A program made the translations under genes and the position numbers. The notes beneath the pieces are model-generated. The model did not search any database, was not told where the DNA came from, and worked only from the letters and a program-made list of their open reading frames with translations. From assembly GCA_026415295.1 (NCBI GenBank), contig JAOAHJ010000028.1:2964-66963 (forward strand): DNA of 64,000 nucleotides, in the 5' to 3' direction. Numbering within the stretch: the stretch's first letter is position 1; each line of letters begins with the position of its first letter. This document shows, in pieces, positions 1 to 64,000 of the stretch. The stretch is from Spirochaetota bacterium. Lineage in GTDB: Bacteria; Spirochaetota; JAAYUW01; JAOAHJ01.

Positions 1-1679
1 TAAAAGGGGCAAGTTTTGCTTCAGAAAATCTTACTGAACAGTCAGAAGAAAAAAGGTCACATGTTCAGGTTGCTGATCCATTCATGGAGAAGCTCTTAAT
101 AGAAGCAACAATGGAACTTATAGCTCATAAAGATATAATTGGAATTCAAGATCTTGGAGCTGCTGGATTAACCTCTTCTTCTTGTGAAATTGCTTCCCGT
201 GGTAATTCCGGAATAGAAATAGATGTTTCAAAAGTTATAACAAGAGAACCAAATATGACTCCAGCTGAAATAATGCTATCTGAGTCTCAGGAAAGGATGT
301 TGCTTGTTATAAAAAAGGGAAAAGAAAAAGATGCTTTTAAAATATTTAAAAAATGGGATCTTCATGCTTCAATAATCGGTTATGTGACAGATGATGGAAT
401 GATTAGAATCAAAAATAAAGATGAAATAGTTGCCAACATTCCTGCAAAAGCTTTAGCTGAAGGGAGCCCAACAAATTTAAGACCATATAAATATCCAGCA
501 TATCTTATTGAAAAAAATTATTCAGGAGAAATTTCTAAAATAATATTTAACCCTGACATTGAAAAAGATTTTTTATCATTAATATCTTCACCTAATATAT
601 GTTCAAGAGAATGGGTATTCAAACAGTATGATCATATGGTACAAAGAAGAACTGCTATAAGACCTGGAGGAGATGCTTCAGTTCTATATCTAAAAGAGAT
701 AAACAAAGCTATAAGTTTAACTATAGATTGTAATTCAAGATATTGTTTTTTGAACCCTTATGATGGTGCTAAAATAGCAGTATTTGAAGCTGCAAGAAAT
801 ATAGTAGCAACAGGTGGTTTACCATTAGCTATAACTGATTGTTTAAACTTTGCTTCCCCTGAAGAAGAAGAGATTTATTATCAGTTTAGAGCAGCAATAT
901 TGGGTATTACAGAAGCTTGTAAACTTTTAAATACTCCAATAATTAGTGGAAATGTAAGTTTTTATAACCAATCTGAAGAACATAAAATATATCCTACCCC
1001 TGTTATTGGAATGGTTGGTTTAATAGAAAAGCCTGAATATATTACAAAAATAGATTTTAAAAAACCAATTAAAAATAAATATAATTTTTCAAAAAATAAC
1101 ATATCTTTTTATTTAGAAAAATTTTTAACTGATATTAAAGAAAACGATTATGTTTTGGGTGATGCTATAATTTTAGTTGGTGAAACTCGAGCTGAACTTG
1201 GTGGTTCAGAATATTTATCTTATATTTATAAAAAAGAAATAGGTCCAATCCCACAAATAGAAGGACAAAAAGAAATTTTAACAAATGACACTTTACTCTC
1301 ACTTATTAAAAAAGGTTTAATAAATTCTGCTCATGATATATCTGATGGAGGTTTAATAGTTTCTCTGGCAGAGTGTTGTTTTAATAATGAAACAGGAGTT
1401 TTAGTAAACATACAAAGTGAATTAAAACCTCATGAATTTCTATTCTCAGAAACTCAAGGAAGATTTATAATTTCAGTAAACCATGAATACATAGAAGAGG
1501 TAATCAACTCTTTCAAAAAAAATGGTATTTTTGCTTCTCATATAGGTTTTATAGTTTCAAATTCTGACTTAAGTTCTGGAACTTTTAATATTAAAATAAA
1601 TGATAGAATTGTGATTAAAAAAGATATAAAAGAGATAAAAAAAATTTGGAAAGAATCTCTCGAAAATTTGATTAGTTAA
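1..1679 (+). CDS. purL: Phosphoribosylformylglycinamidine synthase subunit PurL (FGAM synthase II), 5'-truncated by window edge
   Basis: Reading frame is open from nt 3 (KGASFASENLTEQSEEKRSHVQVADPFMEK...); conserved PurL VQVxDPF motif lies upstream of the ORF-track Met at 84, so the true start is outside the window. AIR-synthase-related C-terminal domains. Confidence 0.8.
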   Translation, partial: KGASFASENLTEQSEEKRSHVQVADPFMEKLLIEATMELIAHKDIIGIQDLGAAGLTSSSCEIASRGNSGIEIDVSKVITREPNMTPAEIMLSESQERMLLVIKKGKEKDAFKIFKKWDLHASIIGYVTDDGMIRIKNKDEIVANIPAKALAEGSPTNLRPYKYPAYLIEKNYSGEISKIIFNPDIEKDFLSLISSPNICSREWVFKQYDHMVQRRTAIRPGGDASVLYLKEINKAISLTIDCNSRYCFLNPYDGAKIAVFEAARNIVATGGLPLAITDCLNFASPEEEEIYYQFRAAILGITEACKLLNTPIISGNVSFYNQSEEHKIYPTPVIGMVGLIEKPEYITKIDFKKPIKNKYNFSKNNISFYLEKFLTDIKENDYVLGDAIILVGETRAELGGSEYLSYIYKKEIGPIPQIEGQKEILTNDTLLSLIKKGLINSAHDISDGGLIVSLAECCFNNETGVLVNIQSELKPHEFLFSETQGRFIISVNHEYIEEVINSFKKNGIFASHIGFIVSNSDLSSGTFNIKINDRIVIKKDIKEIKKIWKESLENLIS

Positions 1680-1694
1680 ATTAGGTAAAAAACA

Positions 1695-3110
1695 ATGGAA
1701 AAATTTAAAGAAAAATGTGGTATTTTTGGAATTTATAATTCATCAAAAAAAACTAAATCTGAAATACCTTTTATAATATATTATGGGCTCTATTCTTTAC
1801 AGCATAGAGGTCAAGAAAGTTGCGGAATAACTTTAACTGATGGAAAAGATTTTAAAACTTACAAGAATATGGGACTTGTAAATGAAGTTTTTAGTCAAAA
1901 TATTTTGGAAAATCTAGAAGGTTTTGCAGGTATAGGACATGTAAGATATTCTACAACAGGAGAATCAACTGCTTTAAATGCACAACCTTTTGTTGTAAAT
2001 TCAAAACTCGGAAACATTGCAATCGCCCATAATGGTAACCTTGTAAATTCAAATGTTTTAAAAGATCTTCTTGAAGATTCAGGTTTTACTTTTCAAACAA
2101 CATCCGATTCTGAAGTAATACTATCTTTAATTGCAAGAAGTTCAAAATATGGAATAGAGAGGGCTGTTTTAGATGCTATTTCTGCAATAAAAGGGTCATT
2201 TGCTCTTGTTATTTTATTCCAAGATAAGCTTATTGCAGTGAGAGACCCATACGGAATAAGGCCTCTCTGCTATGGAATTAAAGATGACTACCATATTTTT
2301 GCTTCTGAAAGTTGTGCCCTTGATACAGTTGGAGCTAAATTTATTAGAGATTTAAATCCTGGGGAAATAATAATATGTGATAGAAAAGATATAAAATCCA
2401 TAAATTTCTCAGAAAAAACTAAAAAATCTGTTTGTATTTTTGAATATATTTATTTTGCAAGACCTGATAGTACTATTGATGGTATTAATGTTTATAAATC
2501 AAGAATCGAAGCAGGAAGGTTACTTTCAAGAAATTATCCTATTTCTGCAGATCTTGTATCTGGAGTCCCAGATTCAGGAATCCCTGCTGCTATTGGATTT
2601 TCTAAAGAATCAAACATACCTTATGAACTTGCTTTAATTAAAAATAAATATATAGGAAGAACTTTTATAAATCCATCACCAGAATTAAGAAAAAAAGATG
2701 TTTCTGTTAAACTAAATCCATTAAAAGAAGTTATTCAAAATAAAAGAATAGTATTAATAGATGATTCTATTGTAAGGGGAACAACTGGAAACCAATTAGT
2801 AAAAATTATTAGAAATTCTGGGGCAAAAGAAGTTCATTTTAGAATTGCTTCTCCTATAGTAAGATTTCCCTGCTATTTTGGAATAAATATAGCATCAAGA
2901 AAAGAACTTATAGGCTCAAACAAAGTTACCATAAATGAAATAAAGAAAAAACTAGATGCTGACTCAGTTGGCTATCTTACTATAGATGAACTACTTTCTA
3001 TTTTTGGGAAAACAAATGAAAATAATTTTTGCCTTGGTTGTTTTACTGGAGAATACCCATTATCTGCACCATTTGAAGAGCTCGATAATGAAATTGAAAA
3101 AAAAGTTTAA
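1695..3110 (+). CDS. purF: Amidophosphoribosyltransferase
   Basis: N-terminal MxxxCGIFGI (Ntn-hydrolase catalytic Cys2) and PRTase domain; follows purL with 15-nt gap. Confidence 0.85.
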   Translation: MEKFKEKCGIFGIYNSSKKTKSEIPFIIYYGLYSLQHRGQESCGITLTDGKDFKTYKNMGLVNEVFSQNILENLEGFAGIGHVRYSTTGESTALNAQPFVVNSKLGNIAIAHNGNLVNSNVLKDLLEDSGFTFQTTSDSEVILSLIARSSKYGIERAVLDAISAIKGSFALVILFQDKLIAVRDPYGIRPLCYGIKDDYHIFASESCALDTVGAKFIRDLNPGEIIICDRKDIKSINFSEKTKKSVCIFEYIYFARPDSTIDGINVYKSRIEAGRLLSRNYPISADLVSGVPDSGIPAAIGFSKESNIPYELALIKNKYIGRTFINPSPELRKKDVSVKLNPLKEVIQNKRIVLIDDSIVRGTTGNQLVKIIRNSGAKEVHFRIASPIVRFPCYFGINIASRKELIGSNKVTINEIKKKLDADSVGYLTIDELLSIFGKTNENNFCLGCFTGEYPLSAPFEELDNEIEKKV

Positions 3111-3127
3111 TTTTAGGATAAAATAAT

Positions 3128-4174
3128 ATGAATGATAAAAAAAATAGTAAATTTAGCTATAAAGATTCTGGTGTTGATATTAATGAAGGTTATAAAGCTG
3201 TTGAATTATATAAAAAATTTGCAAGAGAAACATTTGATAAGTATGTTTCTCTAGATATAGGTTCCTTTGGTTCACTTTATAAATTACCTCAGAATGAAGA
3301 TTTTCTCCTTGTTTCCTCAACAGATGGTGTTGGAACTAAATTAGAATTAGCTTTTAAGCTTAAAAAATATGATACTGTTGGAATTGATTGTGTTGCAATG
3401 TGTGTAAATGATATAATCTGTCTTGGTGCAAAACCCCTATTTTTTCTTGATTATCTTGCATGCGGAAAACTTGATCATAAAATAGCTGGAGATCTTGTTA
3501 AAGGAATAGCTGAAGGTTGTAAAATAGCAGGCTGTTCTCTTATAGGTGGAGAGACTGCAGAAATGCCTGGTTTTTATGAAGAAGGCAAGTATGATATAGC
3601 TGGATTCACAGTTGGAATTGTTCATAAAAAAGACTTAATTGATGGATCAAAAATCAAAGAGGGAGATATATTAATAAGTATTGAATCTTCAGGTTTTCAT
3701 AGCAATGGATACTCTCTTTTAAGAAAAATAATAAATGACAATAAGATTGATTTAAATTCTAATTTTGGAGAATCAACAATTGGACTACAGTTACTAAAAC
3801 CAACATTTATTTATGTTAATCCTATTTTAGAATGCTTAAGAAATAAAATTGAAATAAAAGGTATAGCAAATATAACTGGGGGTGGTTTTTATGAAAATAT
3901 TCCCAGAATGTTTAAAGATAATTTTACAGCAATAATAGAGAAAGATAAGATCAAGCTTCCAAAAATTATGGAGTACTTTAAATCCTTTGGTATAAGTGAT
4001 AAAGAAATGTTTAATACCTTCAATTGTGGAACTGGTATGGTTTTATGTGTTAAAGATAAAAATGATTTTGAAAATATAAGAAAAATATTTGAAAAATACA
4101 ATTTATCAACCTCTATAATTGGTAAAGTTGCAAAAGGAGAAAAAGAAACCAAAATTATTGGCATAGATTTGTGA
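3128..4174 (+). CDS. purM: Phosphoribosylformylglycinamidine cyclo-ligase (AIR synthetase)
   Basis: Conserved PurM motifs (DGVGTK, GGETAEMPG), 348 aa, operon position after purF. Confidence 0.85.
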   Translation: MNDKKNSKFSYKDSGVDINEGYKAVELYKKFARETFDKYVSLDIGSFGSLYKLPQNEDFLLVSSTDGVGTKLELAFKLKKYDTVGIDCVAMCVNDIICLGAKPLFFLDYLACGKLDHKIAGDLVKGIAEGCKIAGCSLIGGETAEMPGFYEEGKYDIAGFTVGIVHKKDLIDGSKIKEGDILISIESSGFHSNGYSLLRKIINDNKIDLNSNFGESTIGLQLLKPTFIYVNPILECLRNKIEIKGIANITGGGFYENIPRMFKDNFTAIIEKDKIKLPKIMEYFKSFGISDKEMFNTFNCGTGMVLCVKDKNDFENIRKIFEKYNLSTSIIGKVAKGEKETKIIGIDL

Positions 4175-4240
4175 AAAAATAATATATAAATGATATAATT
4201 AATTTTTAATGTAATAATTTTTTATTTAATAAAATTTTTT

Positions 4241-4867
4241 ATGAATATCATAGTTTTAGTTTCAGGAAATGGCACAAACCTTCAAGCTATAATTGATGCT
4301 ATAAATAGTGGTTATTTAATAAATACTTACATAAAAGCTGTTATATCAGATAGAGAAGCCTATGCTTTAGAAAGAGCTAAAAAGTTTAACATCCCTAATC
4401 TACTAATAGACAGAAAAATATATAAACAAAATCTTTCAAATAAAATTTTACAAAGTGTAAAAGAGCTTGAAAGTAAATTCAATTTCAAAACAGACCTTAT
4501 AGTTTTAGCAGGTTTTTTATCAATATTAAACTCTGAATTTATAAACAGTTATAAAAATAGAATTATTAATATTCACCCTGCTCTTTTACCTTCATTTGGT
4601 GGGAAAGGAATGTATGGTAAAAAAGTTTTTGAAGAAGTATTAAATTCAGGTGTGAAATTTACTGGAGTAACTATACATATTGTTGATGAAGGAACAGACA
4701 CAGGTCCAATTATTGCTCAAGAAGTAATAAAAATAGATGAAAATGAAAGTTTGGAAAGTTTAGAAGAAAAAACTCACAAAATAGAACACAAAATTTTAAT
4801 TGATGTACTAAAAAATTTTTCTGAAAAAAAACTAATAATTGAAAATAAAAAAACAAGATGGAATTAA
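4241..4867 (+). CDS. purN: Phosphoribosylglycinamide formyltransferase
   Basis: VLVSGNGTNLQAI N-terminus, formyltransferase fold, 208 aa. Confidence 0.8.
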   Translation: MNIIVLVSGNGTNLQAIIDAINSGYLINTYIKAVISDREAYALERAKKFNIPNLLIDRKIYKQNLSNKILQSVKELESKFNFKTDLIVLAGFLSILNSEFINSYKNRIINIHPALLPSFGGKGMYGKKVFEEVLNSGVKFTGVTIHIVDEGTDTGPIIAQEVIKIDENESLESLEEKTHKIEHKILIDVLKNFSEKKLIIENKKTRWN

Positions 4868-4936
4868 AATAACTAAATGTATGTATAAATAAATAAAAAT
4901 TATAAAATTAATAAAATTGTTAATTTGTAAAACAAA

Positions 4937-4966
4937 TTGACAATACCATAAATAGAAAAATATAAA
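4937..4966 (+). promoter_or_regulatory. Candidate sigma70-type promoter (TTGACA-N17-ATATAA) overlapping a 12-bp-arm palindrome ATTGTTAATTTG-TAAAA-CAAATTGACAAT (4916..4944)
   Basis: Read directly from sequence; located ~50 nt upstream of the 5015 CDS. The AT-rich background makes chance matches likely. Confidence 0.3.
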
Positions 4967-5014
4967 AATAACAAATTACTATCTTTATAAAAATAAGAAA
5001 GCATTTTTAATAAA

Positions 5015-5935
5015 ATGGTAAAAAATCAAAACAATCATTTAATAACTCCCTATTATTTTTTAAAACACTTTTATAGTGATGAACAGATTAAAAATTTTAT
5101 TCATATATTTAATAACAAAACAATTTTTTTAATCTACAGTCCTTTATTTAAACAATTTATTAATTATTTCTTATCTTCAAGTTCTTCAGAAAGTAATATA
5201 AAAATTAAAATTGTTGAAAAACTTAATAAAATTTATTCTTTAAATGACAATATATTTTTTGCCCCCTATAAACTTGGTAGTTCTGCTACTCTTGAAATAC
5301 TAGAAATCTCTTCCTTTTATTGTTTTAAAAATATTATCCAAATTGGTTATGCTGGGTCATTTTTTGAAGAAATCAATATTGGTGATATTTTTATATCAGA
5401 AGGAGCATTTACAGATTCTATAATTCCAAATGTATATACAAATAAACCTTTAAATTTTGATGGTTTAAATGAATTTTATTTTATTGATAACTTTTATGAG
5501 ACTGATAAAGAATTAACAGAAAAAATTTTAAATGTATTAGGAAATATAAATATAACTATTAATAAATTAAATAATACAAATTTGAACAATTTAAAAACTT
5601 TTGAATTTACTAATTCAACAAATCAAAATAATAAAGAAAATATAAATATTTTTAAAGGAAAACACTTTTCAACAGAATTTATCTTTAAAGAAACTTTAGA
5701 AAAATTTCATTTATTAGAAAAATGTGGTGCAAAAACAGTTGAAATGGAGGGAGCTACATTTTTTGGCTTCTGTAAATCAAAAAATATTAAAACAACATCT
5801 ATTTACATAATTTCTGACAAGATAGAATTCAATAAAAAGAATTGGTTACAAGCATGGGATTCAAATAAATTAAAAGAATCATTTTATTTTATAATTAAAA
5901 AACTATTGATCTATAATTTAAATCTTTCTATCTGA
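5015..5935 (+). CDS. Phosphorylase family-1 (PNP/UDP/MTA-nucleosidase-like) protein with large Asn-rich insertion
   Basis: C-terminal VEMEGA motif characteristic of the PNP_UDP_1 family; glycine-rich IQIGYAGS segment; ~100-aa N/K-rich insertion between. Confidence 0.4.
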
Positions 5936-7659
5936 CTAGAAAGTTTTTCAACATCATTTTTATTTCTTATACCCAATTGTGAAACTGAATTCATTGCTTC
6001 ATCTATTTCTTTTATCCCTAAAAAAATAGATTCCATATTTTGATTTGTTCCTAAAATCAATTTTTTAAAATCATCCATTAAACTTTTTATATTTTTAGAT
6101 AAGTTTTCTATTTTCTCTGAATTCATATCAACTTTTTCTGATAAATTAACAGCTCCTTCAAGTAATTTAGAAACCTTAATACCTTCATTATATTCATTTT
6201 GGATAACTTCATTATTTTTTATTTCATATGAAGTTAATTGATCAATGTGTTTAGAAATTTCTAGAAAACACTTTTCAAGTAAATTTGAAGAATCAAAAAG
6301 TTGATTAATAGTTGAAACTATATTATTAAGCATCTCTTCTGTTTTCTTTGCTTGTTCTTCAGTTGACTCAGATAATTTTCTTATTTCTTCAGAAACAACG
6401 GCAAAACCTTGTCCTGCTTCTCCAGCATGTGCTGCTTCTATTGCTGCATTAATTGCAAGCAAATTTGTTTGATTAGCAATGCCTAGAATAGTTTCAGTAG
6501 TTTTTTTAAGAGTATCTGAATTACTAAATACACTATCGATAAAGCCTTTTACTTCAATTAAACTATCTTTACCTATTTTTATTGAGTTTATAAGTTTTTG
6601 GAATAGTTCATCTTTTTCTTTAGCATTTTTAAAAACATTTTCTTGATAATCTCTCATCTTTTTAAATACATCAGAAGAGTTATTAATATTATTTAGTAAA
6701 ATATTAGTTGCCTTTCTCTGTTCATCAATATTTTGATCTATTTCAATAACTGAATTAAAAACAGTTTCAATCTTATTATTTATTGTGTTTATCTGCTCTT
6801 TTATATTCATAACATGGCTATTTATATTATGTAACGATGAAGCAGTTTCAGTAACATTACTTGCAAGGTCGAGTGAACTATTGTTTAAACTGTTAATTGA
6901 ATTTTTAATTACTAAAACTGTATCTCTTAAGTTTTTTATAAATTTATTTAAGTAGAATGCCATCTCCCCAATTTCATTTTTTTGTTTAACATCCATTGAA
7001 GCAGTTAAATCTGCTTCACCTTCTGAAATATCTTTCATAATCAAAATTGCTTTTTTAAGAGAATTAATAACTATGATATTTAATGACACATTAAATATAA
7101 AATTAAAAATAATAAAAAGAAAAATTGAAACTAAAATTATTATTTTAATTTCATTAGCTATTATTTTATTAATATAATTTATAGATACTTTTACATAAAG
7201 ATAACCAGCTATATTATTATCAACAACCACCGGAGAAATTATTTCATATCCATTTTTTAATTCTAATTTTTCTATTTTCTCAACTTTCTTTATCTTTTGT
7301 TCAAATTCCTCTGGTGTAACTTTTTTTTCTTGTTTTGATGAAAAAATAATTGTTCCATATTTATCATACAAAGTAATCTCCACATATGAAGGATTATCCT
7401 GTAATGCATTTTTAAGTATCCTTTCTATGTCTCCTATTATATAATATCTTAAAGGATTAACACAAGATTCAATTATATTTTTAACACTTAATATATTTTT
7501 TTCATAATCTATTTTTGATAAATTTTTCGAAATTTCTTTAATACTGATATAAGATAAAAACAGGACTACTATAACAAAAATGATTAAAAACAAAAGTAAG
7601 ATTTTAAAAGTTATTTTGTCAAATAAATTATATTTAAATTTTCCGGTGGTTGTTTTCAT
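5911..7659 (-). CDS. Methyl-accepting chemotaxis protein
   Basis: Two TM segments flanking a ~130-aa periplasmic region, HAMP, and the highly conserved MCP signalling hairpin ([22 protein letters not shown]). 3' end overlaps the convergent 5015..5935 CDS by 25 nt. Confidence 0.85.
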
Positions 7660-7705
7660 AATAAAACCTCAATTATTTTTGATTTTTATCTTGATGTAGA
7701 TTATT

Positions 7706-8863
7706 TTATTGAGCAGAAATAAAATCAGCTATTTTTATAAATTTTCCTTCAGAAGCTTTATACTCATATAATCTTAATTTTAGAGAACCTTTATGTGAAT
7801 TTGGGGTAAAAGTAATATTATAAAAAATATTGCCTGTAGAAAAATTACTTAATTTTTCCAAAGCACTTTTTATACCTTCCCCTGTTAAGTTCTGACCAGC
7901 AAGTCTTATTCCTTCAACAAGAACTTTTACTGTAGCCCATCCTTGTATATAATTAATTCTTCTTGAAACTGGAGTATCCTTAAAAGATAAAATTTCTTTT
8001 ATTCCTTCTACATTCTCATGTGGGAAAGCTACTGCAGAAGCATAGATAAAACCATCAAGTAAATTACCTGCTAGTTGTATCATATCTTCATTTACAGTCC
8101 AATTTAAACCATAAATTTGCATCTTTGCACCAGTAGTAGAATAAGCTTTAAGAAAATTTAATGTTGGAACAGCTACATTATTTATAATGATTCCTTTAAC
8201 TCCAGCTTCATTCAAAGTTTTAATCTTTGCAACATAATCTACATCCTGTGTCATAGGAATAATATCAGATATAATTATTCCTAATTTATTTGCTTCATCC
8301 TTTGCAGCTGGTATTGGTGATTCTCCAAAAGCTGATGGATGATGAAAAATTGCAACCTTAGCATTTTTACCAAATTTAGAAGAAAAATGTTTTAAAATAA
8401 CCCTAATTTGATCTGAATAAGTAGGACCACATACAAAATTATATGGATTCTTTTTTGGATCTGCTAAATTTTCATCATAAGATGCTGATACAAAAGGAAT
8501 TTTATCCTGTGCAACTAAAGGTGCTAACTTTAATGTATCTCCTGTTCCCCAACCAATAATACCAACAACTTTTCCTTTTAAATTATTATTATAAAATTCG
8601 AGGGCAATATCTACATTGTATTTATAATCAGTCCATACAAATTCGATTTTATTACCATTTATACCACCTTTAGAATTAATATATTCAACATAATCTCTTG
8701 CCCCCAAAGAATAAGGAGCCCCTACATCTCCTGTAGCTCCAGTTAAATCAAAAATTCCTCCAATTTTAACAACTTTTGTTTGAGCATTAATATTAAAAAA
8801 TAAAAAAAGAAAAAAAACCAAAAATAAAAAATAAAATAATTTTGACTTCATAAATACCTCCAA
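7706..8863 (-). CDS. Periplasmic substrate-binding protein, branched-chain amino acid (LivJ/LivK, PBP type 1) family
   Basis: Signal peptide, then KVVKIGGIFDLTGATGDVGAPYSLGARDYVEYINSKGGINGNKIEF, typical of Leu/Ile/Val-binding proteins. No permease or ATPase genes adjacent; 46 nt upstream of the MCP with a GAGG RBS for the MCP. Confidence 0.65.
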   Translation of the reverse strand: MEVFMKSKLFYFLFLVFFLFLFFNINAQTKVVKIGGIFDLTGATGDVGAPYSLGARDYVEYINSKGGINGNKIEFVWTDYKYNVDIALEFYNNNLKGKVVGIIGWGTGDTLKLAPLVAQDKIPFVSASYDENLADPKKNPYNFVCGPTYSDQIRVILKHFSSKFGKNAKVAIFHHPSAFGESPIPAAKDEANKLGIIISDIIPMTQDVDYVAKIKTLNEAGVKGIIINNVAVPTLNFLKAYSTTGAKMQIYGLNWTVNEDMIQLAGNLLDGFIYASAVAFPHENVEGIKEILSFKDTPVSRRINYIQGWATVKVLVEGIRLAGQNLTGEGIKSALEKLSNFSTGNIFYNITFTPNSHKGSLKLRLYEYKASEGKFIKIADFISAQ

Positions 8864-9139
8864 AAAAATTATTTATTTTAATACTAAGTTAAAATATTAA
8901 TAATATATTTTTATATAATTTCAATATCTTTTATATTTTTTAATTAATATAGTAAATTCTATAATATATATTTTTATAATATAATTTTTTGATTATATAA
9001 GATAAAAATAAAATAAAACTGTTGAAAATTATTTTTTTTTAATTTAACTTTTTAGTAACTATAAAAAGACATAATTTTAGTGGAATAACTTTTTAAACTT
9101 AATTAAACTTTTTATAATAACCTATTAGAGAAGGATTTT

Positions 9140-10693
9140 ATGAATAAAAAATTAGAAAATATATATGAAAACAATAAACTAAATCTTTCAAATAGTTTAA
9201 AAGCACAAGATGATATATCAATACTAATAAATAATATTATTAGCTATATTAATAAAACTGAATTCTATATAGTTGGAAAAATTAAAATATGCAAATTAAT
9301 CTCTTCTTCTATAACAAATGGTAACATTAATAATTATTTTAATATCAAAGAAGCTGGAATAGGTTTTCATCTTTTTGATAAAAATGGTTTTTCTATTTTT
9401 GTCTCAACTTTTGATTTAAATATGAATAAGATAAAAGCTTTAATAAATAATGGTATGAATTTACTTAAAAAATATAATAAAATTTGCAATGATCCTAATA
9501 AAAATATTTTTGAATTACAACCTATTAAAGCAAGATTAGAAAAAAAAAGCAATGTTGATATAGATAAAATTAATTCAGAAAAATTTCAGAGGGACTTCTT
9601 AGAATTCTATAATAATTTACCTAAAGAGAATGATATTTCATACTCCATAGGAATCTCACTAAAAAATATTGATAATTTTATTTTTAGATCAGATGGAACA
9701 GATATATATTATAATGAATTTTATTCAATTATTACAGGAGATCTTTCAATATCTTCGAATTCAAAAGCTTCTATTTATTATAAAATTCATAAATTTGGAT
9801 TAGATATCCTAAATGATAAAGACAAACTTGAAGAATTTTTAAGTCTAACCTCAAAAAATAATAAACTTGTAAAAGATTTATCTTTAGCAGAAAATGTTGA
9901 TGGTGGATCTTATAATCTTATTATAGATTATGCCCTAGCTAAAGGCTTAGCACATGAAGCATTTGGCCATGCTGCTGAAACTGATTTTGTTGAAAACTCA
10001 ATACTTTCAAAAAATGGAATTTTTAATAAAGGTTTAAAAGTAGGCAAATCTTTTTTAAATATAATAGATGAATCTTTCGATAATGAATGGGCTTATACTC
10101 CATTTTCAGATTATGGGCTTATTAGAAAAAAAGTCTATATTGTCAAAGATGGAATATTAAATAATGGACTTTCGGATGTTTTTTCTTATAAAAAAGCTCA
10201 AACTGAATTAACAGGAGCTGAAAGGTCAGAAAGATATTCAGACATACCAATTCCAAGAATGTCAAATATAAGAATAGAACTTAATCCTGACTTTGTTTAC
10301 AAAGATAATATTTTCAATAAAAACTTTAATGAAATTAAGCCATCAGAAATTTTAAATTATGTTCTAGAAAATAAACTTTTTAAAAATGACAAAGATACAT
10401 TACTGCTATCTGGTTATAGTGGAGGTCAAGTAGACACTGTTAAAGGAAATTTTGTTTTTAATTGTCAAGCCATTTACAAAGTTGAAAATAACAAAATAAA
10501 GATATTTAAACCATCAGTTTTTTCCGGAATAACTCTAAAAACACTAGATTCTATAAGTTTTGGTATAGGGAATTTAAAACTTGATGCCATTGGAAGATGT
10601 GGTAAATCAGGACAGAGCGTTAATTCTTCAGGTGGATCACATTACTTTTTAGGAATAAATTACAATGAGAATATAATAATTGGAGGAAAATAA
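9140..10693 (+). CDS. tldD: TldD family metalloprotease (peptidase U62)
   Basis: HEAFGHAAE (HExxxH) zinc motif and overall TldD/PmbA architecture; N-terminal low-complexity insertion. Confidence 0.65.
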   Translation: MNKKLENIYENNKLNLSNSLKAQDDISILINNIISYINKTEFYIVGKIKICKLISSSITNGNINNYFNIKEAGIGFHLFDKNGFSIFVSTFDLNMNKIKALINNGMNLLKKYNKICNDPNKNIFELQPIKARLEKKSNVDIDKINSEKFQRDFLEFYNNLPKENDISYSIGISLKNIDNFIFRSDGTDIYYNEFYSIITGDLSISSNSKASIYYKIHKFGLDILNDKDKLEEFLSLTSKNNKLVKDLSLAENVDGGSYNLIIDYALAKGLAHEAFGHAAETDFVENSILSKNGIFNKGLKVGKSFLNIIDESFDNEWAYTPFSDYGLIRKKVYIVKDGILNNGLSDVFSYKKAQTELTGAERSERYSDIPIPRMSNIRIELNPDFVYKDNIFNKNFNEIKPSEILNYVLENKLFKNDKDTLLLSGYSGGQVDTVKGNFVFNCQAIYKVENNKIKIFKPSVFSGITLKTLDSISFGIGNLKLDAIGRCGKSGQSVNSSGGSHYFLGINYNENIIIGGK

Positions 10694-12095
10694 AAATAAT
10701 AATTTTTTAAGGATAAAAAATATGATAATTTTTAATAATGAAAGAGAAGCAGAAGTAATAAAAGATATAGATAAAAATTTTTTAGAAGACCTTATTAATA
10801 TTAATCAAGTAAATAGTTTATCAAACAAAATTAAAAGTATTATTAAAAATACAAAAGAAGTTAAACAGTTCATGTTTAACATTTCTAAAGAAACATCTTA
10901 TTATTTTGGAATAAACAATAATAATATTGGAAATGTATATAGTCCAATAAGTATAAGTGAAGATTTTTCTGGATCATTGACAATTATCTGGAAAGATAAT
11001 AAGATATCTCTTGTTGATCTTGATTATGAAAAAATAGTAAATTTTGAAAACTATCTTAATTTCTTTAGAGATATCTCTTATGAAGAAAAATTTGTACCAG
11101 AAATATTAAAAGATCAGAATTTTAGAGATTATAAATCATTCGACAATCTTTTGATAGAAAATATTAAAAATAATAATTTTGAATTGTTTGAAAAAGTATT
11201 TGAAGTGTTTAATTTTTTTAAAGAAAATGGAGTTAAATTTTCTAATGTAGATTTAAGTTATTCTATTTACTATGAAACTTTTTGTAACTCAGAGGATCTA
11301 TATTTTGGAAAAATTTACTCGGAAAATGGTTTATCATATGATTTTGATTCACTTCTTTATTATTCAAACGCAAAGCATAAAAAACTTGAAAAAAGTGATC
11401 TTGATGAATTTATTAATTTTTTTTCCTTGTTTTATAATAAACTAGTTCCTATTGAATACAAAAAAATAAATACAAATAATGTAATATTTTTATCTCCTGT
11501 ATTTTATAGTCTTCTAAATTTTTATTTTGGATATAATTTGGATGGAAAAAATATTTATTATAATAAATCTTTTTTTAATATGAAAGATTTTGAAAATAAT
11601 AAAGAAATATCAAATAAGAAATTTGATCTTTATTTTGATCCATTTTTAGATTATGAACTTTCAAGTTATGCTATCTCAACTGAAGGATTAACTCCACAAA
11701 AAACAACTTTTATAAAGGATGGAAAACTTACTCAACCATCTATAACTTTGAAAAGTTCAAAAATGCTAAATATGCCTCCAAATAATGGTTTTGGAAATGG
11801 TAAATTAATATTAGAACCTTTTGATAATAATTTGGTAGAATTTATTAATGAAATTGATGACTGTTATATTATATTTGATATATTAGGATTACATACACAA
11901 GAACCAATATCTGGAAACTTTTCACTTTCTGTTTCTACCGGCCTTCTAAAAGAAAAAGGCAATTTTGTTGGATTAATTAAAGGAAATATAAACGGGAATA
12001 TTTTTGATATTTTTAGAAGTGGAAATTTTAAAATATTAAAAAACAACTACAATAATAAATACTCTTTTTATACTAAATTAAACATTTTAAATTAA
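10680..12095 (+). CDS. pmbA: PmbA/TldE family protein (TldD partner)
   Basis: 14-nt overlap with tldD; PmbA/TldD fold-like C-terminal region (GNFSLS...GLIKGNINGNIFDI); no HExxxH, as expected for TldE. Confidence 0.5.
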   Translation: MEENKNNNFLRIKNMIIFNNEREAEVIKDIDKNFLEDLININQVNSLSNKIKSIIKNTKEVKQFMFNISKETSYYFGINNNNIGNVYSPISISEDFSGSLTIIWKDNKISLVDLDYEKIVNFENYLNFFRDISYEEKFVPEILKDQNFRDYKSFDNLLIENIKNNNFELFEKVFEVFNFFKENGVKFSNVDLSYSIYYETFCNSEDLYFGKIYSENGLSYDFDSLLYYSNAKHKKLEKSDLDEFINFFSLFYNKLVPIEYKKINTNNVIFLSPVFYSLLNFYFGYNLDGKNIYYNKSFFNMKDFENNKEISNKKFDLYFDPFLDYELSSYAISTEGLTPQKTTFIKDGKLTQPSITLKSSKMLNMPPNNGFGNGKLILEPFDNNLVEFINEIDDCYIIFDILGLHTQEPISGNFSLSVSTGLLKEKGNFVGLIKGNINGNIFDIFRSGNFKILKNNYNNKYSFYTKLNILN

Positions 12096-12217
12096 GAATT
12101 TTGATCATTTTATTATTAATATACTCTTTATATTATTTCTAATTTTTAAATTTATTTTACTTTGCCCCATTGAAAACTTCTATTTTAAATATTTAAATAT
12201 TCTAATTTAGTTATGTT

Positions 12218-13750
12218 TTACTTACTCTCAAGTATATCTATCATCTTAGAATTTATTTTATTTAAAATACTATTAAATTTAGTTAAATTATCAAGAGTAT
12301 TCATAAAATTCTTTCCTAAATAACCATCTTTATAACTAAAAACAAAGCTTTTATCAATTAAATCTTTTGCTTTAATTGCTGTTTTAACAGATACATATCC
12401 TCTCGAAGCACAAGAAGTTTTAGCACCATCACAGAAAACACCTCCAAAGGTTGATATATAATTTAAAAAAGCTTTCTCAAATAGTTCTAATCTATCATCA
12501 TAATATAAAATAGCTCCTAAAAATCCAGCACCAGCTCCATAAATAACACCACATATTGAAGATATGAAACCAAATTTGTAAGTAATTATACTTGTTATTA
12601 AACATGACAAAATTAAGGATTTTATAAGTTTAACATCTTGTAAAACTATTTTCTTAATTATAGAATAATAATAATCTCTTTTTTCTTCACAATAATTTAT
12701 TAACACCTCATCTATAAGCGATTTATGATTTCTTGTTAAATAATAATTAAGCACTGAGGCTAAAGCAGTTATACCTTTATTTCCAGATTTAGCACATGCA
12801 AGAACTTTTAACCTTTTACCAATCATTCTATTATATATTGCTGAAGAAACAAAATTATCATCAATACAAGTTAATTCATTTTTCTCATAAGATGTTAAAA
12901 CATTACAGACTGCTCCTTCTACTATTTTTTCTTTAATTTCTTTATCATTATATAACTCATCAATTATATGGTACCATGTTTCAATATAATATATTTCTTT
13001 ATTCAATAAATATCTCTTTTCAATTCTATTTTCTTTTCCGTCAAAAAATAAATTAATCAATTTTATAAAAGTAGATTTGGATGTAATTTTATTTATAAAG
13101 TTAGATATGTTATTTACATCATTTAAATTTTTAATAATAAATTTTTTATCAATATTACTAATTCTATTTATTAAATCTCGTAGATTAATTTGTAATATTT
13201 CTATTTTATCATGAAATTCCTCTGTTTTAATAATAAAAATCTTATCCTTAATTAAAATAAGTGTTAATAATAGGAGTCTATTAAATTCTACAGTTTTGAT
13301 TTTTAATTTTTTTGATAAATGAATAAGGAAACTTAGTTTTTTATAACTAATATTTGAGATTTTATCATTTGAAATATAATTATTATTATTATTTAAAATT
13401 TGTTTAATAAGTAAAAGTTCCTGTTCTTTGATACTATTAAAAATCTCTAATTTATCTTTAGAATTCCCAAATAAAAATCCTGAAAAGTAAGACTCTTTTA
13501 TTCCTTTTATATTACAAAGAGGAATCCCTACATTGTAAGCATTTTTATATGTCATTTTGTCAATAATAAAAAATATTAAAGAATTTTGTAATATATTTTC
13601 ATTATCAAAATCATTATATTTTTCATATAAATAATCAATTAAAATCTCCTTTGATTTAGCCCCATTTAGGGCTATTGCTGCAGGTTCTGTACAACCATAA
13701 GTAAAATCAAGCATACTTAATAAAAATTCTCTTATTCTAAATAAATTCAT
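12218..13750 (-). CDS. UPF0597/YhaM-CdsB family protein (L-cysteine desulfidase / serine dehydratase-like) with ~150-aa low-complexity insertion
   Basis: N-terminal GCTEPAAIAL, central SGNKGITA, C-terminal CDGAKTSCA all match the E. coli YhaM family signature. Confidence 0.55.
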   Translation of the reverse strand: MNLFRIREFLLSMLDFTYGCTEPAAIALNGAKSKEILIDYLYEKYNDFDNENILQNSLIFFIIDKMTYKNAYNVGIPLCNIKGIKESYFSGFLFGNSKDKLEIFNSIKEQELLLIKQILNNNNNYISNDKISNISYKKLSFLIHLSKKLKIKTVEFNRLLLLTLILIKDKIFIIKTEEFHDKIEILQINLRDLINRISNIDKKFIIKNLNDVNNISNFINKITSKSTFIKLINLFFDGKENRIEKRYLLNKEIYYIETWYHIIDELYNDKEIKEKIVEGAVCNVLTSYEKNELTCIDDNFVSSAIYNRMIGKRLKVLACAKSGNKGITALASVLNYYLTRNHKSLIDEVLINYCEEKRDYYYSIIKKIVLQDVKLIKSLILSCLITSIITYKFGFISSICGVIYGAGAGFLGAILYYDDRLELFEKAFLNYISTFGGVFCDGAKTSCASRGYVSVKTAIKAKDLIDKSFVFSYKDGYLGKNFMNTLDNLTKFNSILNKINSKMIDILESK

Positions 13751-14126
13751 AAAGTTTTATCCTTAAAGGGTATATAATTTTTTTTATTATATCAAATTAA
13801 ATCAAATTTTTTTACTAGTTATCATAAATTTATTTTATTTTCAAATAAATTTTTTTAAAAAATAACTCGAAATAATAACTAAAGTTAACTATCTAAACAT
13901 TTTTAAATTTTTCAAGAAAATATTTTTATAAGTAAAATAATAAAATAGACAAAAAAATAAACTAAATAAATTAACACATTATTAAATTAAAAAAAACTAA
14001 AAAATTATGTAAAAAAATTTTTTAAAAAATATTTAAAGAAGTTGATTTATAAAATAAATTCATTATAATATATTATACAATAATATTTACAGTATAAACA
14101 AATTATTTTTATTAAAAGAGGTTAAA

Positions 14127-16562
14127 ATGAATAAAAAAATATCAAATTTTATATATATTTTATTAACAATTATCACAATTATTTTTTTATTCATTTTTTC
14201 CTCTTGTAGTAATCCTGTTTCAAATACACAAACATCCTCTGCAGGTTCGAACTCAAACAATAATAGTGGTAATAACAGTGGAAATGGAAACAATGGGGGA
14301 GCTACACCATTAAAGGTTGAAAAACCTGTTTTTTCTTTAGAAGGTGGAAGTTTTGATGAATATATAACATTAGAAATCACTTGTAGTACTAATGGTTCAC
14401 AGATATGGTATACTTTAGATGGATCTAACCCAGAACCTCAAAGTTCAAACTTATATACAACTCCAATTTTTATTGATAAAACAACAACTATAAAAGCAAT
14501 TGCAACTAAAGAAAATTATCAGAATTCTGATATAGTTGAAGCTATTTACACTATAAATAAAGTTCCCCTTCCAAAATTTGATGTTAATAGCGGAGTTTAT
14601 AATAATGATATAAAAGTTAGAATCTTTTGCGATTTAAATGATGTTGAAATTTTTTATACATTGGACGGAACTGATCCAGAACCATATGTATCTGATAAAT
14701 ACAATGGAGAACAGATTTTGGTTAACACTTCATTAAAAATTAAAGCAATAGCCATTAAAGATGGTTATATAAATTCTAATATTTCTGAAGTTTCATATGA
14801 TTTAAAAGTTTCAAATCCAGAAGTTAGCTTACAACCTGGTATTTATTATGAAGATAAAACTCTTACAATATCATGTCAAACAAGTAAAGCAAATATATGG
14901 TATACAACAGATGGAACAGACCCAAAGACTTCACCATCTCGAATATTATATAACAATTCTCAGATTAACATAAATAGTTGTATGAACTTTAGAATTTATG
15001 CTGAAAAAACAGGATATATTGATTCTAACGAATTAAATGTTTCTTATACATTACAATGTTTGCCTCCTTATATTGACTTAGAAAGTGGTACTTATTTTAA
15101 TAATCAAACTATAACACTTAATTGCCCAACTCCAGGTGTAATTCTATACTACACTCTAGATGGAAGTAACCCAATACCTGGATCATCTCCTCAATATAAT
15201 TCACCAATAAACATTCCAGGTAGTACACCTTCAAGTAACGGTAATTATAAATTAAGAGTATTAGCAGTAAAAGCAGGGTATGAAAATTCTATTGTTTCTT
15301 CTGCCAATTATTTATTAAAAGTTGCAAAACCAACTTTTAACAAAAATCCTGGTAAATATTTTGAAGAAACTTCTGTCTCTATTTCTACAATAACTGTTGG
15401 AGCTTCTATTCTTTACTCTACAAATTTAAGTGATCCATATATTAATTATAATGCACCAATTAATTTATCGATCCCAACAAATCTTAAAGTAAAAGCTAAA
15501 AAAACCGGTTATGCTGATTCAGATCTAACTCAAGGTTTTTATAACATTTTATTTAATAAAATATATACAAATAATTCTAGCAATGATATTGAACATTTGT
15601 CTTTAGTTTCTGATTTTAGGAAATTTTTACATGTTTCTTATTATCGTGGAGGTTCTGCTAAAGATCTATATTATGTTAATAATAATCCTTCTTGGAAATC
15701 TGCAAGTCCTATTTTAACTACAGGAGATGTAGGAAATTATTCTTCTATAGCAATCGATTCATCCGATTATGTTCATATTGTATTTTATGATGCAACAAAT
15801 AAGAATTTAAATTATATCACAAATAGATCAGGTTCATGGATAAATTCGCAAATTGATACAAATGGAGATGTAGGACTTTATTGTGTTATTAAATATGATT
15901 ATTCAAATGATTATATTCATGTTGCTTATTATGATTCAACAAATGGTTATTTAAAATATGCTAAAAAGCATGTAGAAAATGAAGAATGGCAAATAGAAAC
16001 AGTAGATACTAATGGTGATTTTAATTCTTATATTTCTTTAGATCTCGATCAAAATGGTTTTCCTCATATATCTTATTATGATGCAATAACAGTTTCTCTT
16101 AAATATGCTTATTTTGATGGAACAGAATGGATTAAAGAAACAATTGATTCTACTGGAAATGTTGGCAAATACTCATCTATTGCTATAGATAACAATAATA
16201 AAGTATATATTACATATTATCAATACAAATCAAAATCAACTGGGGCCTTAAAACTTGCAACAAACAAAAATGGATCATGGCAAATTTCATATATTGAAAA
16301 TATTCAAGGATTTAATGATGGATTGTTTAATAAACTAGTCATTGATTCAAATAACAATTTACATATAATATATTGTAGATATTTTAATTCTACAAATTCT
16401 TATATATTAAAATATGCCATAATAAACAATGAAGGAAATATAGAGATATTTACAACATCAAATAATAATCTTAACTCTGCAATCAATTTTAGCAAATTAA
16501 ATAATAAAATTTATATTCTAGGAATAATTGGAAATATGCTCTATATTTATGAGCAAAATTAA
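14127..16562 (+). CDS. Large surface lipoprotein: 5 tandem chitobiase/hexosaminidase-C-like (FN3-like) repeats plus C-terminal YYD-repeat beta-propeller-like domain
   Basis: Signal peptide with lipobox (FSSC), S/N/G linker, five ~80-aa repeats with core IWYTLDGSNPxP...TIKAIAxKxGYxNS, then ~7 repeats of VGxYSSIAIDxxxxxHIxYYDxxNxxLKYA. Confidence 0.55.
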   Translation: MNKKISNFIYILLTIITIIFLFIFSSCSNPVSNTQTSSAGSNSNNNSGNNSGNGNNGGATPLKVEKPVFSLEGGSFDEYITLEITCSTNGSQIWYTLDGSNPEPQSSNLYTTPIFIDKTTTIKAIATKENYQNSDIVEAIYTINKVPLPKFDVNSGVYNNDIKVRIFCDLNDVEIFYTLDGTDPEPYVSDKYNGEQILVNTSLKIKAIAIKDGYINSNISEVSYDLKVSNPEVSLQPGIYYEDKTLTISCQTSKANIWYTTDGTDPKTSPSRILYNNSQININSCMNFRIYAEKTGYIDSNELNVSYTLQCLPPYIDLESGTYFNNQTITLNCPTPGVILYYTLDGSNPIPGSSPQYNSPINIPGSTPSSNGNYKLRVLAVKAGYENSIVSSANYLLKVAKPTFNKNPGKYFEETSVSISTITVGASILYSTNLSDPYINYNAPINLSIPTNLKVKAKKTGYADSDLTQGFYNILFNKIYTNNSSNDIEHLSLVSDFRKFLHVSYYRGGSAKDLYYVNNNPSWKSASPILTTGDVGNYSSIAIDSSDYVHIVFYDATNKNLNYITNRSGSWINSQIDTNGDVGLYCVIKYDYSNDYIHVAYYDSTNGYLKYAKKHVENEEWQIETVDTNGDFNSYISLDLDQNGFPHISYYDAITVSLKYAYFDGTEWIKETIDSTGNVGKYSSIAIDNNNKVYITYYQYKSKSTGALKLATNKNGSWQISYIENIQGFNDGLFNKLVIDSNNNLHIIYCRYFNSTNSYILKYAIINNEGNIEIFTTSNNNLNSAINFSKLNNKIYILGIIGNMLYIYEQN

Positions 16563-16848
16563 ATATATAAAATTTAATCCATTTGATATTTTAATAAATT
16601 TATCTTACTTTATTATTTATTATTACTTTTATTTTATATCAACAATTATAATTATATTAGCATTTTATTATATTTGCTAAATATTTATTAATATTAACAT
16701 CACTGATATTTTTTAAAGTTTTAATAGATTTATCTCTAATGCTTTTTAAAATTAAATAGTTAAACTCAATAAATTAAAAAATAAAAATCAACCAATATTT
16801 AGATTAAAAAAATTTTTTAATTAAATTTTAAATCTTGATATACTGTTT

Positions 16849-16877
16849 TTGACAAATATCACTATTTTAGTTATATT
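16849..16877 (+). promoter_or_regulatory. Candidate sigma70 promoter TTGACA-N17-TATATT upstream of P-type ATPase gene
   Basis: Near-consensus hexamers with 17-nt spacer, ~25 nt upstream of the AAAGGA RBS and ATG at 16901. Confidence 0.4.
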
Positions 16878-16900
16878 TTAAAAAGAAAGGATGTATAATT

Positions 16901-19495
16901 ATGGAAGACCAAATAAGAAATAATCTTTTTGAATCAAAATATATTGTAAAAGGGATAACATGTTCATCATGCATTAATATCATTACCAAAGTTCTAAAAA
17001 ACAATATAGATGGTATTAATGAAGTTGATATAAATCCACTTTCAAATGAATTAAGAATAAAGTCAAACAAAACTATAAATTTTATTACAATAAAAAACCT
17101 ACTAAATAATTTAGGATATGATCTTTACGAAAATAATAGCTCAATTCTTTCTGATGGTAATTCATTTGATAAAAATAATCTAGCTCAATATAATAAAAAA
17201 AATGAAGTAAAAAATATAAAATCATTTTTAAATGAAAAAAATAATCTTTTAATCTCTATTATTTTTTCAATTCCTCTATTTATTAAAATGTTCTTTATGA
17301 GCAACCATTTTAATTTAAATTTAATAAATCATTATATAGGTGTTCATAAAATTCTATTTCTCAATTTTGATATTTTTATTGATATTATCTTTTCATTTAT
17401 AGTTATTTTTATTTCAGGTTATACAACATTAAGAAAAGCTTTTTTTTCTTTTAAAAATTTTATTTTTACAATGGACACATTAATAGCTATAAGTGCTATC
17501 TCATCTTTCTTAACAGTTCTTATAAGTCCCTTTGTGAGAATAAGTAATTTCTCAATGATTGGTGCTATGATTATTCTAATTAATAATATAGGAAATTTTA
17601 TAAAAAATAGATCAATAAAAAAAACTAATAGATTACTTGAAGAAATTTCAAAACTCTCTGTAAAAGAAGCTCATTTATTATTAGAAGAAAAAAATCATGA
17701 GTTAATTAAAGATCAATCTATTAATAAGTTAAATATTTATAACAATAGTCTTTTAAATAATATAAACTATAATACAATTGATGTTCCACTAGAAAGACTA
17801 AGACCTGGTGATATTGTACTTGTAAAACCAGGTGAAAAAATACCCTCTGATGGTACAATTATTTATGGAGAATCTTTAATTGATCTATCAATAATTTCAG
17901 GTGAATCTGAACCTGTACTCAAAAAAGAAGGAGATTTTATTGTTGGAGGCGCTATAAATAAGTCTAGTTATTTAAAAATTAAAATTAATAAAATTGGAGA
18001 GGAAACCTATATAGAGAACATTAAAAAGTTAATAGAGAATGCCCAACTTAAAAAAGTCAAAATACAACTTTTTGCTGATAAGATTACAAGCTTCTTTGTT
18101 CCTATAATTTTTATACTTTCTATTTTTTCTTTTTTTATTAATTATTTCTTTTACGATAAATTAGCAACAATTTTTTTAAACTTATCTTCAAAAATTAATT
18201 TATTAAAATTTTTAGAAAATACTTTTTTAGTTGAAATTTTTTTAAAATATCCAAAAATAGGTTTTTTCGAAAAATTTTCATTGGGCCTTTATTCTCTAAT
18301 CTCTACTTTAGTTATAGCTTGTCCATGTGCTTTGGGCCTTGCTACTCCAACAGCTATTATGACTGGCTTAGGAGTTGCATATAAAAACAAAATATTAATA
18401 AAGAATGGTGACTTTTTTGAAAAAATAAATAAAATTGATACTATAATATTTGATAAAACTGGAACTATAATATCTGAAATTCCTTCCATAGAAAAGCATA
18501 TATTTTTGAAAAACAAGAAAATAGATAGATCAAAATTATTTTATAGAGAAGAAAAAATAGTTAATAATTTACTTTTAAATGAGGACTTTGTATTAAAAAT
18601 CTCAAAAGAAATTGAAAATTTATCAAATCATCCTATTTCTAAATCAATTACAAGTTATATTAATAATCTTTTTAAAATAAAAAATATAAATAAAAAATTT
18701 TTAAAATTTAAAATAAAAATAGATAAATTTGAATATTTTACTGGAAAAGGAATTAAATCATACATTAGCATTATTAAAGAAGATGATAAAACAAAAGAAA
18801 ATAAAATTATTGCTGAAAATATATTAATTTTATCCGGAAATTATAATTTTATTAAAGAAAATGGAATTATAATAAATTTTGAAAAGGAAAGTTTTAACAA
18901 AAACTCTAATTTTTTTACTATTGATGGTAATATTTTTTTAATATATTTAATAAATGAAAATATAAATGAGCATAACTTAAAATCTGTTAAAATTATAAAT
19001 AAAAAAAATTATGATATATATTTACTTTCTGGTGATAAAAAAGAAAGAACGGAAGAATTAGCAAATAAATTAAAAATAAATAATTATTTTTATGAACTAC
19101 TGCCTGAAGATAAACTTAAAATAATCAATGAACTACAAAAAAAGGGTAAAAAAATTATGATGGTAGGAGATGGAATAAATGATGCTCCTGCATTAAAAGC
19201 TTCAGATATTGGTGTAGCTATAGGTACTGGAACAGATCTTGCTCTTGAAAGTGGAGATATAATATTACTTTCAGGAAAAATTTTTGATTTGTACAAAGCA
19301 ATAATAATAGGAAGAAAAACATTTAATAAAATAAAAATAAATTTATTCTGGGCTTTCTTTTATAATATTATTATGATTCCTTTAGCAATTCTTGGAATTT
19401 TAAATCCAATTTTAGCAGAAATTGCAATGGCATTAAGTTCTATATCTGTGGTAATTAATTCATTATTACTAAAAAGAATAAAAGTTGAATTTTAA
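16901..19495 (+). CDS. copA: Heavy-metal (Cu+-type, P1B) translocating P-type ATPase
   Basis: N-terminal HMA domain (GITCSSC), TM CPC motif (ACPCALGLATP), DKTGT phosphorylation site, GDGINDAP hinge; several long N/K-rich insertions. Confidence 0.75.
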   Translation: MEDQIRNNLFESKYIVKGITCSSCINIITKVLKNNIDGINEVDINPLSNELRIKSNKTINFITIKNLLNNLGYDLYENNSSILSDGNSFDKNNLAQYNKKNEVKNIKSFLNEKNNLLISIIFSIPLFIKMFFMSNHFNLNLINHYIGVHKILFLNFDIFIDIIFSFIVIFISGYTTLRKAFFSFKNFIFTMDTLIAISAISSFLTVLISPFVRISNFSMIGAMIILINNIGNFIKNRSIKKTNRLLEEISKLSVKEAHLLLEEKNHELIKDQSINKLNIYNNSLLNNINYNTIDVPLERLRPGDIVLVKPGEKIPSDGTIIYGESLIDLSIISGESEPVLKKEGDFIVGGAINKSSYLKIKINKIGEETYIENIKKLIENAQLKKVKIQLFADKITSFFVPIIFILSIFSFFINYFFYDKLATIFLNLSSKINLLKFLENTFLVEIFLKYPKIGFFEKFSLGLYSLISTLVIACPCALGLATPTAIMTGLGVAYKNKILIKNGDFFEKINKIDTIIFDKTGTIISEIPSIEKHIFLKNKKIDRSKLFYREEKIVNNLLLNEDFVLKISKEIENLSNHPISKSITSYINNLFKIKNINKKFLKFKIKIDKFEYFTGKGIKSYISIIKEDDKTKENKIIAENILILSGNYNFIKENGIIINFEKESFNKNSNFFTIDGNIFLIYLINENINEHNLKSVKIINKKNYDIYLLSGDKKERTEELANKLKINNYFYELLPEDKLKIINELQKKGKKIMMVGDGINDAPALKASDIGVAIGTGTDLALESGDIILLSGKIFDLYKAIIIGRKTFNKIKINLFWAFFYNIIMIPLAILGILNPILAEIAMALSSISVVINSLLLKRIKVEF

Positions 19496-19737
19496 ATTAT
19501 TTAATTAAAAAATTTTTAAAAAAATAATATCCAATCTGTAATTTTAATAAAATTATTTTCTTTACAATATCAATCTATATTATTGATTAATTTATTATTC
19601 AAACAATGTTTATAATATTTATAAATAATTAATAATATAATATTCAATTAAATAAGTTGAAATTTATAATATATATATTATATATTTAAATGTTATATAT
19701 TTTAATAATAACTAATTACAATTAAGAGGTAAAATTT

Positions 19738-20385
19738 ATGAGAAAAAATAAACTAATTAAAAAGTTTTCTAATCTTTTTTTAATTTTATTAATAATTTTA
19801 ATTTTTTTCTCGTTAAATTGCTTTGCAAAATTCAATATTGGATTTACTTCAAATTTTATCATTCCACCTCCATTTACAAATATAAGTCCTTCTTTTATTA
19901 ATTCTTTACTTGTTGATGGTGGCTTTAAATTATGTTATATAATGAATGATTTTTATATTTTAGGTTTTTATTTAGATTTATCAACAGGAATTATTTCAAT
20001 TCTTAAAACATTTGAAACAATAGGTTGGATTGTTTTTTTTCCAATTTCAATTGGTCTAAAAATTCCATTTCCCGAGATACCTCCAACTATAGGTATTATT
20101 AATCTTGGCATTGTAACTGGTATAAATATTGTAAACAAACCTAACTTCAAACTTGATTTTATATCCAAATTTGGCTTTGGATCTATTGAAATTCAAGCAG
20201 AAAAAAATATTCAGGCATCTTTCTACTCAATTAAACCTGAATTAAATTTAAAATATCCTTTAGCAAAATTTTTTGGATTCGGTTTATCAAATTCAAATGC
20301 TTTTCTTTTTTTAAAAGAACCAGTAAACAATAAAAAAATTATTTATTATTCATCTTTAGGTTTATATATTTATTTTGAATTTTAA
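19738..20385 (+). CDS. Small secreted protein, possible outer-membrane beta-barrel
   Basis: Signal peptide; Gly/aromatic-rich alternating pattern; C-terminus ...LGLYIYFEF ends in Phe (OMP beta-signal-like). Confidence 0.3.
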   Translation: MRKNKLIKKFSNLFLILLIILIFFSLNCFAKFNIGFTSNFIIPPPFTNISPSFINSLLVDGGFKLCYIMNDFYILGFYLDLSTGIISILKTFETIGWIVFFPISIGLKIPFPEIPPTIGIINLGIVTGINIVNKPNFKLDFISKFGFGSIEIQAEKNIQASFYSIKPELNLKYPLAKFFGFGLSNSNAFLFLKEPVNNKKIIYYSSLGLYIYFEF

Positions 20386-20679
20386 ATATTTATTTTATTT
20401 TACAATTTCTATTTTCAATATTAATTTTTTAGTTATTTATTATTAGTTTAACTTTAAAATTATATTTTTATTTTATAATTTCTTATATTTTAATTTTTTA
20501 TTTGGTTTAGTTTTATACTTTTTTCAATACACTGCTTTTATTATTTCAATTTTATAAATATAATATTATTTTATATTTTATTTTTTCTAATCTATATATA
20601 GAGTTTAAATAAATTTTTTCTTGACAATTTTTTTATTTTTTATATTTATTTTTATAGAAAGAGGGATAGAAAGGATTAT

Positions 20680-20752
20680 GGGCGATTAGCTCAGCTGGGA
20701 GAGCATCTGCCTTACAAGCAGAGGGTCGTAGGTTCAAGCCCTGCATCGCCCA
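20680..20752 (+). tRNA. tRNA-Val (anticodon TAC)
   Basis: Cloverleaf folded by hand: acceptor GGGCGAT/ATCGCCC, D-stem GCTC/GAGC, anticodon stem TCTGC/GCAGA with loop CTTACAA, T-loop TTCAAGC; CCA not encoded. Confidence 0.85.
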
Positions 20753-20756
20753 ATCT

Positions 20757-20832
20757 GCGGGAATAGCTCAGTTGGTAGAGCGCGACCTTGCCAAGGTCGA
20801 TGTCGCGGGTTCGAGCCCCGTTTCCCGCTCCA
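20757..20832 (+). tRNA. tRNA-Gly (anticodon GCC)
   Basis: Acceptor GCGGGAA/TTCCCGC, anticodon stem CGACC/GGTCG with loop TTGCCAA, T-loop TTCGAGC, discriminator U, CCA encoded. 4 nt after tRNA-Val. Confidence 0.85.
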
Positions 20833-20929
20833 TAAATCCCTCTTTTTTATTTTTAAAATATATTTAACTTTAATAAAAATGTTTAATATTTTTATAAACT
20901 TAATAATTATAAAATCTTTTTTAAAAAAA

Positions 20930-20963
20930 ATATAGCTACCTTAATTAAAAAAGGTAGCTATAT
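20930..20963. terminator. Perfect 13-bp inverted repeat ATATAGCTACCTT-(8 nt)-AAGGTAGCTATAT, likely bidirectional terminator between tRNA pair (+) and rubrerythrin (-)
   Basis: Seen directly; flanked by A-run upstream and T-rich sequence downstream. Confidence 0.45.
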
Positions 20964-21127
20964 ATTTAATCCAAATAAAATAAAGCTATATAATATTTAT
21001 ATATATTAACATTATTATATATTTCATATAATTAAAAATTAAGCTGTTTTAAAAACTTCTCTGTATTAGATTATTAATAATTATTTTTCTTATACTTCAT
21101 TAATATCTAATATTTACTCTAAAAATT

Positions 21128-21706
21128 TTACCAGTTTTCACATAAAATTTCAAAGAAGCTTTGAGGATGAGCACAAGCTGGGCAACTTTGTGGTGCTTCT
21201 TCTCCTTCATAAATAAAACCACAATTATTACATTTCCACCAAACTTTTTTATCCTTTTTAAAGACACTTCTATTTTCTATATTTTTAAGTAAAGCTCTAT
21301 ATCTTTTTTCATGTTGCTTCTCAACAATTGCAATGTTCCTAAAAACTTGAGCAATCTCTGGAAAACCTTCCTTTTCAGCTTCATCAGCAAAATTTTGATA
21401 CATAGTTGTCCATTCATAGTTCTCTCCATTAGCAGCAGCTAATAAATTTTCAGGAGTTGTTCCAATTTTCCCTGCTGGATAAGCTGCATTAATTTCAACT
21501 TCACCTCCCTCTAAAAACTTAAAAAATCTCTTAGCATGTTCTTTTTCATTTAAAGCTGTTTCTTCAAAAATCATTGCAATTTGAATATATCCCTCTTTTC
21601 TTGCAACTGATGCAAAATAATCATATCTATTCCTTGCTTGTGATTCACCTGCAAAAGCAGCCAATAAATTTTTTTCAGTTTTTGTTCCTTTAACAGATTT
21701 AGCCAT
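21128..21706 (-). CDS. rbr: Rubrerythrin
   Basis: Diiron ferritin-like N-domain (ExxH motifs) plus C-terminal rubredoxin-like CNNCG...CPACAHP domain, 192 aa. Confidence 0.85.
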
Positions 21707-21886
21707 AAAACCTCCTTTTTTAAAAATATTAAGTTAAAAGTAAGTTTTATATTATATTATATAATAAATATACTTAATTTTTTTATAACATTTCATAAAA
21801 ATAGTTAGAAATTTATTTAACATAAAAATATTTATAGTAAAAAATTATATAAACAATTTCAAAACAATTTTTTTATAAAAATAAAA

Positions 21887-22141
21887 TTACAAATTAATTT
21901 CAATCAATTTTGCTTTAACACCTTCAAGTAAATTTAATTTTCTTTCAAGCTCTAAATGTTTTTCTTTTTCTCCAACAAGCTCAAGGAAAATAGTCCCATT
22001 ATCGGAACATTTATCTAGAACCTCATCATGTATACCAAGTCTAATCTTTATTAAACAACCCCAACCTGTTAAAATTTCCTGAACTTTAATAGCATTATTT
22101 TTCCTTTTATCAATAATTATAATCATAAATCTTTTTTCCAT
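21887..22141 (-). CDS. TM1266-family small ACT-like protein (annotated elsewhere as putative iron-only hydrogenase system regulator)
   Basis: 84 aa; MEKRFMIIIIDKR...VQEILTGWGCLIKIRLGI...IFLELVG...KLNLLEGVKAKLIEI closely follows my recollection of the TM1266 family pattern. No hydrogenase genes nearby. Confidence 0.45.
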   Translation of the reverse strand: MEKRFMIIIIDKRKNNAIKVQEILTGWGCLIKIRLGIHDEVLDKCSDNGTIFLELVGEKEKHLELERKLNLLEGVKAKLIEINL

Positions 22142-22201
22142 AATATTTCCTGCTTTATGATTTATTTAACTTAAAAGTCTATTAAAAAAATAAACGAAAA
22201 T

Positions 22202-22582
22202 TTAAACTTTCCACAACCCATGTAAATTACAGAATTCTCTAACATATAATATATCTGATCTATTAACATTAAAAATAGCTTCAGGTTTATCTCCAGGGTT
22301 TAATTCTTTTCTTAAAATATAACCATCTTTTGTAACAACTTCAATAAATTGGATCCAGTGAGAATCTTCCATTGGATGAGGAACAGAGCCAACTTTAACT
22401 AATATTTTATTGCTAGTATCCTCAATTACAGGTAAGTGTTTTTCTCCAGCACCTTCTCTATTTTTCTCATCCATTAAAGTCATCTCTTGCCCACAACAAA
22501 CCAAATCTCCTTCACCTTCAATAAAAACTTCAACTACATTACCACAAATTTTGCATTTATAAATTCCCATTTTAGTTGCCAT
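22202..22582 (-). CDS. dfx: Desulfoferrodoxin (2Fe superoxide reductase)
   Basis: N-terminal desulforedoxin CKICGN...CCG plus centre-II His/Cys ligands (HLPVIE, HPMEDSHW, CNLHG); 126 aa. Confidence 0.85.
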   Translation of the reverse strand: MATKMGIYKCKICGNVVEVFIEGEGDLVCCGQEMTLMDEKNREGAGEKHLPVIEDTSNKILVKVGSVPHPMEDSHWIQFIEVVTKDGYILRKELNPGDKPEAIFNVNRSDILYVREFCNLHGLWKV

Positions 22583-22725
22583 AAACCCTCCTTAATTTAA
22601 TTCTAGATTATTTAAATTTTTTAAAATTTTAAATATTAAATAATTTCATTTATAATATTACAAATTAAAATAAAATATTGAATTAAGTTAAATATTATCT
22701 AAGTAACTATTAATGTTCTTAAATT

Positions 22726-23247
22726 TTAATCTATATAACCTTTATCAAAAATATTCTGTGGATATTCTCTTTTACCCATTTCTTTATCAAGATAAAGTAA
22801 ACCACTATTTGAATTAGAAATCATTTTTAACTTTTGCAAAATAGTATCCACTGACAATTCTTCTTCAACCTGTTCTTTAACATACCACTTTAAGAAATCC
22901 AAAGTAGCGTAATCTTTTTCATCTTCTGAAATTTTTACTAATTCCCATATTCTTGAAGTTATATATTTTTCATGTTTTAAAGCTTTTTCAAAAGCATCTA
23001 AAATTGATTCAAATTTCGTTTCAGGTTTTTTAATTTCTAAAAGTTCAGGTTTTTTCCCTCTTTCGACAAGATAATTAAAAAACTTCATTGCATGCATAAT
23101 CTCTTCTTGAACTTGAGCTTTCATCCAATGTGCAAACCCTTGTAAATTTATAGATTCAAAATAAGATACAATAGAAAGGTAAAGATATGCTGAATAAAAC
23201 TCCTCATTTACCTGTCTATTTAACTCATTAAAAATTCTATCAGTCAT
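22726..23247 (-). CDS. ftn: Non-haem ferritin
   Basis: Ferritin-like diiron ligands (EEFYSAYLYL, QEEIMHA), 173 aa. Confidence 0.75.
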   Translation of the reverse strand: MTDRIFNELNRQVNEEFYSAYLYLSIVSYFESINLQGFAHWMKAQVQEEIMHAMKFFNYLVERGKKPELLEIKKPETKFESILDAFEKALKHEKYITSRIWELVKISEDEKDYATLDFLKWYVKEQVEEELSVDTILQKLKMISNSNSGLLYLDKEMGKREYPQNIFDKGYID

Positions 23248-23386
23248 AATTTTCTCCTTAATTACTTTTTAAATTAAACTATAAAAAATATCTATAAATT
23301 TTATAATAATTTTAACATTTCTTTTTCTATTAATTTTTTATTTTACTAATTGTTATACAATTATAAAATTCAATAATATAAAAAAT

Positions 23387-24547
23387 TTAAAGTTTATTAC
23401 TAATATCATCTTTAATTTTATTAAGATCTTCATCTGAAGGAACATATTGTATTTTATATGATCCTATAATATTAAGACCCATTTCATTAATAATTTTTTC
23501 AATATCTTTTATACTTTCACCACCCCAACCATAAGAACCAAAAACAAATATTTTTCTATTTTTAGGATTTAACCCTTTAAAATATGTTATAAATGCTGAT
23601 ACTGTAGGCAACATGTTTTTATTTAAAGTTGGGGAACCTATAAAAATATATTCAGAATCCAATATTTCAGTAATAACATCAGAGATATGATTTTCTTGTA
23701 ATGGCATATATTTAAAAGATATTTTTTTATCATCTAATACACTTTTAATTGCATCCGCTATCATTTTTGTTGAATTCCACATTGTATCATAAACTATAAC
23801 AGCCTTTCTTTCAGTTAAGTTTTTGCTCCACTTATCATAATTCGAAATAAATTCTTTAATAAACTTTTTAATTATTAACCCATGACTCGGACAGATAATT
23901 TCAATTTCTAACTTTTGAGCTTCAGAAAGCTCCTTTTGAACTTGATCACCATATGGTAAAACTATATTGGCATAATATTTTTTTGCCTCATAAAAAAGAA
24001 TATCTCTATCATATTCTTCATCAAATCTCTCAAAAGAAGCAATGTGCTGACCAAAGCCATCATTAGAAAATAAGATTTTTTCTTCTTGGCAATATGTAAC
24101 CATATTATCTGGCCAATGAACCATTGGGGTTAATAGAAAAACTAGATTTCTTTTCCCAATATTTAATTTATCTCCACTTTTAACCTCTATATAATTAAAT
24201 TCTTTTTTATAATGAGCTTTCAGTCCTTTTAAACCATTAGGAGAAGTATAAATTTTTAAATTAGGATTTAATTCTAATATTTTAGGTAGTGAACCTGAAT
24301 GATCCATTTCAACATGATTAGAGATATAGTAATCAATTTTTGAAATAGGAACGATTTTTTCAATTCTTTCTTTGAATTCATCAAATAAATAATGCTTAAC
24401 ATTATCAATTAAAACAATCTTTTCATCTAATATTAAATAAGAATTATAACTTGAACCTCTTTGAGTCAAATAACCATGAAAATTTCTTAAATTCCAATCA
24501 ACAGCACCAACCCAATAAATATCATCTTTAATTTTAATAGCATCCAT
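23387..24547 (-). CDS. fprA: Flavodiiron protein (rubredoxin:oxygen/NO oxidoreductase, FprA/ROO type)
   Basis: Metallo-beta-lactamase-like diiron motif HVEMDHSG followed by flavodoxin-like domain; 386 aa. Confidence 0.8.
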   Translation of the reverse strand: MDAIKIKDDIYWVGAVDWNLRNFHGYLTQRGSSYNSYLILDEKIVLIDNVKHYLFDEFKERIEKIVPISKIDYYISNHVEMDHSGSLPKILELNPNLKIYTSPNGLKGLKAHYKKEFNYIEVKSGDKLNIGKRNLVFLLTPMVHWPDNMVTYCQEEKILFSNDGFGQHIASFERFDEEYDRDILFYEAKKYYANIVLPYGDQVQKELSEAQKLEIEIICPSHGLIIKKFIKEFISNYDKWSKNLTERKAVIVYDTMWNSTKMIADAIKSVLDDKKISFKYMPLQENHISDVITEILDSEYIFIGSPTLNKNMLPTVSAFITYFKGLNPKNRKIFVFGSYGWGGESIKDIEKIINEMGLNIIGSYKIQYVPSDEDLNKIKDDISNKL

Positions 24548-24709
24548 AAAATCTCCGTAATTTTAATTTTTTTAAATATAAAATATATAAAAGAATAATA
24601 ATTTTTATACAATATTAAATTAAATACAAATTTGTAATTTTTACAAAATAAATTTAAAAAAAATTAATTAAATTTTAATTAAACCCCACCCACCACCCTT
24701 CAAAAAAAA

Positions 24710-24847
24710 TTACTCCTTCTCAAATGCATCTTTTTCGGCACCACAAACTGGACAAACCCAATCATCAGGCAACTTTTCAAAAGGAATACTATCATTTTCT
24801 GAAGGATCATAAATATAACCACACACTGTACAAACCCATCTTTCCAT
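24710..24847 (-). CDS. rd: Rubredoxin (45 aa) - not in supplied ORF track
   Basis: Manual translation of minus strand: [45 protein letters not shown]; two CxxCG knuckles and conserved W/Y/F/P positions of rubredoxins. Confidence 0.8.
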
Positions 24848-24956
24848 CTAATCACCTCATATATTTTTTATTTATAAATATCACTATTAATATAATAATT
24901 AAATTGAAAATTTTTTCAATAACTTTTTTTATGAAAAATTACTAAACATTAAAATC

Positions 24957-25373
24957 TTAATTTATACAATTTTTACAAACCCCTTCAAAAATAACTATAT
25001 TACTAATTACCTTATTACCATCTATAAAATCTATTTTAAATTTATCAACAACTAACTTATCTTCAATATCATATAATTTATCACATTTTATACATTTAAA
25101 ATGTAAATGGGGAATATAATTTAAATCATATACTGTTTTATCTCCATTAATAAATGAAATAGCTAAACCTTTTTCTATAAATATTTTCAAGGTATTATAA
25201 ATCGTAGTTTTTGATAAAGTCGGGATCTGTTTTTCAAGTTCATTAAAAATTTCTTCAATTGTAGGATGATTTCTTTTTAAAATAAAATATTTTAATATAG
25301 CTAATCTTTGTACTGAAGGTTTAATTTCGTATTTCTGCAATAAACTATACTCAAAAATTGCCTGTGTATCCAT
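24957..25373 (-). CDS. perR: Fur-family transcriptional regulator, probably peroxide-responsive (PerR-like)
   Basis: Winged-helix N-domain, HLHFKCIKC and C-terminal CKNC metal sites; located at head of oxidative-stress cluster. Confidence 0.65.
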   Translation of the reverse strand: MDTQAIFEYSLLQKYEIKPSVQRLAILKYFILKRNHPTIEEIFNELEKQIPTLSKTTIYNTLKIFIEKGLAISFINGDKTVYDLNYIPHLHFKCIKCDKLYDIEDKLVVDKFKIDFIDGNKVISNIVIFEGVCKNCIN

Positions 25374-25753
25374 ATGCTTCCCTTTTTTAGTTGTATTAAA
25401 AAACCTATCTATAATTTCAAAAAATCAATACAAATTAAAAATTATCTAATTTATTTTAATAATATCTTTGATTTTAATATTTTTATTTTTAAATATATTA
25501 ATTATTTTCATTTAATAAATTAATTTACATAATATCTTAATATTATAATTAAAATATAATATAGTTTTTTTAAAATTCAAAATTTTATTTTTTTTAATTG
25601 TAAAAAATTTGAAAATTTATTATTTTTTTTTATATTTTTTAAAGATTAATAATTAAATTACTAAATAAATTAAAATAAAAATTCTATTACTTTTATATTA
25701 AGTTAATTATAGTTTGTAGATGGAAAATTTAATAATTAAATATTAATTTGGTT

Positions 25754-26602
25754 ATGATAATTGAAATTTTTTTAAAAATAAAAAATCCTCTTTATCAAGC
25801 TTTATTTGGTGGGTTTTTAACATGGTTTTTAACTCTTTTTGGAGCTATTTTTATTTTTTTTAATAAAAAACCTTCTAAAACAATATTTAGTTCAATGCTT
25901 TCACTTGCTGGCGGCATTATGCTTGCAGCTAGTTTCTGGTCACTTCTTTTGCCGGCAAAAAATATAGCGGAAGATCTAGGGATAAACCCATTTTTAAATA
26001 TTACTTTAGGTCTTTTATCTGGTTCTTTATTTATTTTTTTACTCGATAGGTTAATCCCTCATAAACATATTCAAGAAAATCAAATTAAAATATCTCAAGA
26101 AAATTCAGATACTGAAATAGAAGGAATAAAAACAAATTTAAAAAAAACTTATTTATTTATTCTTGCTGTTGTTTTACATAATATTCCAGAAGGTTTAGCA
26201 GTAGGTGTTGCATTTGGTGCATTGATAAACAATATTAATGATATAAATATTTTGGTAAGTGCTATAACATTAACTATAGGTATTGGGTTACAAAATATAC
26301 CTGAAGGTTTAGCTATTGCCCTTCCTCTTTATGCTAATGGATTTTCAAAAAGAAAAAGTTTTTTTTATGGACAACTTTCTGCAATAGTGGAACCTGTTTC
26401 AGCTCTATGTGGTGTAATTTTTGTTTCAATTTTTAAAAATATTCTACCCTTTTCTATGTCATTCGCATCTGGAGCTATGATTTATATAATAATAGAAGAA
26501 GTAATTCCAGAATTTCAAAAAAATAAAACCAATGATATTGCTACACTTTTTTTCATTGCAGGCTTTATAATAATGACTATTTTAGATATAAGTCTTGGAT
26601 AA
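25754..26602 (+). CDS. zupT: ZIP-family zinc/iron transporter
   Basis: HNIPEGLAVG and QNIPEGLAIAL signature helices. ORF track start at 25748 is TTG; first ATG is 25754. Confidence 0.7.
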   Translation: MIIEIFLKIKNPLYQALFGGFLTWFLTLFGAIFIFFNKKPSKTIFSSMLSLAGGIMLAASFWSLLLPAKNIAEDLGINPFLNITLGLLSGSLFIFLLDRLIPHKHIQENQIKISQENSDTEIEGIKTNLKKTYLFILAVVLHNIPEGLAVGVAFGALINNINDINILVSAITLTIGIGLQNIPEGLAIALPLYANGFSKRKSFFYGQLSAIVEPVSALCGVIFVSIFKNILPFSMSFASGAMIYIIIEEVIPEFQKNKTNDIATLFFIAGFIIMTILDISLG

Positions 26603-26621
26603 AATAAAATAGGGGGATAAT

Positions 26622-27788
26622 ATGAAAAAAAATCTTTCTAATTTTAAAAATAATCATTCTATTAAAATAATTGGTATTAAAACAATTAAAAAAAGTTTAA
26701 TATTTTTAACATTAACATTAAGTTTATTGCTAGTTTCAATATTATATTCATGTTCAAATACTATTACTAACACTTCATCAAAAAATGAATCCTATGATAC
26801 AAAGGCTTCAAATTATGAACCAGATCCAGGAAATAAACCAATAGGTTTAATAGTATATTCTACTGGAAACAAAAAATTTATAAAAAGAAATCCAATTGGT
26901 GGATTTTTAATTCAAGGTGGAGGTCTTGATGTTGATGAAGCATTTTTATGGCTTATAAACAGATGTGATGGAGGAGATTTTGTTGTTTTAAGAACTAATG
27001 ATTCAAAAGGCTATAATGATTGGATATATTATGATCTTAAAGGAGTAAATTCAGTTCATACTTTAGTTGTTAATTCTTATACCTTTGCAAATTCATCTTA
27101 TGTAGAAAATGTAATTAATAATGCTGAAGCTATTTTTATTGCTGGTGGTGATCAATATGAATATTATAAATACTGGAAAGGTACAAAACTTGAATCTGCT
27201 ATAAAAAGAGCTTATTTTGAAAGAAAAGTTCCTATTGGTGGAACTTCTGCTGGAATGGTTGTGCTTGGACACTTTGACTATATTCCGTACAATAATGGAG
27301 TAACTTCTGACGAAGCTCTCCAAAATCCATACCATAAAAATATGGATTATATTAAAAATGATTTTCTTGAAAACTTTGAAATATTTAAAAATATTATTTT
27401 CGATACCCATTTTTATGAAAGAAAAAGAATGGGAAGATTAATAACTTTTATGGCAAGAATAGTAACAGATTATAAAATCAATTACAATGAAATAAAAGCA
27501 GTAGCATGTGATGAAAAAACTGCAATATGTATTGATAATAATGGCATTGGAAAAGTTTTTGGTTATGGTTATGCTTTCTTCTTAATTGGAAATAGACCAA
27601 TAGAAAGATGTAGGAGTGAAAGCCCTCTTGATTGGTATGGGAATAAACAAGCTGTAAAATGTATTAGAGTTAAAGGAACTTTATCTGGTAGTAATACTTT
27701 TGATTTTAAAAATTGGTCATCAAATTATGGCGAAACTTATTATATATGGGTTGATAATGGAACTTTATATCCTGATCGAGTATATTAA
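26622..27788 (+). CDS. Secreted lipoprotein of peptidase S51 (cyanophycinase/dipeptidase E-like) family
   Basis: Signal peptide plus lipobox (LYSCS); GGTSAGMVVLG serine nucleophile elbow typical of S51; strong GGGG RBS. Confidence 0.45.
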   Translation: MKKNLSNFKNNHSIKIIGIKTIKKSLIFLTLTLSLLLVSILYSCSNTITNTSSKNESYDTKASNYEPDPGNKPIGLIVYSTGNKKFIKRNPIGGFLIQGGGLDVDEAFLWLINRCDGGDFVVLRTNDSKGYNDWIYYDLKGVNSVHTLVVNSYTFANSSYVENVINNAEAIFIAGGDQYEYYKYWKGTKLESAIKRAYFERKVPIGGTSAGMVVLGHFDYIPYNNGVTSDEALQNPYHKNMDYIKNDFLENFEIFKNIIFDTHFYERKRMGRLITFMARIVTDYKINYNEIKAVACDEKTAICIDNNGIGKVFGYGYAFFLIGNRPIERCRSESPLDWYGNKQAVKCIRVKGTLSGSNTFDFKNWSSNYGETYYIWVDNGTLYPDRVY

Positions 27789-27839
27789 AAAATTAAATAT
27801 AAAATTTATTAATTAAATTCAAAAAGGAACTGAGATAAA

Positions 27840-28730
27840 ATGGGTCTATTTACTAAAATACTAAATCTATTAAAATCAAATGCTAATTTTTCTGAAATAA
27901 AAAACAATCTATTACTTGCTGATATTGATTTAGATACAATTAATTATATAGAAAAAGAACTAAAAAATAAAAAAGAGTTGAAAGATATTCTTAAGTCTTT
28001 AATTATACCATGGAGTTTTATCCCTGATAAAAATAAGAAAAATATATTTTTAATTATTGGTGTTAATGGTTCTGGTAAAACAACTCTTATTTCTAAAATT
28101 TCAAAATATTACAAAGATAAAGGTTATAATATTTTAGTTTCAGGGGCAGATACATTTAGAGCTGCTGCTATTGACCAATTAAAACATTGGTGTGAGAAAA
28201 ATAAAATTGATTTTATAAGTAATATTCAGGGTGCTGATCCTGCTTCTGTAATATTTGATTCTATGACAAAATTTTTAAATTCTAATTATAACATTTTAAT
28301 AATAGATACAGCGGGTAGATTACAGAATAAAGAGGAATTAAATCAGCAATTAAAAAAAATAGATAAGGTTATAAGAAAAAAGATAGATGAATACAATAAA
28401 GAAAAATATAACCTTCCAGATAACAAAAATAGTATTGATAAAAAGACAGATTCTAATACAATAGAAAGTATTAACTATAAAAAAATTCTAGTTATAGATG
28501 CAAACATAGGGAAAAACTCAATACAGCAAGCTGAAATTTTTAATAATATTATTGGAATAGACTCTTTTTCTATAACAAAGCTTGATTCAACAGCTAAAGG
28601 TGGCTCAATTTATAATATATGTAAAAAATTAAATTTATCTCTTTCATATGTTTCTTTTGGTGAAAAAATAGAAAATATTATTACTCCTGAAAACCCTGAT
28701 TTTATAGAATTTTTAATAAATAAAATTTAA
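27840..28730 (+). CDS. ftsY: Signal recognition particle receptor FtsY (NG domain only)
   Basis: GVNGSGKTT P-loop, DTAGR, TKLDSTAKGG; only 296 aa, no acidic A-domain; Asn/Lys-rich insertion between G3 and G4. Confidence 0.75.
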   Translation: MGLFTKILNLLKSNANFSEIKNNLLLADIDLDTINYIEKELKNKKELKDILKSLIIPWSFIPDKNKKNIFLIIGVNGSGKTTLISKISKYYKDKGYNILVSGADTFRAAAIDQLKHWCEKNKIDFISNIQGADPASVIFDSMTKFLNSNYNILIIDTAGRLQNKEELNQQLKKIDKVIRKKIDEYNKEKYNLPDNKNSIDKKTDSNTIESINYKKILVIDANIGKNSIQQAEIFNNIIGIDSFSITKLDSTAKGGSIYNICKKLNLSLSYVSFGEKIENIITPENPDFIEFLINKI

Positions 28731-28958
28731 AAAACTTTTTCAATATATAATTTAACTTGAAAAACTTTTTTAATAAGAATAATAAAATTTTATTAATAAA
28801 ATAAAATAACATTTTATTTGGATATTCATAGATTATATTATTTTAATGAATAATCCTAATATTATTAGTATTTTTTATTATTTTATAAAATATATTTATA
28901 TTTTTCTTAAAATAATTAGTTTTTTTTATTAAATTCTTAAATATTTTTAAAAAATTTA

Positions 28959-28986
28959 TTGACTTAATTTTAACATATTTTAAAAT
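28959..28986 (+). promoter_or_regulatory. Candidate promoter TTGACT-N16-TAAAAT upstream of gdhA
   Basis: Seen in sequence ~30 nt upstream of AGGAGG RBS. Confidence 0.35.
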
Positions 28987-29016
28987 TTAAGTAGAAAAGA
29001 AATTTCAGGAGGAATC

Positions 29017-30360
29017 ATGAATAAATATATATCTGATGTTATAGAATCTGTTAAGAAAAAATATCCTTGGGAATCAGAATTTATTCAAGCTGTTACAGAA
29101 GTACTTGAGTCACTCGAGCCAATTATTTCCAAAGAACCAAAATATCAAAAATATGGCATTTTAGAAAGAATAGTTGAACCTGAAAGAGTTATTATATTTA
29201 GAGTTCCATGGGTTGATGATCAAGGAAATTACAGAGTAAATATGGGATACAGAGTTCAATTTAATTCTGCTATTGGACCATATAAAGGTGGATTAAGATT
29301 TCATAAATCGGTTAATCTTTCTATATTAAAATTTTTAGGATTTGAGCAAATATTTAAAAACTCTTTAACCGGTTTACCTATGGGTGGTGGAAAAGGTGGA
29401 TCTGATTTTGACCCAACAGGGAAGTCTGAAGGTGAAGTAATGAGATTCTGTCAGAGTTTCATGACTGAGCTTTCAAGACACATAAGTGCTGATACAGATG
29501 TTCCAGCAGGTGATATTGGGGTAGGTGCAAGAGAAATAGGTTATATGTATGGGCAATATAAAAGAATAAAAAATGAATTTACAGGGGTATTAACAGGAAA
29601 AGCTTTAAATTGGGGAGGATCATTAATAAGACCAGAAGCTACAGGTTTTGGTGCTATTTACTTTTTAGTAGAAATGCTTAAAGTAAATAAAGATGACATT
29701 AAAGGCAAAAAAATTGCAATTTCAGGTTTTGGAAATGTTGCTTGGGGAACAGCTCTAAAAGCAACAGAACTTGGAGCTAAAATAATTACAATCTCTGGAC
29801 CTGATGGTTATGTTTATGATGAAGATGGAGTTGAAGGAGAAAAAATAGATTATTTACTTGAAATGAGAGCTTCTGGTAGAGATAAAGTTGAAGATTATGT
29901 TAAAAAATTCCCAAAAGCTAAATTTTTTGCTGGAAAAAAACCATGGGAAGTACCTTGTGATATTGCGATACCATGTGCTACTCAAAATGAAATTGATGAA
30001 AATGATGCAAAAACATTACATAAAAATGGTTGTAAATATGTTGTTGAAGGATCAAATATGGGCTGTACTTTAGAAGCAGTTAAATATATGCAAGCTAACA
30101 AAATAATTTATGCACCTGGAAAAGCTGTTAACGCTGGTGGAGTTGCAACATCAGGTCTTGAAATGTCTCAAAACTCTATAAGATTATCATGGACAAGAGA
30201 AGAAGTAGATAGCAAATTAAGACAGATAATGAAAAACATCCATGATAAATCTCTTGAAGCTGCTGAAGCTTACGGATATAAAGGAGATTATGTAGTAGGA
30301 GCAAATATTGCAGGATTCAAAAAAGTTGCAGATGCTATGATTGAACAAGGTCATGTGTAA
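29017..30360 (+). CDS. gdhA: NAD(P)-specific glutamate dehydrogenase
   Basis: GGGKGGSDFDP catalytic glycine-rich loop, conserved Lys region, 447 aa, normal composition (little low-complexity). Confidence 0.9.
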   Translation: MNKYISDVIESVKKKYPWESEFIQAVTEVLESLEPIISKEPKYQKYGILERIVEPERVIIFRVPWVDDQGNYRVNMGYRVQFNSAIGPYKGGLRFHKSVNLSILKFLGFEQIFKNSLTGLPMGGGKGGSDFDPTGKSEGEVMRFCQSFMTELSRHISADTDVPAGDIGVGAREIGYMYGQYKRIKNEFTGVLTGKALNWGGSLIRPEATGFGAIYFLVEMLKVNKDDIKGKKIAISGFGNVAWGTALKATELGAKIITISGPDGYVYDEDGVEGEKIDYLLEMRASGRDKVEDYVKKFPKAKFFAGKKPWEVPCDIAIPCATQNEIDENDAKTLHKNGCKYVVEGSNMGCTLEAVKYMQANKIIYAPGKAVNAGGVATSGLEMSQNSIRLSWTREEVDSKLRQIMKNIHDKSLEAAEAYGYKGDYVVGANIAGFKKVADAMIEQGHV

Positions 30361-30446
30361 TAATATTTTATAAAATTAAGATCATTTCTTAATAAAGAAT
30401 CATTTACTAAAATTATAAATTTTTATACATATGTTTTATAATATTA

Positions 30447-30474
30447 AAAGAGGGGAATTTCCCCTCTTTTTTTA
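30447..30474 (+). terminator. Rho-independent terminator (GAGGGG-AATTT-CCCCTC + T-run)
   Basis: GC-rich hairpin in AT-rich context, 87 nt after gdhA stop. Confidence 0.6.
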
Positions 30475-30632
30475 AATTTTTCTTACTATTTTATTATTTT
30501 TATTCAATTTATTAAATTAAAAAACAATTGTATTATTATATTTTATATTTTATTTCTTTATATTTTAATATTTCATTTAATATTATTTAAACCTTAAATT
30601 TAGTTTAAAAATAACTTTTAAAAGGATTGAAA

Positions 30633-31445
30633 ATGAAAAACTTATTTTATCTCTTTTTAGCATTTTTAGCTTATTTTACTCTTTCTGCAGGATTTGTATT
30701 ACAAAAAAAAGGTATCAAATTTGCTAATACTAAAGATATTTTAATATGGATAACAGGATTTATATTGATGAACTTAGCTCCACTTATAAACTATTTTGCA
30801 TTAAAAGGTATCTCACCTTCAATAGTCACTGCATCATCTGGAATTTCTGTTCCTTTAACAATATTTCTTTCAAAATTCATTTTAAATACTAAAATAAAAA
30901 TCACCGACTATATCTATTCAATTTTAATGATGTTATTTATCTTTTTGGCTAATTATTTTTCAGAAAATAAAGAGTTTAATTCTTTCTCTAAAAATGCTCT
31001 CTACTTTTTTGTTTTTTTACCATCTCTATTATTTTTAATATTAATCATAATTAATAAATTTTATAAAAATAAAAATAATAAAATAAAGCTAATTAATACA
31101 ATTATTTACTCTTTTTCTGGTGGTTCTCTTGCTGGCATGATGATGATAGTTCTTAAAATATTTCAAATTGAGGATGTTTTTTCTAATAAAAATTTTATAT
31201 TTAATCAGTTCTTTTTATTGTACTTATTTCTAGGTATAACTTCTTTTCTATCAATACAATTTGCATACAGAAATGGGGATATACTTATCGTTTCTCCTAT
31301 TCAATATGGGACACAAGTATTTTTCCCCTTATTAAGTATTTATTTCATTTTTTACACAAAAATTATTCTTATACAAGTTTTAAGTTTTATATTGATTATT
31401 CTTTTTGCTATTAAACTTGTATTATCCCATAAAGATCTCTACTAA
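30633..31445 (+). CDS. Integral membrane protein, ~8-9 TM (DMT/EamA-like?), function unknown
   Basis: Hydrophobic helices throughout. Track start 30627 is TTG; ATG at 30633 with AAGGA RBS. Confidence 0.3.
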   Translation: MKNLFYLFLAFLAYFTLSAGFVLQKKGIKFANTKDILIWITGFILMNLAPLINYFALKGISPSIVTASSGISVPLTIFLSKFILNTKIKITDYIYSILMMLFIFLANYFSENKEFNSFSKNALYFFVFLPSLLFLILIIINKFYKNKNNKIKLINTIIYSFSGGSLAGMMMIVLKIFQIEDVFSNKNFIFNQFFLLYLFLGITSFLSIQFAYRNGDILIVSPIQYGTQVFFPLLSIYFIFYTKIILIQVLSFILIILFAIKLVLSHKDLY

Positions 31446-31558
31446 ATGCTGTAAATTAAAACTATTGTTAAATATTTTTTTGTTATTTGTAATTTTTTAA
31501 ATTGAAAAAAAAAAATTAAGAATTAAAATTTACCTATAAAAAATAGGAGGCTTTAAGA

Positions 31559-31729
31559 ATGGCTTATAAAATAAATGATAATTGCATTAATTGTGGTGCT
31601 TGTGAACCAGAATGTCCTGTTAATGCTATATATGAAAAAGATGATAGAAGAGTTATTGACCCTTCTAAATGTACAAGTTGTGGTTCTTGCGCCACAGTAT
31701 GTCCCGCTGAAGCTATAGATGCTGATTAA
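31559..31729 (+). CDS. fdx: 2x[4Fe-4S] ferredoxin (56 aa) - not in supplied ORF track
   Basis: Manual translation: [56 protein letters not shown]; two CxxCxxCxxxCP motifs; AGGAGG RBS 7 nt upstream. Confidence 0.8.
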
Positions 31730-31753
31730 TTTTATTTATTAAATTTTATATTA

Positions 31754-31790
31754 AAAGGCTATCTTTTAAGAGATAGCCTTTAATTTTTTT
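31754..31790 (+). terminator. Rho-independent terminator (AAAGGCTATCT-loop-AGATAGCCTTT + T-run)
   Basis: 11-bp perfect stem followed by TAATTTTTTTATT, 25 nt after ferredoxin stop. Confidence 0.65.
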
Positions 31791-31807
31791 ATTCTAAAGG
31801 AAAAATA

Positions 31808-32179
31808 ATGATTTTTAAAGATAAGGAAAATTTAAATAAAGAAAAAAAAGAACATATTTACGAACAGGTAAGTAATATTTTTAAAGAATCTAATTTTATA
31901 GAGTTAGGTGATTTAAAAGATAGCAATGATATTAATATAAAATATGATTTACCTTCTTATTGGCTTTTCAAAGTTATTGGGGATAACAATGAAAATTTCA
32001 GAAATTCTATTTCAAATTTCCTTAAAGATAAGAAATTGAAAAAAGAAGTATCAATAATATATTCAAAAAATTCAAAATATTGTTCATATAATTTTGAAAT
32101 ATTTGTAGAAAATAAGGAAGAATTATTTTCTTTTTATAGGGAACTAAAAGAAATAAAAGAAACAAAATTTTGTTTTTAA
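31808..32179 (+). CDS. YbeD/DUF493-like small protein
   Basis: YWLFKVIG matches the YbeD FxxKVMG core; C-terminal alternating pattern similar to YbeD; N-terminal K/E-rich extension. Confidence 0.35.
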   Translation: MIFKDKENLNKEKKEHIYEQVSNIFKESNFIELGDLKDSNDINIKYDLPSYWLFKVIGDNNENFRNSISNFLKDKKLKKEVSIIYSKNSKYCSYNFEIFVENKEELFSFYRELKEIKETKFCF

Positions 32180-32202
32180 TCAAATATATTGAAAAAAATA
32201 TC

Positions 32203-32958
32203 CTACTTTTTAATTAAACAAAAAAATTTAACTTTCTTCTCTTTTGATTTTCTAAAAAATGTTGTTTCATAAAAGGGAAAATATTTTTCATATTGTTTTT
32301 TAGAAGTTGTGATGTAACTTTTTATTATTCTAAATATTTTAAAACCTTTATTATAAATATCCTTATTTTTTACACAAGCATTTAAAATCCACTTAGAGTA
32401 ATCTTCATGATCTGTTAATATAAAAATCTTTCCACCATCTTTCAGAAAATTTTTTAATTTTTTCAAAGATTCTTCATTTACTAATCTTCTTTTATGATGT
32501 CTTTTTTTTGGCCAAGGATCTGGGAATGATATAAATATAAAATCAAATAAAAATAAATCGAATTTTTTTTTATCTAACTTTTCAGAACTATTCAATGATT
32601 GGTTTTTTATAATAGAACTTTCATAAAACTTTATAAAATCAAAAAAATCTTCATTAACATATAAAACATTATCCAAAGACTCTTGATGTGTCTTCTTAAT
32701 AGCCCTTTGAATTGCTGCTTTAGAAAAATCAAGTCCTAAAAATAATGTATCTTTATATATTGAAGCTAAATAATTAATGTATTCCCCTTTTCCACAACAA
32801 ACTTCTAAAACAAATTTATTATTTTCAGAACTAAGTTTTTGGCACTTAATTTTTTGAATTTTTTTTTCAATTATTTTAAAAAATTGATTATCAAGTTTTA
32901 AAGTATAATTATTAAACAAATTGTCATCAATATTAATATATCTTAATCTACCCTTCAT
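32203..32958 (-). CDS. trmB: tRNA (guanine46-N7)-methyltransferase
   Basis: SAM-binding LEVCCGKGEY and the TrmB-specific FPDPWPKKRHHKRR motif. Confidence 0.8.
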   Translation of the reverse strand: MKGRLRYINIDDNLFNNYTLKLDNQFFKIIEKKIQKIKCQKLSSENNKFVLEVCCGKGEYINYLASIYKDTLFLGLDFSKAAIQRAIKKTHQESLDNVLYVNEDFFDFIKFYESSIIKNQSLNSSEKLDKKKFDLFLFDFIFISFPDPWPKKRHHKRRLVNEESLKKLKNFLKDGGKIFILTDHEDYSKWILNACVKNKDIYNKGFKIFRIIKSYITTSKKQYEKYFPFYETTFFRKSKEKKVKFFCLIKK

Positions 32959-33074
32959 AAACTTAAAAATAATTTATCAAAAATTAATTTTTTTTATATA
33001 AATTTTTATATTGATTTTTTGTATTTAATAAATATTTTATAAATAAAGATAATATATATTTTTAAGAGGTAAAA

Positions 33075-34919
33075 ATGAACTTAAAAACCAAAATTGTATG
33101 TACTATAGGACCATCAACTTCTTCAGAAGAAATGTTAGAAAAACTAATAATTTCTGGTATGAATGTAGCAAGGTTTAATTTTTCTCATGCAAATTATGAT
33201 GAAACCAAAAAAGTAATAAATATTTTAAAAAAATTAAGGGAAAAATTAAAAGTCCCTCTTGCTTTAATGCTTGATACAAAAGGTCCTGAAATAAGAATAT
33301 ACGGATATAAGGAAATAATTGAAGTAAAAACAAAAGAAAAATTTTTTATTCAGAGTATAGATGGACAATTTTTAGAAAGCGAAAAAGGTAAAGTTTTTCT
33401 TGAGCAAAATAATTTTTATGAAACTAAAACATTTTTTACTAATCTTCCATATATAGATAGAATAGTTAAAATAGGAGACAAGATTTTATTAATGGATGGG
33501 TATTTTACAACTGAAGTGGTAGGAATAGTTGAAGATCAGACAAAAAAAGAAAAAGATTTAGAAGATAATTTTAATTTTTTATTAGGTAAAAAAATAGAAA
33601 TAGAATTTAAAAATTCTGGAAAGTTGAGACCAAAAGCACATCTATCAATACCAAATGTTGACTATCCTATTGAATTTCTTTCAAACAAAGATAAAGAAGA
33701 TATTAAATTTGCTGTACAAAATGATTTTGAATACATTGCTCTCTCTTTTGTCAGATCATCAGACGATATACTAAAAGTTAAAAAAATCATTAATGAAATA
33801 AACGAAAATGCTAATATAGATTTAATTGCTAAAATAGAACATAGGAAAGCAATAGAAAACATCGATGATATTATTATTCACTCAGATGGAATAATGGTTG
33901 CAAGAGGAGATCTTGGAGTTGAACTTCCAATAGAAGATGTCCCTGTTTTTCAAAAGAAAATAATAGAAAAATGCTATCTTTCTGGGAAACCAGTTATAAC
34001 AGCAACACAAATGTTAGAATCCATGATAGAAACACCTCTTCCTACAAGAGCAGAAGTATCTGATGTAGCAAATGCTGCTTATGATATGACATCTGCTGTT
34101 ATGCTATCAGGTGAAACTGCTGTTGGCAAATTTCCTGAACTTGTAGTACAAACAATGAAAAAAATTTTACTAAAAACTGAATCATCTATAGATTATAAAA
34201 AATTTTTATTTTCAAAAAGCTATACTGAATCATTATTTGATATTACAAATATCATATCATATAATGCTGTTGTTACTGCTTACCAATGTAATGCAAAAGC
34301 TATTTTGTGTATTACTAAAACTGGATATGCAGGAAGGATGATTTCAAAGTTAAGACCAGGCTTACCAATAATCGTATTTACTTATGATAAAAAAGTTTAC
34401 AATAAGCTTGCATTAAATTGGGGAGTTACTCCAATTTTATATACTAAAGAGGACTCCTTTGAAAAATTAATAGATGAAATAAAAAATTTATGCATTGAAA
34501 ATAATTTTGTATCAAAGGGAGATCTGGTTGTTATCATTGCAGGAATGCCATTAGGAAAACAAGGAACTACAAATATGATAAGAATCGAATCTATAGGTAA
34601 ATCTAGAATTAAAGGAACACCAATTAATGTAAAACAAACAATAAAAAATGTTGTAATTATAGAAGGTCTTGAAGATTTTAAAGAAAAGGATGTAGATAAT
34701 AAAATAGTGGTACTTAAAAACTTTTCAGAAAATTATGTTACATACTTAAGATTTGCTGCTGGAATAATTATTGAAAATTGTTATTGGGAAACACAATTAA
34801 AAATTGTTGCAAGTGCATATAATATACCCATAATAATGAATGCAACAGGAGCTTCTGAAATTTTAAAAGATAGATCTCTTGTTGAAATATTAGAAGATGG
34901 AACAATAATTGAAATATAA
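33075..34919 (+). CDS. pyk: Pyruvate kinase with C-terminal PEP-utilising-enzyme (mobile) domain
   Basis: N-terminal KIVCTIGPS, MVARGDLGVE active site, ~100-aa insertion after residue 95, extra ~100-aa C-terminal domain (as in Bacillus-type PK). Confidence 0.85.
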   Translation: MNLKTKIVCTIGPSTSSEEMLEKLIISGMNVARFNFSHANYDETKKVINILKKLREKLKVPLALMLDTKGPEIRIYGYKEIIEVKTKEKFFIQSIDGQFLESEKGKVFLEQNNFYETKTFFTNLPYIDRIVKIGDKILLMDGYFTTEVVGIVEDQTKKEKDLEDNFNFLLGKKIEIEFKNSGKLRPKAHLSIPNVDYPIEFLSNKDKEDIKFAVQNDFEYIALSFVRSSDDILKVKKIINEINENANIDLIAKIEHRKAIENIDDIIIHSDGIMVARGDLGVELPIEDVPVFQKKIIEKCYLSGKPVITATQMLESMIETPLPTRAEVSDVANAAYDMTSAVMLSGETAVGKFPELVVQTMKKILLKTESSIDYKKFLFSKSYTESLFDITNIISYNAVVTAYQCNAKAILCITKTGYAGRMISKLRPGLPIIVFTYDKKVYNKLALNWGVTPILYTKEDSFEKLIDEIKNLCIENNFVSKGDLVVIIAGMPLGKQGTTNMIRIESIGKSRIKGTPINVKQTIKNVVIIEGLEDFKEKDVDNKIVVLKNFSENYVTYLRFAAGIIIENCYWETQLKIVASAYNIPIIMNATGASEILKDRSLVEILEDGTIIEI

Positions 34920-35070
34920 ATATGCAGGAATTTAATTGTTGACATTATAAAAAATATTAATTTAAATATTAAAATAATTTAATTTAATAAAAATAAAAAA
35001 GTTTTTAATAAATTTAAATTTAAAAATATATAATAGATTTTTATTTTTATAAAATTTGGAAAGGAGTTTT

Positions 35071-36363
35071 ATGCAAACTAGAGAGGAAAAATTTAATTTT
35101 TATAAGACCACTATTTTAATAGGGCTTGGCTTTTTTACTATGGGACTTATGGACCCTCTATATGATGCTTTCGTACCATTATTTTTAAAAGAATATATTA
35201 AAGTAAAAACAATCATTGGTTCAATTATGACTCTAGACAATATTTTTGCTCTTTTTTTAATACCAATTGTAGCAGCAATATCAGATAGAACAATAACAAA
35301 AATTGGTAGAAGAATGCCATATATTCTTGTCACACTTCCATTAAGTGCAATATTTTTTGCTTTGATTCCTTTTGCTGCTTTAAAAAGTTTGTTTTTACTT
35401 ATTTTAGTTTTATTTTTATTAAATATTTTTAAGCAAGCTGCAAGAGGACCAGTTGTTGCTTTAATGCCAGATATCATTCATCCTGATTATAGATCTGAAG
35501 CTAATGGAGTTATAAACTTTATGGGAGGAATTGCTGCAATCGTTGGCACAGTTGGTTTATCCAAACTTATGGATTTGGATATATATTTACCAATAATTGG
35601 TAGAACAAAGGATAAAATTCCATTTCTAATTTCTGGTATACTAGTTGTTTTTGCAACCATACTTTTATTTATATTTGTAAAAGAAAAATTTAGAGAGAAA
35701 ACTGAGAAAGAAGAAAAGATTCCAATTATTAAATCTTTTAAACTTATATTTTCTGACAAAGATAAAAGTGCTGTTTTAATATTATTTTCTCTTTTTCTAT
35801 GGTTTTTTGGTTATCAAGGTGTCCTTCCATTTGTAACAACATATGCTGTTGAAATTATAGGTGTCTCAAAAGGTGTTGCAGGAATTTCTCCTGGAATGGT
35901 TGCAATTCCATATGCTTTATTTGCAATACCTTCAGGAATTATTGCTCATAAAATAGGAAGAAAAAAAATGATTAGAATATGCTTAATAGGCTTAATAATT
36001 GCAATGATATTAATGTTTTTTCATAAAGCAATTGTTGACTTTTTTCAGTTAAAACAAGGATTAAGTTTAATTATTTTTTGGGCTATTCTATTCTTTTTTG
36101 GTATTTTCTGGGGTTCAGTTGTTACAAATTCGTTTCCAATGTTATGGCAAATGGCTACATATTCAAACATGGGAATATATACTGGTTTATATTATACTTT
36201 TTCTCAATCTGCTGCTATCTTTTCTCCACCTGTTACTGGGGCAATTATAGATCTAATAAATATAAGAGCCATCTTTTTATTTGCAGCAATATGTATGCTA
36301 GGGGCATTTATACTTATGGGATTTGTAAAAAAGGGTGAACCCTCTACTACAAAAACACATTGA
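35071..36363 (+). CDS. MFS transporter
   Basis: 12 predicted TM, MFS loop motif DRTITKIGRRMPY between TM2-3. Track start 35056 is TTG; ATG 35071 has AAGGAG RBS. Confidence 0.6.
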   Translation: MQTREEKFNFYKTTILIGLGFFTMGLMDPLYDAFVPLFLKEYIKVKTIIGSIMTLDNIFALFLIPIVAAISDRTITKIGRRMPYILVTLPLSAIFFALIPFAALKSLFLLILVLFLLNIFKQAARGPVVALMPDIIHPDYRSEANGVINFMGGIAAIVGTVGLSKLMDLDIYLPIIGRTKDKIPFLISGILVVFATILLFIFVKEKFREKTEKEEKIPIIKSFKLIFSDKDKSAVLILFSLFLWFFGYQGVLPFVTTYAVEIIGVSKGVAGISPGMVAIPYALFAIPSGIIAHKIGRKKMIRICLIGLIIAMILMFFHKAIVDFFQLKQGLSLIIFWAILFFFGIFWGSVVTNSFPMLWQMATYSNMGIYTGLYYTFSQSAAIFSPPVTGAIIDLINIRAIFLFAAICMLGAFILMGFVKKGEPSTTKTH

Positions 36364-36516
36364 AAATATATAGATTTAACTTTAATAAGATGATAAAAAA
36401 ATTAAAACAAAACATAAATAAAATAAAAATAATAAAAATAAAATCATAAATAAAAAATAGAAAATTTAAAATGTAAAGTATAAAATATAAAAAATTTGAA
36501 ATAATAATTATTAATA

Positions 36517-36548
36517 AAAAAGAGAGAGAAATTATTCTCTCTCTTTTT
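36517..36548. terminator. Bidirectional terminator: perfect 14-bp palindrome AAAAAGAGAGAGAA-ATTA-TTCTCTCTCTTTTT
   Basis: Between convergent MFS (+) and rsfS (-). Confidence 0.55.
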
Positions 36549-36592
36549 ATTTTATTACCTTAAAAACTTAATATTAGAATATAATTTTGTAA

Positions 36593-36973
36593 TTATTTAT
36601 TTGTTTCTTTAACTATTTCGATAACCTTCTCCTTTGTTATAACATACTTACTCCATAAACCTTCTAAATTATAGAAATCCCTTTTATCTTTATTAAAAAG
36701 ATGAATTATCACCGAATTATAATCAAGAAGTATCCAATCATTTACAGTAAAATTTTTTCTATTGATTAAAGAATATCCATTATCTTTTAAAATTTTATTT
36801 AGCTCACTAACTACAGCAGAAGCCTGAGGTGTAGATTCAATTGTCCCAATTATAAAAAAATCTGCTATTGGCATTACATCAATAACCTTAATAACTTTTA
36901 TATTATCAACTTTCTTTTCTTCTAATATATTAATTATAAGAGATGCAAGTTTATAATCGAGGTTTTCTTTCAA
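36593..36973 (-). CDS. rsfS: Ribosomal silencing factor RsfS (Iojap)
   Basis: Conserved DW(I/V)LLDYxxV(I/V)(I/V)H(L/I)F core, 126 aa. Confidence 0.75.
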   Translation of the reverse strand: MKENLDYKLASLIINILEEKKVDNIKVIKVIDVMPIADFFIIGTIESTPQASAVVSELNKILKDNGYSLINRKNFTVNDWILLDYNSVIIHLFNKDKRDFYNLEGLWSKYVITKEKVIEIVKETNK

Positions 36974-36993
36974 ATTAAACTCCTTATTAAAAT

Positions 36994-37185
36994 TTATTCT
37001 TTATCTTTCAATTCCTTTTTAGATTTAGTTGAAGCCTTTTCTTTTGTAACCTTTGCCTTTGTAGCTTTTGTTTCCTTTAATGAGAGATTATCAGTAATAT
37101 TTTTTTTCTTTTTTCTAGGTCTTGTTTTCCCAAATGTTCCTCTAAAAATTTTTCCTCTTCTTGATCTTTGATCACCTTTACCCAT
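36994..37185 (-). CDS. Ribosomal protein THX-like (bTHX) with Lys-rich C-terminal tail
   Basis: [27 protein letters not shown] nearly identical in pattern to Thermus THX ([24 protein letters not shown]). Confidence 0.55.
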
Positions 37186-37314
37186 ATTTCCTCCAATATT
37201 TTATTATTTATAAAATTTTTAATAATTTTTTATTTTATTATTACTTTAGATTTTTATAAAAAAAATTTATTCAAAAATATTTAAAAAATCAAGTGGATAA
37301 AAAAATAATAATTT

Positions 37315-37794
37315 CTAAAATGATGTTTTAATAAATAATTTAGCAAAAATTCCACCATAAATTGTAATTATTGAAACGATAATACCTGCTATCAAAACAC
37401 CTAAACTTATAAAAAAGAATGATTTTTTTATATCTAATCTTAAAAGCCAAGCACCAATGGTGCCTGTAATAGCACCCGTTGCAGGAAGAGGTATAGCAAC
37501 AAATATCATTAATCCTATATATTCATATTTCTCAAATTTAGGTTTTACTTTTTTTAATGATCTTTCAGAAATTTTATCAAAAAATTTCTTATATAAAGGT
37601 ATTTTTAAGAATAAATGGTTAAAAAACTCAAGAAAAATAAAGAGTATAAGTGAAGCACAAGAATTAAATATAACAGATAAAAAAAAAGCTATAAAAATAT
37701 TAATACCATTAAAATAACCATAAGGAATAGACCCTCTAAGCTCAATAACTGGTAACATAGATAATATAATCATTTTAATATAAGTTAATAACAT
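37315..37794 (-). CDS. Small integral membrane protein (COG2426 / putative small multidrug export family)
   Basis: LPVIELRGSIPYG N-terminal motif and 4 TM helices. Confidence 0.4.
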   Translation of the reverse strand: MLLTYIKMIILSMLPVIELRGSIPYGYFNGINIFIAFFLSVIFNSCASLILFIFLEFFNHLFLKIPLYKKFFDKISERSLKKVKPKFEKYEYIGLMIFVAIPLPATGAITGTIGAWLLRLDIKKSFFFISLGVLIAGIIVSIITIYGGIFAKLFIKTSF

Positions 37795-37826
37795 TTCTCT
37801 ACCTTTCTTATTTAAACAAACTATTA

Positions 37827-38375
37827 TTAATTAGTTTTTAAAATTAAATTAAAAATTGAAGAAAAAACTTCCTTACTGTAAAAGCCGAATCTATTTATTT
37901 CAAAAATTTTATTAATTGCAATATCTTTTTTTATTAAATTATTTTTTAAAAGAATATATATTAAAGATAGGCTATTTAAAAAAACTCTTTCTTTTAACAG
38001 AAAGTACTCTATTATGTTTTTGTCTTCAGTTATTGGAATTAAATTATTAATCTCTGTCGAAACTATAACTGATAGATCTGCAAAAGTTAACCTTTTTTTA
38101 TTATTATACTCCAATTTATTATAGAAAATTTCAATTTCTTCTTTTCTATTATTGATAAGCTTAAACCTATCTTTTATAAAATTGTAAAGATAATCTTTAT
38201 TATTATTAATCTCATCAACAACTTCTTTTGTAATATAGATATTAAAATTATCTAAAACTAAAGAAAGAATATCAGCTTTATAAGTATAAATTAATGAAGA
38301 AGAATCAAATATAAAATCCTTATAGCCAAAATCTTGTAAAATTTTATCTGAAATTATGCTTTTTCTACTATCCAA
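37827..38375 (-). CDS. PIN-domain-like protein (putative RNase)
   Basis: Four spaced acidic residues in PIN order (FIFDSS..., TKEVVDE, FADLSVIV, ITEDKNI) on an alternating alpha/beta-like pattern. Confidence 0.35.
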   Translation of the reverse strand: MDSRKSIISDKILQDFGYKDFIFDSSSLIYTYKADILSLVLDNFNIYITKEVVDEINNNKDYLYNFIKDRFKLINNRKEEIEIFYNKLEYNNKKRLTFADLSVIVSTEINNLIPITEDKNIIEYFLLKERVFLNSLSLIYILLKNNLIKKDIAINKIFEINRFGFYSKEVFSSIFNLILKTN

Positions 38376-38541
38376 ATTATTTTATTAAAAAAATTTTCTT
38401 TATTTTAAAAATATTAATTTATAAATAATTAAAAAATCATAAAAAATATATTAAAAAATTCTAATAAAATATAACTTAATAAAATAAATTATAATTATAA
38501 TATAAAATAATACTTTCATAATTTAACCATAACAAACAATA

Positions 38542-39051
38542 TTATAAATAAACTATATTAAAACACTCTATTAAAGCTTTTGTCCTAAAAAAGAAAACAA
38601 GTCCAATACTTTTATCCCATGAATCTTTTGAAATATTAGGAAATAAAAAATATAAAAAAGAGTATAAAAATGGTTGACTACTTTTATTTAAATAATCATT
38701 CAATTTCTGTTTTAAAATATTTTTATCATCTATTTCTTCAATCTTTTCAAATTCCTCCATCTCTTTTTTTAAAATCTCGCTATAAAGTTTAAATGTTATA
38801 GTTCCTCTTTTAGCAGAATTTTTTATAATCTTATAAACAGATAAAATTGTATTTTCAAATGTAGTTAACATTCTATCAAAAACCTTTTTATTTTTATTAT
38901 GAAATTCAAGAGATTTTATTGAGTCAATAATATCCTTTAATTCTGGATGTTCATTAAATAACATATTCCACATTATTGTACTTTGTTTATAATTATAAAG
39001 CCTTATTTCTTTAACAGTGTTTAAAAATTCATCTTCATTTATTTTTTTCAA
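38542..39051 (-). CDS. Hypothetical protein
   Basis: 169-aa ORF, no recognisable motif; upstream and same strand as the PIN-like gene. Confidence 0.35.
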   Translation of the reverse strand: MKKINEDEFLNTVKEIRLYNYKQSTIMWNMLFNEHPELKDIIDSIKSLEFHNKNKKVFDRMLTTFENTILSVYKIIKNSAKRGTITFKLYSEILKKEMEEFEKIEEIDDKNILKQKLNDYLNKSSQPFLYSFLYFLFPNISKDSWDKSIGLVFFFRTKALIECFNIVYL

Positions 39052-39104
39052 ATAAACTCCTTAATATCTTAATTAATATTATATTTTAATTAATAATTTT
39101 TAAT

Positions 39105-40676
39105 TTAATCCATTCTATAATGACAACCTGAAGATTTTTTATTCTTCCATGCTGAAGTTGCAACAATTAATCCACATGTAATTGCATCCCTTAACTGAAG
39201 AATTAGATTGGATAACTTGGATTCATAATAAAAATCTTCAAAACTATTTTTAAGATTTGTTATATCAGTTAAAGCTCTTCTCAACCTTTTCTTTGTTCTT
39301 ATAGGCCCTACATAATTCCACATAATATTCTTAAGATAATTCAAATCCTGTTTAACAAGAATAAGATCATACTCTTCTTTATTTGTATATTCCCAATCTT
39401 TTATTAAATCAAGAGAAAAATAATTTTTTTTGTATTCTTTGTTTAACAACTTATTATAAATAGAATCAGAAGCAAATTTAGCAAAGCACAATCCTTCTAA
39501 TAAAGAGATAGATGCCAATCTATTTGCTCCATGGATTCCTGTACATGAAACCTCACCTACAGCATATAATCCATCAAGAGAAGACTCTCCTTCAAGATTA
39601 ACTTTTATACCTCCGCATTGAAAATGAAAAGAAGGAACAACAGGGATATTTTCATAATCAAGATCAATACCATTCTCCTTACAAGTATAATAAATCGATG
39701 GAAACCTATCTTTTATCTTTTTTCTTATTTTATTTATATCTATATAAACAAACTTTGAATCTGTTTTTTGCATTTCAAAAATGATAGATCTAGCTACTAC
39801 ATCTCTTGGAGCCAAAGAACCGAGGCTATGATATTCTTTCATAAAAGGTTTACCATAAATATTTACAAGTTCTCCACCCTCTCCTCTAACTGCCTCTGAT
39901 ATTAAAAAACTGTGTCCATGTTCTGTAAACAATGCTGTTGGATGAAATTGAGTATATTCCATATTTATTAGTTTTACATGGGCTCTATAAGCCATAGCAT
40001 ATCCATTACCATAAATATTAGGTGGATTAGTTGTATGAAGATAAACCTGCCCCATACCCCCGGTAGCTAGAATAGTATATTTAGCAATAAAAATATTTAT
40101 ATCATCTTCTTTTTCATCATATGCATATACACCAAAACATCTATCTTCTTCATACATTGAATAGCTATAATTTGTCGAATGTGATAATGTAATTAAATCT
40201 ATAGAATAACATGATGGATAAAAATTTATAGACAAATTTTTGCTTTTAATATAATTTAGTAAAGACTCTATGATAGCTTTACCCGTATAATCTTTAACAA
40301 ATAATATTCTTTTAACTGAATGAGCTGCTTCACCAGTTAATTTAAAAAAATCTTGTTCTTTCTCAAATGGCACTTTAATTTTTTCTATTAAAATGTCATG
40401 CAAAATTGTTGAACAATTATAAACCAGTTTATCAACAGCTGGTATAAAATTTAAATGATCTCCAGCATCAAGTATATCTTTTTTCAATAGTTCAGGTGAA
40501 TCTTCCTTACCTTTATATACTATTCCACCTTGTGCCCAAAAACTTGATGATTTAGTAATATCTTCAGTATCATAAATAATACAAACATCAACACCTTTTT
40601 CTGCTAAAAGTATTCCAGAAACAAGACCAGATATTCCTGCACCAATAATTAAAACATCCGTCGTTATTTTTTTCAT
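39105..40676 (-). CDS. nadB: L-aspartate oxidase (or related fumarate-reductase-family flavoprotein)
   Basis: N-terminal FAD dinucleotide fold (DVLIIGAGISGL), RGEGG, HPTALF, size 523 aa fits NadB better than FrdA/SdhA. Confidence 0.55.
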   Translation of the reverse strand: MKKITTDVLIIGAGISGLVSGILLAEKGVDVCIIYDTEDITKSSSFWAQGGIVYKGKEDSPELLKKDILDAGDHLNFIPAVDKLVYNCSTILHDILIEKIKVPFEKEQDFFKLTGEAAHSVKRILFVKDYTGKAIIESLLNYIKSKNLSINFYPSCYSIDLITLSHSTNYSYSMYEEDRCFGVYAYDEKEDDINIFIAKYTILATGGMGQVYLHTTNPPNIYGNGYAMAYRAHVKLINMEYTQFHPTALFTEHGHSFLISEAVRGEGGELVNIYGKPFMKEYHSLGSLAPRDVVARSIIFEMQKTDSKFVYIDINKIRKKIKDRFPSIYYTCKENGIDLDYENIPVVPSFHFQCGGIKVNLEGESSLDGLYAVGEVSCTGIHGANRLASISLLEGLCFAKFASDSIYNKLLNKEYKKNYFSLDLIKDWEYTNKEEYDLILVKQDLNYLKNIMWNYVGPIRTKKRLRRALTDITNLKNSFEDFYYESKLSNLILQLRDAITCGLIVATSAWKNKKSSGCHYRMD

Positions 40677-40754
40677 TTATTTTCTTAAAATAGTCTTTAT
40701 AATTAAAATTTTAAAAATGAATTTTTAAAAAAATATTAATTAAGATAAAAAAAC

Positions 40755-42092
40755 TTACATTTTAAAATTTTCAAAGTTTTTCATCATATCTTCCATACTT
40801 CTTTTTGATACCTTACCCATCATTTTCTTAAGATTATTAAAATCTTTAATTAATTGCTCAATATCAAAAAGTTTAACTCCTGCTCCCTTAGATATTCTCT
40901 TTTTTCTAGAAGGATTATTCATTACAAGTAAAGGATTTTCTCTCTCTTTTTTTGTCATAGATTGTATTATATATTTATATTTTAATAATTTTTGTGTTTG
41001 TTTATCAAATAAAGATTTATCAACATTCGCTGCACCTGGAATCATAGAAATTATGTTTTCTAAAGGTCCCATTTTTGTCATTCCTTCGATCTGTTCAAGC
41101 ATATCTCCAAAGTCAAACTCATTTTTCTTTATCTTTTTTTCAAGTTTTTTAGCTTGTTCTTCTGAATAGACTTTCTCTGCTTTCTCAACTAAAGTTAAAA
41201 TATCTCCCATTCCTATTATTCTTTGACTTATTCTATCTGGGTAAAATTTCTCAAGCTCATTAATTTTTTCACCAATACCTACAAAAGCAATTGGAACATC
41301 TGCTATCATCTTTACAGATAGTGCAGCTCCACCTCTTGTATCAGAATCAAATTTTGTTAATATTAATTTTGTAATTTTAACATATTTTTTAAATTCCTTT
41401 GCAACATCAGCAGCAACCTGTCCTGTCATTGAATCAACAACAAGAATAGTTTCATCTGGTTTAACTTCCTTTTCAATCCTTTTTAGTTCTTCCATCAGTT
41501 CTTTATCCACTTGAAGTCTACCAGCTGTATCAATGATAATAAGATTATATCCATTTTTAATGGCATATTTAATAGCTGATTTTGCAATATTTTCAGGAGA
41601 CATATTTTTTTGAGAATAAGTTTCAACACCTATGCTCTGACCTAATATTTTTAACTGTTCTATTGCAGCAGGTCTATATATATCGCATGCAACAAGTAAA
41701 GGTCTTCTCGATTCTTTATAAAAATTTGCAAGTTTTGCTGCTATTGTAGTTTTACCAGATCCCTGAAGTCCTGCAAGTAATAAAACAGAAACCTCTTGAG
41801 GGGACTTTAACTTCAAATCTTTGTAATCATCTCCTAATAATTTCTTCAACTCTTCATAAACTATACTTATAAATTTTTCTCTAACTGTTAGACTTTTAAT
41901 TACTTTTTCACCTAATGCTTTCACTTTTACTTTATTTAAAAATTCATCTACTACATACAAGTTAACATCAGCTTCAACAAGAACACTTCTTAATTCTTCT
42001 ATTGCTTCTTTAATATTTGATTCTGTTATTACCTTTTTCCCTAATAATGAATTAAAAATATTTGAAATACCTTTTGAAAGTGATTCTAACAT
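40755..42092 (-). CDS. ffh: Signal recognition particle protein Ffh (SRP54)
   Basis: N, G (GLQGSGKTT, DTAGR, TKFDSDTRGG) and Met-rich M domain. Confidence 0.9.
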   Translation of the reverse strand: MLESLSKGISNIFNSLLGKKVITESNIKEAIEELRSVLVEADVNLYVVDEFLNKVKVKALGEKVIKSLTVREKFISIVYEELKKLLGDDYKDLKLKSPQEVSVLLLAGLQGSGKTTIAAKLANFYKESRRPLLVACDIYRPAAIEQLKILGQSIGVETYSQKNMSPENIAKSAIKYAIKNGYNLIIIDTAGRLQVDKELMEELKRIEKEVKPDETILVVDSMTGQVAADVAKEFKKYVKITKLILTKFDSDTRGGAALSVKMIADVPIAFVGIGEKINELEKFYPDRISQRIIGMGDILTLVEKAEKVYSEEQAKKLEKKIKKNEFDFGDMLEQIEGMTKMGPLENIISMIPGAANVDKSLFDKQTQKLLKYKYIIQSMTKKERENPLLVMNNPSRKKRISKGAGVKLFDIEQLIKDFNNLKKMMGKVSKRSMEDMMKNFENFKM

Positions 42093-42189
42093 ATTAAAAC
42101 CTCTACTTTATAAAAATAAAATTATTTTCATATTTTTTATTGCTTTTATTATTAATTAAAGAAATTTTATTTAGCTATCACATTTAAAA

Positions 42190-43320
42190 TTATTTATTTA
42201 ACTTATTTTTTTCAATCACATTAATTAATCCTAAAACAATATTATAATTTACAAAATTTTTATCAATCTGCTTTAAAAAATAATAACTATTTTTAAAATC
42301 TGGTGGGTTTTTATAAAAATAAGAGTACCCAAGAATATAAAAAAAATAATTTTTAAACCTACTATTTGAAATAACATTTAAATAATCCTTACTAAATTCA
42401 ACTATTTTTTGAAACTCGTTTTTAATAAAATAAACTCTTAATATTATAATTAAAAATTTATCAAGATCTTCTTCATCAAAATTATTATTATAGATAAAAT
42501 TTAATGCTTCCTCAAAGTTTGATAGAGATACAAATTCATTTTGAGCTAAAATATGAATCTTTGCAAGCATATATGATGAATAAAAAAATATTTTCCCTTC
42601 AAAATATTGAATATTCTGTAATTTAATAGATTGTTCATAACTTATATTTTTTTCAATCTTTTTAAAATCCTTTTCTAGCTTTTTATAAGAATAAATCTTA
42701 TCTTTAAAATTATTAAAATAATCTTTTAGCAAAGTAAAATAAGAGGAACTTAAGGAGAAGTTCCCAGTCAAATAATAATAAATACCAAGATAAAATAAAT
42801 AAGAAATATTTAAATTTTCAATATCTAAAGAGGTGTTTAAATTATTTATTTCTGAATCTTTTAGAGATAAAAATATATTATTATTAAAAAAATAAAAAAT
42901 TCTATTTGTAAAATAGTTTTTAAAATATTGCGAATTTTCAGAAATAGGACCTAGATTCACTTCTTTATTTATATTTATAGAATCCAAAAGTTTAAAATTT
43001 AGACTATATTTTATAACAATATTTAAATCCCTTACATTGAATATTATATTTGAATTGCCATATTTCTTTATTTTAATTACAAATATAGTAGAATCATATG
43101 AATCAATAACCTTTTTTATTTCAAAATAATTTGAATCCAAAACATCAACAGTTGCATTTAAATAATTAATAAAGATAAAAAACTCTTCATTTTCATTTTT
43201 ATAAAATTCAACATTTATATCATAATTTATAAAATTAGATTTATTTTGGGCAAGAAGATTAAAAGGCAAAAATATAAATAATACTTCTAGAACAATAATT
43301 ATAAATGTTTTGTAATTCAT
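42190..43320 (-). CDS. Hypothetical secreted protein, N/Y/F-rich (possible TPR-like C-terminal half)
   Basis: Signal peptide ...LLAQ; no catalytic motifs. Confidence 0.35.
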   Translation of the reverse strand: MNYKTFIIIVLEVLFIFLPFNLLAQNKSNFINYDINVEFYKNENEEFFIFINYLNATVDVLDSNYFEIKKVIDSYDSTIFVIKIKKYGNSNIIFNVRDLNIVIKYSLNFKLLDSININKEVNLGPISENSQYFKNYFTNRIFYFFNNNIFLSLKDSEINNLNTSLDIENLNISYLFYLGIYYYLTGNFSLSSSYFTLLKDYFNNFKDKIYSYKKLEKDFKKIEKNISYEQSIKLQNIQYFEGKIFFYSSYMLAKIHILAQNEFVSLSNFEEALNFIYNNNFDEEDLDKFLIIILRVYFIKNEFQKIVEFSKDYLNVISNSRFKNYFFYILGYSYFYKNPPDFKNSYYFLKQIDKNFVNYNIVLGLINVIEKNKLNK

Positions 43321-43349
43321 AAAAATTAATTATTTTATAATAAAAAAAC

Positions 43350-43736
43350 TTATTCACTTAATAAAAAAATAAGAGTTTTTCTAATTAAATAATCTGGAAA
43401 GTAATAAAAATTTATATTATTTCCAAAATCTGTAAAGGTAAAAGCATTTTTTATTTTTTCTTTTTCGAGAGTATATTTTGTTTCTATATTAAACTTTTCA
43501 ATCAAATATTCTTTGCTATAATCAATAAAAACTATTGGTTCTGAAAGTATAATTTTTTCAACTCTCTTACTTTCTTTTACTTTTAAAGCTTTATTTTTAA
43601 TACTTTTTGCAATTAAAAAGTTTATAAGAAATGTAATAAAAAAAATAGAAACAAATAAAATGATTAATATACCATAATATTTTCTTAAAAGTTCTAGAAA
43701 TTCTTGAAATATACTTTTTTCTTTTTTTTCATCCAT
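43350..43736 (-). CDS. Hypothetical single-pass membrane protein
   Basis: One N-terminal TM helix, 128 aa; 7 nt downstream of smc stop. Confidence 0.3.
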   Translation of the reverse strand: MDEKKEKSIFQEFLELLRKYYGILIILFVSIFFITFLINFLIAKSIKNKALKVKESKRVEKIILSEPIVFIDYSKEYLIEKFNIETKYTLEKEKIKNAFTFTDFGNNINFYYFPDYLIRKTLIFLLSE

Positions 43737-43743
43737 AAAAAAT

Positions 43744-46500
43744 CTACTTTATTTTTTCTAGTTTAGCTGAAACTACCTTTGAAACACCACTTTCTTCCAT
43801 TGTTATTCCATACAATATATCAGCAATTTCAAGAGTTATTTTATTATGAGATATAATAATAAATTGGGTATCTTTAGAAAATTCAATTAAAAGTTTTTTA
43901 AACCTTTCTACATTTATTTCATCTAAAGCTGCATCAACTTCATCCATAATACAAAATGGAGAAGGTCTATATAAAAACAAAGCAAATAAAAGAGAGATAG
44001 CACTCATAGTTTTTTCACCCCCTGATAATAAATTTAAATAATTAACTTTTTTACCAGGTGGTTGAATTTTTATGTCGACTCCTGTCTCAAGAATGTTTTC
44101 AGGATTGGTTAAAATCAATGAAGCTTCCCCACCTCCAAAAACATTTTTAAAAATCATTTTAAAATTTTTATTTACTTCATCAAAAGTTTTTAAAAAAGTC
44201 TTTGAAAGCTCATCATTCAACTTAGAGATAACTTTTTGAATATCTTCTATCGACTTAAGAATATCATTTTTCTGCTCTGTCAAAAAATCATATCTTTTTT
44301 TTACCTCTTCATACTCATCTATAGCTAAAAGATTAACTTCTCCAATTTCTTCAAGTTTTATTTGTGCATCTTTAATATTTTTTCTTAAAGTAGCTTCACT
44401 TTCAATCGAGAAATCCTCATAATTTAATATAGAAATATCCTCCCTGTAATTTTCAAAAAAAATTGTCCTTAAAGTTTCCAGTTGTGTTTCAAGTTTTGCT
44501 TTTGAAGATACAAAACTATTAATAGTGTCATTAAATTTTCTCTTTTCTTCAAAAAGTTCATTAAATTGTTTTTGAAGAAATAATAACTCATTAGATAATT
44601 TGTCTATTTCAGTTTCCATTTGTTTTATATTTTTATCAATAGAATTTTTTTCTTCAAGGAGTTTTTCTCTATTTTTAATTGTTTGTAAAACTTTCTCTTT
44701 TGACTCCTGTAATTTGTTATTCAAATTTGATATTTCAGAATTAGTATTTTCTATTTGATAATTTATTTCAATTATCTCTTTTTTATACTTTTCCCTCTGG
44801 TTTCTAATATTCTTTACTCTTTCCATAATAGTAGAAAGTTTAATTTGAATATTTGATTTTTCTATAAGAAACATCTCTTTTAACTTAGTTATATTCTTCA
44901 ACTCTTCATCATAATTTTTAATATTTTTTTTAATACCTTCATGTTTTTTATTTAAATCATTTAAAATTTCTATTATTTCCTCTCTTTTTTTAAAAGAACT
45001 ACTATCTGAAAATAAAAGATTTTCACCTTCATTAAACAAATAATAATGATTATCTAATGTATTAAAAAGTTCTTCAAGAGAAATATAGATATTATTTAAT
45101 TCTTCTATTGTTTTTGTTATTAGATCTCCAGATATATTTTTATTTAAATTTTTGATATCTTGAAAAAATTGTAATTTGTTCTTTAACTTAATTTTTATTA
45201 AGTTTAATTTATCAAATTCATTTTTAAAAAAATTTTTTTCATTTTTAAAGTTCAATTCCAATTTATAAATAATTTTATTTATATCTTCTACTTGCTGAGT
45301 TACAATATCTCTCTCTTTTTTTGAGTATTCATTAATCTGATTTTCTATACTTTTTTCTTCTTCTTTTAATTTCTCCATTTCACTTGTTTTTGCACTAATT
45401 TCTGAATTTATATCACTTATTTTTAATTCATACTCATCAAGCCTCAATTTTAAACTTTCTATATTTCCTTCTTCATCCTCTATATCCATTAAAATCAATT
45501 CTTCAAGCTCTGTTTTTTTACTTTGATAAATTTTTAAGTTATTAATTTTATTGTTTAACTGATTTTGCAAATCATCAATTATACTTCTATAAAAACCAAT
45601 CGTGTTTTCTGCAGTCGTAATTTCTCCATCGATTTTAATAACCAATTCTCTTTGAGAAATTATCTTTTTACCAATGTTTTCTATTTGATCTTTTTTTTCT
45701 TTAGAGATAGCTTCAAGATATTCTATTTTTTCTTTTAATTCATTATTTTTCTTTTCAAAATTATTATACTCATCTTCAAGATCTTTAAGCTCTCTCAAAG
45801 TCGTAAAATATTTTTTTATAAACAATTTTTTTTCAGAATCACTTAATATATTTTTATACTCTTTAAATTTTTTTGCTTTTTCAGCTTGGGTATACAATCT
45901 GTCAAGTTCATTTTTTATTTCATTTAATAAAAGATCAATTTGCACTAAGTTTTCATTTGTTTTTTTTAATTTATTTATAGCTTCATCCCTTTCTTGTCTA
46001 TTTTTTTTAATATTCGCAGCTTCTTCAATAATAGCCCTTTTCTCCTCAGGTTTAGATGAAATTATGGTTTCTACATTTCCTTGAGCTATTATAGAATAAT
46101 CAGATGAAGTTATCCCATTTTGAAGATAAAATTTTTCCAACTCTTTAATAGTTACCTGCCTGTTGTTAATATATACTTCAAACTCGCCTGATTGATATAA
46201 CCTTTTTTTAATTTTATATTCTTCTAATTCAATTCCACTATCATTTGAAAATATTAATTCTACTTCAGCAAATCCAGCTTGACTCCTTGTATCACTACCT
46301 TTAAAAATTAAGTCCTGTTTTTCTCTAGCTCTTAAAATTTTTAAACCACTTTTTTGAAACATCCATAATATCGCATCTACAATATTACTCTTGCCACAAC
46401 CATTTGGACCTACTAAAGCTATAATTTGTTTATCAAAAAGCAAAGAAACTTTATCAGCAAATGACTTAAAACCATAAATGTTAATTTTAGATAACTTCAT
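43744..46500 (-). CDS. smc: Chromosome partition protein SMC (short form, 918 aa)
   Basis: Walker A GPNGCGKSN at N-terminus, long coiled coils, C-terminal LSGGEKTMSAISLLFALF signature and Walker B IMDEVDAALD. Confidence 0.75.
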   Translation of the reverse strand: MKLSKINIYGFKSFADKVSLLFDKQIIALVGPNGCGKSNIVDAILWMFQKSGLKILRAREKQDLIFKGSDTRSQAGFAEVELIFSNDSGIELEEYKIKKRLYQSGEFEVYINNRQVTIKELEKFYLQNGITSSDYSIIAQGNVETIISSKPEEKRAIIEEAANIKKNRQERDEAINKLKKTNENLVQIDLLLNEIKNELDRLYTQAEKAKKFKEYKNILSDSEKKLFIKKYFTTLRELKDLEDEYNNFEKKNNELKEKIEYLEAISKEKKDQIENIGKKIISQRELVIKIDGEITTAENTIGFYRSIIDDLQNQLNNKINNLKIYQSKKTELEELILMDIEDEEGNIESLKLRLDEYELKISDINSEISAKTSEMEKLKEEEKSIENQINEYSKKERDIVTQQVEDINKIIYKLELNFKNEKNFFKNEFDKLNLIKIKLKNKLQFFQDIKNLNKNISGDLITKTIEELNNIYISLEELFNTLDNHYYLFNEGENLLFSDSSSFKKREEIIEILNDLNKKHEGIKKNIKNYDEELKNITKLKEMFLIEKSNIQIKLSTIMERVKNIRNQREKYKKEIIEINYQIENTNSEISNLNNKLQESKEKVLQTIKNREKLLEEKNSIDKNIKQMETEIDKLSNELLFLQKQFNELFEEKRKFNDTINSFVSSKAKLETQLETLRTIFFENYREDISILNYEDFSIESEATLRKNIKDAQIKLEEIGEVNLLAIDEYEEVKKRYDFLTEQKNDILKSIEDIQKVISKLNDELSKTFLKTFDEVNKNFKMIFKNVFGGGEASLILTNPENILETGVDIKIQPPGKKVNYLNLLSGGEKTMSAISLLFALFLYRPSPFCIMDEVDAALDEINVERFKKLLIEFSKDTQFIIISHNKITLEIADILYGITMEESGVSKVVSAKLEKIK

Positions 46501-46546
46501 TTAAATTTCCTGGCTAGAATTATTAATTTTTTCAATATTTTATTAA

Positions 46547-49045
46547 CTAATAAATTTTTTCTATAATATCTTCAAAACTTAAATCTGTAAAACTTATAGA
46601 TTGTATACCAAATGATATAACAAACTTAAAATAATAACTATTTTTTAATGAATCATAAAAATAATTACCACTTAAATTTAAATATCCAAAAAAATCATGA
46701 AAATCTCTTTTAATTCCAATTGAAATATAATTTAATTTAAAATAAGAAATAATTCTATCATTAATATTAAAAAAATTAAATGATCTAAATAAATCAATCA
46801 TCAGATCAATTAAATTATTATAAGTATAAAATTTTTCATTAGAAGAGTTTATTGAAACATTCATATTAAATTTATCTTGAAAATTAACATTTAATACAAA
46901 AAGATTTGTAAATTTTGTATCTAGTTTGTCAATTAAATTTTGATAAAATCCTACTGTATTAGAAATATTTACTTTTAAATTATAAAAATTAAAATTATAT
47001 AAATTTATTCTTAATAAATAATTATTATAAATAAAAAGATTATAAAAAATTGAATATTCTCCATTATAAGAAAGATTAATCAATCTAGATGGATTAAAAA
47101 TCAAACTATATTTTATATTAGACACCCTTTTTAAATTAAAGGAAAATAAATTTTTTGTTTCACTATCATATAAATTTATAAAATTTGAAATATTTATAAT
47201 AATTAAATTATACAATAAATTTATATTTAAAGAATTATTAATTATTGAACTTTTCCATCCATTTTGATCTTCAATATAAAACATTTTTATATAGTTAGTA
47301 GTATAACTTGAGTTTAATTTAATAAAATCTAAATTTATTAAAAAATTAGATGATAAATTAAAATTATAATAACTATTTTTACTATTTATAGTGTTTGTTT
47401 TAAAATCAATCGAATCATTTAAACTTAAAGAATTTAAAATCGTTAAATTAATATTAAATAATTTTAGAATATCTAATTTAAAGTTAAATGGGATATTTAA
47501 ACTAGTCTGCTTGTAACCAGATATCTTTTCTTCATTGGAATTATAAATTTCACTATATGAAGTTACCCCAGAAATATTCGTTGAAAAATAAAAAAAGCTG
47601 AGATTAAAATTTATTAGATTCATATTTATATTAAAATTATATAAATTAAAAAAATATTTAAAATATTTAAGGTATCCTGGAGTATAAATATATAATGGAT
47701 CTTTAATATAAGAAGATAAACCCAATTTTCCTGAATAAGAAACATTAATAAATCTGGTATTTAATAAAATATTTAAAGATTCTTCAAAGTTTGAAGTATA
47801 AGAAGGAAAAATAGAAGGGTAATATGTTCTTGCAAAATCTCCTATTTCAAATTTTAGCTTTCTTGTTCTTGTTAAAAAATCATAAGAAAAATATGGGTCT
47901 CCATAGTATTCAATATTCATATTTATATTTAGAATATTAAATATAGGATATGACAAATTTATCTTTCCTCCATATCTAAATATTCTTAATGGTTTGTCAA
48001 TATTTAATAAATTATTATATGGAGTCCACAAATCATATTCAGAGTTATAAAAAAGATATTGGGAATATGCAATTCCAAACAAAACTTTTATATTATTTGT
48101 ATTATAGTAAAATCCACTAAAGATCCCCAATTTTTCATAAATATCTAGAAAAAAACTAAGATCATTCTCAACAATATAAGTATTATAAAAGGTAAACCCC
48201 TCTCTTTTTTGATAGACGAAACCAAATTCTCCTGGGTAACCTATTCCAAAATCGAAATTTATGAAAATAGGTAACCAAAAAATAGGTGAAGAACCAACGT
48301 AAACTTTGTTATCAAAACTTAAAATAAGATTTTCTGAATAGAAAAAATTACTGCTTAATATATAATAGTGCATATTGATATTGTTGCATGTAGAAATTTT
48401 CAAATTTTCCCCACTAAAAGTTTTTCCAACTAGTTTATTTACGACCTCCCCTATTATCCATATATTGTCTAACTTCCCTCTAACATTGTAAAAAAAACCA
48501 GTTAAAGTTTTTAAATTAAAAAAAACTCTTGAAGCGTAATATATTGATTTATCATCTATAAAAACTACGTTTCCTTCTGCTATTAATTGCTGATTTTTTA
48601 AATCAAAAGTTAATTTATCTGCTGAAATTACTTTATTCTCAAAATATATATAAATATTGCCTAGCAATTTTACAATTGTAATATTTTCTTTTTCATGGTT
48701 TTCTGTAAAAAGATAATCAGCTTTTTTAATAATTAATAAATATTTTTCCTCAATGAAAATAGATTCTATTTCAAGGTTAAATACTTTAAATAAATCTAAC
48801 CTTAAAGATTTTATGTCTTTAGATATATCTAGCCCGTACATTTTAGCAATGCTTAAAATGTCTTCAGCATCACTATATAATATAAAAGCAATCAATTGTT
48901 GTTCAGTAAAATAATTGAGAATTGAAGTTGCTTCTTGAGCATATAAAAAAGATGAAAATAAAATAAAACACAAAAAAAAATCAATAATAAAAAAAGTAAT
49001 GATTTGAATAGTAATTAAAATTTTTTTATTTTTTAATTTTAACAT
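46547..49045 (-). CDS. Large outer-membrane protein with OstA/LptD-like N-terminal domain and Y/F/N-rich beta-rich body
   Basis: Signal peptide; N-terminal segment LLGNIYIYFENKVISADKLTFDLKNQQLIAEGNVVFIDD...FNLKTLTG resembles the OstA_N beta-jellyroll repeat; remainder has alternating aromatic pattern. Confidence 0.4.
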   Translation of the reverse strand: MLKLKNKKILITIQIITFFIIDFFLCFILFSSFLYAQEATSILNYFTEQQLIAFILYSDAEDILSIAKMYGLDISKDIKSLRLDLFKVFNLEIESIFIEEKYLLIIKKADYLFTENHEKENITIVKLLGNIYIYFENKVISADKLTFDLKNQQLIAEGNVVFIDDKSIYYASRVFFNLKTLTGFFYNVRGKLDNIWIIGEVVNKLVGKTFSGENLKISTCNNINMHYYILSSNFFYSENLILSFDNKVYVGSSPIFWLPIFINFDFGIGYPGEFGFVYQKREGFTFYNTYIVENDLSFFLDIYEKLGIFSGFYYNTNNIKVLFGIAYSQYLFYNSEYDLWTPYNNLLNIDKPLRIFRYGGKINLSYPIFNILNINMNIEYYGDPYFSYDFLTRTRKLKFEIGDFARTYYPSIFPSYTSNFEESLNILLNTRFINVSYSGKLGLSSYIKDPLYIYTPGYLKYFKYFFNLYNFNINMNLINFNLSFFYFSTNISGVTSYSEIYNSNEEKISGYKQTSLNIPFNFKLDILKLFNINLTILNSLSLNDSIDFKTNTINSKNSYYNFNLSSNFLINLDFIKLNSSYTTNYIKMFYIEDQNGWKSSIINNSLNINLLYNLIIINISNFINLYDSETKNLFSFNLKRVSNIKYSLIFNPSRLINLSYNGEYSIFYNLFIYNNYLLRINLYNFNFYNLKVNISNTVGFYQNLIDKLDTKFTNLFVLNVNFQDKFNMNVSINSSNEKFYTYNNLIDLMIDLFRSFNFFNINDRIISYFKLNYISIGIKRDFHDFFGYLNLSGNYFYDSLKNSYYFKFVISFGIQSISFTDLSFEDIIEKIY

Positions 49046-49046
49046 A

Positions 49047-49655
49047 CTAATTTTTAATTAAAACTATAATTAAAGCTATTAAAGAAACTATTAAAGAAAG
49101 AGTTGATAAATAAAATGGAATATTGTTATTTTCTAATTTACTTACTCTTTTATCAAGTTCAGCTAACTTTTCTTTAATTGTCTCAATTTCTAGTCTAAAT
49201 TCTTGAATCAATTCTTTAATTAACTTTGCATCCTCTTCTGTTATCATAGATCTCATCATAATAGTATTAATTATCTCATTTATTTCATCCATACTATTTG
49301 GTTTAGAAGTTGTTTTAATATCATAATTATTTTTTATCCATATGATTAAATTATATATAATCAATGCCATTTCATACCTTGTAATATTCCTATCTCCTTT
49401 GAAAGTACCATCTTTATATCCTTGAACAATATTTAATGAAAAAAGATATACTAAAGCTTGATAAGCCCAATGATCAGGAGGCACATCAGAAAAGAAACTT
49501 AGAGATGAACCTGAACTCTGACTAGTTTGATTTGTAGAACTTTGACTTGATTGTGCAAAAGAAGATATAGAAAAAAATAAAATAAAAACAATAACAAATA
49601 TAATATAATAAAAAAGATTTATCTTAACTTCATTAAATATTATCTTGTTACTCAT
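49047..49655 (-). CDS. SLH-domain / coiled-coil / C-terminal membrane-anchor protein (Thermotoga Ompalpha-like architecture)
   Basis: Signal peptide, Ser/Gln linker, SLH motif FSDVPPDHWAYQAL...GYKDGTFKGDRNITRYEMA, heptad-repeat segment, C-terminal TM LSTLSLIVSLIALIIVLI. Stop is 1 nt before the downstream OMP gene start. Confidence 0.55.
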   Translation of the reverse strand: MSNKIIFNEVKINLFYYIIFVIVFILFFSISSFAQSSQSSTNQTSQSSGSSLSFFSDVPPDHWAYQALVYLFSLNIVQGYKDGTFKGDRNITRYEMALIIYNLIIWIKNNYDIKTTSKPNSMDEINEIINTIMMRSMITEEDAKLIKELIQEFRLEIETIKEKLAELDKRVSKLENNNIPFYLSTLSLIVSLIALIIVLIKN

Positions 49656-49831
49656 AAAAATACCTCTTTACATTTTTGTATATTTCTTTGTTAAATTTAT
49701 TTATTTAATTATCTCTATTTTTTATTATCTAATTAATTTAATCATAAAATAATATTTTTTGTATAATTTTTATTGACTTTATTAAAAAATAAATAACAAT
49801 ATAATTATGAAATTTTTACAAGGAGTATTTA

Positions 49832-50386
49832 ATGAAAAAAAATCTTTTTTATTGTATTTTTTTTATTTTATTTCTATTAATTTCATCTTCTTTTGTAGCT
49901 TTAGCTCAAACTAACACAGAAAAATTTTTTGACTCCTATTACCAAAATGGACAAATGAGTATTTATGCCTCTGTAGGATGGTGGTGGGGACTAACTTTTT
50001 CTGGAGAAATTGAAATTATTTTAGGAGAATGGAATATTGCTGATTTTATGCCAATTGATTTTGGAATCTCAGGAAAAACTATTTTTGAAACTTGGAGTTG
50101 GTTTGGTTATTCTGAAACATATATAGGCTTAGCTCCACTTTTTATGATGCATACTGGAATAGCAGATATTGGAATTGACTATTACATTGGCCTTGGAGTA
50201 GGATTTGCTATATATAAAAGCTCTGATAACTATTATTATTTTTCTACCAGAAAACCATTTGAAATTGGCATTGCTACAACAAGTGGTGTTATTTATTATT
50301 TATCTAAAAATTTTGGATTAATATTAGAGTACTCTTATATTGGATGGGTTTCAATATGGGGTATTGGAATACAACTAAAATTATAA
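49832..50386 (+). CDS. Small secreted Gly/Trp/Tyr-rich protein (possible small beta-barrel OMP)
   Basis: Signal peptide ...ALAQ; alternating aromatic/Gly pattern. Confidence 0.3.
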   Translation: MKKNLFYCIFFILFLLISSSFVALAQTNTEKFFDSYYQNGQMSIYASVGWWWGLTFSGEIEIILGEWNIADFMPIDFGISGKTIFETWSWFGYSETYIGLAPLFMMHTGIADIGIDYYIGLGVGFAIYKSSDNYYYFSTRKPFEIGIATTSGVIYYLSKNFGLILEYSYIGWVSIWGIGIQLKL

Positions 50387-50394
50387 AACAAAAA

Positions 50395-50428
50395 TTAAAA
50401 AAAGGATTACTAAAGTAATCCTTTTTTT
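50395..50428. terminator. Bidirectional rho-independent terminator AGGATTAC-TAAA-GTAATCCT flanked by A-run and T-run
   Basis: Between convergent 49832..50386 (+) and uvrA (-). Confidence 0.55.
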
Positions 50429-50519
50429 ATAGTATTTATTTTATTAAAAACTAAGAACTTTTATTATTGAAAATCTAAATAATAATAGTTTAAGATTAGA
50501 ATGATTAGAAATAGGTAAA

Positions 50520-53357
50520 TTAAAAGGAGTTTTTTATATAATAAGAGGTGTAGGATTTAGTGCATTTTAAAAATTCATCATAGTAGCCTTGATAAATAAT
50601 TTCTCCTCCATTTTCCCCACCTTCAGGACCAAGATCAATAATATAATCAGCATTTTTTATAACATCTAGGTTATGCTCTATAACAACTACAGTGTTTCCC
50701 TTATCAACAAGTCTATGTAAAACTTTTATCAATTTATCAATATCTTCAAAATGAAGCCCTGTAGTCGGCTCATCTAAAAAGTAAATTGTATTACCTTTTA
50801 TAACTCTAGATAATTCTTTTGATAATTTTATTCTTTGAGCTTCTCCTCCAGAAAGAGTTGGTGCAGATTGTCCTAATTTTAAATATCCTATTCCTACATC
50901 TTGCATAATTTTAAGTTTATTTTCTATTGGTGGAATATTTTTAAAAAATTCGTAAGCTTCATCAATACTCATTTCTAGAACTTCATAAATATTTTTTCCT
51001 TTATATTTTACCTCAAGTGTTTGAGAATTATATCTTTTTCCCCCACAAACTTCACATGTTACATAAACATCTGCAAGAAATTGCATCTCAATTTTTATTT
51101 CTCCATCTCCATAACAGTTTTCACATCTACCACCTTTAACATTAAAAGAAAACCTTCCAGGCTTATAACCTCTAATTTTAGATTCAGGCAATTCTGCAAA
51201 AAGGTCCCTTATGAAATTAAATACCCCTGTATATGTTGCAGGATTTGACCGAGGTGTTCTTCCAATTGGTGTTTGATCTATATGAATAACTCTTTCTAAA
51301 TTTTCAATACCTGTAATTTTATCAAAAAATTCATTTTTATAATTTTTATTTCCATTTATAATACGGGAGATTACATCATATAATAAATCTATTACAAGAG
51401 TTGATTTACCTGATCCAGAAACTCCAGTAACACAAATAAAGGTATTAAGAGGAAACTTTACATTAATATTTTTTAAATTATTCATTCTACATCCACTTAT
51501 TTCAATATATTTCCCATTTCCTTTTCTTTTTATTGTATTAAAATAAACCTTTTTTTCATTTCTTAAATATTTAGCAGTTAAAGAATCACTTTTTAAAAAT
51601 TCTTCTTTATTTCCTTGAAATACAACATAACCTCCATTAATTCCAGCATAAGGTCCTAAATCAACAATGTAATCAGATTCTAGCATTACTTGCTTATCAT
51701 GTTCTACAACAATTAAAGTATTTCCTAAATCTTTTAGCTCCTTTAAAGTCTTAATAAGTTTTTCATTATCTCTTTGATGAAGACCAATTGTAGGTTCATC
51801 AAGTATATACATAACACCCACAAGTTGTGAACCTATTTGAGTTGCAAGAGTTATTCTCTGAGCTTCACCACCCGATAAAGTATAGGCCATTCTATCAAGA
51901 GTAATATAGTCAAGCCCAACATTTATTAAAAATTTTAACCTTGATTTAATTTCTCTTAAGATATCTTTTACTGCTGTCTCAATATTTTCAGGATAAATGA
52001 TGTTATCAACTATCTCATAAATTTTTTTGACATTATTTTTTGAAAGTTCCATTATATCGTAAAAATTATTTCCTCTATCTTTTATTTTACATGACAAAGC
52101 AAAATTATTTAATCTATTGCCATTACATACTGAACATTTTATCTCTTTCATAAAAGAATAATAGTAATCCTTTAATTCATCCGATTTTGTCTCATTAAAT
52201 CTCCTTCTTAAAATATTTATAATGCCTTCAAAGCTTTTTAAAGATTGAAGTGTATAGTTCTCACCCTCATAAGTTAAATCTATTTTCTTATCACTACCAT
52301 ATAATAGAATATTAAGTTTCTCTTTTTCTAAATCTTTTAAACTAACATCTTGAGAAATATTAAAAAAATTGAATACCTGACTAAAATATTTGCCAGTCCA
52401 GGAATCTTCATTTAACTTAAATGGCTTTATAGCCCCATCCTTAATTGATAGATTAAAATCAATTACTTTATCAAGGTCAAAGTCAAGTTTAAAACCTAAA
52501 CCATGGCATTCTGTGCAAGCCCCATTTGGTGAATTAAATGAAAAAAGAGAAGGTTTTAAATCAGGATAAGATATATCACATTCAGGACAGCTAAATTTTG
52601 TAGAATAAAACTTCTTTTCACTTTCTTTATCTATTATAACCTTTCCGGATGCAATTGATAAAGCTTGCTCAATTGATTCAAAAATTGTCTTTCTTTTTTC
52701 TTCATCAATTATAACTCTATTAACTACAATATAAATTGAGTGTTTTCTATTTTTATCAAGATTAATTTCATCTTCTAGAGTTTTTAATTCACCATCTACT
52801 ATTACTCTGTAAAATCCAAGCTTTTTAAAGTTTTCAAAAAGGTTAATAAAAGTTCCTTTTTTATTTTCTATAACTGGAGCCAAAATCTGTATTTTGGAGC
52901 CAACTTCATTCTTCATTACCGATTCAACTATCTGATCAATTGTTTGAGTTTTAATCTCTTTGCCACAATTATAACAAAAAACATGAGATATATGAGTATA
53001 TAACAATCTCAAATAATCATATATTTCAGTTATTGTCCCTACAGTAGACCGTGGATTTCTATTTAAACCTTTTTGCTCTATTGAAATAGCTGGTGATAAA
53101 CCTTCTATATAGTCAACGGCTGGTTTTTTCATTATTCCTAAAAATTGCCTTGCATAAGAAGACAAGCTTTCAACATATCTTCTTTGACCTTCAGCATATA
53201 ATGTATCAAATGCCAATGAAGATTTTCCAGAACCAGATACACCAGTAATTACAGTAAATGAATCTCTTGGAATATTTACATTAATATTTTTTAAGTTATG
53301 TTCTTTAGCACCTTTTACAATAATCCACTTTCTATTCTCAATATTATTACTACTCAT
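50520..53357 (-). CDS. uvrA: Excinuclease ABC subunit A
   Basis: Two ABC ATPase modules (GVSGSGKSSLAFDTLYAEGQRRY; GVSGSGKSTL), zinc-finger Cys clusters, 945 aa. Confidence 0.9.
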   Translation of the reverse strand: MSSNNIENRKWIIVKGAKEHNLKNINVNIPRDSFTVITGVSGSGKSSLAFDTLYAEGQRRYVESLSSYARQFLGIMKKPAVDYIEGLSPAISIEQKGLNRNPRSTVGTITEIYDYLRLLYTHISHVFCYNCGKEIKTQTIDQIVESVMKNEVGSKIQILAPVIENKKGTFINLFENFKKLGFYRVIVDGELKTLEDEINLDKNRKHSIYIVVNRVIIDEEKRKTIFESIEQALSIASGKVIIDKESEKKFYSTKFSCPECDISYPDLKPSLFSFNSPNGACTECHGLGFKLDFDLDKVIDFNLSIKDGAIKPFKLNEDSWTGKYFSQVFNFFNISQDVSLKDLEKEKLNILLYGSDKKIDLTYEGENYTLQSLKSFEGIINILRRRFNETKSDELKDYYYSFMKEIKCSVCNGNRLNNFALSCKIKDRGNNFYDIMELSKNNVKKIYEIVDNIIYPENIETAVKDILREIKSRLKFLINVGLDYITLDRMAYTLSGGEAQRITLATQIGSQLVGVMYILDEPTIGLHQRDNEKLIKTLKELKDLGNTLIVVEHDKQVMLESDYIVDLGPYAGINGGYVVFQGNKEEFLKSDSLTAKYLRNEKKVYFNTIKRKGNGKYIEISGCRMNNLKNINVKFPLNTFICVTGVSGSGKSTLVIDLLYDVISRIINGNKNYKNEFFDKITGIENLERVIHIDQTPIGRTPRSNPATYTGVFNFIRDLFAELPESKIRGYKPGRFSFNVKGGRCENCYGDGEIKIEMQFLADVYVTCEVCGGKRYNSQTLEVKYKGKNIYEVLEMSIDEAYEFFKNIPPIENKLKIMQDVGIGYLKLGQSAPTLSGGEAQRIKLSKELSRVIKGNTIYFLDEPTTGLHFEDIDKLIKVLHRLVDKGNTVVVIEHNLDVIKNADYIIDLGPEGGENGGEIIYQGYYDEFLKCTKSYTSYYIKNSF

Positions 53358-53491
53358 AAACTTTTTTAATTATAAATTGAAATTATAATATATTTTCTTT
53401 TATTGTTTTTTTATTATTTTATATTTTATAAAAAAATTATTAGAAATTTTAAATTTTTTATTTTTTTATATAATTAAAAAATTAAAAAATA

Positions 53492-54346
53492 TTACATATT
53501 ATTTTTTAAAAAATAATTTACAAATTTTAAGGTATTTATTTTCCTGCCTTCAATTATATTATATATATATCTTAAATAAAACATTATTGTTTTTTTAAGC
53601 TCTTCTTCATTAAAAGTTGGAAGTGAATATTTAAGCAAATCTATTGTTTGCTTATTTTTTTCATGAGTATTTTCTAACAATATAAAAAAATTTTTTTTAT
53701 TATCTTTTTTTAAAAAAAAGCTATATAAATTATCTATGTAATTTAAAATTTTTATTGGAATAAAATATGAATAAACAGTCCTATGCTCTTTACACCTAAC
53801 AAAATAGTTTTTAATATCAAAATATAAACCATCATATAAATTTTTTCTGCAAAAACTACAATTATATTCAAAATTTAAAAAACCTTCTATTATTAAAAAA
53901 ACTGTTAAAATATAAAAAATATTATTTAGAAAATTCCTATTGTTTTCGAAGTTTAACTCTTCAAGCAAATAAAGGTAATAATATAAAAAATCATAAATTT
54001 TGAATTCTACTAATATCCCCTTTTCTAAAACAAATTTTCGAAATAATTCAAAAAAAAGATGAACAACTAAAACTTTTTTTAGTTCTAAGCTTATACTTTT
54101 AAATTCTTCAATCTTTTCTAAATAAATTATCCTATAAGATTTTTTATAACTTTTTATAACATAATTAATAATACAAATTTTATCAATACTATTAATATAT
54201 TTCCTATCTACAAAAAAAGATTCAAAAGAAGAATTTTCGTTCAATACATGAATAAGTTTTCTATCAATATCAAAATTATTTGTATATAATAGTATTCCTC
54301 TGGTAAAAGAATAGTTCACACTAACCTTCTCTATTATTATCTTCAA
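53492..54346 (-). CDS. recO: RecO-like DNA repair protein (tentative)
   Basis: Position downstream of the ybeY/corC cluster (as era-recO in Firmicutes), central Cys/His pair CSFC...CKEH reminiscent of the RecO zinc site; sequence otherwise divergent. Confidence 0.35.
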   Translation of the reverse strand: MKIIIEKVSVNYSFTRGILLYTNNFDIDRKLIHVLNENSSFESFFVDRKYINSIDKICIINYVIKSYKKSYRIIYLEKIEEFKSISLELKKVLVVHLFFELFRKFVLEKGILVEFKIYDFLYYYLYLLEELNFENNRNFLNNIFYILTVFLIIEGFLNFEYNCSFCRKNLYDGLYFDIKNYFVRCKEHRTVYSYFIPIKILNYIDNLYSFFLKKDNKKNFFILLENTHEKNKQTIDLLKYSLPTFNEEELKKTIMFYLRYIYNIIEGRKINTLKFVNYFLKNNM

Positions 54347-55163
54347 GTATTGAAATTATTATTGACTCTATCTTATATGATCTCATCTTTTCAACTTTAA
54401 TTTTTAAATTTTTATAAGTAATCTCCTCTCCTTGTATAGGGATTCTACCAATAGTTTCCATAATAAAACCACCAATTGAATCAGAAAGATCTTCTGGAAG
54501 ATTTATATTTAAAATCTCATTTAAATCATATATTGAAGCCTTTGCTGAAACTCTATAAGTTTTATCATCAATTTTTAAGATAGCATCTTTTTCATTATCA
54601 TACTCATCTCTTATTTCACCTACTATTTCTTCTAAAATATCTTCCAGACAAACTATACCTGAAAAACCTCCATATTCATCTACTACTAAAGCTATATGCT
54701 TTTTTTTATCTTTAAACTCTTTTAAAAGGTCTGAAATTTTTTTTGATTCCGGAACAAATAAAGGCTCTCTTATAATATCTCTTAAATTTATATTTTTTAA
54801 ATCATGAAAAAAATATTGCAAAAGATCTTTTACATAAACAACACCAATTATATTGTCTATATTTCCATCATATACAGGAATTCTTGAATGTCCACATTGT
54901 ACAACCAACTCTATAAAATCTTTTATTGGATCATTAATATCAAAAGTAATAACATCTATTCTTGGTTTCATTATCTCATGAACAGAAGTTTCATATAACT
55001 CTGCTATTCCTTTGATCATCTTTATCTGATCATTTGTTAATGACTTTAAGAAATCAGGATCTAATATTTCATTTATATAATTATAATTGTTATTAGAATT
55101 AATCTGTTTTTTCCTATGAAATATTTTATCAAAAAAGTTATACTTACTCATAATTTTCCCCAA
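54321..55163 (-). CDS. corC: CBS-pair plus CorC_HlyC domain protein (Mg/Co efflux-associated, YbeX/CorC family)
   Basis: Tandem CBS motifs and C-terminal transporter-associated domain; 280 aa. Confidence 0.7.
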   Translation of the reverse strand: MGKIMSKYNFFDKIFHRKKQINSNNNYNYINEILDPDFLKSLTNDQIKMIKGIAELYETSVHEIMKPRIDVITFDINDPIKDFIELVVQCGHSRIPVYDGNIDNIIGVVYVKDLLQYFFHDLKNINLRDIIREPLFVPESKKISDLLKEFKDKKKHIALVVDEYGGFSGIVCLEDILEEIVGEIRDEYDNEKDAILKIDDKTYRVSAKASIYDLNEILNINLPEDLSDSIGGFIMETIGRIPIQGEEITYKNLKIKVEKMRSYKIESIIISILEDNNREG

Positions 55164-55275
55164 TTTTACTTTAAATATATTAACTTTTTTGCTATTTATT
55201 AATATTTTAAATCTAATATTTTTATTATCAATATTTTAAGACTTTTGTATTATTCCTTTTTCTATATTTTTTTTC

Positions 55276-55809
55276 TTATTCATTAATCAATGAAAATATT
55301 ATACTTTCAGTTTTTGCTTCAATTATTTTATACTGATCTTCTGTTTCATGTTCAAACCCCAATAAATGCAGATATGAATGTACAAGCATATATAAAAACA
55401 AGTAATCCTTATCATCATTTTCCATAATAGCTTTATTTAATAAAATCTCTGGACATAATAAAATGTCCCCAATATATTTATACTCTTTATTTTTATATTT
55501 AATCTTATTAAAAGATAATGATTTAATTTTATCAGAGGATAGCGGAAAAGATAAAACATCAGTTTCCTTATCAAGACCTCTGAAATTTTTATTATAATTT
55601 TTTATTGTATCCTTTGTACAAACAAAAAGATAAAATATTTTTTTTTCAAAATTAAATAAACTCTCAACAAATTTATTAATTTTAAAAAAATTAAAATTTT
55701 TTACTAAATAGTTATAAATATATTCATTTTCAAAAATAATAAATTTATTAGGTAATATAATATTTTTACTCTTTCTTGATATTCTATCTTCTTTTGGCAT
55801 ATTTTTCAC
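55276..55809 (-). CDS. ybeY: Endoribonuclease YbeY (rRNA maturation factor)
   Basis: TDVLSFP and HSYLHLLGFEH (HxxxHxxGxxH) zinc motif. Confidence 0.8.
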   Translation of the reverse strand: MKNMPKEDRISRKSKNIILPNKFIIFENEYIYNYLVKNFNFFKINKFVESLFNFEKKIFYLFVCTKDTIKNYNKNFRGLDKETDVLSFPLSSDKIKSLSFNKIKYKNKEYKYIGDILLCPEILLNKAIMENDDKDYLFLYMLVHSYLHLLGFEHETEDQYKIIEAKTESIIFSLINE

Positions 55810-58015
55810 TTTTTATCTTTTTCTCAAGAATTCTAACATTTTCAGAATCAGGATAGTCAATTCTTTTATGGAACATTGCAAGAATATTTTCTATAAGACT
55901 TTTTTCTATCAAATTCAAATCATGAAGTGTAATCGGTGACTCACTTAACTGACCACTTAGAAATCTATCATTAACTATCTCTTTTACCATTTTTTCAACA
56001 GAATTATATGTAACATTTGTTAAGGTTCTAGTTGCAGCTTCTACAGAATCTGCCAACATTACTATTACACTCTCTTTTGATGTTGGCTTTGGATAATCAT
56101 AACAGAAATCTTCTTTCTTTAATTCTTTATTTTTTTGTAGTTCTAAATTATAAAAATAAACCATTAATGTTTTTCCATGATGTTCTTCAATTATGCTTAT
56201 TATTTCATCAGGCAATTTTAACCTTTTTGCTTCCTCTATACCATATTTTACATGATTTTTAATTATTGTTAAAGCCATAGAAGTATTTAATGGATTTGAA
56301 AGCTTATCTTGCATATCATAGATTGTATTTTGGTTTTCTATAAAATATTTAGAATATTTAATTTTACCAATATCATGATATAATCCTCCAACTTTTGCTA
56401 TATAAGGATTTGCTCCACATGCAATTGCTGCGTTTTGAGCTAAATTTGCAACAATTATAGAATGATGATAAGTTCCTGGGGCTTTAACCAATAGCTCATT
56501 AAAAATCTTATGATTTAAATCCGATAATTCTATTAATTTATAAGGAGTTGCATAATTAAATAAAAATTCAATTAAAGGCATTAAACCTAAAAAGAAAATC
56601 CCACTTAAAGAAGAATTAATAAAAGAAAATAAAATAAGATTTTTAATATTAAAATTATTGCTTCTATTTAAAAAATTGAGAAATAGGCCAAAAATAGTTG
56701 AAAATATTAAAGTATATAAGCTTCTATAAAAAATAGCCTGTTTAACTTTTAAATTATCTTGTTTAAAAATAACAAATATTGAATTTAAAAGAATAGAAAA
56801 AATAAAACCTGTAAATTCAAAATCACTAACTAAAAAATATATTAAAGAAAATGATAAATTCAAAGTAATTGCTATTTTAACTGGAAAAATAAAAACAAAA
56901 AGAGAATTTATTAAAGCAAAAGGAAAAAGCAAATATTTTTCTATATTTAGACTATATGAAATATATTTTGAAAATAAAATAAAAATAAATAAAAGAGAAT
57001 AAATAAAAAAAATAAAAAGAATATTTTTTCTTTTTTTAAAAAATTTATGACTTACCTCATTTATTAGAAAATAAGAAATAAAAATAAAAATAAAATAACA
57101 AAGTGATAAAAATAAAATATAAGTAATATCTATTTTTTCATGGAATTGATAATAAATTTTTAGCATTTCTAAATCAGAAAGAGTTATTTCTTCTCCTTTT
57201 CTTAAGATAACCTTGCCTTTTTTCATAGTTACATATACTGGAGAAAAATTTTTTTTAAAGTTTTCTACATCTTTATAGTATTGAGTTGCATCGAACTTAA
57301 TGTTTTCTATAAATACCTGTTTTATATCCTTTACAATTAAAGAAGCTTCTTTAAAATTAAAGTTTTGAAAATAATTTAGAAACATCTCAACTAATTTCTT
57401 TTCATGATTTTCGGAATATAATATATTTGAAATATTCTCAGTTTTAATTATTGATTGATTTTCAGTAATAATATTAATCTTCAAAAAGCCATCTTTAGAT
57501 GTTGAAAATTCAGAGAATTTTTTATTAGAAAATCCTGAAGTATAAACTTTTTCAATAAAATATTTAAATTTATTAAAATTCTCTTCTTTTTTTAATAAAA
57601 AAAGAAATTTTTTTGTTTCATTCGAAATATTAGGATTCTCTGGGAAAATTTGATATAAAGATTTTTGTTCAATCAATCTATCTCCATTTTTAGATACAAA
57701 ATTAATAATATCTACCCATTTATTAATTGTTTGATTAACATATTTTGTTTCTACAATATATGAAGGCAGTATATTATTAATGCCTTCATCGTACTTCTTA
57801 GATGTTGCTGGTTCATCTATATAGTTTATATCTTTTTTTACAATTATATCACTTTGAGCTATATCTCCGATTCTATAGTTGTATTTAAAAGAATAATCTT
57901 TAAAAGTAAAAGAGATTAAGAAAAAAAAGAATAAAATTATAGAAAGCACTAAATATAGAAAAAAACTTGTTCTTAAAAATACCTTAATTCGTTCTATTGT
58001 CTTCATAATCTTCAA
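55784..58015 (-). CDS. pgpH: 7TM-receptor with intracellular HD domain (PgpH/YqfF family)
   Basis: N-terminal extracellular region, 7 TM block, C-terminal HD hydrolase (HHSIIVANLA...GLYHDIGK). Confidence 0.75.
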   Translation of the reverse strand: MKIMKTIERIKVFLRTSFFLYLVLSIILFFFFLISFTFKDYSFKYNYRIGDIAQSDIIVKKDINYIDEPATSKKYDEGINNILPSYIVETKYVNQTINKWVDIINFVSKNGDRLIEQKSLYQIFPENPNISNETKKFLFLLKKEENFNKFKYFIEKVYTSGFSNKKFSEFSTSKDGFLKINIITENQSIIKTENISNILYSENHEKKLVEMFLNYFQNFNFKEASLIVKDIKQVFIENIKFDATQYYKDVENFKKNFSPVYVTMKKGKVILRKGEEITLSDLEMLKIYYQFHEKIDITYILFLSLCYFIFIFISYFLINEVSHKFFKKRKNILFIFFIYSLLFIFILFSKYISYSLNIEKYLLFPFALINSLFVFIFPVKIAITLNLSFSLIYFLVSDFEFTGFIFSILLNSIFVIFKQDNLKVKQAIFYRSLYTLIFSTIFGLFLNFLNRSNNFNIKNLILFSFINSSLSGIFFLGLMPLIEFLFNYATPYKLIELSDLNHKIFNELLVKAPGTYHHSIIVANLAQNAAIACGANPYIAKVGGLYHDIGKIKYSKYFIENQNTIYDMQDKLSNPLNTSMALTIIKNHVKYGIEEAKRLKLPDEIISIIEEHHGKTLMVYFYNLELQKNKELKKEDFCYDYPKPTSKESVIVMLADSVEAATRTLTNVTYNSVEKMVKEIVNDRFLSGQLSESPITLHDLNLIEKSLIENILAMFHKRIDYPDSENVRILEKKIKSEKYAKRR

Positions 58016-58949
58016 ATATTTTAATTATTTTTTTAATTAAAGGATGTCTTACTACATCTTTCTTATCAAATTTTACCAAAGCAATATCCTCTAAATTTTC
58101 AAAAAGCTTAATAACTACAGGTAATCCACTATCAGAGTAACGAGGTAAATCAATTTGGGTAATATCACCAGTTAAAATAACTTTAGAATTAAATCCAAAT
58201 CTTGTTAAAAACATTTTTAATTGTGAAAAAGTAGCATTTTGAGCCTCATCAAGAATTATAATTGAATTATTTAATGTTCTTCCTCTCATATAAGCTAATG
58301 GAATAATTTCAACCTTCTCATTATTTTTTAAATATTCGAATGTTTTAAAGCCTACAATATCATAAATAGCATCATACAATGGTTTAAGATAAGGATTTAT
58401 TTTTTGTAAAAAATCCCCTGGTAAAAAACCTAGTTTTTCACCAGCCTCAACAACCGGTCTTGTTAATATAATTTTATTAAATTTATTAGAAAGCAATTCT
58501 GATAATGCATAACCAACAGCAATATAAGTTTTACCAGTTCCTGCAGGTCCATAAGAAATAATTATCGTTTTTTTCTTTAATTCCTCAAAATATTTTATTT
58601 GATTCTCAGTTTTAGGTTCAACCATCTTACCAATTTTTTCAATTAAAAGGGTATTTTGAATTTTATCTGATGGATCAATTAGAATATCTTCTTTCGCTTG
58701 ATGAATAATAAGATCTATATCATTCAATGAAACCAATTTTTTTTTCTGAGCAAAATCCACTAAATGTTGTAAAACTTTTTTAGCTTGTATTATATTTGTA
58801 TCTTCACCTTCTATATAAATAACACCGTCACTATAAGATATTGAAACTGAAAATTCTTTTTCTAATTTCCTTATATTTGAATCATGAATACCTAGCACAA
58901 AAAGTATATACTCAGGATCAACAAATATAGTTTCTTCCGAATATCCCAA
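57984..58949 (-). CDS. phoH: PhoH-like ATPase
   Basis: Walker A GPAGTGKTYIAV, Walker B ILDEAQN, 321 aa. Confidence 0.8.
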   Translation of the reverse strand: MGYSEETIFVDPEYILFVLGIHDSNIRKLEKEFSVSISYSDGVIYIEGEDTNIIQAKKVLQHLVDFAQKKKLVSLNDIDLIIHQAKEDILIDPSDKIQNTLLIEKIGKMVEPKTENQIKYFEELKKKTIIISYGPAGTGKTYIAVGYALSELLSNKFNKIILTRPVVEAGEKLGFLPGDFLQKINPYLKPLYDAIYDIVGFKTFEYLKNNEKVEIIPLAYMRGRTLNNSIIILDEAQNATFSQLKMFLTRFGFNSKVILTGDITQIDLPRYSDSGLPVVIKLFENLEDIALVKFDKKDVVRHPLIKKIIKIFEDYEDNRTN

Positions 58950-59107
58950 ATCAGAAAACCTCTGTAAATAAAAAATTATTTTTAAAAATTTAAACTTTAA
59001 TAATTAATTGTCAAGTTAATACAATAATAGAATAAAAAACTTATTTTAAAAAAAATTATCTTTTATAAATTTGACTTTAAAAAATATTATTTTAATTTTT
59101 CTAAAGT

Positions 59108-60391
59108 ATGAACTTTAATGATTATTTTAATTTTGATGAATCTGTTAATTTTGATTATAACTCATTCTTTGAAAAAATAAATAGTATTAAATCTGAACAT
59201 ATCTTTACCGTTAATGAGATTACATCTATTATTCAAAATATTATTGAAAATTATACTTTTTCTAATATTTTGGTTTCTGGAGAAATATCAAATATTTCTA
59301 AATCATCTTCAGGACATATCTATTTTTCGCTTAAAGATGAATCTAAATCTTTATTAAGATGCGTACTTTTTAGACATCATCTAATTAATATCAACTTTAA
59401 TTTCAAAGATGGTGATAAAGTTATATGCAAAGGTGATATCTCAGTATATAAACCTAATTCAGAATTCAATTTAAAAGTTAAAAACATTAGAAAAGAAGGA
59501 ATTGGAGAACTTTTTCAAAAATTTGAAGAATTAAAAGAAAAATTAAAAGCAAAAGGACTTTTTGACCAGGCAAATAAAAAACAAATTCCACTTTATCCTT
59601 TTAACATTGGAATAATTACTGCAGAAACAGGAGCAGTTGTAAATGATATTGTAAAAACTTTGAAAAGGCGAGCCCCATTTATCAATATTTATATTTTTCC
59701 ATGTCTTGTACAAGGAGAGGAAGCATCAAAATCAATTATTAATGCAATAAGAAATGCAAACACTTTTTCAGATAAAATTCAAAATCTGGACTTAATAATT
59801 ATCGCAAGAGGTGGTGGCTCAATTGAAGATTTATGGTGCTTTAACGAAGAACCAGTAGCATATGAAATATTTAATTCAAAAATTCCTACAATCTCTGCTA
59901 TAGGACATGAAACTGATTTTACTATATCTGATTTTGTAGCAGATTTGAGAGCTTCAACTCCAACTGCAGCTGCAGAAATTATCTCAAATAACTTCATTAC
60001 AATCAAAGAATTTCTATCTGAAAGTCATTATACTTTAATTAAAGAATTAATAAAACTTATAAATTTAAAAAAATCTAAAATTGATCCAAATAAAAATATA
60101 TTATTGTTATCAAACTATTTATCAAAAAAAATTGATAAATTTAGTTATGATCTACTTTTTTTTGAAAATAAAATAATAAATTTATTTAATCAAAAACTTA
60201 TAAATTACAAAAAAAAGGTTGAATATAATCAATCTATTCTTGAAGCTTTATCTCCTGAAAATATTTTAAAAAGAGGTTTTGTTATAATAAAAAAAGATAA
60301 TAAAATAATAACATCTTCTAAAGAACTTTTAAGTAGAGATAAAATTTTAATAAATTTTTATGATGGGAAAAAAGAAGCAACTATCAATTAA
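59108..60391 (+). CDS. xseA: Exodeoxyribonuclease VII large subunit
   Basis: N-terminal OB fold, central catalytic region (GIITAETGAV...ARGGGSIEDLW), 427 aa; followed by xseB. Confidence 0.8.
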   Translation: MNFNDYFNFDESVNFDYNSFFEKINSIKSEHIFTVNEITSIIQNIIENYTFSNILVSGEISNISKSSSGHIYFSLKDESKSLLRCVLFRHHLININFNFKDGDKVICKGDISVYKPNSEFNLKVKNIRKEGIGELFQKFEELKEKLKAKGLFDQANKKQIPLYPFNIGIITAETGAVVNDIVKTLKRRAPFINIYIFPCLVQGEEASKSIINAIRNANTFSDKIQNLDLIIIARGGGSIEDLWCFNEEPVAYEIFNSKIPTISAIGHETDFTISDFVADLRASTPTAAAEIISNNFITIKEFLSESHYTLIKELIKLINLKKSKIDPNKNILLLSNYLSKKIDKFSYDLLFFENKIINLFNQKLINYKKKVEYNQSILEALSPENILKRGFVIIKKDNKIITSSKELLSRDKILINFYDGKKEATIN

Positions 60392-60525
60392 AATAAAAAT
60401 AAATTTTTATTTAATTTGCTAACAGGAATAATTTTTAATTAAATTATCATTAAAATATTATTATTTTTAATTGCTTTAAAATTAAAATTATTAAAAAAAA
60501 ATAATATCAAATAACAGAGGTATAA

Positions 60526-60918
60526 ATGAAAAATTTTGAAAAAAAACTTGAAGAACTTGAAACAATTATAAAAAAATTAGAAGATGAAAAAACACCACTT
60601 GAAGAATCCTTAAATCTTTACATAAAAGGAGTAACAATAATAAAAGAATTAAACACTATCTTAAATAATATAGAAGGAAAAGTAGAAATTATTAGACGTA
60701 AAATGGAATCAGATAATTTTTATATGGAAGACATCACAGAGATTTTCAAAAAAGAAGAATCCAATTTAAAAAGTTCAACAATTAAAACATTAAACAAGAA
60801 TCAGAGTGAAAAAAACAAGATAGATTTAGATTTAAAAAATGTTGATGAAAATTATAAAACATCAAAAAAAGAAGATATTCAAGAAGATATAGATGATTTA
60901 AAAAAAGATCTATTCTAA
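60526..60918 (+). CDS. xseB: Exodeoxyribonuclease VII small subunit with long K/E/D-rich C-terminal tail
   Basis: LEELETIIKKLEDEKTPLEESLNLYIKG matches the XseB helical hairpin; ~60-aa low-complexity extension. Confidence 0.7.
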   Translation: MKNFEKKLEELETIIKKLEDEKTPLEESLNLYIKGVTIIKELNTILNNIEGKVEIIRRKMESDNFYMEDITEIFKKEESNLKSSTIKTLNKNQSEKNKIDLDLKNVDENYKTSKKEDIQEDIDDLKKDLF

Positions 60919-60949
60919 AATAATATATCTATCCTAATAAAAATTATAT

Positions 60950-62068
60950 TTATTCAATTATACAACTATTTACATAGGTTATGATACTTTCTTTCACTTT
61001 TTCTTTTTCAGGTAATTTAAAATAATTATATATATGCTCTTGAGGCTTTTCATTGTAATAAGGCCTATTACAAAACTCACATCCTCTTGTCATTAAAAAT
61101 TGACCATTTCTGATACTATCAACTTTATTTAAAAAATCAAATAGCTCATACTTATCTCTAAAATAACTATTCTTTTTAAATCCTATTAGATTTCCATACT
61201 TTTCAAAATAAAAAAAATCAAGAAATTTTATTAATGAAAATAGATTATTTAAAATAAATTTAGAGTTTTTATCTTTTATTAAAATTAAATCTTCTTTATT
61301 AAATCCCTTTTTAATACTTAAAAAATTTTCCTTTTTAAGTATTTCATCTATTATCGCTAATGTTAATTGAATTTTCCTATACCTTTCCAATGGAACACTT
61401 TTTTTATTTTCAAATTTTGTTTTTTTAATAGGAGTAAAGTTAAATAAAGCAAAACCTGTATCCAATATTTTTGAAAAAATATAAAAATTCAAAATTTCAA
61501 AATCTGTTTCTCCTAGACCACAAATTATATGAGTAGTAATTTTATTATTAAATATTGATCCAATCTCATAAAAAAGCTTTAAATCATCACAAAAATCTCT
61601 TCCTTTAATATATTTATAGTTACTATTAGAAACACAATCTATTGCGAACCCAAGTTTAGATAAACCAATATAAAATAATTCCTCTGCTTCCTCTTTTCTA
61701 CTAATATGAATAGATGCTCCAATAGGAACATTAAATTTCTCAACAAATCTATTTAAAACATTTTTAAATACCTCAAAATAACCATTAAATGAAACAACTT
61801 GAAAACAAATTTTTTTTATTTTTTTTTCTAATATAGCCTTTTTTAAAGCTATCTCTACTTGATCAATATTAAAAAGGGGCCACTTAACTCTACTTAAAAA
61901 TACTTTTTCTGTCTGAGATTCTTTTGCTTGAGCACAAAAAGAACAATTATTTTGACATTTTTCTCCTAACATTAAATAAGCTTGATAAGAAAAAGCATCT
62001 GTTTTATAATTTATAAGATTCAATGTCTTTGCAGTAAGATATGACACACCAATTTTAATATTCTCCAT
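60950..62068 (-). CDS. Radical SAM protein, BioB/HydE/ThiH-like subclass, function unknown
   Basis: CQNNCSFC (Cx3Cx2C) at residues ~38-45, later HIICGLGET motif typical of the biotin-synthase-like group, additional C-terminal CEFC pair. Confidence 0.5.
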   Translation of the reverse strand: MENIKIGVSYLTAKTLNLINYKTDAFSYQAYLMLGEKCQNNCSFCAQAKESQTEKVFLSRVKWPLFNIDQVEIALKKAILEKKIKKICFQVVSFNGYFEVFKNVLNRFVEKFNVPIGASIHISRKEEAEELFYIGLSKLGFAIDCVSNSNYKYIKGRDFCDDLKLFYEIGSIFNNKITTHIICGLGETDFEILNFYIFSKILDTGFALFNFTPIKKTKFENKKSVPLERYRKIQLTLAIIDEILKKENFLSIKKGFNKEDLILIKDKNSKFILNNLFSLIKFLDFFYFEKYGNLIGFKKNSYFRDKYELFDFLNKVDSIRNGQFLMTRGCEFCNRPYYNEKPQEHIYNYFKLPEKEKVKESIITYVNSCIIE

Positions 62069-62227
62069 AACTAAATACTTTTGTAAAATTAATAGTAATT
62101 TTAATTTTAAAAAAATTTTTTAATTAAAAATTAAATAAATTGCTTTGTAAAAATTAAAATAAATAAAAAATATTTTAACTATATATTTAAACATTAAAAG
62201 ACACAAATGATTACTTAAATCATTTAA

Positions 62228-63856
62228 TCAAAAATAAAATAAAAGTGCAAAAAAAAGATCATAATTCGCTATGAAATGATCAGTCCTACTTTCTGCTTCA
62301 TAAAATTGAACATAATTTTCAAATACTTTATCTTTAATAAAAGAAAAAGATATGTTAGAAAAAATGTTATTGTTTAATTTATATGTTATACCAATTGATA
62401 TTTTGTATTTTGGTTGATAAATAATCAAATCATCTGCAAATATATTTGAATCATAAAATGAAAAAATAATAAAAAATTTTGCACAGGAATTAAAAACAGA
62501 AGAAAAATATATAAAGAATCCAGCTCCAGGAAATGGAGTACCCATATTATTATAATTTGGAAGATCATCTGGTAATAAAAAACCATCATTATAGTTATAA
62601 AGATAAAGATTCCAAAAAGATTTATAAGATGGATTACTTTGATCCGAAATAAAATTATTATAAGTTGGGTCATATGGATTAATTTTATCCTTTGTAAATC
62701 CATGTAAAGTCAAATAAGTTTCAAATGCAAAATTAAAACTAAATTTTTTTGAAATATACAAATATTCTAGATAAAAAGAAAATTGATCATTTCTAACTTT
62801 AGCAGGAACTGAGCCCCTTTCACCTAAAGAAGTTGCAATTGATAAATAGAAGCCAGATAATTTTAAATTTTCCTCTGTTATAAAATCTAAAAATTTCTTA
62901 TAACTATAATTTTTTATATATCTTCCAATTAATTCAATAAAAGTTTCATTTTTGAAAAAAAAATTTAGATAAAAATAATGGAGTAATTTATATGTTTCAT
63001 CTAGATTAAACAAAATAGAATTTAGCAAACGATTTTTTGAAGAAGAATTATCTCTAATGTCTAGATTTTCAAAAATACCACTTCTAATAATTATTTTAGA
63101 GAAAAACTGTTTTGAAGAATTTGAATCAAGTCCTTCTTCACCATTTGAAGTTCCTAAATATAAACTAAAAGAAAAATCTCTTTCAATATTATAATTAATT
63201 TTTATTAATAAAAAAATATCAAATAAATGAGCGGAATTTGAATAATACAAAGGTAAAATTCTATCACCTAAAAAAAAAGCAAAGTAAGGATGTGCATTAC
63301 TAAAATTAAAATAAGGAAGATTATAGTTAGGTAAAGGATATGCAGGTGTTCTATATATGACAGGAGGATTGTAATTTTCAAAATGGTAATTTAATATAAG
63401 ATTTTGAAGATAGCATGCAATAAAATAAAAATTTCTATTTACTTCAGTTTCAAAATAAATTTCCCTAATTCTTATTAAATCAGGATTAAATTGATTAAAA
63501 AATCTTGATTTATTTGATGACAAAATATTAAAATCAAAATTTATTTCAAAAAAAGAAAGTAGGTTAATTCTATCATTAAAATTTAATTTTTGCGAATATA
63601 ATAATAAAGGGGAAAATACAATATTAAAAGTATCTTCATTTCCAGTAATCTCAACCATCTCACATGTCCTATAAAAAGAAACAATACTAAAAAGAAAAAG
63701 AAAGTTTTGATAATTATTTGACAAAAAGTTTGTATAACTTAATTTAGAGAAATAATTAATATAAAATTCATTTGAAAAAATATCAATTGTGGTTGATATA
63801 AGTGTAAAAATTATAATTAAAAGGATAAAAAAAAATTTATTTTTACCTTTTATCAA
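62228..63856 (-). CDS. Secreted Y/F/N-rich protein, probable outer-membrane beta-barrel
   Basis: TTG start with signal peptide, extreme aromatic content, C-terminus ...LFFALLFYF (terminal Phe beta-signal). Confidence 0.35.
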   Translation of the reverse strand: MIKGKNKFFFILLIIIFTLISTTIDIFSNEFYINYFSKLSYTNFLSNNYQNFLFLFSIVSFYRTCEMVEITGNEDTFNIVFSPLLLYSQKLNFNDRINLLSFFEINFDFNILSSNKSRFFNQFNPDLIRIREIYFETEVNRNFYFIACYLQNLILNYHFENYNPPVIYRTPAYPLPNYNLPYFNFSNAHPYFAFFLGDRILPLYYSNSAHLFDIFLLIKINYNIERDFSFSLYLGTSNGEEGLDSNSSKQFFSKIIIRSGIFENLDIRDNSSSKNRLLNSILFNLDETYKLLHYFYLNFFFKNETFIELIGRYIKNYSYKKFLDFITEENLKLSGFYLSIATSLGERGSVPAKVRNDQFSFYLEYLYISKKFSFNFAFETYLTLHGFTKDKINPYDPTYNNFISDQSNPSYKSFWNLYLYNYNDGFLLPDDLPNYNNMGTPFPGAGFFIYFSSVFNSCAKFFIIFSFYDSNIFADDLIIYQPKYKISIGITYKLNNNIFSNISFSFIKDKVFENYVQFYEAESRTDHFIANYDLFFALLFYF

Positions 63857-64000
63857 AAAAACCCCTCATATCAAGTGTCGAAAAATTTTTAAGAGGCAAA
63901 GAAACTGGTTTTTTGGTTTTTGATGACTTATATATTGCAAGAATTATTTCAAGGGCTTTTTTTCCTGCTTCACCATCAATTAATAACTTTTCATTATTAA
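63843..64000 (-). CDS. 3' end of a Gfo/Idh/MocA-type oxidoreductase gene (5' part outside window)
   Basis: Minus-strand translation ...NNEKLLIDGEAGKKALEIILAIYKSSKTKKPVSLPLKNFSTLDMRGFFDKR* resembles the C-terminal tail of that family; only ~50 codons visible. Confidence 0.3.
   Translation of the reverse strand, partial: NNEKLLIDGEAGKKALEIILAIYKSSKTKKPVSLPLKNFSTLDMRGFFDKR

Follow-up and report, generated by a model that had tools for sequence, protein, structure and literature searches.

Seven minus-strand genes in the window (the whole 64-kb stretch of DNA that was analysed) form an oxidative-stress cluster that includes the gene for a PerR-like regulator. The cluster is apparently switched by one predicted repressor-binding site and not by seven separate promoters, and a single-operator, PerR-type cluster is, as a whole, the reading that we consider likely. 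The locus itself is probably chromosomal and locally regulated, and belongs to an anaerobic, very AT-rich spirochaete from a metagenome-assembled genome. The cluster is genuine but unexceptional among those with which anaerobes disarm O2, superoxide and peroxide.

Gene content of the cluster

A sequence-only reading of the window had described seven minus-strand genes with no unrelated gene in between, making up a functionally coherent oxidative-stress cluster that includes a PerR-like regulator. This description was borne out. All seven open reading frames were present at the coordinates and with the domains given there, the gene identities were as proposed, and no other gene-like open reading frame of at least 40 aa lay between them. 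The genes and associated sites are as follows.

20930-20963, minus strand: intrinsic terminator after rbr, 13-bp stem and T run; the sole intergenic terminator-like site in 20300-25800
21128-21706, minus strand: rbr, rubrerythrin, 192 aa (NCBIfam NF045767, 312 bits, cut-off 200)
21887-22141, minus strand: gene for an 84-aa CPF_0552-family protein with an ACT/TM1266-like fold (NF052672, 99.3 bits, cut-off 85)
22202-22582, minus strand: dfx, two-iron (2Fe) superoxide reductase, 126 aa (TIGR00320, 174.3, cut-off 146.9)
22726-23247, minus strand: ftn, non-haem ferritin, 173 aa (Pfam Ferritin, 146 bits)
23387-24547, minus strand: fprA, class-A flavodiiron protein, 386 aa (ODP and flavodoxin domains)
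24632-24646, no strand assigned: predicted PerR operator TTGTAAAAATTACAA, 7-1-7 inverted repeat, 84 nt upstream of the start codon of fprA (matrix match 14.0 bits)
24710-24847, minus strand: rd, short-form rubredoxin, 45 aa (Pfam Rubredoxin, 53 bits, cut-off 23)
24892-24919, minus strand: promoter-like site before rd, TTGAAA-16-TATTAT (hexamer match at 10/12 positions)
24957-25373, minus strand: perR-like gene for a Fur-family repressor, 138 aa (PF01475, 69.1 bits, cut-off 23.1)

The regulator is probably of the PerR type

The regulator has the winged-helix and dimerisation domain of the Fur family (PF01475). Its best NCBIfam models were PerR types, led by NF052545 (85.7 bits; cut-off 180), and these outranked the models for Fur (35 bits), Zur and Irr. 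Because all PerR models scored below their curated cut-offs, the protein was placed in a divergent PerR clade and not among the PerR equivalogs. The best matches in the PDB were the PerR proteins of C. jejuni (6dk4), B. subtilis (2fe3) and S. pyogenes (4i7h).

Both metal sites of Bacillus subtilis PerR (BsPerR) are represented. Residues H36, D83, H89, H91 and D102 align with H37, D85, H91, H93 and D104 of the regulatory Fe/Mn site; the clade shows no variation at H36, H89, H91 and D102 and has Asp or Glu at the D83 position. C94, C97, C133 and C136, two CxxC pairs, align with the structural zinc ligands C96, C99, C136 and C139 and are invariant in 27 clade members. The position of BsPerR D104 is occupied by Glu in Fur.

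An iron-sensing Fur in place of a peroxide sensor was weighed, in which the cluster would be an iron-sparing or iron-storage regulon whose ferritin and iron-rich enzymes answer iron supply, with an adjoining ZIP importer. All products of the block are iron proteins or serve iron storage, a ZIP transporter gene lies divergent from the regulator both in the window and in the contig of its closest relative (L008), the operator has the general 7-1-7 shape of the Fur family, and no PerR equivalog cut-off was reached. Against this stand the ranking of PerR over Fur in both the NCBIfam and PDB searches and the invariant Asp at the BsPerR D104 position. Moreover, the neighbours of the clade across phyla are rbr, sor, fdp, rd and prx, not genes of iron uptake, a ZIP gene lies near the regulator in only three other loci, and the zip-perR spacer was without a box when scanned with the clade operator matrix described below. 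We therefore consider an iron-sensing Fur unlikely. The ligands and rankings favour a PerR-type metal-dependent repressor of a divergent clade, which is the likely identity of the protein; H2O2, O2 or iron are its candidate signals.

A single predicted operator lies before fprA

An operator consensus was sought in 86 regions upstream of related regulators by an unbiased palindrome count. The palindrome TGTAAT-N-ATTACA occurred in 33 of the 86 regions and TGTAA-N3-TTACA in 45, while in 50 shuffled sets the commonest palindrome with 6-nt half-sites was never found in more than three regions. The resulting clade consensus, TTGTAATnATTACAA, is a 7-1-7 inverted repeat, and a site with at most three mismatches to it was present in 70/84 loci, mostly 20–60 nt before the start codon.

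A matrix was built from 68 such sites, leaving out the window and its closest relative. When the whole 64-kb window was scanned, the top match was 24632-24646, at 14.0 bits; about 0.17 hits of this level are expected per 64 kb, and the probability in island-like intergenic DNA is about 0.002. This box differs from the consensus at one position. Its orthologue in the closest relative (4726-4740) differs at two, and lies in a conserved 24-nt block with only two mismatches. The predicted site is a 7-1-7 inverted repeat next to oxidative-stress genes, as expected of a PerR operator. The other six island spacers contained nothing above 5 bits by the same matrix. Most other islands scanned likewise had one box each.

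The sequence-only reading had proposed that each gene has its own promoter, with the regulator acting on all seven at a common Per box, citing gaps of 100–180 nt between the genes. From rbr to perR the gaps are 180, 60, 143, 139, 162 and 109 nt. Five of the six are therefore as described, and the exception is the 84-aa gene, which starts 60 nt after dfx. The width of these five gaps (109–180 nt) is in keeping with separate promoters, as are the Shine-Dalgarno sequence that each gene possesses, the conservation of the promoter-like site before rd in the closest relative, and the larger median gap within the island (141 nt, versus 66 nt for same-strand gaps elsewhere in the window), although this last difference is not significant (p = 0.10). 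The motif and promoter searches pointed the other way. No shared Per box emerged from a k-mer search of the seven spacers, the best shared 8-mer being equalled by 107/300 sets of random intergenic regions; the canonical Bacillus Per box was not enriched in the window (23 matches, 18.3 expected); and promoter-like hexamer pairs in the region were no commoner than in shuffles (43 versus 47.3). In the closest relative, moreover, the fprA-ftn and ftn-dfx gaps are 37 and 77 nt (139 and 143 nt in the window), and most genes downstream of the box are only ~10–40 nt apart in four further spirochaete contigs (L009–L012, below). With a single credible operator, before fprA, seven individually tunable promoters are improbable.

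Predicted transcript layout

Under the single-operator reading, the PerR-like repressor most likely holds one operator ahead of an fprA-ftn-dfx-act-rbr transcript, where act denotes the 84-aa gene. Because the single box lies in the rd-fprA spacer, the transcript subject to repression, and to its release by peroxide or O2, would be one that begins ahead of fprA. It would continue across ftn, dfx, the 84-aa gene and rbr as far as the strong terminator after rbr. No intergenic terminator-like site was found between perR and rbr, and an analogous hairpin and T run follows rbr in the closest relative.

The perR and rd genes are located upstream of the operator and are apparently transcribed from promoters of their own that have no recognisable box. 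The best-scoring promoter-like match of the region is the TTGAAA-16-TATTAT before rd, a putative promoter that is retained as TTGAAA-16-TATCAT in the closest relative. A weak AT-only hairpin and T8 follow rd. RNA folding gave no significant structure, and read-through from perR-rd may therefore occur. For an operon in this genome, spacers of 109–180 nt are wide (the median elsewhere being 66 nt), and box-less internal promoters could lie within them; TATTATAT is conserved before rbr.

Enzymes and electron flow

The rubrerythrin aligns over its full length with that of D. vulgaris (1b71, E 4e-71), and Pfam Rubrerythrin and RUBY_RBDX matches give it a diiron four-helix bundle and a C-terminal rubredoxin-like domain. 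The dfx product can be aligned over its entire length with the desulfoferrodoxin of D. desulfuricans (1dfx), whose CxxC...CC, EKH, HPMExxH and CNLH motifs it keeps; together with the TIGR00320 match, this indicates a desulforedoxin-like Cys4 centre I and a His4Cys centre II. FprA contains ODP and Flavodoxin_1 in 386 aa with no extra domain, the architecture of class A, and an HxExDH motif was read from its sequence. Among solved structures, Moorella FprA (1ycf, E 6e-101), the E. coli NorV core and D. gigas ROO (1e5d) come closest to it, and the matches to 1ycf, 1e5d and 2ohh extend over the full length; named NO reductases and an O2 reductase are among these nearest homologues. A flavorubredoxin identity was rejected, the NorV models scoring 405 against a cut-off of 635. 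The ferritin scored 111.7 with the NCBIfam non-haem ferritin model, below the cut-off of 178.

The rubredoxin carries the two knuckles CxxCG and CPxCG (C6, C9, C32 and C35). It does not reach the NCBIfam equivalog (63.7 against 90) because it is about 7–9 residues shorter than usual. Its orthologue in the closest relative is 96% identical and was called there by the gene caller.

The cluster thus combines a rubredoxin with three terminal reductases. By analogy with the characterised families, reduced rubredoxin would supply the electrons for the conversion of superoxide to H2O2 by the two-iron superoxide reductase, of H2O2 to water by rubrerythrin, and of O2 to water or NO to N2O by the class-A flavodiiron protein, and the ferritin would sequester iron. 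The earlier proposal of one established pathway is supported in so far as the genes are functionally coherent; it is not supported for the 84-aa protein, which has no established place there. Nor is the module unusually complete with its donor included, as had been suggested. Neither a peroxiredoxin nor a homologue of the L009 NADH:rubredoxin oxidoreductase (NROR), which would feed the rubredoxin, was found anywhere in the 64-kb window (E ≤ 0.05 for NROR), and larger islands exist in relatives. The reductase that charges the rubredoxin may be encoded elsewhere in the genome.

The CPF_0552-family protein

The 84-aa protein had been called a TM1266-like ACT protein. The likeness is one of fold: the AlphaFold model (pLDDT 83) has Thermotoga maritima TM1266 (2nzc), an uncharacterised ACT-like protein, as its best PDB match (Foldseek, TM 0.69, E 1.8e-4), and the two share a beta-alpha-beta-beta-alpha-beta fold at ~20% identity. 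The C-terminal domain of NikR and PII-like domains are more distant fold relatives (TM ~0.6). Membership of the TM1266 family was not supported, since the scores fell short of both cut-offs (TIGR03959, 28.3 against 60.8 bits; PF21699, 19.5 against 27); the protein instead exceeds the CPF_0552 cut-off (NF052672, table above). TM1266 lacks any equivalent of the WGC...RLGxH...C loop, which is invariant in the CPF_0552 family. The protein is 57–63% identical to ten homologues of other lineages, and C29, H38 and C45 are invariant.

A CPF_0552-family protein lay inside such operons in 9 of the 31 sequence clusters sampled, and in the closest relative only the last 18 codons of the gene are left. Small proteins of this family recur in oxygen-defence clusters.

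Conservation of the cluster

In the contig of the closest relative, whose proteins are 74–96% identical, the genes are again arranged perR, rd, fprA, ftn, dfx, rbr, and the flanks (ZIP, S51 peptidase, FtsY and tRNA genes) are the same. We also surveyed 80 species-representative loci with a related regulator for the seven gene types within 10 kb. Six types were found in 3/80 loci and five in 6/80, and such blocks recur in Cloacimonadota, Fusobacteriota and one contig assigned to an archaeal MAG. In Cloacimonadota, PerR, flavodiiron protein, ferritin, superoxide reductase, rubrerythrin and rubredoxin occur together.

The adjacency might be a lineage-specific accident of gene order without common regulation, as in 47/80 loci the 10-kb neighbourhood of the regulator contained no other of the seven gene types and most sor genes in SORGOdb adjoin functionally unrelated genes (PMC3116461). 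Such an accident is very improbable. The order and flanks recur in the closest relative and similar blocks occur in other phyla, which argues that the grouping is not due to chance, and the best operator match of the window falls within the island.

The four spirochaete metagenome contigs L009–L012, whose regulators are 48–49% identical to that of the window, have exactly one box, TGTAATGATTACA, downstream of perR and ahead of nror-fprA-dfx-prx-rbr. Like the window they contain fprA, dfx, rbr and ftn, and three of the four have rd. They differ in carrying nror, a peroxiredoxin, two further rubrerythrin-like genes and NifU, in the tight spacing of most of their genes, and in having no CPF_0552 gene.

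Comparison with known systems

The nror-fprA2-dsr operon of Clostridium acetobutylicum is under PerR control. With rubredoxin and rubperoxin, this operon (Kawasaki et al. 2009, cited by PMC3116461) has the electron chain predicted for the window, from rubredoxin to flavodiiron protein, desulfoferrodoxin and a rubrerythrin-type peroxidase; it includes the NADH:rubredoxin oxidoreductase that the 64-kb window lacks.

Locally PerR-controlled operons of rbr, sor, rd and roo have several precedents (PMC545781; PMC8546684; 10.1101/2024.09.17.613384). In Clostridioides difficile, PerR binds a promoter fragment of rbr-perR-sor(rbo)-CD0828, and H2O2 or air derepresses the operon (10.1101/2024.09.17.613384; PMC8546684; PMC11980386). 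As in the window, the gene for a PerR-family repressor shares its block with rubrerythrin, desulfoferrodoxin and an electron-entry module of the rubredoxin type. The C. difficile operon has four genes, with perR inside the regulated transcript and the rubredoxin domain fused to a dehydrogenase, whereas the window has perR upstream of its sole recognisable predicted operator, its 45-aa rubredoxin is free, and it adds a ferritin, a flavodiiron protein and the CPF_0552 protein.

Local PerR regulons are also described in Desulfovibrio and Geobacter, namely perR-rbr-rdl, perR-rbr-roo and the rbo-rub-roo cluster (PMC545781). These belong to another phylum, differ in gene content and order, and have their box before perR. 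Like the window, they combine perR with rubrerythrin, rubredoxin-like and flavodiiron (roo) genes under mainly local regulation, and their predicted operators are palindromes unlike the Bacillus box. In D. vulgaris the operator core, AGTAATnGTTACT, is similar to TGTAATnATTACA.

Gene content and setting of the block

Seven minus-strand ORFs occupy 21128-25373, and listing of the ORFs at 19000-28000 gave no further credible gene among them. Family scans agreed with the names that the sequence-only reading had given to all but the 84-aa protein, and the functional grouping that it proposed is supported.

Genes of the block, with strand and family evidence
21128-21706, minus, rubrerythrin (rbr): NF045767, 312 bits against a cut-off of 200
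21887-22141, minus, 84-aa protein (act): CPF_0552 family (NCBIfam), 99.3 against 85
22202-22582, minus, desulfoferrodoxin (dfx): TIGR00320, 174 against 147
22726-23247, minus, ferritin (ftn): Pfam/NCBIfam scans
23387-24547, minus, class-A flavodiiron protein (fprA): Pfam/NCBIfam scans
24710-24847, minus, rubredoxin (rd), 45 aa: Pfam/NCBIfam scans
24957-25373, minus, Fur-family protein (perR-like): Pfam/NCBIfam scans

Sequence searches of the PDB matched the rubrerythrin over its full length to that of D. vulgaris (1b71) and the desulfoferrodoxin to that of D. desulfuricans (1dfx), with both metal centres aligned; the prototypes of the flavodiiron protein were Moorella FprA (1ycf), the E. coli NorV core and D. 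gigas ROO (1e5d). The rubredoxin is ∼7-9 residues under the usual length owing to a shortened loop between its two Cys knuckles, which accounts for its falling under the NCBIfam rubredoxin cut-off. It is 96% identical to its counterpart in L008, a Logan contig that is the closest relative found (protein identity to the window 74-96%). The gaps within the block are 180, 60, 143, 139, 162 and 109 nt, so that the range of 100-180 nt first reported misses one of the six (60 nt).

Elsewhere in the window are genes for purine synthesis, an MCP, TldD/PmbA, pyruvate kinase, Ffh, FtsY, SMC, UvrA and XseA, and GC content is uniform at ∼19-29%. The window is ordinary chromosome, and 'island' therefore denotes a cluster, not a mobile element. 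An Rfam scan of the block region returned two tRNAs only. Four sizeable ORFs of the window, 42190-43320, 46547-49045, 62228-63856 (minus) and 19738-20385 (plus), of 376, 832, 542 and 215 aa, respectively, had no Pfam match at E-value thresholds of 1e-5 (the first three) or 1e-3 (the last).

The regulator is PerR-like

The best solved relatives of the Fur-family protein are PerR of C. jejuni (6dk4), B. subtilis (2fe3), S. pyogenes (4i7h) and Leptospira (5nl9), and PerR structures ranked above Fur proteins in its PDB search. Its residues H36, D83, H89, H91 and D102 align with the regulatory site of 2fe3 (H37, D85, H91, H93 and D104), and its four cysteines with the zinc site of that structure. 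When 27 regulators of the clade were aligned, the residues of both sites and the recognition helix PTLSKTTIYNTL were invariant or nearly so. None of the curated PerR equivalog cut-offs of NCBIfam was reached (best 85.7 against 180); we therefore call the protein PerR-like, a member of a divergent clade and at most a putative, rather than a proven, peroxide sensor. The clade with this helix includes Bacteroidota (Bacteroides), Cloacimonadota, Fusobacteriota, Spirochaetota and other bacterial phyla.

A single predicted operator lies upstream of fprA

The invariance of the recognition helix within the clade was the reason for pooling the regions upstream of its regulator genes. Up to 250 nt from each of 86 loci (L008-L092 and the window) were searched for exact gapped palindromes with no prior. 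TGTAAT-N-ATTACA was present in 33 of these regions and TGTAA-N3-TTACA in 45, while in 50 shuffled sets the commonest palindrome with 6-nt half-sites reached at most three regions in any set. Of the 84 loci other than the window and L008, 70 carried a match to TTGTAATnATTACAA that differed at no more than three positions, in most cases 20-60 nt ahead of the start codon. This consensus is well supported, recurs in the bacterial groups named above and is usable for regulon prediction in genomes of the clade.

A matrix built from 68 of those sites was scanned over the whole 64-kb window. Its single top match (14.0 bits), at 24632-24646, lies between rd and fprA and is 84 nt upstream of the start codon of fprA. 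In first-order Markov simulations, matches this strong were expected 0.17 times per 64 kb, and the P value for the island spacers, 1167 nt in all, was ∼0.002. The matrix found no site above 5 bits in the other island spacers, and the predicted operator falls within the best-conserved stretch of the rd-fprA spacer in the alignment of the window with L008 (TTGWAAAAATTACAAATTTGWA). Four further spirochaete metagenome contigs (L009-L012) have one box each, downstream of perR and immediately in front of the detoxification genes. In most of the remaining islands scanned the count is again one, and there perR is usually the leading gene, with the box ahead of it. The second-best match in the window (22330-22344, 12.0 bits, TTGTAACAACTTCAA) is within the dfx coding sequence and is not conserved in L008, and was set aside as chance.

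Some contigs that carry regulators of the clade belong to MAGs with an archaeal label (Methanobacteriota, Ca. Alkanophaga, Methanophagales and Halobacteria), a pattern suggestive of either horizontal spread or mis-binning. The sole such contig scanned with the matrix, from Ca. Alkanophaga (L027), had no match that reached the threshold of 11.5 bits.

A ZIP-family metal transporter gene (25748-26602, plus) is oriented divergently from perR in both the window and L008, and an HMA-domain P-type ATPase is encoded 1.6 kb beyond rbr (16901-19495, plus). ZIP was rejected as a member of the module: it is near the regulator in only three other loci, and the 374-nt zip-perR spacer has no box.

Organization of transcription

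The sequence-only reading had suggested individually tunable promoters under one regulator, to be checked by a search for a Per-box shared by the seven upstream regions. Seven regulated promoters are not supported, and nothing firm came of the window sequence taken by itself. The best 8-mer common to the spacers was equalled by 107 of 300 random intergenic sets in a permutation test, and promoter-like sites in the block were at shuffle level. The canonical B. subtilis Per box TTATAATNATTATAA was not enriched (23 matches in the window, 18.3 expected). A motif picked by eye, TACAAATT, occurred four times in island spacers and once elsewhere, and failed the unbiased k-mer test. Palindromes seen by eye before rd (TTGAAAAAATTTTCAA) and ftn (AATTGTATAACAATT) were treated as chance, since they are not conserved in L008 and lie in DNA of ∼11% GC.

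There is no intergenic terminator-like site until a 13-bp stem after rbr, and L008 has spacers of 37 and 77 nt within its block. Together with the single box, these features favour one regulated transcript, fprA-ftn-dfx-act-rbr, which the predicted operator would control. The regulator and rubredoxin genes would be expressed apart from it; a TTGAAA-16-TATTAT element before rd is conserved. Island gaps had a median of 141 nt against 66 nt for the other same-strand gaps of the window, a difference that was not significant (P = 0.10), and the long AT-rich spacers may contain internal promoters that lack a box. We consider a local PerR-type regulon, with a single predicted operator before a five-gene transcript, to be the best model and a probable one. 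In this spirochaete layout the regulator gene would lie upstream of, and outside, the operon controlled by the box.

Just past the rd stop codon is a G-rich tract on the sense strand, GGGTGGTGGGTGGGG (24684-24698, minus), in spacers that are otherwise ∼11% GC. It is kept in L008 (∼4669-4692) as GGGTGGGTGGG, followed by GTGAGG. Its 10-nt core, with up to one mismatch, has three matches in the window against 0.25 expected, the other two in coding sequence. The tract gave no Rfam match, supported fold or conserved small ORF, and RNA folding of the rd-fprA spacer gave no supported structure (z-scores -1.4 and +1.2). The tract might form a G-quadruplex or serve as an SD-like element.

The 84-aa CPF_0552-family protein

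The product of act had been described as a TM1266-like ACT protein, which is borne out for its fold but not for its family. The AlphaFold model (pLDDT 83) has a beta-alpha-beta-beta-alpha-beta fold whose top PDB match is TM1266 (2nzc; E 1.8e-4, TM 0.69); PII-like proteins and the nickel-binding domain of NikR rank next. Pfam/NCBIfam scans did not reach the TM1266 models. An identical copy is annotated in a 'Spirochaetes bacterium' MAG. Homologues in other lineages are 57-63% identical, with W27-G28-C29, R34-L35-G36, H38 and C45 invariant; the conserved Cys/His segment is a low-confidence loop in the model. CPF_0552 was not mentioned in the literature searched.

A neighbourhood census of 80 metagenome loci gave no universal partner for the CPF_0552 gene. 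In eight of them, as in L076 (Melioribacteraceae) and the window, the gene shares its strand with rd, sor, ftn, rbr and fprA genes and is flanked by them or adjoins them. These ten loci represent 9 of the 31 sequence clusters sampled (∼75% identity); the GC content of the ROS-linked loci ranges from 23% to 57% and their gene orders differ. In three loci (L076, L115 and L133) a strong PerR box precedes the gene on its own strand. Such recurrence argues for an accessory component. That reading is weakened by the other members, most of which are in unrelated contexts (as were the neighbours in two lineages looked up directly), by the presence of the gene in only 1 of 24 ROS-rich regulator loci, and by its loss in L008. 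There, only the last 18 codons are left between dfx and rbr (6993-7049), in frame and with the stop (KLNLLNGVKAKLIKINFD*), the remnant of a fresh deletion; the gene was therefore present in the ancestor of both genomes and is dispensable. An 87-aa ORF after rbr in L011 and L012, tried as a candidate CPF_0552 gene, was unrelated.

A helix-turn-helix protein of 55-62 aa, which matches HTH_11, Fe_dep_repress and MarR weakly, is encoded repeatedly between the dfx and rbr genes of ROS islands from different phyla.

Small helix-turn-helix genes
L099, 2864-3052
L100, 719-874
L047, 4601-4756
L088, 7593-7754

It adjoins the CPF_0552 gene in L099 and L100, and two Cloacimonadota islands carry it between dfx and rbr. 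The gene is absent from the window, and the 180-nt act-rbr spacer holds no remnant of it.

We read the CPF_0552 protein as an occasional accessory of ROS operons with a putative role. Tentatively, it might be a small oligomeric sensor or carrier in PerR-controlled oxygen-defence operons, with the C-terminal domain of NikR and PII-like domains as fold kin; its Cys29-His38-Cys45 loop might be a binding site for iron or some other metal, or a thiol switch, and in some lineages it might form a split regulator with the adjacent helix-turn-helix protein. A highly conserved small family that recurs in oxygen-defence operons is a testable lead.

Comparison with relatives and known systems

Gene order in L008 matches that of the window: the ZIP gene diverges from perR, after which come rd, fprA, ftn, dfx and rbr, and beyond rbr the same two tRNA genes. 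The regulators of L009-L012 are 48-49% identical to that of the window, and their blocks are larger, with most genes tightly spaced. In L009, L010 and L012 the order is rd, a short rubrerythrin, NifU, another rubrerythrin, ferritin, perR, NADH:rubredoxin oxidoreductase, fprA, dfx, peroxiredoxin and rbr; L011 begins partway into this block. Searching 80 species-representative regulator loci, from which the source MAG is absent, with the seven window proteins found six of the seven gene types in three (two Cloacimonadota and one uncultured bacterium), five in 6, three in 9 and the regulator alone in 47.

The block had been called unusually complete, donor included. Rubredoxin is present, and neither NADH:rubredoxin oxidoreductase nor peroxiredoxin has a homologue within the 64-kb window at E ≤ 0.05. 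With the reductase missing from the window and fuller blocks in the same phylum, the description is unsupported. Most sor genes are not clustered with partners, according to SORGOdb (PMC3116461), which makes the window block a fuller-than-average example. It nevertheless belongs to a known type of gene cluster.

Blocks that combine a regulator gene with genes for rubrerythrin, superoxide reductase, rubredoxin and flavodiiron proteins are already well documented. In the rbr-perR-sor-CD0828 operon of C. difficile, PerR binding and H2O2 induction have been demonstrated (PMC8546684; 10.1101/2024.09.17.613384; PMC11980386). Local PerR regulons are known from Desulfovibrio and Geobacter, where the boxes are palindromes specific to the lineage, such as AtCAGTAATtGTTACTGgT before D. 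vulgaris perR-rbr-rdl (PMC545781), and C. acetobutylicum has an nror-fprA2-dsr system (as cited in PMC3116461). The window block is an expected example of the rubredoxin-dependent organization of oxygen defence in strict anaerobes, and extends the known cases to an uncultured, extremely AT-rich spirochaete lineage.

Follow-up and report, generated by a model that had tools for sequence, protein, structure and literature searches.

A CPF_0552-family protein coded in an oxidative-stress gene cluster of a Spirochaetota bacterium and its putative Cys-His-Cys site

Oxidative-stress clusters of strict anaerobes, with genes for PerR, rubrerythrin, superoxide reductase, flavodiiron proteins, and rubredoxin, are considered well inventoried. 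A cluster of these genes is coded on the 64-kb stretch of Spirochaetota DNA analysed here (the window; 64,000 nt), and within the cluster lies a gene for a protein of 84 aa. The question is what this protein is and what it could do among enzymes of oxygen defence. An earlier note on this DNA had taken it for an ACT protein of the TM1266 family (TIGR03959), had pointed out that rubrerythrin and desulfoferrodoxin genes, and no hydrogenase genes, surround it, and had raised the thought that the module is not specific to hydrogenases.

The gene and its cluster in the window

The gene is located at 21887..22141 on the minus strand and has 84 codons with an ATG start; an AGGA ribosome-binding site lies 6 nt 5' of the start. 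Its product, a single-domain protein, is 100% identical to 'hypothetical protein N3A58_06800 [Spirochaetes bacterium]', a MAG protein at NCBI. Proteins of many phyla share 57-70% identity with it, so the ORF is regarded as a real conserved gene under selection.

The genes of the cluster are coded on the same strand in the order PerR, rubredoxin, FprA, ferritin, Dfx, the 84-aa gene, and Rbr. A PerR-like Fur-family regulator (24957..25373, minus strand; PF01475, 69 bits) has PerR models as its top NCBIfam matches, all under their cutoffs. It is followed by rubredoxin (24710..24847, minus strand; PF00301, 53 bits), by a flavodiiron protein of the FprA-type O2/NO reductases (23387..24547, minus strand) with ODP/Lactamase_B and Flavodoxin_1 domains, which reaches 405 bits with NF008887, under the equivalog cutoff of that model, and by a non-haem ferritin (22726..23247, minus strand; PF00210, 146 bits). 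The 84-aa gene is flanked, as the earlier note had it, by desulfoferrodoxin (superoxide reductase; 22202..22582, minus strand), with 174.3 bits to TIGR00320 against a cutoff of 146.9, and by rubrerythrin (21128..21706, minus strand), with 312 bits to NF045767 against a cutoff of 200. All enzymes of the cluster are non-haem-iron proteins.

Divergent from PerR, a ZIP/ZupT-type metal importer is coded at 25748..26602 on the plus strand (phmmer match to the ZIP cluster at E 3e-28; PF02535 found on the cluster representative), and the same family was found near homologues of the 84-aa gene in six other loci. On the other side, beyond two tRNA genes, there is a heavy-metal P-type ATPase at 16901-19495. 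The Rfam scan of the window gave these two tRNAs only, and no riboswitch was found in the cluster.

The spacer between dfx and the 84-aa gene is 60 nt long (22142..22201, minus strand) and carries the AGGA Shine-Dalgarno sequence at 22148-22151; the terminator scan gave no terminator-like site there. A longer spacer of 180 nt separates the 84-aa gene from rubrerythrin, the 84-aa gene being upstream. The sole strong terminator-like hairpin of the cluster, with a 13-bp stem and a T run as in intrinsic terminators (20930..20963, minus strand), comes after rbr and closes the cluster. Coded on the same strand, within a PerR-type cluster, and with no terminator intervening before it, the 84-aa gene is most likely co-transcribed with desulfoferrodoxin. 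Scans for regulatory sequences were at about the level of chance in this window of 23% G+C with long AT-rich spacers: 23 matches came from the Per-box search (B. subtilis consensus, up to two mismatches), where 18.3 were expected, and the promoter scan gave 40 sites, with 43 expected from shuffled sequence. The long AT-rich spacers leave room for separate promoters, as would suit a reading by which the adjacency is meaningless and a small mobile gene of housekeeping type came to lie between dfx and rbr by chance; this reading is weighed below with the contexts from other genomes.

The hydrogenase link was looked for within the same 64 kb. A Pfam scan of all ORFs with 250 aa or more revealed no hydrogenase or maturase gene in the window, and HydA, HydF, HydG, and NuoE-like queries gave no match at E <= 1e-6 when all window ORFs were searched with phmmer. 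The absence of hydrogenase genes around the locus, as claimed before, is thus borne out for the window. The definition of the TIGR03959 family rests on gene location together with hydE, hydF, and hydG, and within the 64-kb window no such co-location was found.

Family assignment and predicted fold

The 84-aa protein scored 99.3 bits against the cutoff of 85 with NF052672, the 'CPF_0552 family', and its residues 5-82 cover positions 3-80 of the 80 in the model. With TIGR03959, the TM1266 equivalog model, it reached 28.3 bits (E 1.2e-6), compared with a curated cutoff of 60.8, and with PF21699 (TM1266-like) 19.5 bits (E 9e-4), compared with a gathering score of 27. Identity as a TM1266 equivalog, the membership proposed earlier, was rejected on these two scores. 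A precomputed PF21699 match is present on many close homologues, and the protein is therefore a borderline case of that Pfam family. By the NF052672 score it belongs to the CPF_0552 family, a paralogue or sister of the TM1266 family.

The resemblance to TM1266 is real, as a distant homology and not as an effect of composition, the condition under which the earlier note would have given up its proposal. A profile of 118 family sequences matches PDB entry 2NZC (TM1266) at E 1.7e-8, and the same entry is the top Foldseek match of the AlphaFold2 model, with E 4.4e-7, TM 0.80-0.84, and rmsd 2.7 Å. The model has a mean pLDDT of 93.6 and the order beta-alpha-beta-beta-alpha-beta. The next Foldseek matches are nickel-binding C-domains of NikR (H. 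pylori, E. coli, and P. horikoshii; TM 0.72-0.79), and ACT and PII-like domains are also among the structural matches. PF01842 (ACT) and PF08753 (NikR C-terminal domain) both gave no match to the 84-aa sequence at E <= 0.01. As judged from the model, the 'ACT' label is valid at fold level only: the fold is ACT-like, with TM1266 and the NikR C-domain as the closest structures, while sequence membership in the ACT family did not stand.

The family is large, with 2,862 clusters at 90% identity (E <= 1e-5) and 518 representatives at 50% identity. Its members are often labelled 'iron-only hydrogenase system regulator' in UniRef and 'hypothetical' at NCBI. NF052672 is already catalogued, and the family is named solely after a locus tag. 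The literature found on TM1266, TIGR03959, CPF_0552, PF21699, and NF052672 holds annotation-level mentions only, and in the literature searched no described function or experiment was found for any CPF_0552 member. TM1266 itself has reportedly been annotated as 'putative regulator' (for the family, 'iron-only hydrogenase system putative regulator') since its structure of 2006. The two families can coexist in one genome, since Thermovorax subterraneus has a reported protein 46% identical to TM1266 (PMC9679718) and also a CPF-type protein just 25% identical to TM1266.

Genomic contexts of the family

The context scan was made on one genome per GTDB species; 312 homologues were confirmed and 80 loci were kept. 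The window, 79 of these 80 loci, and one metagenome locus make up 81 non-redundant contexts. Neighbouring ORFs were labelled by phmmer with window and locus queries and clustered without prior assumptions, and the clusters were confirmed by Pfam.

In 24-25 of the 81 species-level loci (about 30%), oxidative-stress genes were found up to 5 kb from the family gene and without exception on its strand. They code for ferritin, Dfx/neelaredoxin, FprA, rubrerythrin, rubredoxin, PerR, Tpx, AhpC/Prx, erythrin-like and Dps-like proteins, and Fpg, and the gaps between them and the family gene are often 10-30 nt. Per 100 kb, there are 34 of them at distances up to 1 kb and about 1 at 5-10 kb, a local enrichment of about 30-fold over the 5-10 kb flanks. 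Such contexts occur in at least eight phylum-level lineages, named from record titles: Cloacimonadota, Neomarinimicrobiota, Victivallales, Melioribacteraceae, Brocadiia, Planctomycetia, and Auribacterota, together with the Spirochaete of the window. Two further examples come from cultured organisms. In Thermosipho sp. 1063, the order is Rd, FprA, and the family gene, with a gap of 13 nt, and in Aceticella autotrophica the family gene is followed by flavin reductase and Rd, next to a P-type ATPase and SufC/SufBD. The gene directly beside the family gene varies and can be ferritin, Dfx, Prx, Rbr, FprA, or Tpx; for this reason the family gene looks like a general operon member and not like the partner of one enzyme, and the same variation argues against a dedicated chaperone for a single enzyme.

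Hydrogenase-related genes form a second, smaller group of contexts. HydF, HydG, HydA, or a NuoE-like subunit adjoins the family gene in 9 of the 81 loci (about 11%), and the density of hyd genes falls from 7.3 per 100 kb at distances up to 1 kb to about 1 at 5-10 kb. All nine hyd-adjacent proteins are above the NF052672 cutoff (92.9-102.5 bits) and below the TIGR03959 cutoff. On the neighbour-joining tree of this short protein, which is weakly resolved, oxidative-stress, hydrogenase, and other contexts are intermixed. A division into clean oxidative-stress and hydrogenase subfamilies was rejected on the grounds of this intermixing and of the NF052672 scores of the nine hyd-adjacent proteins. 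The view that the module is not hydrogenase-specific is supported for the CPF_0552 family, with 24-25 oxidative-stress loci against 9 hydrogenase loci among the 81, but it concerns a sister family of TM1266 and not TM1266 itself.

In the remaining majority, 48 of the 81 loci (about 59%), only lineage-specific synteny was seen, with no redox or metal theme in the Pfam tally of 84 immediate neighbours, examples being GH20 hexosaminidase/PFK, DUF2975/AlkD, and amidohydrolase. These loci with unrelated neighbours are what a meaningless adjacency in the window would lead one to expect. Against it stand the repeated embedding in oxidative-stress operons, on their strand, which was seen with differing gene orders in eight or more phylum-level lineages, and the roughly 30-fold local enrichment; chance placement of the gene is considered very improbable. 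The contexts suggest instead that the CPF_0552 family is a recurrent member of anaerobe oxidative-stress operons, which appears new, as does its second association, the one with hyd genes. In many phyla, the oxygen-defence clusters of anaerobes thus seem to include a small protein that is conserved and uncharacterised.

Conserved residues, putative site, and comparison with known systems

Conservation was counted in 144 representatives, no two of which reach 50% identity. Nearly invariant among them are Arg13, Gln21, Gly28, Arg34, Gly36, His38 (132 of 144), and Gly49. Of the 144, 114 have Cys29, 117 have Cys45, and 107 have Cys29, His38, and Cys45 together; Cys29 and Cys45 are almost always lost as a pair. 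The family motif derived from the alignment, G-C29 ... R34-L-G-x-H38 ... C45, is complete in the window protein, where the codons of the putative site are located, all on the minus strand, at 22103-22105 (Arg13), 22055-22057 (Cys29), 22028-22030 (His38), and 22007-22009 (Cys45), that is, within 22007..22105. TM1266 is without all three residues and has Glu, Pro, and Glu at the positions of Cys29, His38, and Cys45, respectively. A function common to the TM1266 and CPF_0552 families cannot depend on this triad, because TM1266 lacks it and is nevertheless linked to hydrogenase.

The model puts Cys29 directly behind helix 1 and His38 where strand 2 ends, and Cys45 is in the loop that connects strands 2 and 3. 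The high-affinity nickel site of NikR is made of His87, His89, and Cys95 of one chain and His76 of the neighbouring chain. When the family was aligned in hhalign with E. coli NikR alone (a sequence identical to 1Q5V), only the C-terminal half was aligned, at a probability of 0.1%. With an alignment of 17 NikR sequences, at a probability of 5%, His38 falls on His89 and Cys45 on Cys95, while His87 falls on Gly36 and His76 on Thr25; this alignment is without statistical support from sequence and serves as a topological guide only. The NikR profile used was shallow, as the search with the NikR C-domain gave close enterobacterial sequences only (at least 71% identity). By the topology of the model, Cys29, His38, and Cys45 are placed at the same positions in the fold as the nickel ligands of NikR.

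Nine relatives of about 165-182 aa are tandem duplications of the domain. Their N-domain keeps Arg13, His38, Glu39, and Cys45 and has lost Cys29 in all nine. The C-domain keeps Gly28-Cys29 and has lost Cys45 in nine, His38 in eight, and Arg13 in seven of the nine. This complementary loss in the two halves indicates that the site is shared by two subunits, as it is in NikR: a fused pseudo-dimer needs only one of two symmetric sites, and complementary degeneration is then expected. The nine proteins may stem from a single fusion event, and nine out of nine is therefore not equal to nine independent observations. Taken together, the conservation and the tandem proteins indicate a putative inter-subunit Cys-His-Cys site in the CPF_0552 family, and such a site appears new.

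Three readings of these residues were considered. In the first, the protein would be a classical metabolite sensor of ACT type, the role assumed for TM1266, binding its ligand at the dimer interface in the beta1-alpha1 loop, with Arg13 and Arg34, and acting allosterically on a partner, with the Cys and His residues as a lineage-specific embellishment. The beta1-alpha1 loop is the usual ligand site of ACT domains, and Arg13 lies in this loop of the model; Arg13, Arg34, and Gly36 are common to TM1266 and nearly invariant in the family, and the ACT and PII-like structures among the Foldseek matches point in the same direction. However, the sequence has no match to PF01842, the contexts name no candidate ligand or partner, and a sensor of this type leaves unexplained both the conservation of Cys29, His38, and Cys45 in about 75% of diverged members and their complementary retention in the tandem proteins. 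An ACT-type sensor is for these reasons rated as improbable.

In the second reading, the two cysteines would act as a thiol redox switch with no metal, forming a reversible inter-subunit Cys29-Cys45 disulfide (or a sulfenate) upon exposure to peroxide or O2. Arg13 and His38 would tune the reactivity of the thiols, and the oligomer would signal to PerR, to a detoxification enzyme, or to the maturases. Since the Cys pair is lost together across the family, a disulfide switch fits that observation equally well as a metal site, and the pair is kept in trans in the tandem proteins, as would be expected of an inter-subunit pair. Thiol peroxidases (Tpx, AhpC/Prx, and 1-Cys Prx) are coded nearby in many loci, and O2 sensitivity would be the obvious link from oxygen-defence genes to [FeFe]-hydrogenase maturation. 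What speaks against the switch is His38: in the tandem proteins it stays with Cys45, and with 132 of the 144 representatives it is more conserved than either Cys, a pattern more typical of a metal ligand. Moreover, the putative site falls where NikR binds nickel, and no thioredoxin- or peroxiredoxin-like fold or motif was found in the NCBIfam and Pfam scans. A thiol switch is therefore judged possible, but on the whole rather unlikely.

The third reading, preferred as the best explanation and still held with somewhat less than even confidence, is that of an oligomeric, putatively metal-binding accessory protein of iron-based oxygen defence. The stand-alone protein of about 85 residues would work as a homo-dimer or tetramer. 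Each composite site would take Arg13, His38, and Cys45 from one subunit and Cys29 from the neighbouring one; it would correspond in topology to the nickel site between the subunits of NikR and would bind a transition metal. Iron is the first guess, because all enzymes in both contexts are iron proteins and because ferritin, ZIP importers, and P-type ATPases are repeatedly coded close to the gene. As the protein has no DNA-binding domain, it would act through its metal or through protein contacts: it could buffer, deliver, or sense the metal on behalf of the non-haem-iron enzymes that defend against oxygen, and other genomes may use it in the same way for the iron-dependent machinery of [FeFe]-hydrogenase maturation.

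A more far-reaching form of the metal-binding accessory can also be put forward, though as a doubtful proposal. CPF_0552 would then be an unrecognised and widespread oxygen-defence accessory, a stand-alone NikR-like oligomer whose Cys-His-Cys(+Arg) site between subunits binds Fe(II) or an Fe-S cluster, or senses its oxidation, and which thereby services or gates machinery that depends on iron and is sensitive to O2. Its clients would be superoxide reductase, rubrerythrin, and flavodiiron proteins, and elsewhere the HydG/HydF-dependent assembly of the H-cluster. If true, protection from oxidative stress and maturation of [FeFe]-hydrogenases would be linked by a mechanism, and the TM1266 superfamily would have its first functional lead. 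The candidate site (Cys29', His38, Cys45, and Arg13, the prime marking the neighbouring subunit) could lead to a function for about 2,900 sequence clusters, and the UniRef label naming a regulator of the iron-only hydrogenase system could be corrected for the proteins coded in oxygen-defence operons.

Compared with known systems, the cluster of the window is of a familiar type. Clusters of rubrerythrin, desulfoferrodoxin, flavodiiron protein, and rubredoxin with PerR are described in clostridia and Desulfovibrio, and the gene content of the window and its Fur-family regulator agree with them; in the literature searched, a small protein of the 84-aa type is unlisted as a component. The protein itself, matched along the whole CPF_0552 model, is above the curated cutoff of that family. 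With the TM1266 family it has in common the size, the beta-alpha-beta-beta-alpha-beta fold, and Arg13, Arg34, and Gly36, and some CPF_0552 members adjoin HydF, HydG, or HydA as TM1266 does; however, a loop of TM1266 is four residues shorter, and TM1266 has Glu/Pro/Glu in the place of the Cys29/His38/Cys45 of CPF_0552. The NikR C-terminal domain (PF08753; e.g., 1Q5Y and 2Y3Y) has the fold in common with the 84-aa protein, and its inter-subunit site, made of the end of beta2, the beta2-beta3 loop, and a residue of the neighbour, has a putative equivalent there. NikR differs in its ribbon-helix-helix DNA-binding domain, which is absent from the 84-aa protein, and in its His3Cys ligands as compared with the putative Cys2His set with Arg13 nearby, and significant sequence similarity between the two is absent. 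The protein is regarded as a TM1266/NikR-C-like module whose putative ligand set and whose context differ from those of its relatives; it is a well-supported lead to the function of a widespread protein rather than a new kind of system.

Metal transporter genes

A ZIP/ZupT-type metal importer is coded on the plus strand of the window at 25748-26602, divergently from the gene of PerR, the Fur-family, PerR-like regulator of the oxidative-stress cluster. Seven loci, namely the window and the homologue loci L015, L016, L040, L063, L070, and L077, have an importer of this type no more than a few kb from their CPF_0552 gene. Also near the cluster, at 16901-19495 on the plus strand, is a gene for a P1B-type heavy-metal ATPase with E1-E2_ATPase and HAD domains and a GITCSSC metal-binding motif at the N-terminus. 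Aceticella, too, has a P-type ATPase gene (HMA), which adjoins its CPF_0552 gene (L092).

Base composition and other genes of the window

With a G+C content of just 23%, the window as a whole is unusually poor in G+C for a genome that bears the label 'Spirochaetes bacterium', and because of this all searches for AT-rich motifs (promoters, Per boxes) were uninformative. Genes for tRNA-Val(TAC) and tRNA-Gly(GCC) are located at 20679-20832 on the plus strand, opposite to the cluster and just past its closing terminator. Between them and the P-type ATPase gene is an ORF for 215 aa with a hydrophobic N-terminus (19738-20385, plus strand). Four large ORFs of 372-832 aa, all on the minus strand (46547-49045, 42190-43320, 60950-62068, and 62228-63856), had no Pfam match at E ≤ 1e-6.

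CPF_0552 homologues in other genomes

Nine CPF_0552 proteins from outside the window (P0042, P0043, P0053, P0071, P0086, P0099, P0105, P0118, and P0161) are tandem-duplicated, with total lengths of 165-182 aa. In all nine, the conserved Cys/His/Arg set has been lost in part from each half, and the losses of the two halves are complementary.

In a Victivallales MAG (L024), the CPF_0552 gene follows that of the flavodiiron protein FprA, and the gene immediately after, for a DUF2400 protein (10251-11036), shares 14 nt with the end of the CPF_0552 gene. Caldanaerovirga acetigignens (L091) has an AmmeMemoRadiSam-type pair (3316-5745), consisting of a LigB/Memo/AMMECR1 fusion and a radical SAM protein, that is divergent from the CPF_0552 gene. 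In several Cloacimonadota-like genomes (L013, L014, L017, and L018), a formamidopyrimidine-DNA glycosylase (Fpg/MutM) gene is found in the oxidative-stress operon between the genes of PerR and FprA, as at 6403-7209 of L017.

What the first reader, a model, noticed from the sequence alone, without database searches (positions are those of the whole stretch)
49047..49655. Ompalpha-like SLH / coiled-coil / C-terminal-anchor protein: evidence for a toga-like or SLH-tethered outer membrane
The domain order is signal peptide, S-layer-homology domain, heptad coiled coil, then a C-terminal hydrophobic anchor. That is the architecture described for Thermotoga maritima Ompalpha, which spans the periplasm to tether the outer sheath (toga). 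It also recalls the OmpM-type SLH tethering of Negativicutes and other deep-branching diderms. At 202 aa this would be a much shorter rod than Thermotoga's. Taken with the TM1266-family gene, this hints at a relative of toga-bearing lineages or another atypical diderm.
Basis: partly seen in the sequence, partly recalled or inferred. Interest (0 to 1): 0.6.

Follow-up and report, generated by a model that had tools for sequence, protein, structure and literature searches.

The report
Short SLH wall-to-membrane tether in a spirochaete
A thermophilic, Exilispira-like spirochaete encodes a small protein built like the cell-wall-to-outer-membrane tethers of Thermotoga and other deep-branching bacteria, next to a likely LptD outer-membrane protein; this tether type has not been reported for spirochaetes, but which membrane it anchors in is not shown.

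Summary
Window 49047-49655 (-) is a 202-aa ORF with these parts:
- a cleavable signal peptide
- one SLH domain (Pfam 42.6 bits)
- eight conserved heptads of coiled coil
- a 19-residue C-terminal hydrophobic helix

The SLH domain and stalk are homologous to the periplasmic part of OmpM (Veillonella, E=3.7e-23) and SlpA. All OmpM ligand-contact residues are invariant. A helix replaces the beta-barrel, as in Thermotoga Ompalpha, but the rod is about 8 nm rather than about 45 nm.

The phylogenetic guess is wrong. Ffh on the same contig places the genome in Spirochaetota, closest to Exilispira. The "TM1266-family" gene is a CPF_0552-family protein.

Most likely this is a trimeric wall-to-membrane tether of the split-OmpM/Ompalpha type. 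Outer-membrane anchoring is inferred, and an inner-membrane stop-transfer anchor is a serious rival. I could not search for csaB or wall chemistry.

It is a new variant of a known kind, in a phylum reported to use only OmpA-type tethers.

The parts
49047..49655 (-). Gene for the 202-aa SLH / coiled-coil / C-terminal-helix protein. NCBI names it 'MAG: S-layer homology domain-containing protein [Spirochaetes bacterium]'.
   Evidence: ORF. 100% identical NCBI protein. Pfam SLH. Orthologue alignments.
49554..49655 (-). Signal peptide, residues 1-34, with predicted cleavage at SFA|QS.
   Evidence: Hydropathy peak at residues 5-38. Small residues at -3/-1 (xYA|Q, xFG|D, xYG|E) recur across the orthologues. 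There is no lipobox Cys. Cleavage is inferred, not tested.
49497..49553 (-). Ser/Thr/Gln-rich low-complexity linker, residues 35-53. It is present only in the closest orthologues.
   Evidence: Alignments. pLDDT is below 50 here.
49326..49496 (-). Single SLH domain, residues 54-110, with invariant W63, Y65, G87 and T92-R93-Y94-E95.
   Evidence: PF00395, 42.6 bits. The profile aligns to V. parvula OmpM1 so that W34, Y36, G58 and TRYE63-66 match these residues (residue roles from PMC10628300). Invariant columns. Foldseek top hit is 8bz2, the OmpM1 SLH domain, TM 0.71.
49122..49292 (-). Coiled-coil stalk, residues 122-178: eight heptads, about 8 nm if fully helical.
   Evidence: Continuous a/d register, shuffle p=0.0006, conserved family-wide. 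Residues 140-174 align to the OmpM1 stalk. AlphaFold2 places helices at 122-135 and 140-176.
49056..49112 (-). C-terminal hydrophobic helix, residues 182-200, followed by 0-2 residues.
   Evidence: Hydropathy 2.4-2.7 in all members, with conserved Y182, S184 and S191. The tail is K/KK/KN in the window's subclade. The Exilispira subclade has no charged tail.
46547..49045 (-). Downstream 832-aa gene, probably co-transcribed: a divergent LptD-like outer-membrane protein. It has a signal peptide, a helical module at residues 42-88, a beta-jellyroll at about 94-250, and a large beta-rich C-terminal part.

Best explanation
The gene encodes an envelope tether of the split-OmpM / Ompalpha type in an Exilispira-related thermophilic spirochaete.

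Proposed mechanism:
1. The protein is exported by Sec and its signal peptide is cleaved.
2. It assembles as a parallel trimer through its eight-heptad coiled coil.
3. Trimerisation brings three single SLH domains together into the three-groove module seen in OmpM and SlpA.
4. This module binds a peptidoglycan-associated ligand non-covalently. The ligand would be either a pyruvylated secondary polymer or modified peptidoglycan.
5. The ~8-nm stalk ends in three C-terminal hydrophobic helices that hold the trimer in a membrane.
6. That membrane is most probably the outer membrane, possibly next to or in contact with the LptD-like barrel encoded 1 nt downstream. The protein would then fix the wall-to-outer-membrane distance much as Lpp does in E. 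coli.

Shown here: the domain anatomy, homology to the OmpM SLH domain and stalk, conservation of the ligand-contact residues, the host phylum, and the conserved gene neighbourhood.

Inferred: signal-peptide cleavage, the trimeric state, the nature of the ligand, which membrane holds the helix, and any contact with the LptD-like protein.
For: - Pfam SLH hit at 42.6 bits.
- A family profile hits V. parvula OmpM1 (8bym, E=3.7e-23) in two co-linear segments, SLH and stalk. It also hits D. radiodurans SlpA (7zgx, E=1.9e-15).
- Foldseek places the model on the OmpM1 SLH crystal structure, TM 0.71.
- OmpM1 residues W34, G58 and R64 (in the TRYE motif), plus the tyrosines Y36 and Y65, map to invariant W63, G87, R93, Y65 and Y94 (PMC10628300).
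- The heptad pattern is conserved and Ile-rich at both a and d positions, as expected for trimers.
- In genome scans, the next-best relatives after the family itself are N-termini of proteins from OmpM- and porin-bearing groups: Negativicutes, Cyanobacteria, Armatimonadota and Deinococcales. They align over residues 55-177.
- The architecture equals the published Ompalpha definition, including a ~20-residue hydrophobic C-terminus (PMC3387000, PMC9388160).
- A predicted outer-membrane barrel gene follows directly, as in the split systems described for Thermotogae, Bipolaricaulota and Fraserbacteria (bioRxiv 10.1101/2021.05.31.446380).
- An unrelated 48.5%-GC lineage (L112) has a 181-aa SLH/coiled-coil/hydrophobic-tail protein followed by a 428-aa secreted beta-rich protein. 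Short versions of the split system therefore exist elsewhere.
- More than half of the family has no positively charged C-terminal tail, so the classical stop-transfer signature is missing.
Against: - No experiment or structure places the helix in the outer membrane.
- A 19-residue, very hydrophobic segment on a Sec substrate would by default stop transfer in the inner membrane. Four of the seven aligned members do end in Lys.
- The neighbouring barrel is LptD-like, not porin-like.
- The whole uvrA-SLH-lptD-like-smc-ffh block is syntenic in the clade. Adjacency alone therefore does not prove a functional link.
- Spirochaetes carry periplasmic flagella between the wall and the outer membrane. 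This rests on general knowledge, not on a test here. An 8-nm tether would leave no room for them where it is present.
- No csaB gene lies in the window, and the rest of the genome could not be searched.
- Both AlphaFold2 models are of low confidence.
Confidence: 0.5

Rival explanations
1. An inner-membrane type I protein. After signal-peptide cleavage, the C-terminal helix acts as a stop-transfer anchor in the cytoplasmic membrane. The coiled coil then holds the SLH trimer about 8-10 nm above that membrane, where it grips the wall from below. This would make it an inner-membrane-to-peptidoglycan spacer rather than an outer-membrane tether.
For: - This is the default Sec behaviour for a 19-residue segment of mean hydropathy 2.4-2.7.
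- The window protein and its nearest relatives end in K, KK or KN, which fits the positive-inside rule.
- It avoids a clash with periplasmic flagella between the wall and the outer membrane (general knowledge of spirochaete anatomy).
- Synteny of the whole block weakens the argument from the LptD-like neighbour.
Against: - The Exilispira subclade and P0007, P0011 and P0017 have no basic residue after the helix; their tails are ALFL, ALVF, ALLL, AIFN and ALFS.
- The stalk is homologous to a stalk whose C-terminal end sits at the outer membrane in OmpM and SlpA.
- Ompalpha is a precedent for the same architecture reaching the outer layer (PMC3387000, PMC10160955).
Confidence: 0.33
2. A dedicated accessory subunit of the LptD-like translocon, not a general tether. 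The C-terminal helix would dock on or in the LptD-like barrel, or on its conserved N-terminal helical module. This would anchor the lipopolysaccharide exporter to the wall, and might replace the LptE or LptM partners that are hard to find outside Proteobacteria.
For: - The SLH gene is followed by the LptD-like gene in every locus recovered, across SLH identities down to 34%. In the loci where an intact downstream ORF was found the gap is 1-250 nt; L088 has an insertion element between the two genes and L090 lacks an intact ORF call.
- In the window, stop and start are 1 nt apart with no terminator between them.
- A more distant LptD-like protein outside the clade (P0159, locus L085) lacks the SLH neighbour.
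Against: - No precedent is known to me.
- Neighbouring housekeeping genes (uvrA, smc) are equally conserved in position.
- The LptD assignment rests on a low-confidence model (pLDDT 43.5) and marginal sequence scores.
- The presence of LPS synthesis in this lineage was not tested.
Confidence: 0.12
3. A surface-layer or sheath anchor, or a generic coiled-coil protein unrelated to membrane tethering. JGI labels one orthologue a phasin.
For: SLH domains also anchor S-layer proteins and enzymes in monoderm bacteria. One source's annotation reads 'polyhydroxyalkanoate synthesis regulator phasin'.
Against: - The protein has no passenger domain at all. After SLH and stalk there is only a membrane helix.
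- The phasin label has no Pfam support and the protein is secreted.
- The host is a diderm in which the wall is periplasmic.
Confidence: 0.05

Closest known systems
Ompalpha (OmpA1, TM0477) of Thermotoga maritima and its paralogues
   Same: The domain order is the same: signal peptide, one N-terminal SLH domain, coiled coil, and a ~20-residue hydrophobic C-terminus with no beta-barrel. In both cases a predicted outer-membrane barrel gene lies next to it (PMC3387000, PMC9388160, PMC10160955).
   Different: - The rod is 57 residues (~8 nm) against 316 residues (~45-50 nm).
- The host is a spirochaete, not Thermotogota.
- The neighbouring barrel is LptD-like (832 aa, with a jellyroll), not a porin-like Ompbeta.
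OmpM of Negativicutes (V. parvula OmpM1, PDB 8bym/8bys/8bz2) and SlpA of Deinococcus radiodurans (7zgx)
   Same: The SLH domain and the stalk segment are homologous (E=3.7e-23 and 1.9e-15). The same ligand-contact residues are present, including both tyrosines highlighted for Negativicutes OmpM. There is one SLH domain per chain, which implies a trimer (PMC10628300).
   Different: - There is no C-terminal beta-barrel. The chain ends in a single hydrophobic helix at residue 202.
- About 28 extra residues, including helix 122-135, sit between the SLH domain and the conserved stalk segment.
- There is no porin function.
Split OmpM-like systems of Bipolaricaulota and Fraserbacteria, and the pair found here in locus L112
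   Same: A short SLH/coiled-coil/hydrophobic-tail protein (181 aa in L112) is followed by a gene for a secreted beta-rich protein (bioRxiv 10.1101/2021.05.31.446380).
   Different: - In L112 the partner is porin-sized (428 aa).
- Those lineages belong to Terrabacteria, where SLH tethers are the rule.
- Only the SLH part aligns to the spirochaete family (hhalign E=3.3e-24 over 74 columns).
Braun's lipoprotein Lpp of E. coli (functional analogue only)
   Same: A small trimeric coiled coil of about 56 residues (~8 nm) links the wall to a membrane and sets their spacing. This rests on general knowledge.
   Different: Lpp is lipid-anchored at its N-terminus and covalently linked to peptidoglycan at its C-terminus. 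Here the wall contact is a non-covalent N-terminal SLH domain and the membrane anchor is a C-terminal helix. The two are not homologous.

Membership tests
SLH domain proteins (PF00395) | A match to the SLH profile above the gathering score | tested here: met
   42.6 bits against a cut-off of 20.8, residues 55-97. All orthologues carry PF00395.
Ompalpha (Thermotogae type) | A single N-terminal SLH domain after a signal peptide | tested here: met
   There is only one SLH stretch in the protein, and only one SLH ORF in the window.
Ompalpha (Thermotogae type) | A long coiled-coil rod (316 aa, ~45-50 nm) that spaces the toga from the cell body | tested here: not met
   A coiled coil is present but is only 57 residues, or eight heptads. 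Family length is 172-207 aa against ~400 aa for Ompalpha (PMC3387000).
Ompalpha (Thermotogae type) | A C-terminus of ~20 hydrophobic residues and no beta-barrel | tested here: met
   Residues 182-200, hydropathy 2.69, conserved in all members.
Ompalpha (Thermotogae type) | An adjacent gene for an outer-membrane beta-barrel (Ompbeta) | tested here: inconclusive
   A predicted outer-membrane protein is always next door, but it resembles LptD rather than a porin, and the barrel part of its model has low confidence.
Ompalpha (Thermotogae type) | Sequence orthology to T. maritima Ompalpha, or placement within Thermotogota | tested here: not met
   The host is in Spirochaetota. A direct alignment with Ompalpha could not be made because no Ompalpha sequence was available in the tools.
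Ompalpha (Thermotogae type) | Location in the outer layer with the SLH end at the wall | not testable with these tools
   This needs fractionation, immuno-EM or cryo-ET.
OmpM / SlpA superfamily | An N-terminal SLH domain with the W, G and TRxE ligand motifs, followed by a homologous coiled-coil stalk | tested here: met
   The profile hits 8bym at E=3.7e-23 with SLH and stalk segments co-linear. W63, G87 and T92-E95 are invariant.
OmpM / SlpA superfamily | A C-terminal outer-membrane beta-barrel in the same polypeptide | tested here: not met
   The chain ends at residue 202, directly after a single helix.
OmpM / SlpA superfamily | Trimeric assembly | not testable with these tools
   Inferred from one SLH domain per chain and Ile-rich a/d positions.
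SLH-dependent wall attachment | Presence of the ligand pathway: the CsaB pyruvyl transferase or polyamine-modified peptidoglycan | not tested
   No PS_pyruv_trans hit appears among the window ORFs scanned.
LptD (for the downstream 832-aa protein) | An N-terminal OstA/LptA-type beta-jellyroll | tested here: met
LptD (for the downstream 832-aa protein) | A large C-terminal barrel and a match to the LptD profile (PF04453) | tested here: inconclusive

The most novel reading that the evidence does not exclude
An SLH-based wall-to-outer-membrane tether, so far treated as a hallmark of diderm Terrabacteria, operates in a deep thermophilic branch of Spirochaetota. It is physically coupled to LptD, so LptD would play the role of 'Ompbeta' and the lipopolysaccharide exporter would be anchored to the wall. 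This would be either a relic of the ancestral OmpM-type system at the Terrabacteria/Gracilicutes boundary, or an old transfer that rewired a spirochaete envelope.
Probability: 0.2. Interest if true: 0.72.

Novelty: new variant of a known kind. Interest (0 to 1): 0.5.

Why it matters
A published survey of outer-membrane tethers (bioRxiv 10.1101/2021.05.31.446380) reports a two-way split. SLH/OmpM systems occur in Terrabacteria. Pal, OmpA and Lpp occur in Gracilicutes. Spirochaetes have OmpA only and are discussed as a transition state between the two groups.

A conserved OmpM-derived, Ompalpha-like protein in an Exilispira-related spirochaete clade is an exception at exactly that boundary. It gives a concrete gene to test in a culturable relative, Exilispira thermophila.

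It also shows that the split form (SLH-stalk-helix plus a separate barrel) can be as short as Lpp. The pairing with an LptD-like gene is a combination I found no description of in the searches of the held paper library.

The practical impact is limited until the protein's localisation and its wall ligand are known.

Tried and rejected
- **Exact-sequence look-up** of the window protein in the contig index found nothing. Context came from orthologues instead.
- **The representative-library search** was swamped by multi-SLH proteins. Only four further single-stretch, full-length relatives were useful.
It did not return the window's own genome, so family distribution among genomes is a lower bound.
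- **The afdb50 fold library** was unavailable.
- **Pfam and NCBIfam** gave no significant family for the 832-aa protein. hhalign against a single E. coli LptD sequence was not significant (E=0.16). The LptD reading therefore rests on fold comparison of a weak model.
- **The promoter scan** is uninformative at 23% GC: 43 sites found against 40.7 expected.
- **Two spirochaete contigs** with 51-53% Ffh identity (L168, L169) have a different gene order around ffh. They cannot show whether those lineages lack the SLH gene.
- **My loose regex screen** for short SLH proteins with hydrophobic tails gave mostly spurious ORFs. Only L112 held up.

Rejected readings:
- A relative of Thermotogota.
- A lipoprotein; there is no lipobox Cys.
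- A phasin; there is no support and the protein is secreted.
- A two-anchor inner-membrane hairpin with an uncleaved N-terminus. Orthologues such as P0011 have only ~5 residues between the hydrophobic core and the SLH domain, which cannot be reconciled with an 8-nm stalk.

Full report

Window 49047-49655 on the minus strand is a complete 202-aa ORF. AAGAGGT lies 6 nt upstream of its ATG. The window has about 23% G+C throughout.

The protein matches the Pfam SLH profile at residues 55-97 (42.6 bits, cut-off 20.8, E=5.7e-11). It also matches the N-terminal part of NCBI's cyanobacterial SLH-porin model, por_somb (64.6 bits).

Hydropathy shows two strongly hydrophobic segments, one at the N-terminus and one at the extreme C-terminus (residues 182-200, mean 2.69). 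The N-terminal segment ends in SFA|Q. Orthologues have xYA|Q, xFG|D or xYG|E at the same place and no lipobox cysteine. I read this as a cleavable signal peptide, which is an inference.

Residues 122-178 carry one unbroken heptad register. 76% of a/d positions are L/I/V/M/F, and only 0.06% of shuffles of the segment reach that score. The same a/d columns are hydrophobic in all seven aligned relatives.

An AlphaFold2 model from four sequences is of low confidence (pLDDT 59). It places helices at 4-33, 63-73, 93-110, 122-135, 140-176 and 182-201.

**2. What is it related to?**

The sequence is 100% identical to an NCBI protein named 'MAG: S-layer homology domain-containing protein [Spirochaetes bacterium]'.

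Full-length relatives are few:
- four in the 5.8-billion-protein search
- four more cluster representatives in the 1.84-billion-protein library
- several in genome and metagenome contigs

All are 172-207 aa and all have the same architecture.

A profile of seven members finds these matches in the Protein Data Bank:
- Veillonella parvula OmpM1 first (8bym, E=3.7e-23), in two co-linear pieces: the SLH domain, and the stalk segment at query residues 140-174
- D. radiodurans SlpA next (7zgx, E=1.9e-15)
- monoderm S-layer SLH domains after that

Foldseek puts the model on the OmpM1 SLH crystal structure (8bz2, TM 0.71, 36% identity).

The register maps the residues that the OmpM paper assigns to ligand contact onto the target as follows:
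- W34 onto W63
- G58 onto G87
- T63-R64-Y65-E66 onto T92-R93-Y94-E95
- the Negativicutes-typical Y36 onto Y65

All of these are invariant in the family (PMC10628300). The protein is thus homologous to the periplasmic part of OmpM/SlpA-type tethers. It lacks their beta-barrel and ends in a single helix. That is the architecture published for Thermotoga Ompalpha: SLH, a 316-aa coiled coil, and ~20 hydrophobic C-terminal residues (PMC3387000, PMC9388160). The rod here is 57 residues, about 8 nm if fully helical. That is close to the OmpM stalk or to Lpp, not to the 45-50-nm Ompalpha rod.

**3. Whose genome is this?**

Ffh, encoded 7 kb away in the same window, is closest to unnamed metagenome proteins (57-61% identity, after one 90% hit). 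Its closest named hits are Exilispira sp. (58-59%), followed by 'Spirochaetes bacterium' and Treponema (51-53%).

In one genome per species, the only full-length homologue of the SLH protein is in an Exilispira MAG (L005). That MAG's UvrA C-terminus is 63% identical to the window's. NCBI places Exilispira in Spirochaetota.

The gene sits on the same contig as these markers, and the locus recurs in independent assemblies, so it is not a binning artefact.

The 'TM1266-family gene' is the 84-aa ORF at 21887-22141 (minus strand). It scores 99.3 bits for the CPF_0552 family (cut-off 85) and only 28.3 bits for TIGR03959 hyd_TM1266 (cut-off 60.8). It says nothing about Thermotoga ancestry.

The rest of the window fits a motile anaerobe. 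It encodes a methyl-accepting chemotaxis protein, rubrerythrin, desulfoferrodoxin and a flavodiiron protein.

**4. Neighbourhood**

The next gene downstream (46547-49045, 832 aa) starts 1 nt after the SLH stop codon, and no terminator-like site lies between them.

It has no significant Pfam or NCBIfam family. The only marginal hits it and its relatives collect are Lpt beta-jellyroll models: LptA (E=0.12 and 0.17), LptD_N in 3 of 6 members, and LptC in 1.

Its AlphaFold2 model is poor overall (pLDDT 43.5) but reaches 70-85 over residues ~45-250. The remainder is beta-rich.

Fold comparison gives:
- Foldseek: full-length LptD fills the first 15 places (E=1.8e-14 to 4.6e-10), and LptA matches at TM 0.60.

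An hhalign comparison with E. coli LptD is not significant (E=0.16). It does align residues 127-308 with LptD 66-249, pairing the invariant Cys220 with C173, and PIFWLP...KREGF with PIFYSPY...KRRSGF.

I read the protein as a divergent LptD-like outer-membrane protein, at about 70% confidence.

The order uvrA, SLH gene, LptD-like gene, smc holds in every related locus: L001/L087, L084, L086, L005/L093, L089, L090, L092 and L170. In L088 an insertion element sits between the two genes. The wider block up to ffh is also syntenic, so adjacency alone is weak evidence for a functional link. A more distant LptD-like protein from outside the clade has no SLH neighbour.

**5. A parallel case**

Locus L112 comes from a 48.5%-GC metagenome contig. 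It encodes a 181-aa protein with an SLH domain (39.8 bits), a coiled coil and a hydrophobic C-terminus. A 428-aa secreted beta-rich protein follows it. Short SLH-stalk-helix proteins next to a barrel-like gene therefore exist outside Spirochaetota. This matches the split OmpM-like systems reported for relatives of Thermotogae (bioRxiv 10.1101/2021.05.31.446380).

**6. Mechanism**

The best-supported reading is a trimeric tether:
- There is one SLH domain per chain. OmpM and SlpA build their three-groove wall-binding module from three chains (PMC10628300, PMC9388160).
- The stalk has Ile-rich a and d positions.
- The ligand residues are intact.

The open step is the membrane.

For the outer membrane:
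- The stalk is homologous to a stalk that ends at the outer membrane.
- Ompalpha provides a precedent.
- The downstream gene encodes an outer-membrane protein.
- More than half of the family has no basic residue after the helix.

For the inner membrane:
- Such a hydrophobic Sec-substrate segment would normally stop transfer there.
- The window's own subclade ends in Lys.
- Periplasmic flagella would clash with a short wall-to-outer-membrane tether.

My estimates are:
- about 0.5 for an outer-membrane tether
- about 0.33 for an inner-membrane anchor
- about 0.12 for a dedicated LptD accessory role, which overlaps with the first
- a small remainder for other readings

The ligand is unknown. No csaB gene lies in the window, and the rest of the genome was out of reach.

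**7. Novelty and verdict**

The domain annotation is already public, and the architecture belongs to a known kind. What is new:
- The host. The survey of tethering systems lists OmpA as the only system in Spirochaetes and calls SLH/CsaB practically absent from Gracilicutes.
- The Lpp-like length of the rod.
- The constant pairing with an LptD-like gene.

Two full-text searches found no paper describing an SLH tether in spirochaetes.

I class it as a new variant of a known kind, of moderate interest (0.5). Its value depends on localisation and ligand experiments that are feasible in Exilispira thermophila.

Noticed in passing
window 46547-49045 (-), residues 42-88 of the 832-aa protein: The LptD-like protein has a conserved all-helical module ahead of its jellyroll (e.g. 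EDILSIAKMYGLDISKDIKSLRLDLFKVF). It looks like a helix-extended-helix (SAP/Rho_N-type) motif. It is also present in the Exilispira-type orthologues and is unusual for LptD.
   Followed up: partly
window 49832-50386 (+): A divergently transcribed 184-aa protein has a signal peptide and a Gly/aromatic-rich, beta-like sequence, with no family hit. It may be a small outer-membrane barrel. A 75%-identical orthologue sits at the same place in L001, but there is none in Exilispira locus L005. A 15-bp-stem bidirectional terminator-like hairpin at 50396-50429 separates it from uvrA.
   Followed up: partly
window 19738-20385 (+): A 215-aa secreted beta-rich protein has no family hit and ends in YIYFEF. 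That terminal aromatic pattern is typical of outer-membrane barrel proteins.
   Followed up: no
window 21128-25373 (-): An oxidative-stress cluster of an anaerobe: rubrerythrin, an 84-aa CPF_0552/TM1266-like ACT-type protein, desulfoferrodoxin, ferritin, a flavodiiron (FprA-type) protein and Fur.
   Followed up: partly
window 14127-16562 (+): An 811-aa protein with five CHB_HEX_C_1 repeats and four Fn3_assoc repeats, probably a secreted or surface carbohydrate-binding protein.
   Followed up: no
L088 3599-7000: In one Exilispira-type metagenome contig, a transposase-like ORF lies between the SLH gene and the remnant of the LptD-like gene. Only the C-terminal ~235 residues of that gene are matched by tblastn.
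   Followed up: partly
L112 1882-3940 (+): A 48.5%-GC contig of unknown lineage carries a 181-aa SLH/coiled-coil/hydrophobic-tail protein followed by a 428-aa secreted beta-rich protein ending in DYSW. This is a short Ompalpha/Ompbeta-like pair outside Spirochaetota, sitting downstream of signal peptidase I and RNase HII genes.
   Followed up: partly
L169 1-1957 (-): A spirochaete contig with 51% Ffh identity (Spirochaetes bacterium GWD1_27_9 type) encodes a 1442-aa protein with a C-terminal OmpA domain. This is the wall-binding type expected for the phylum. It has the usual ffh-rpsP-rimM-trmD-rplS order, which the window lacks.
   Followed up: no
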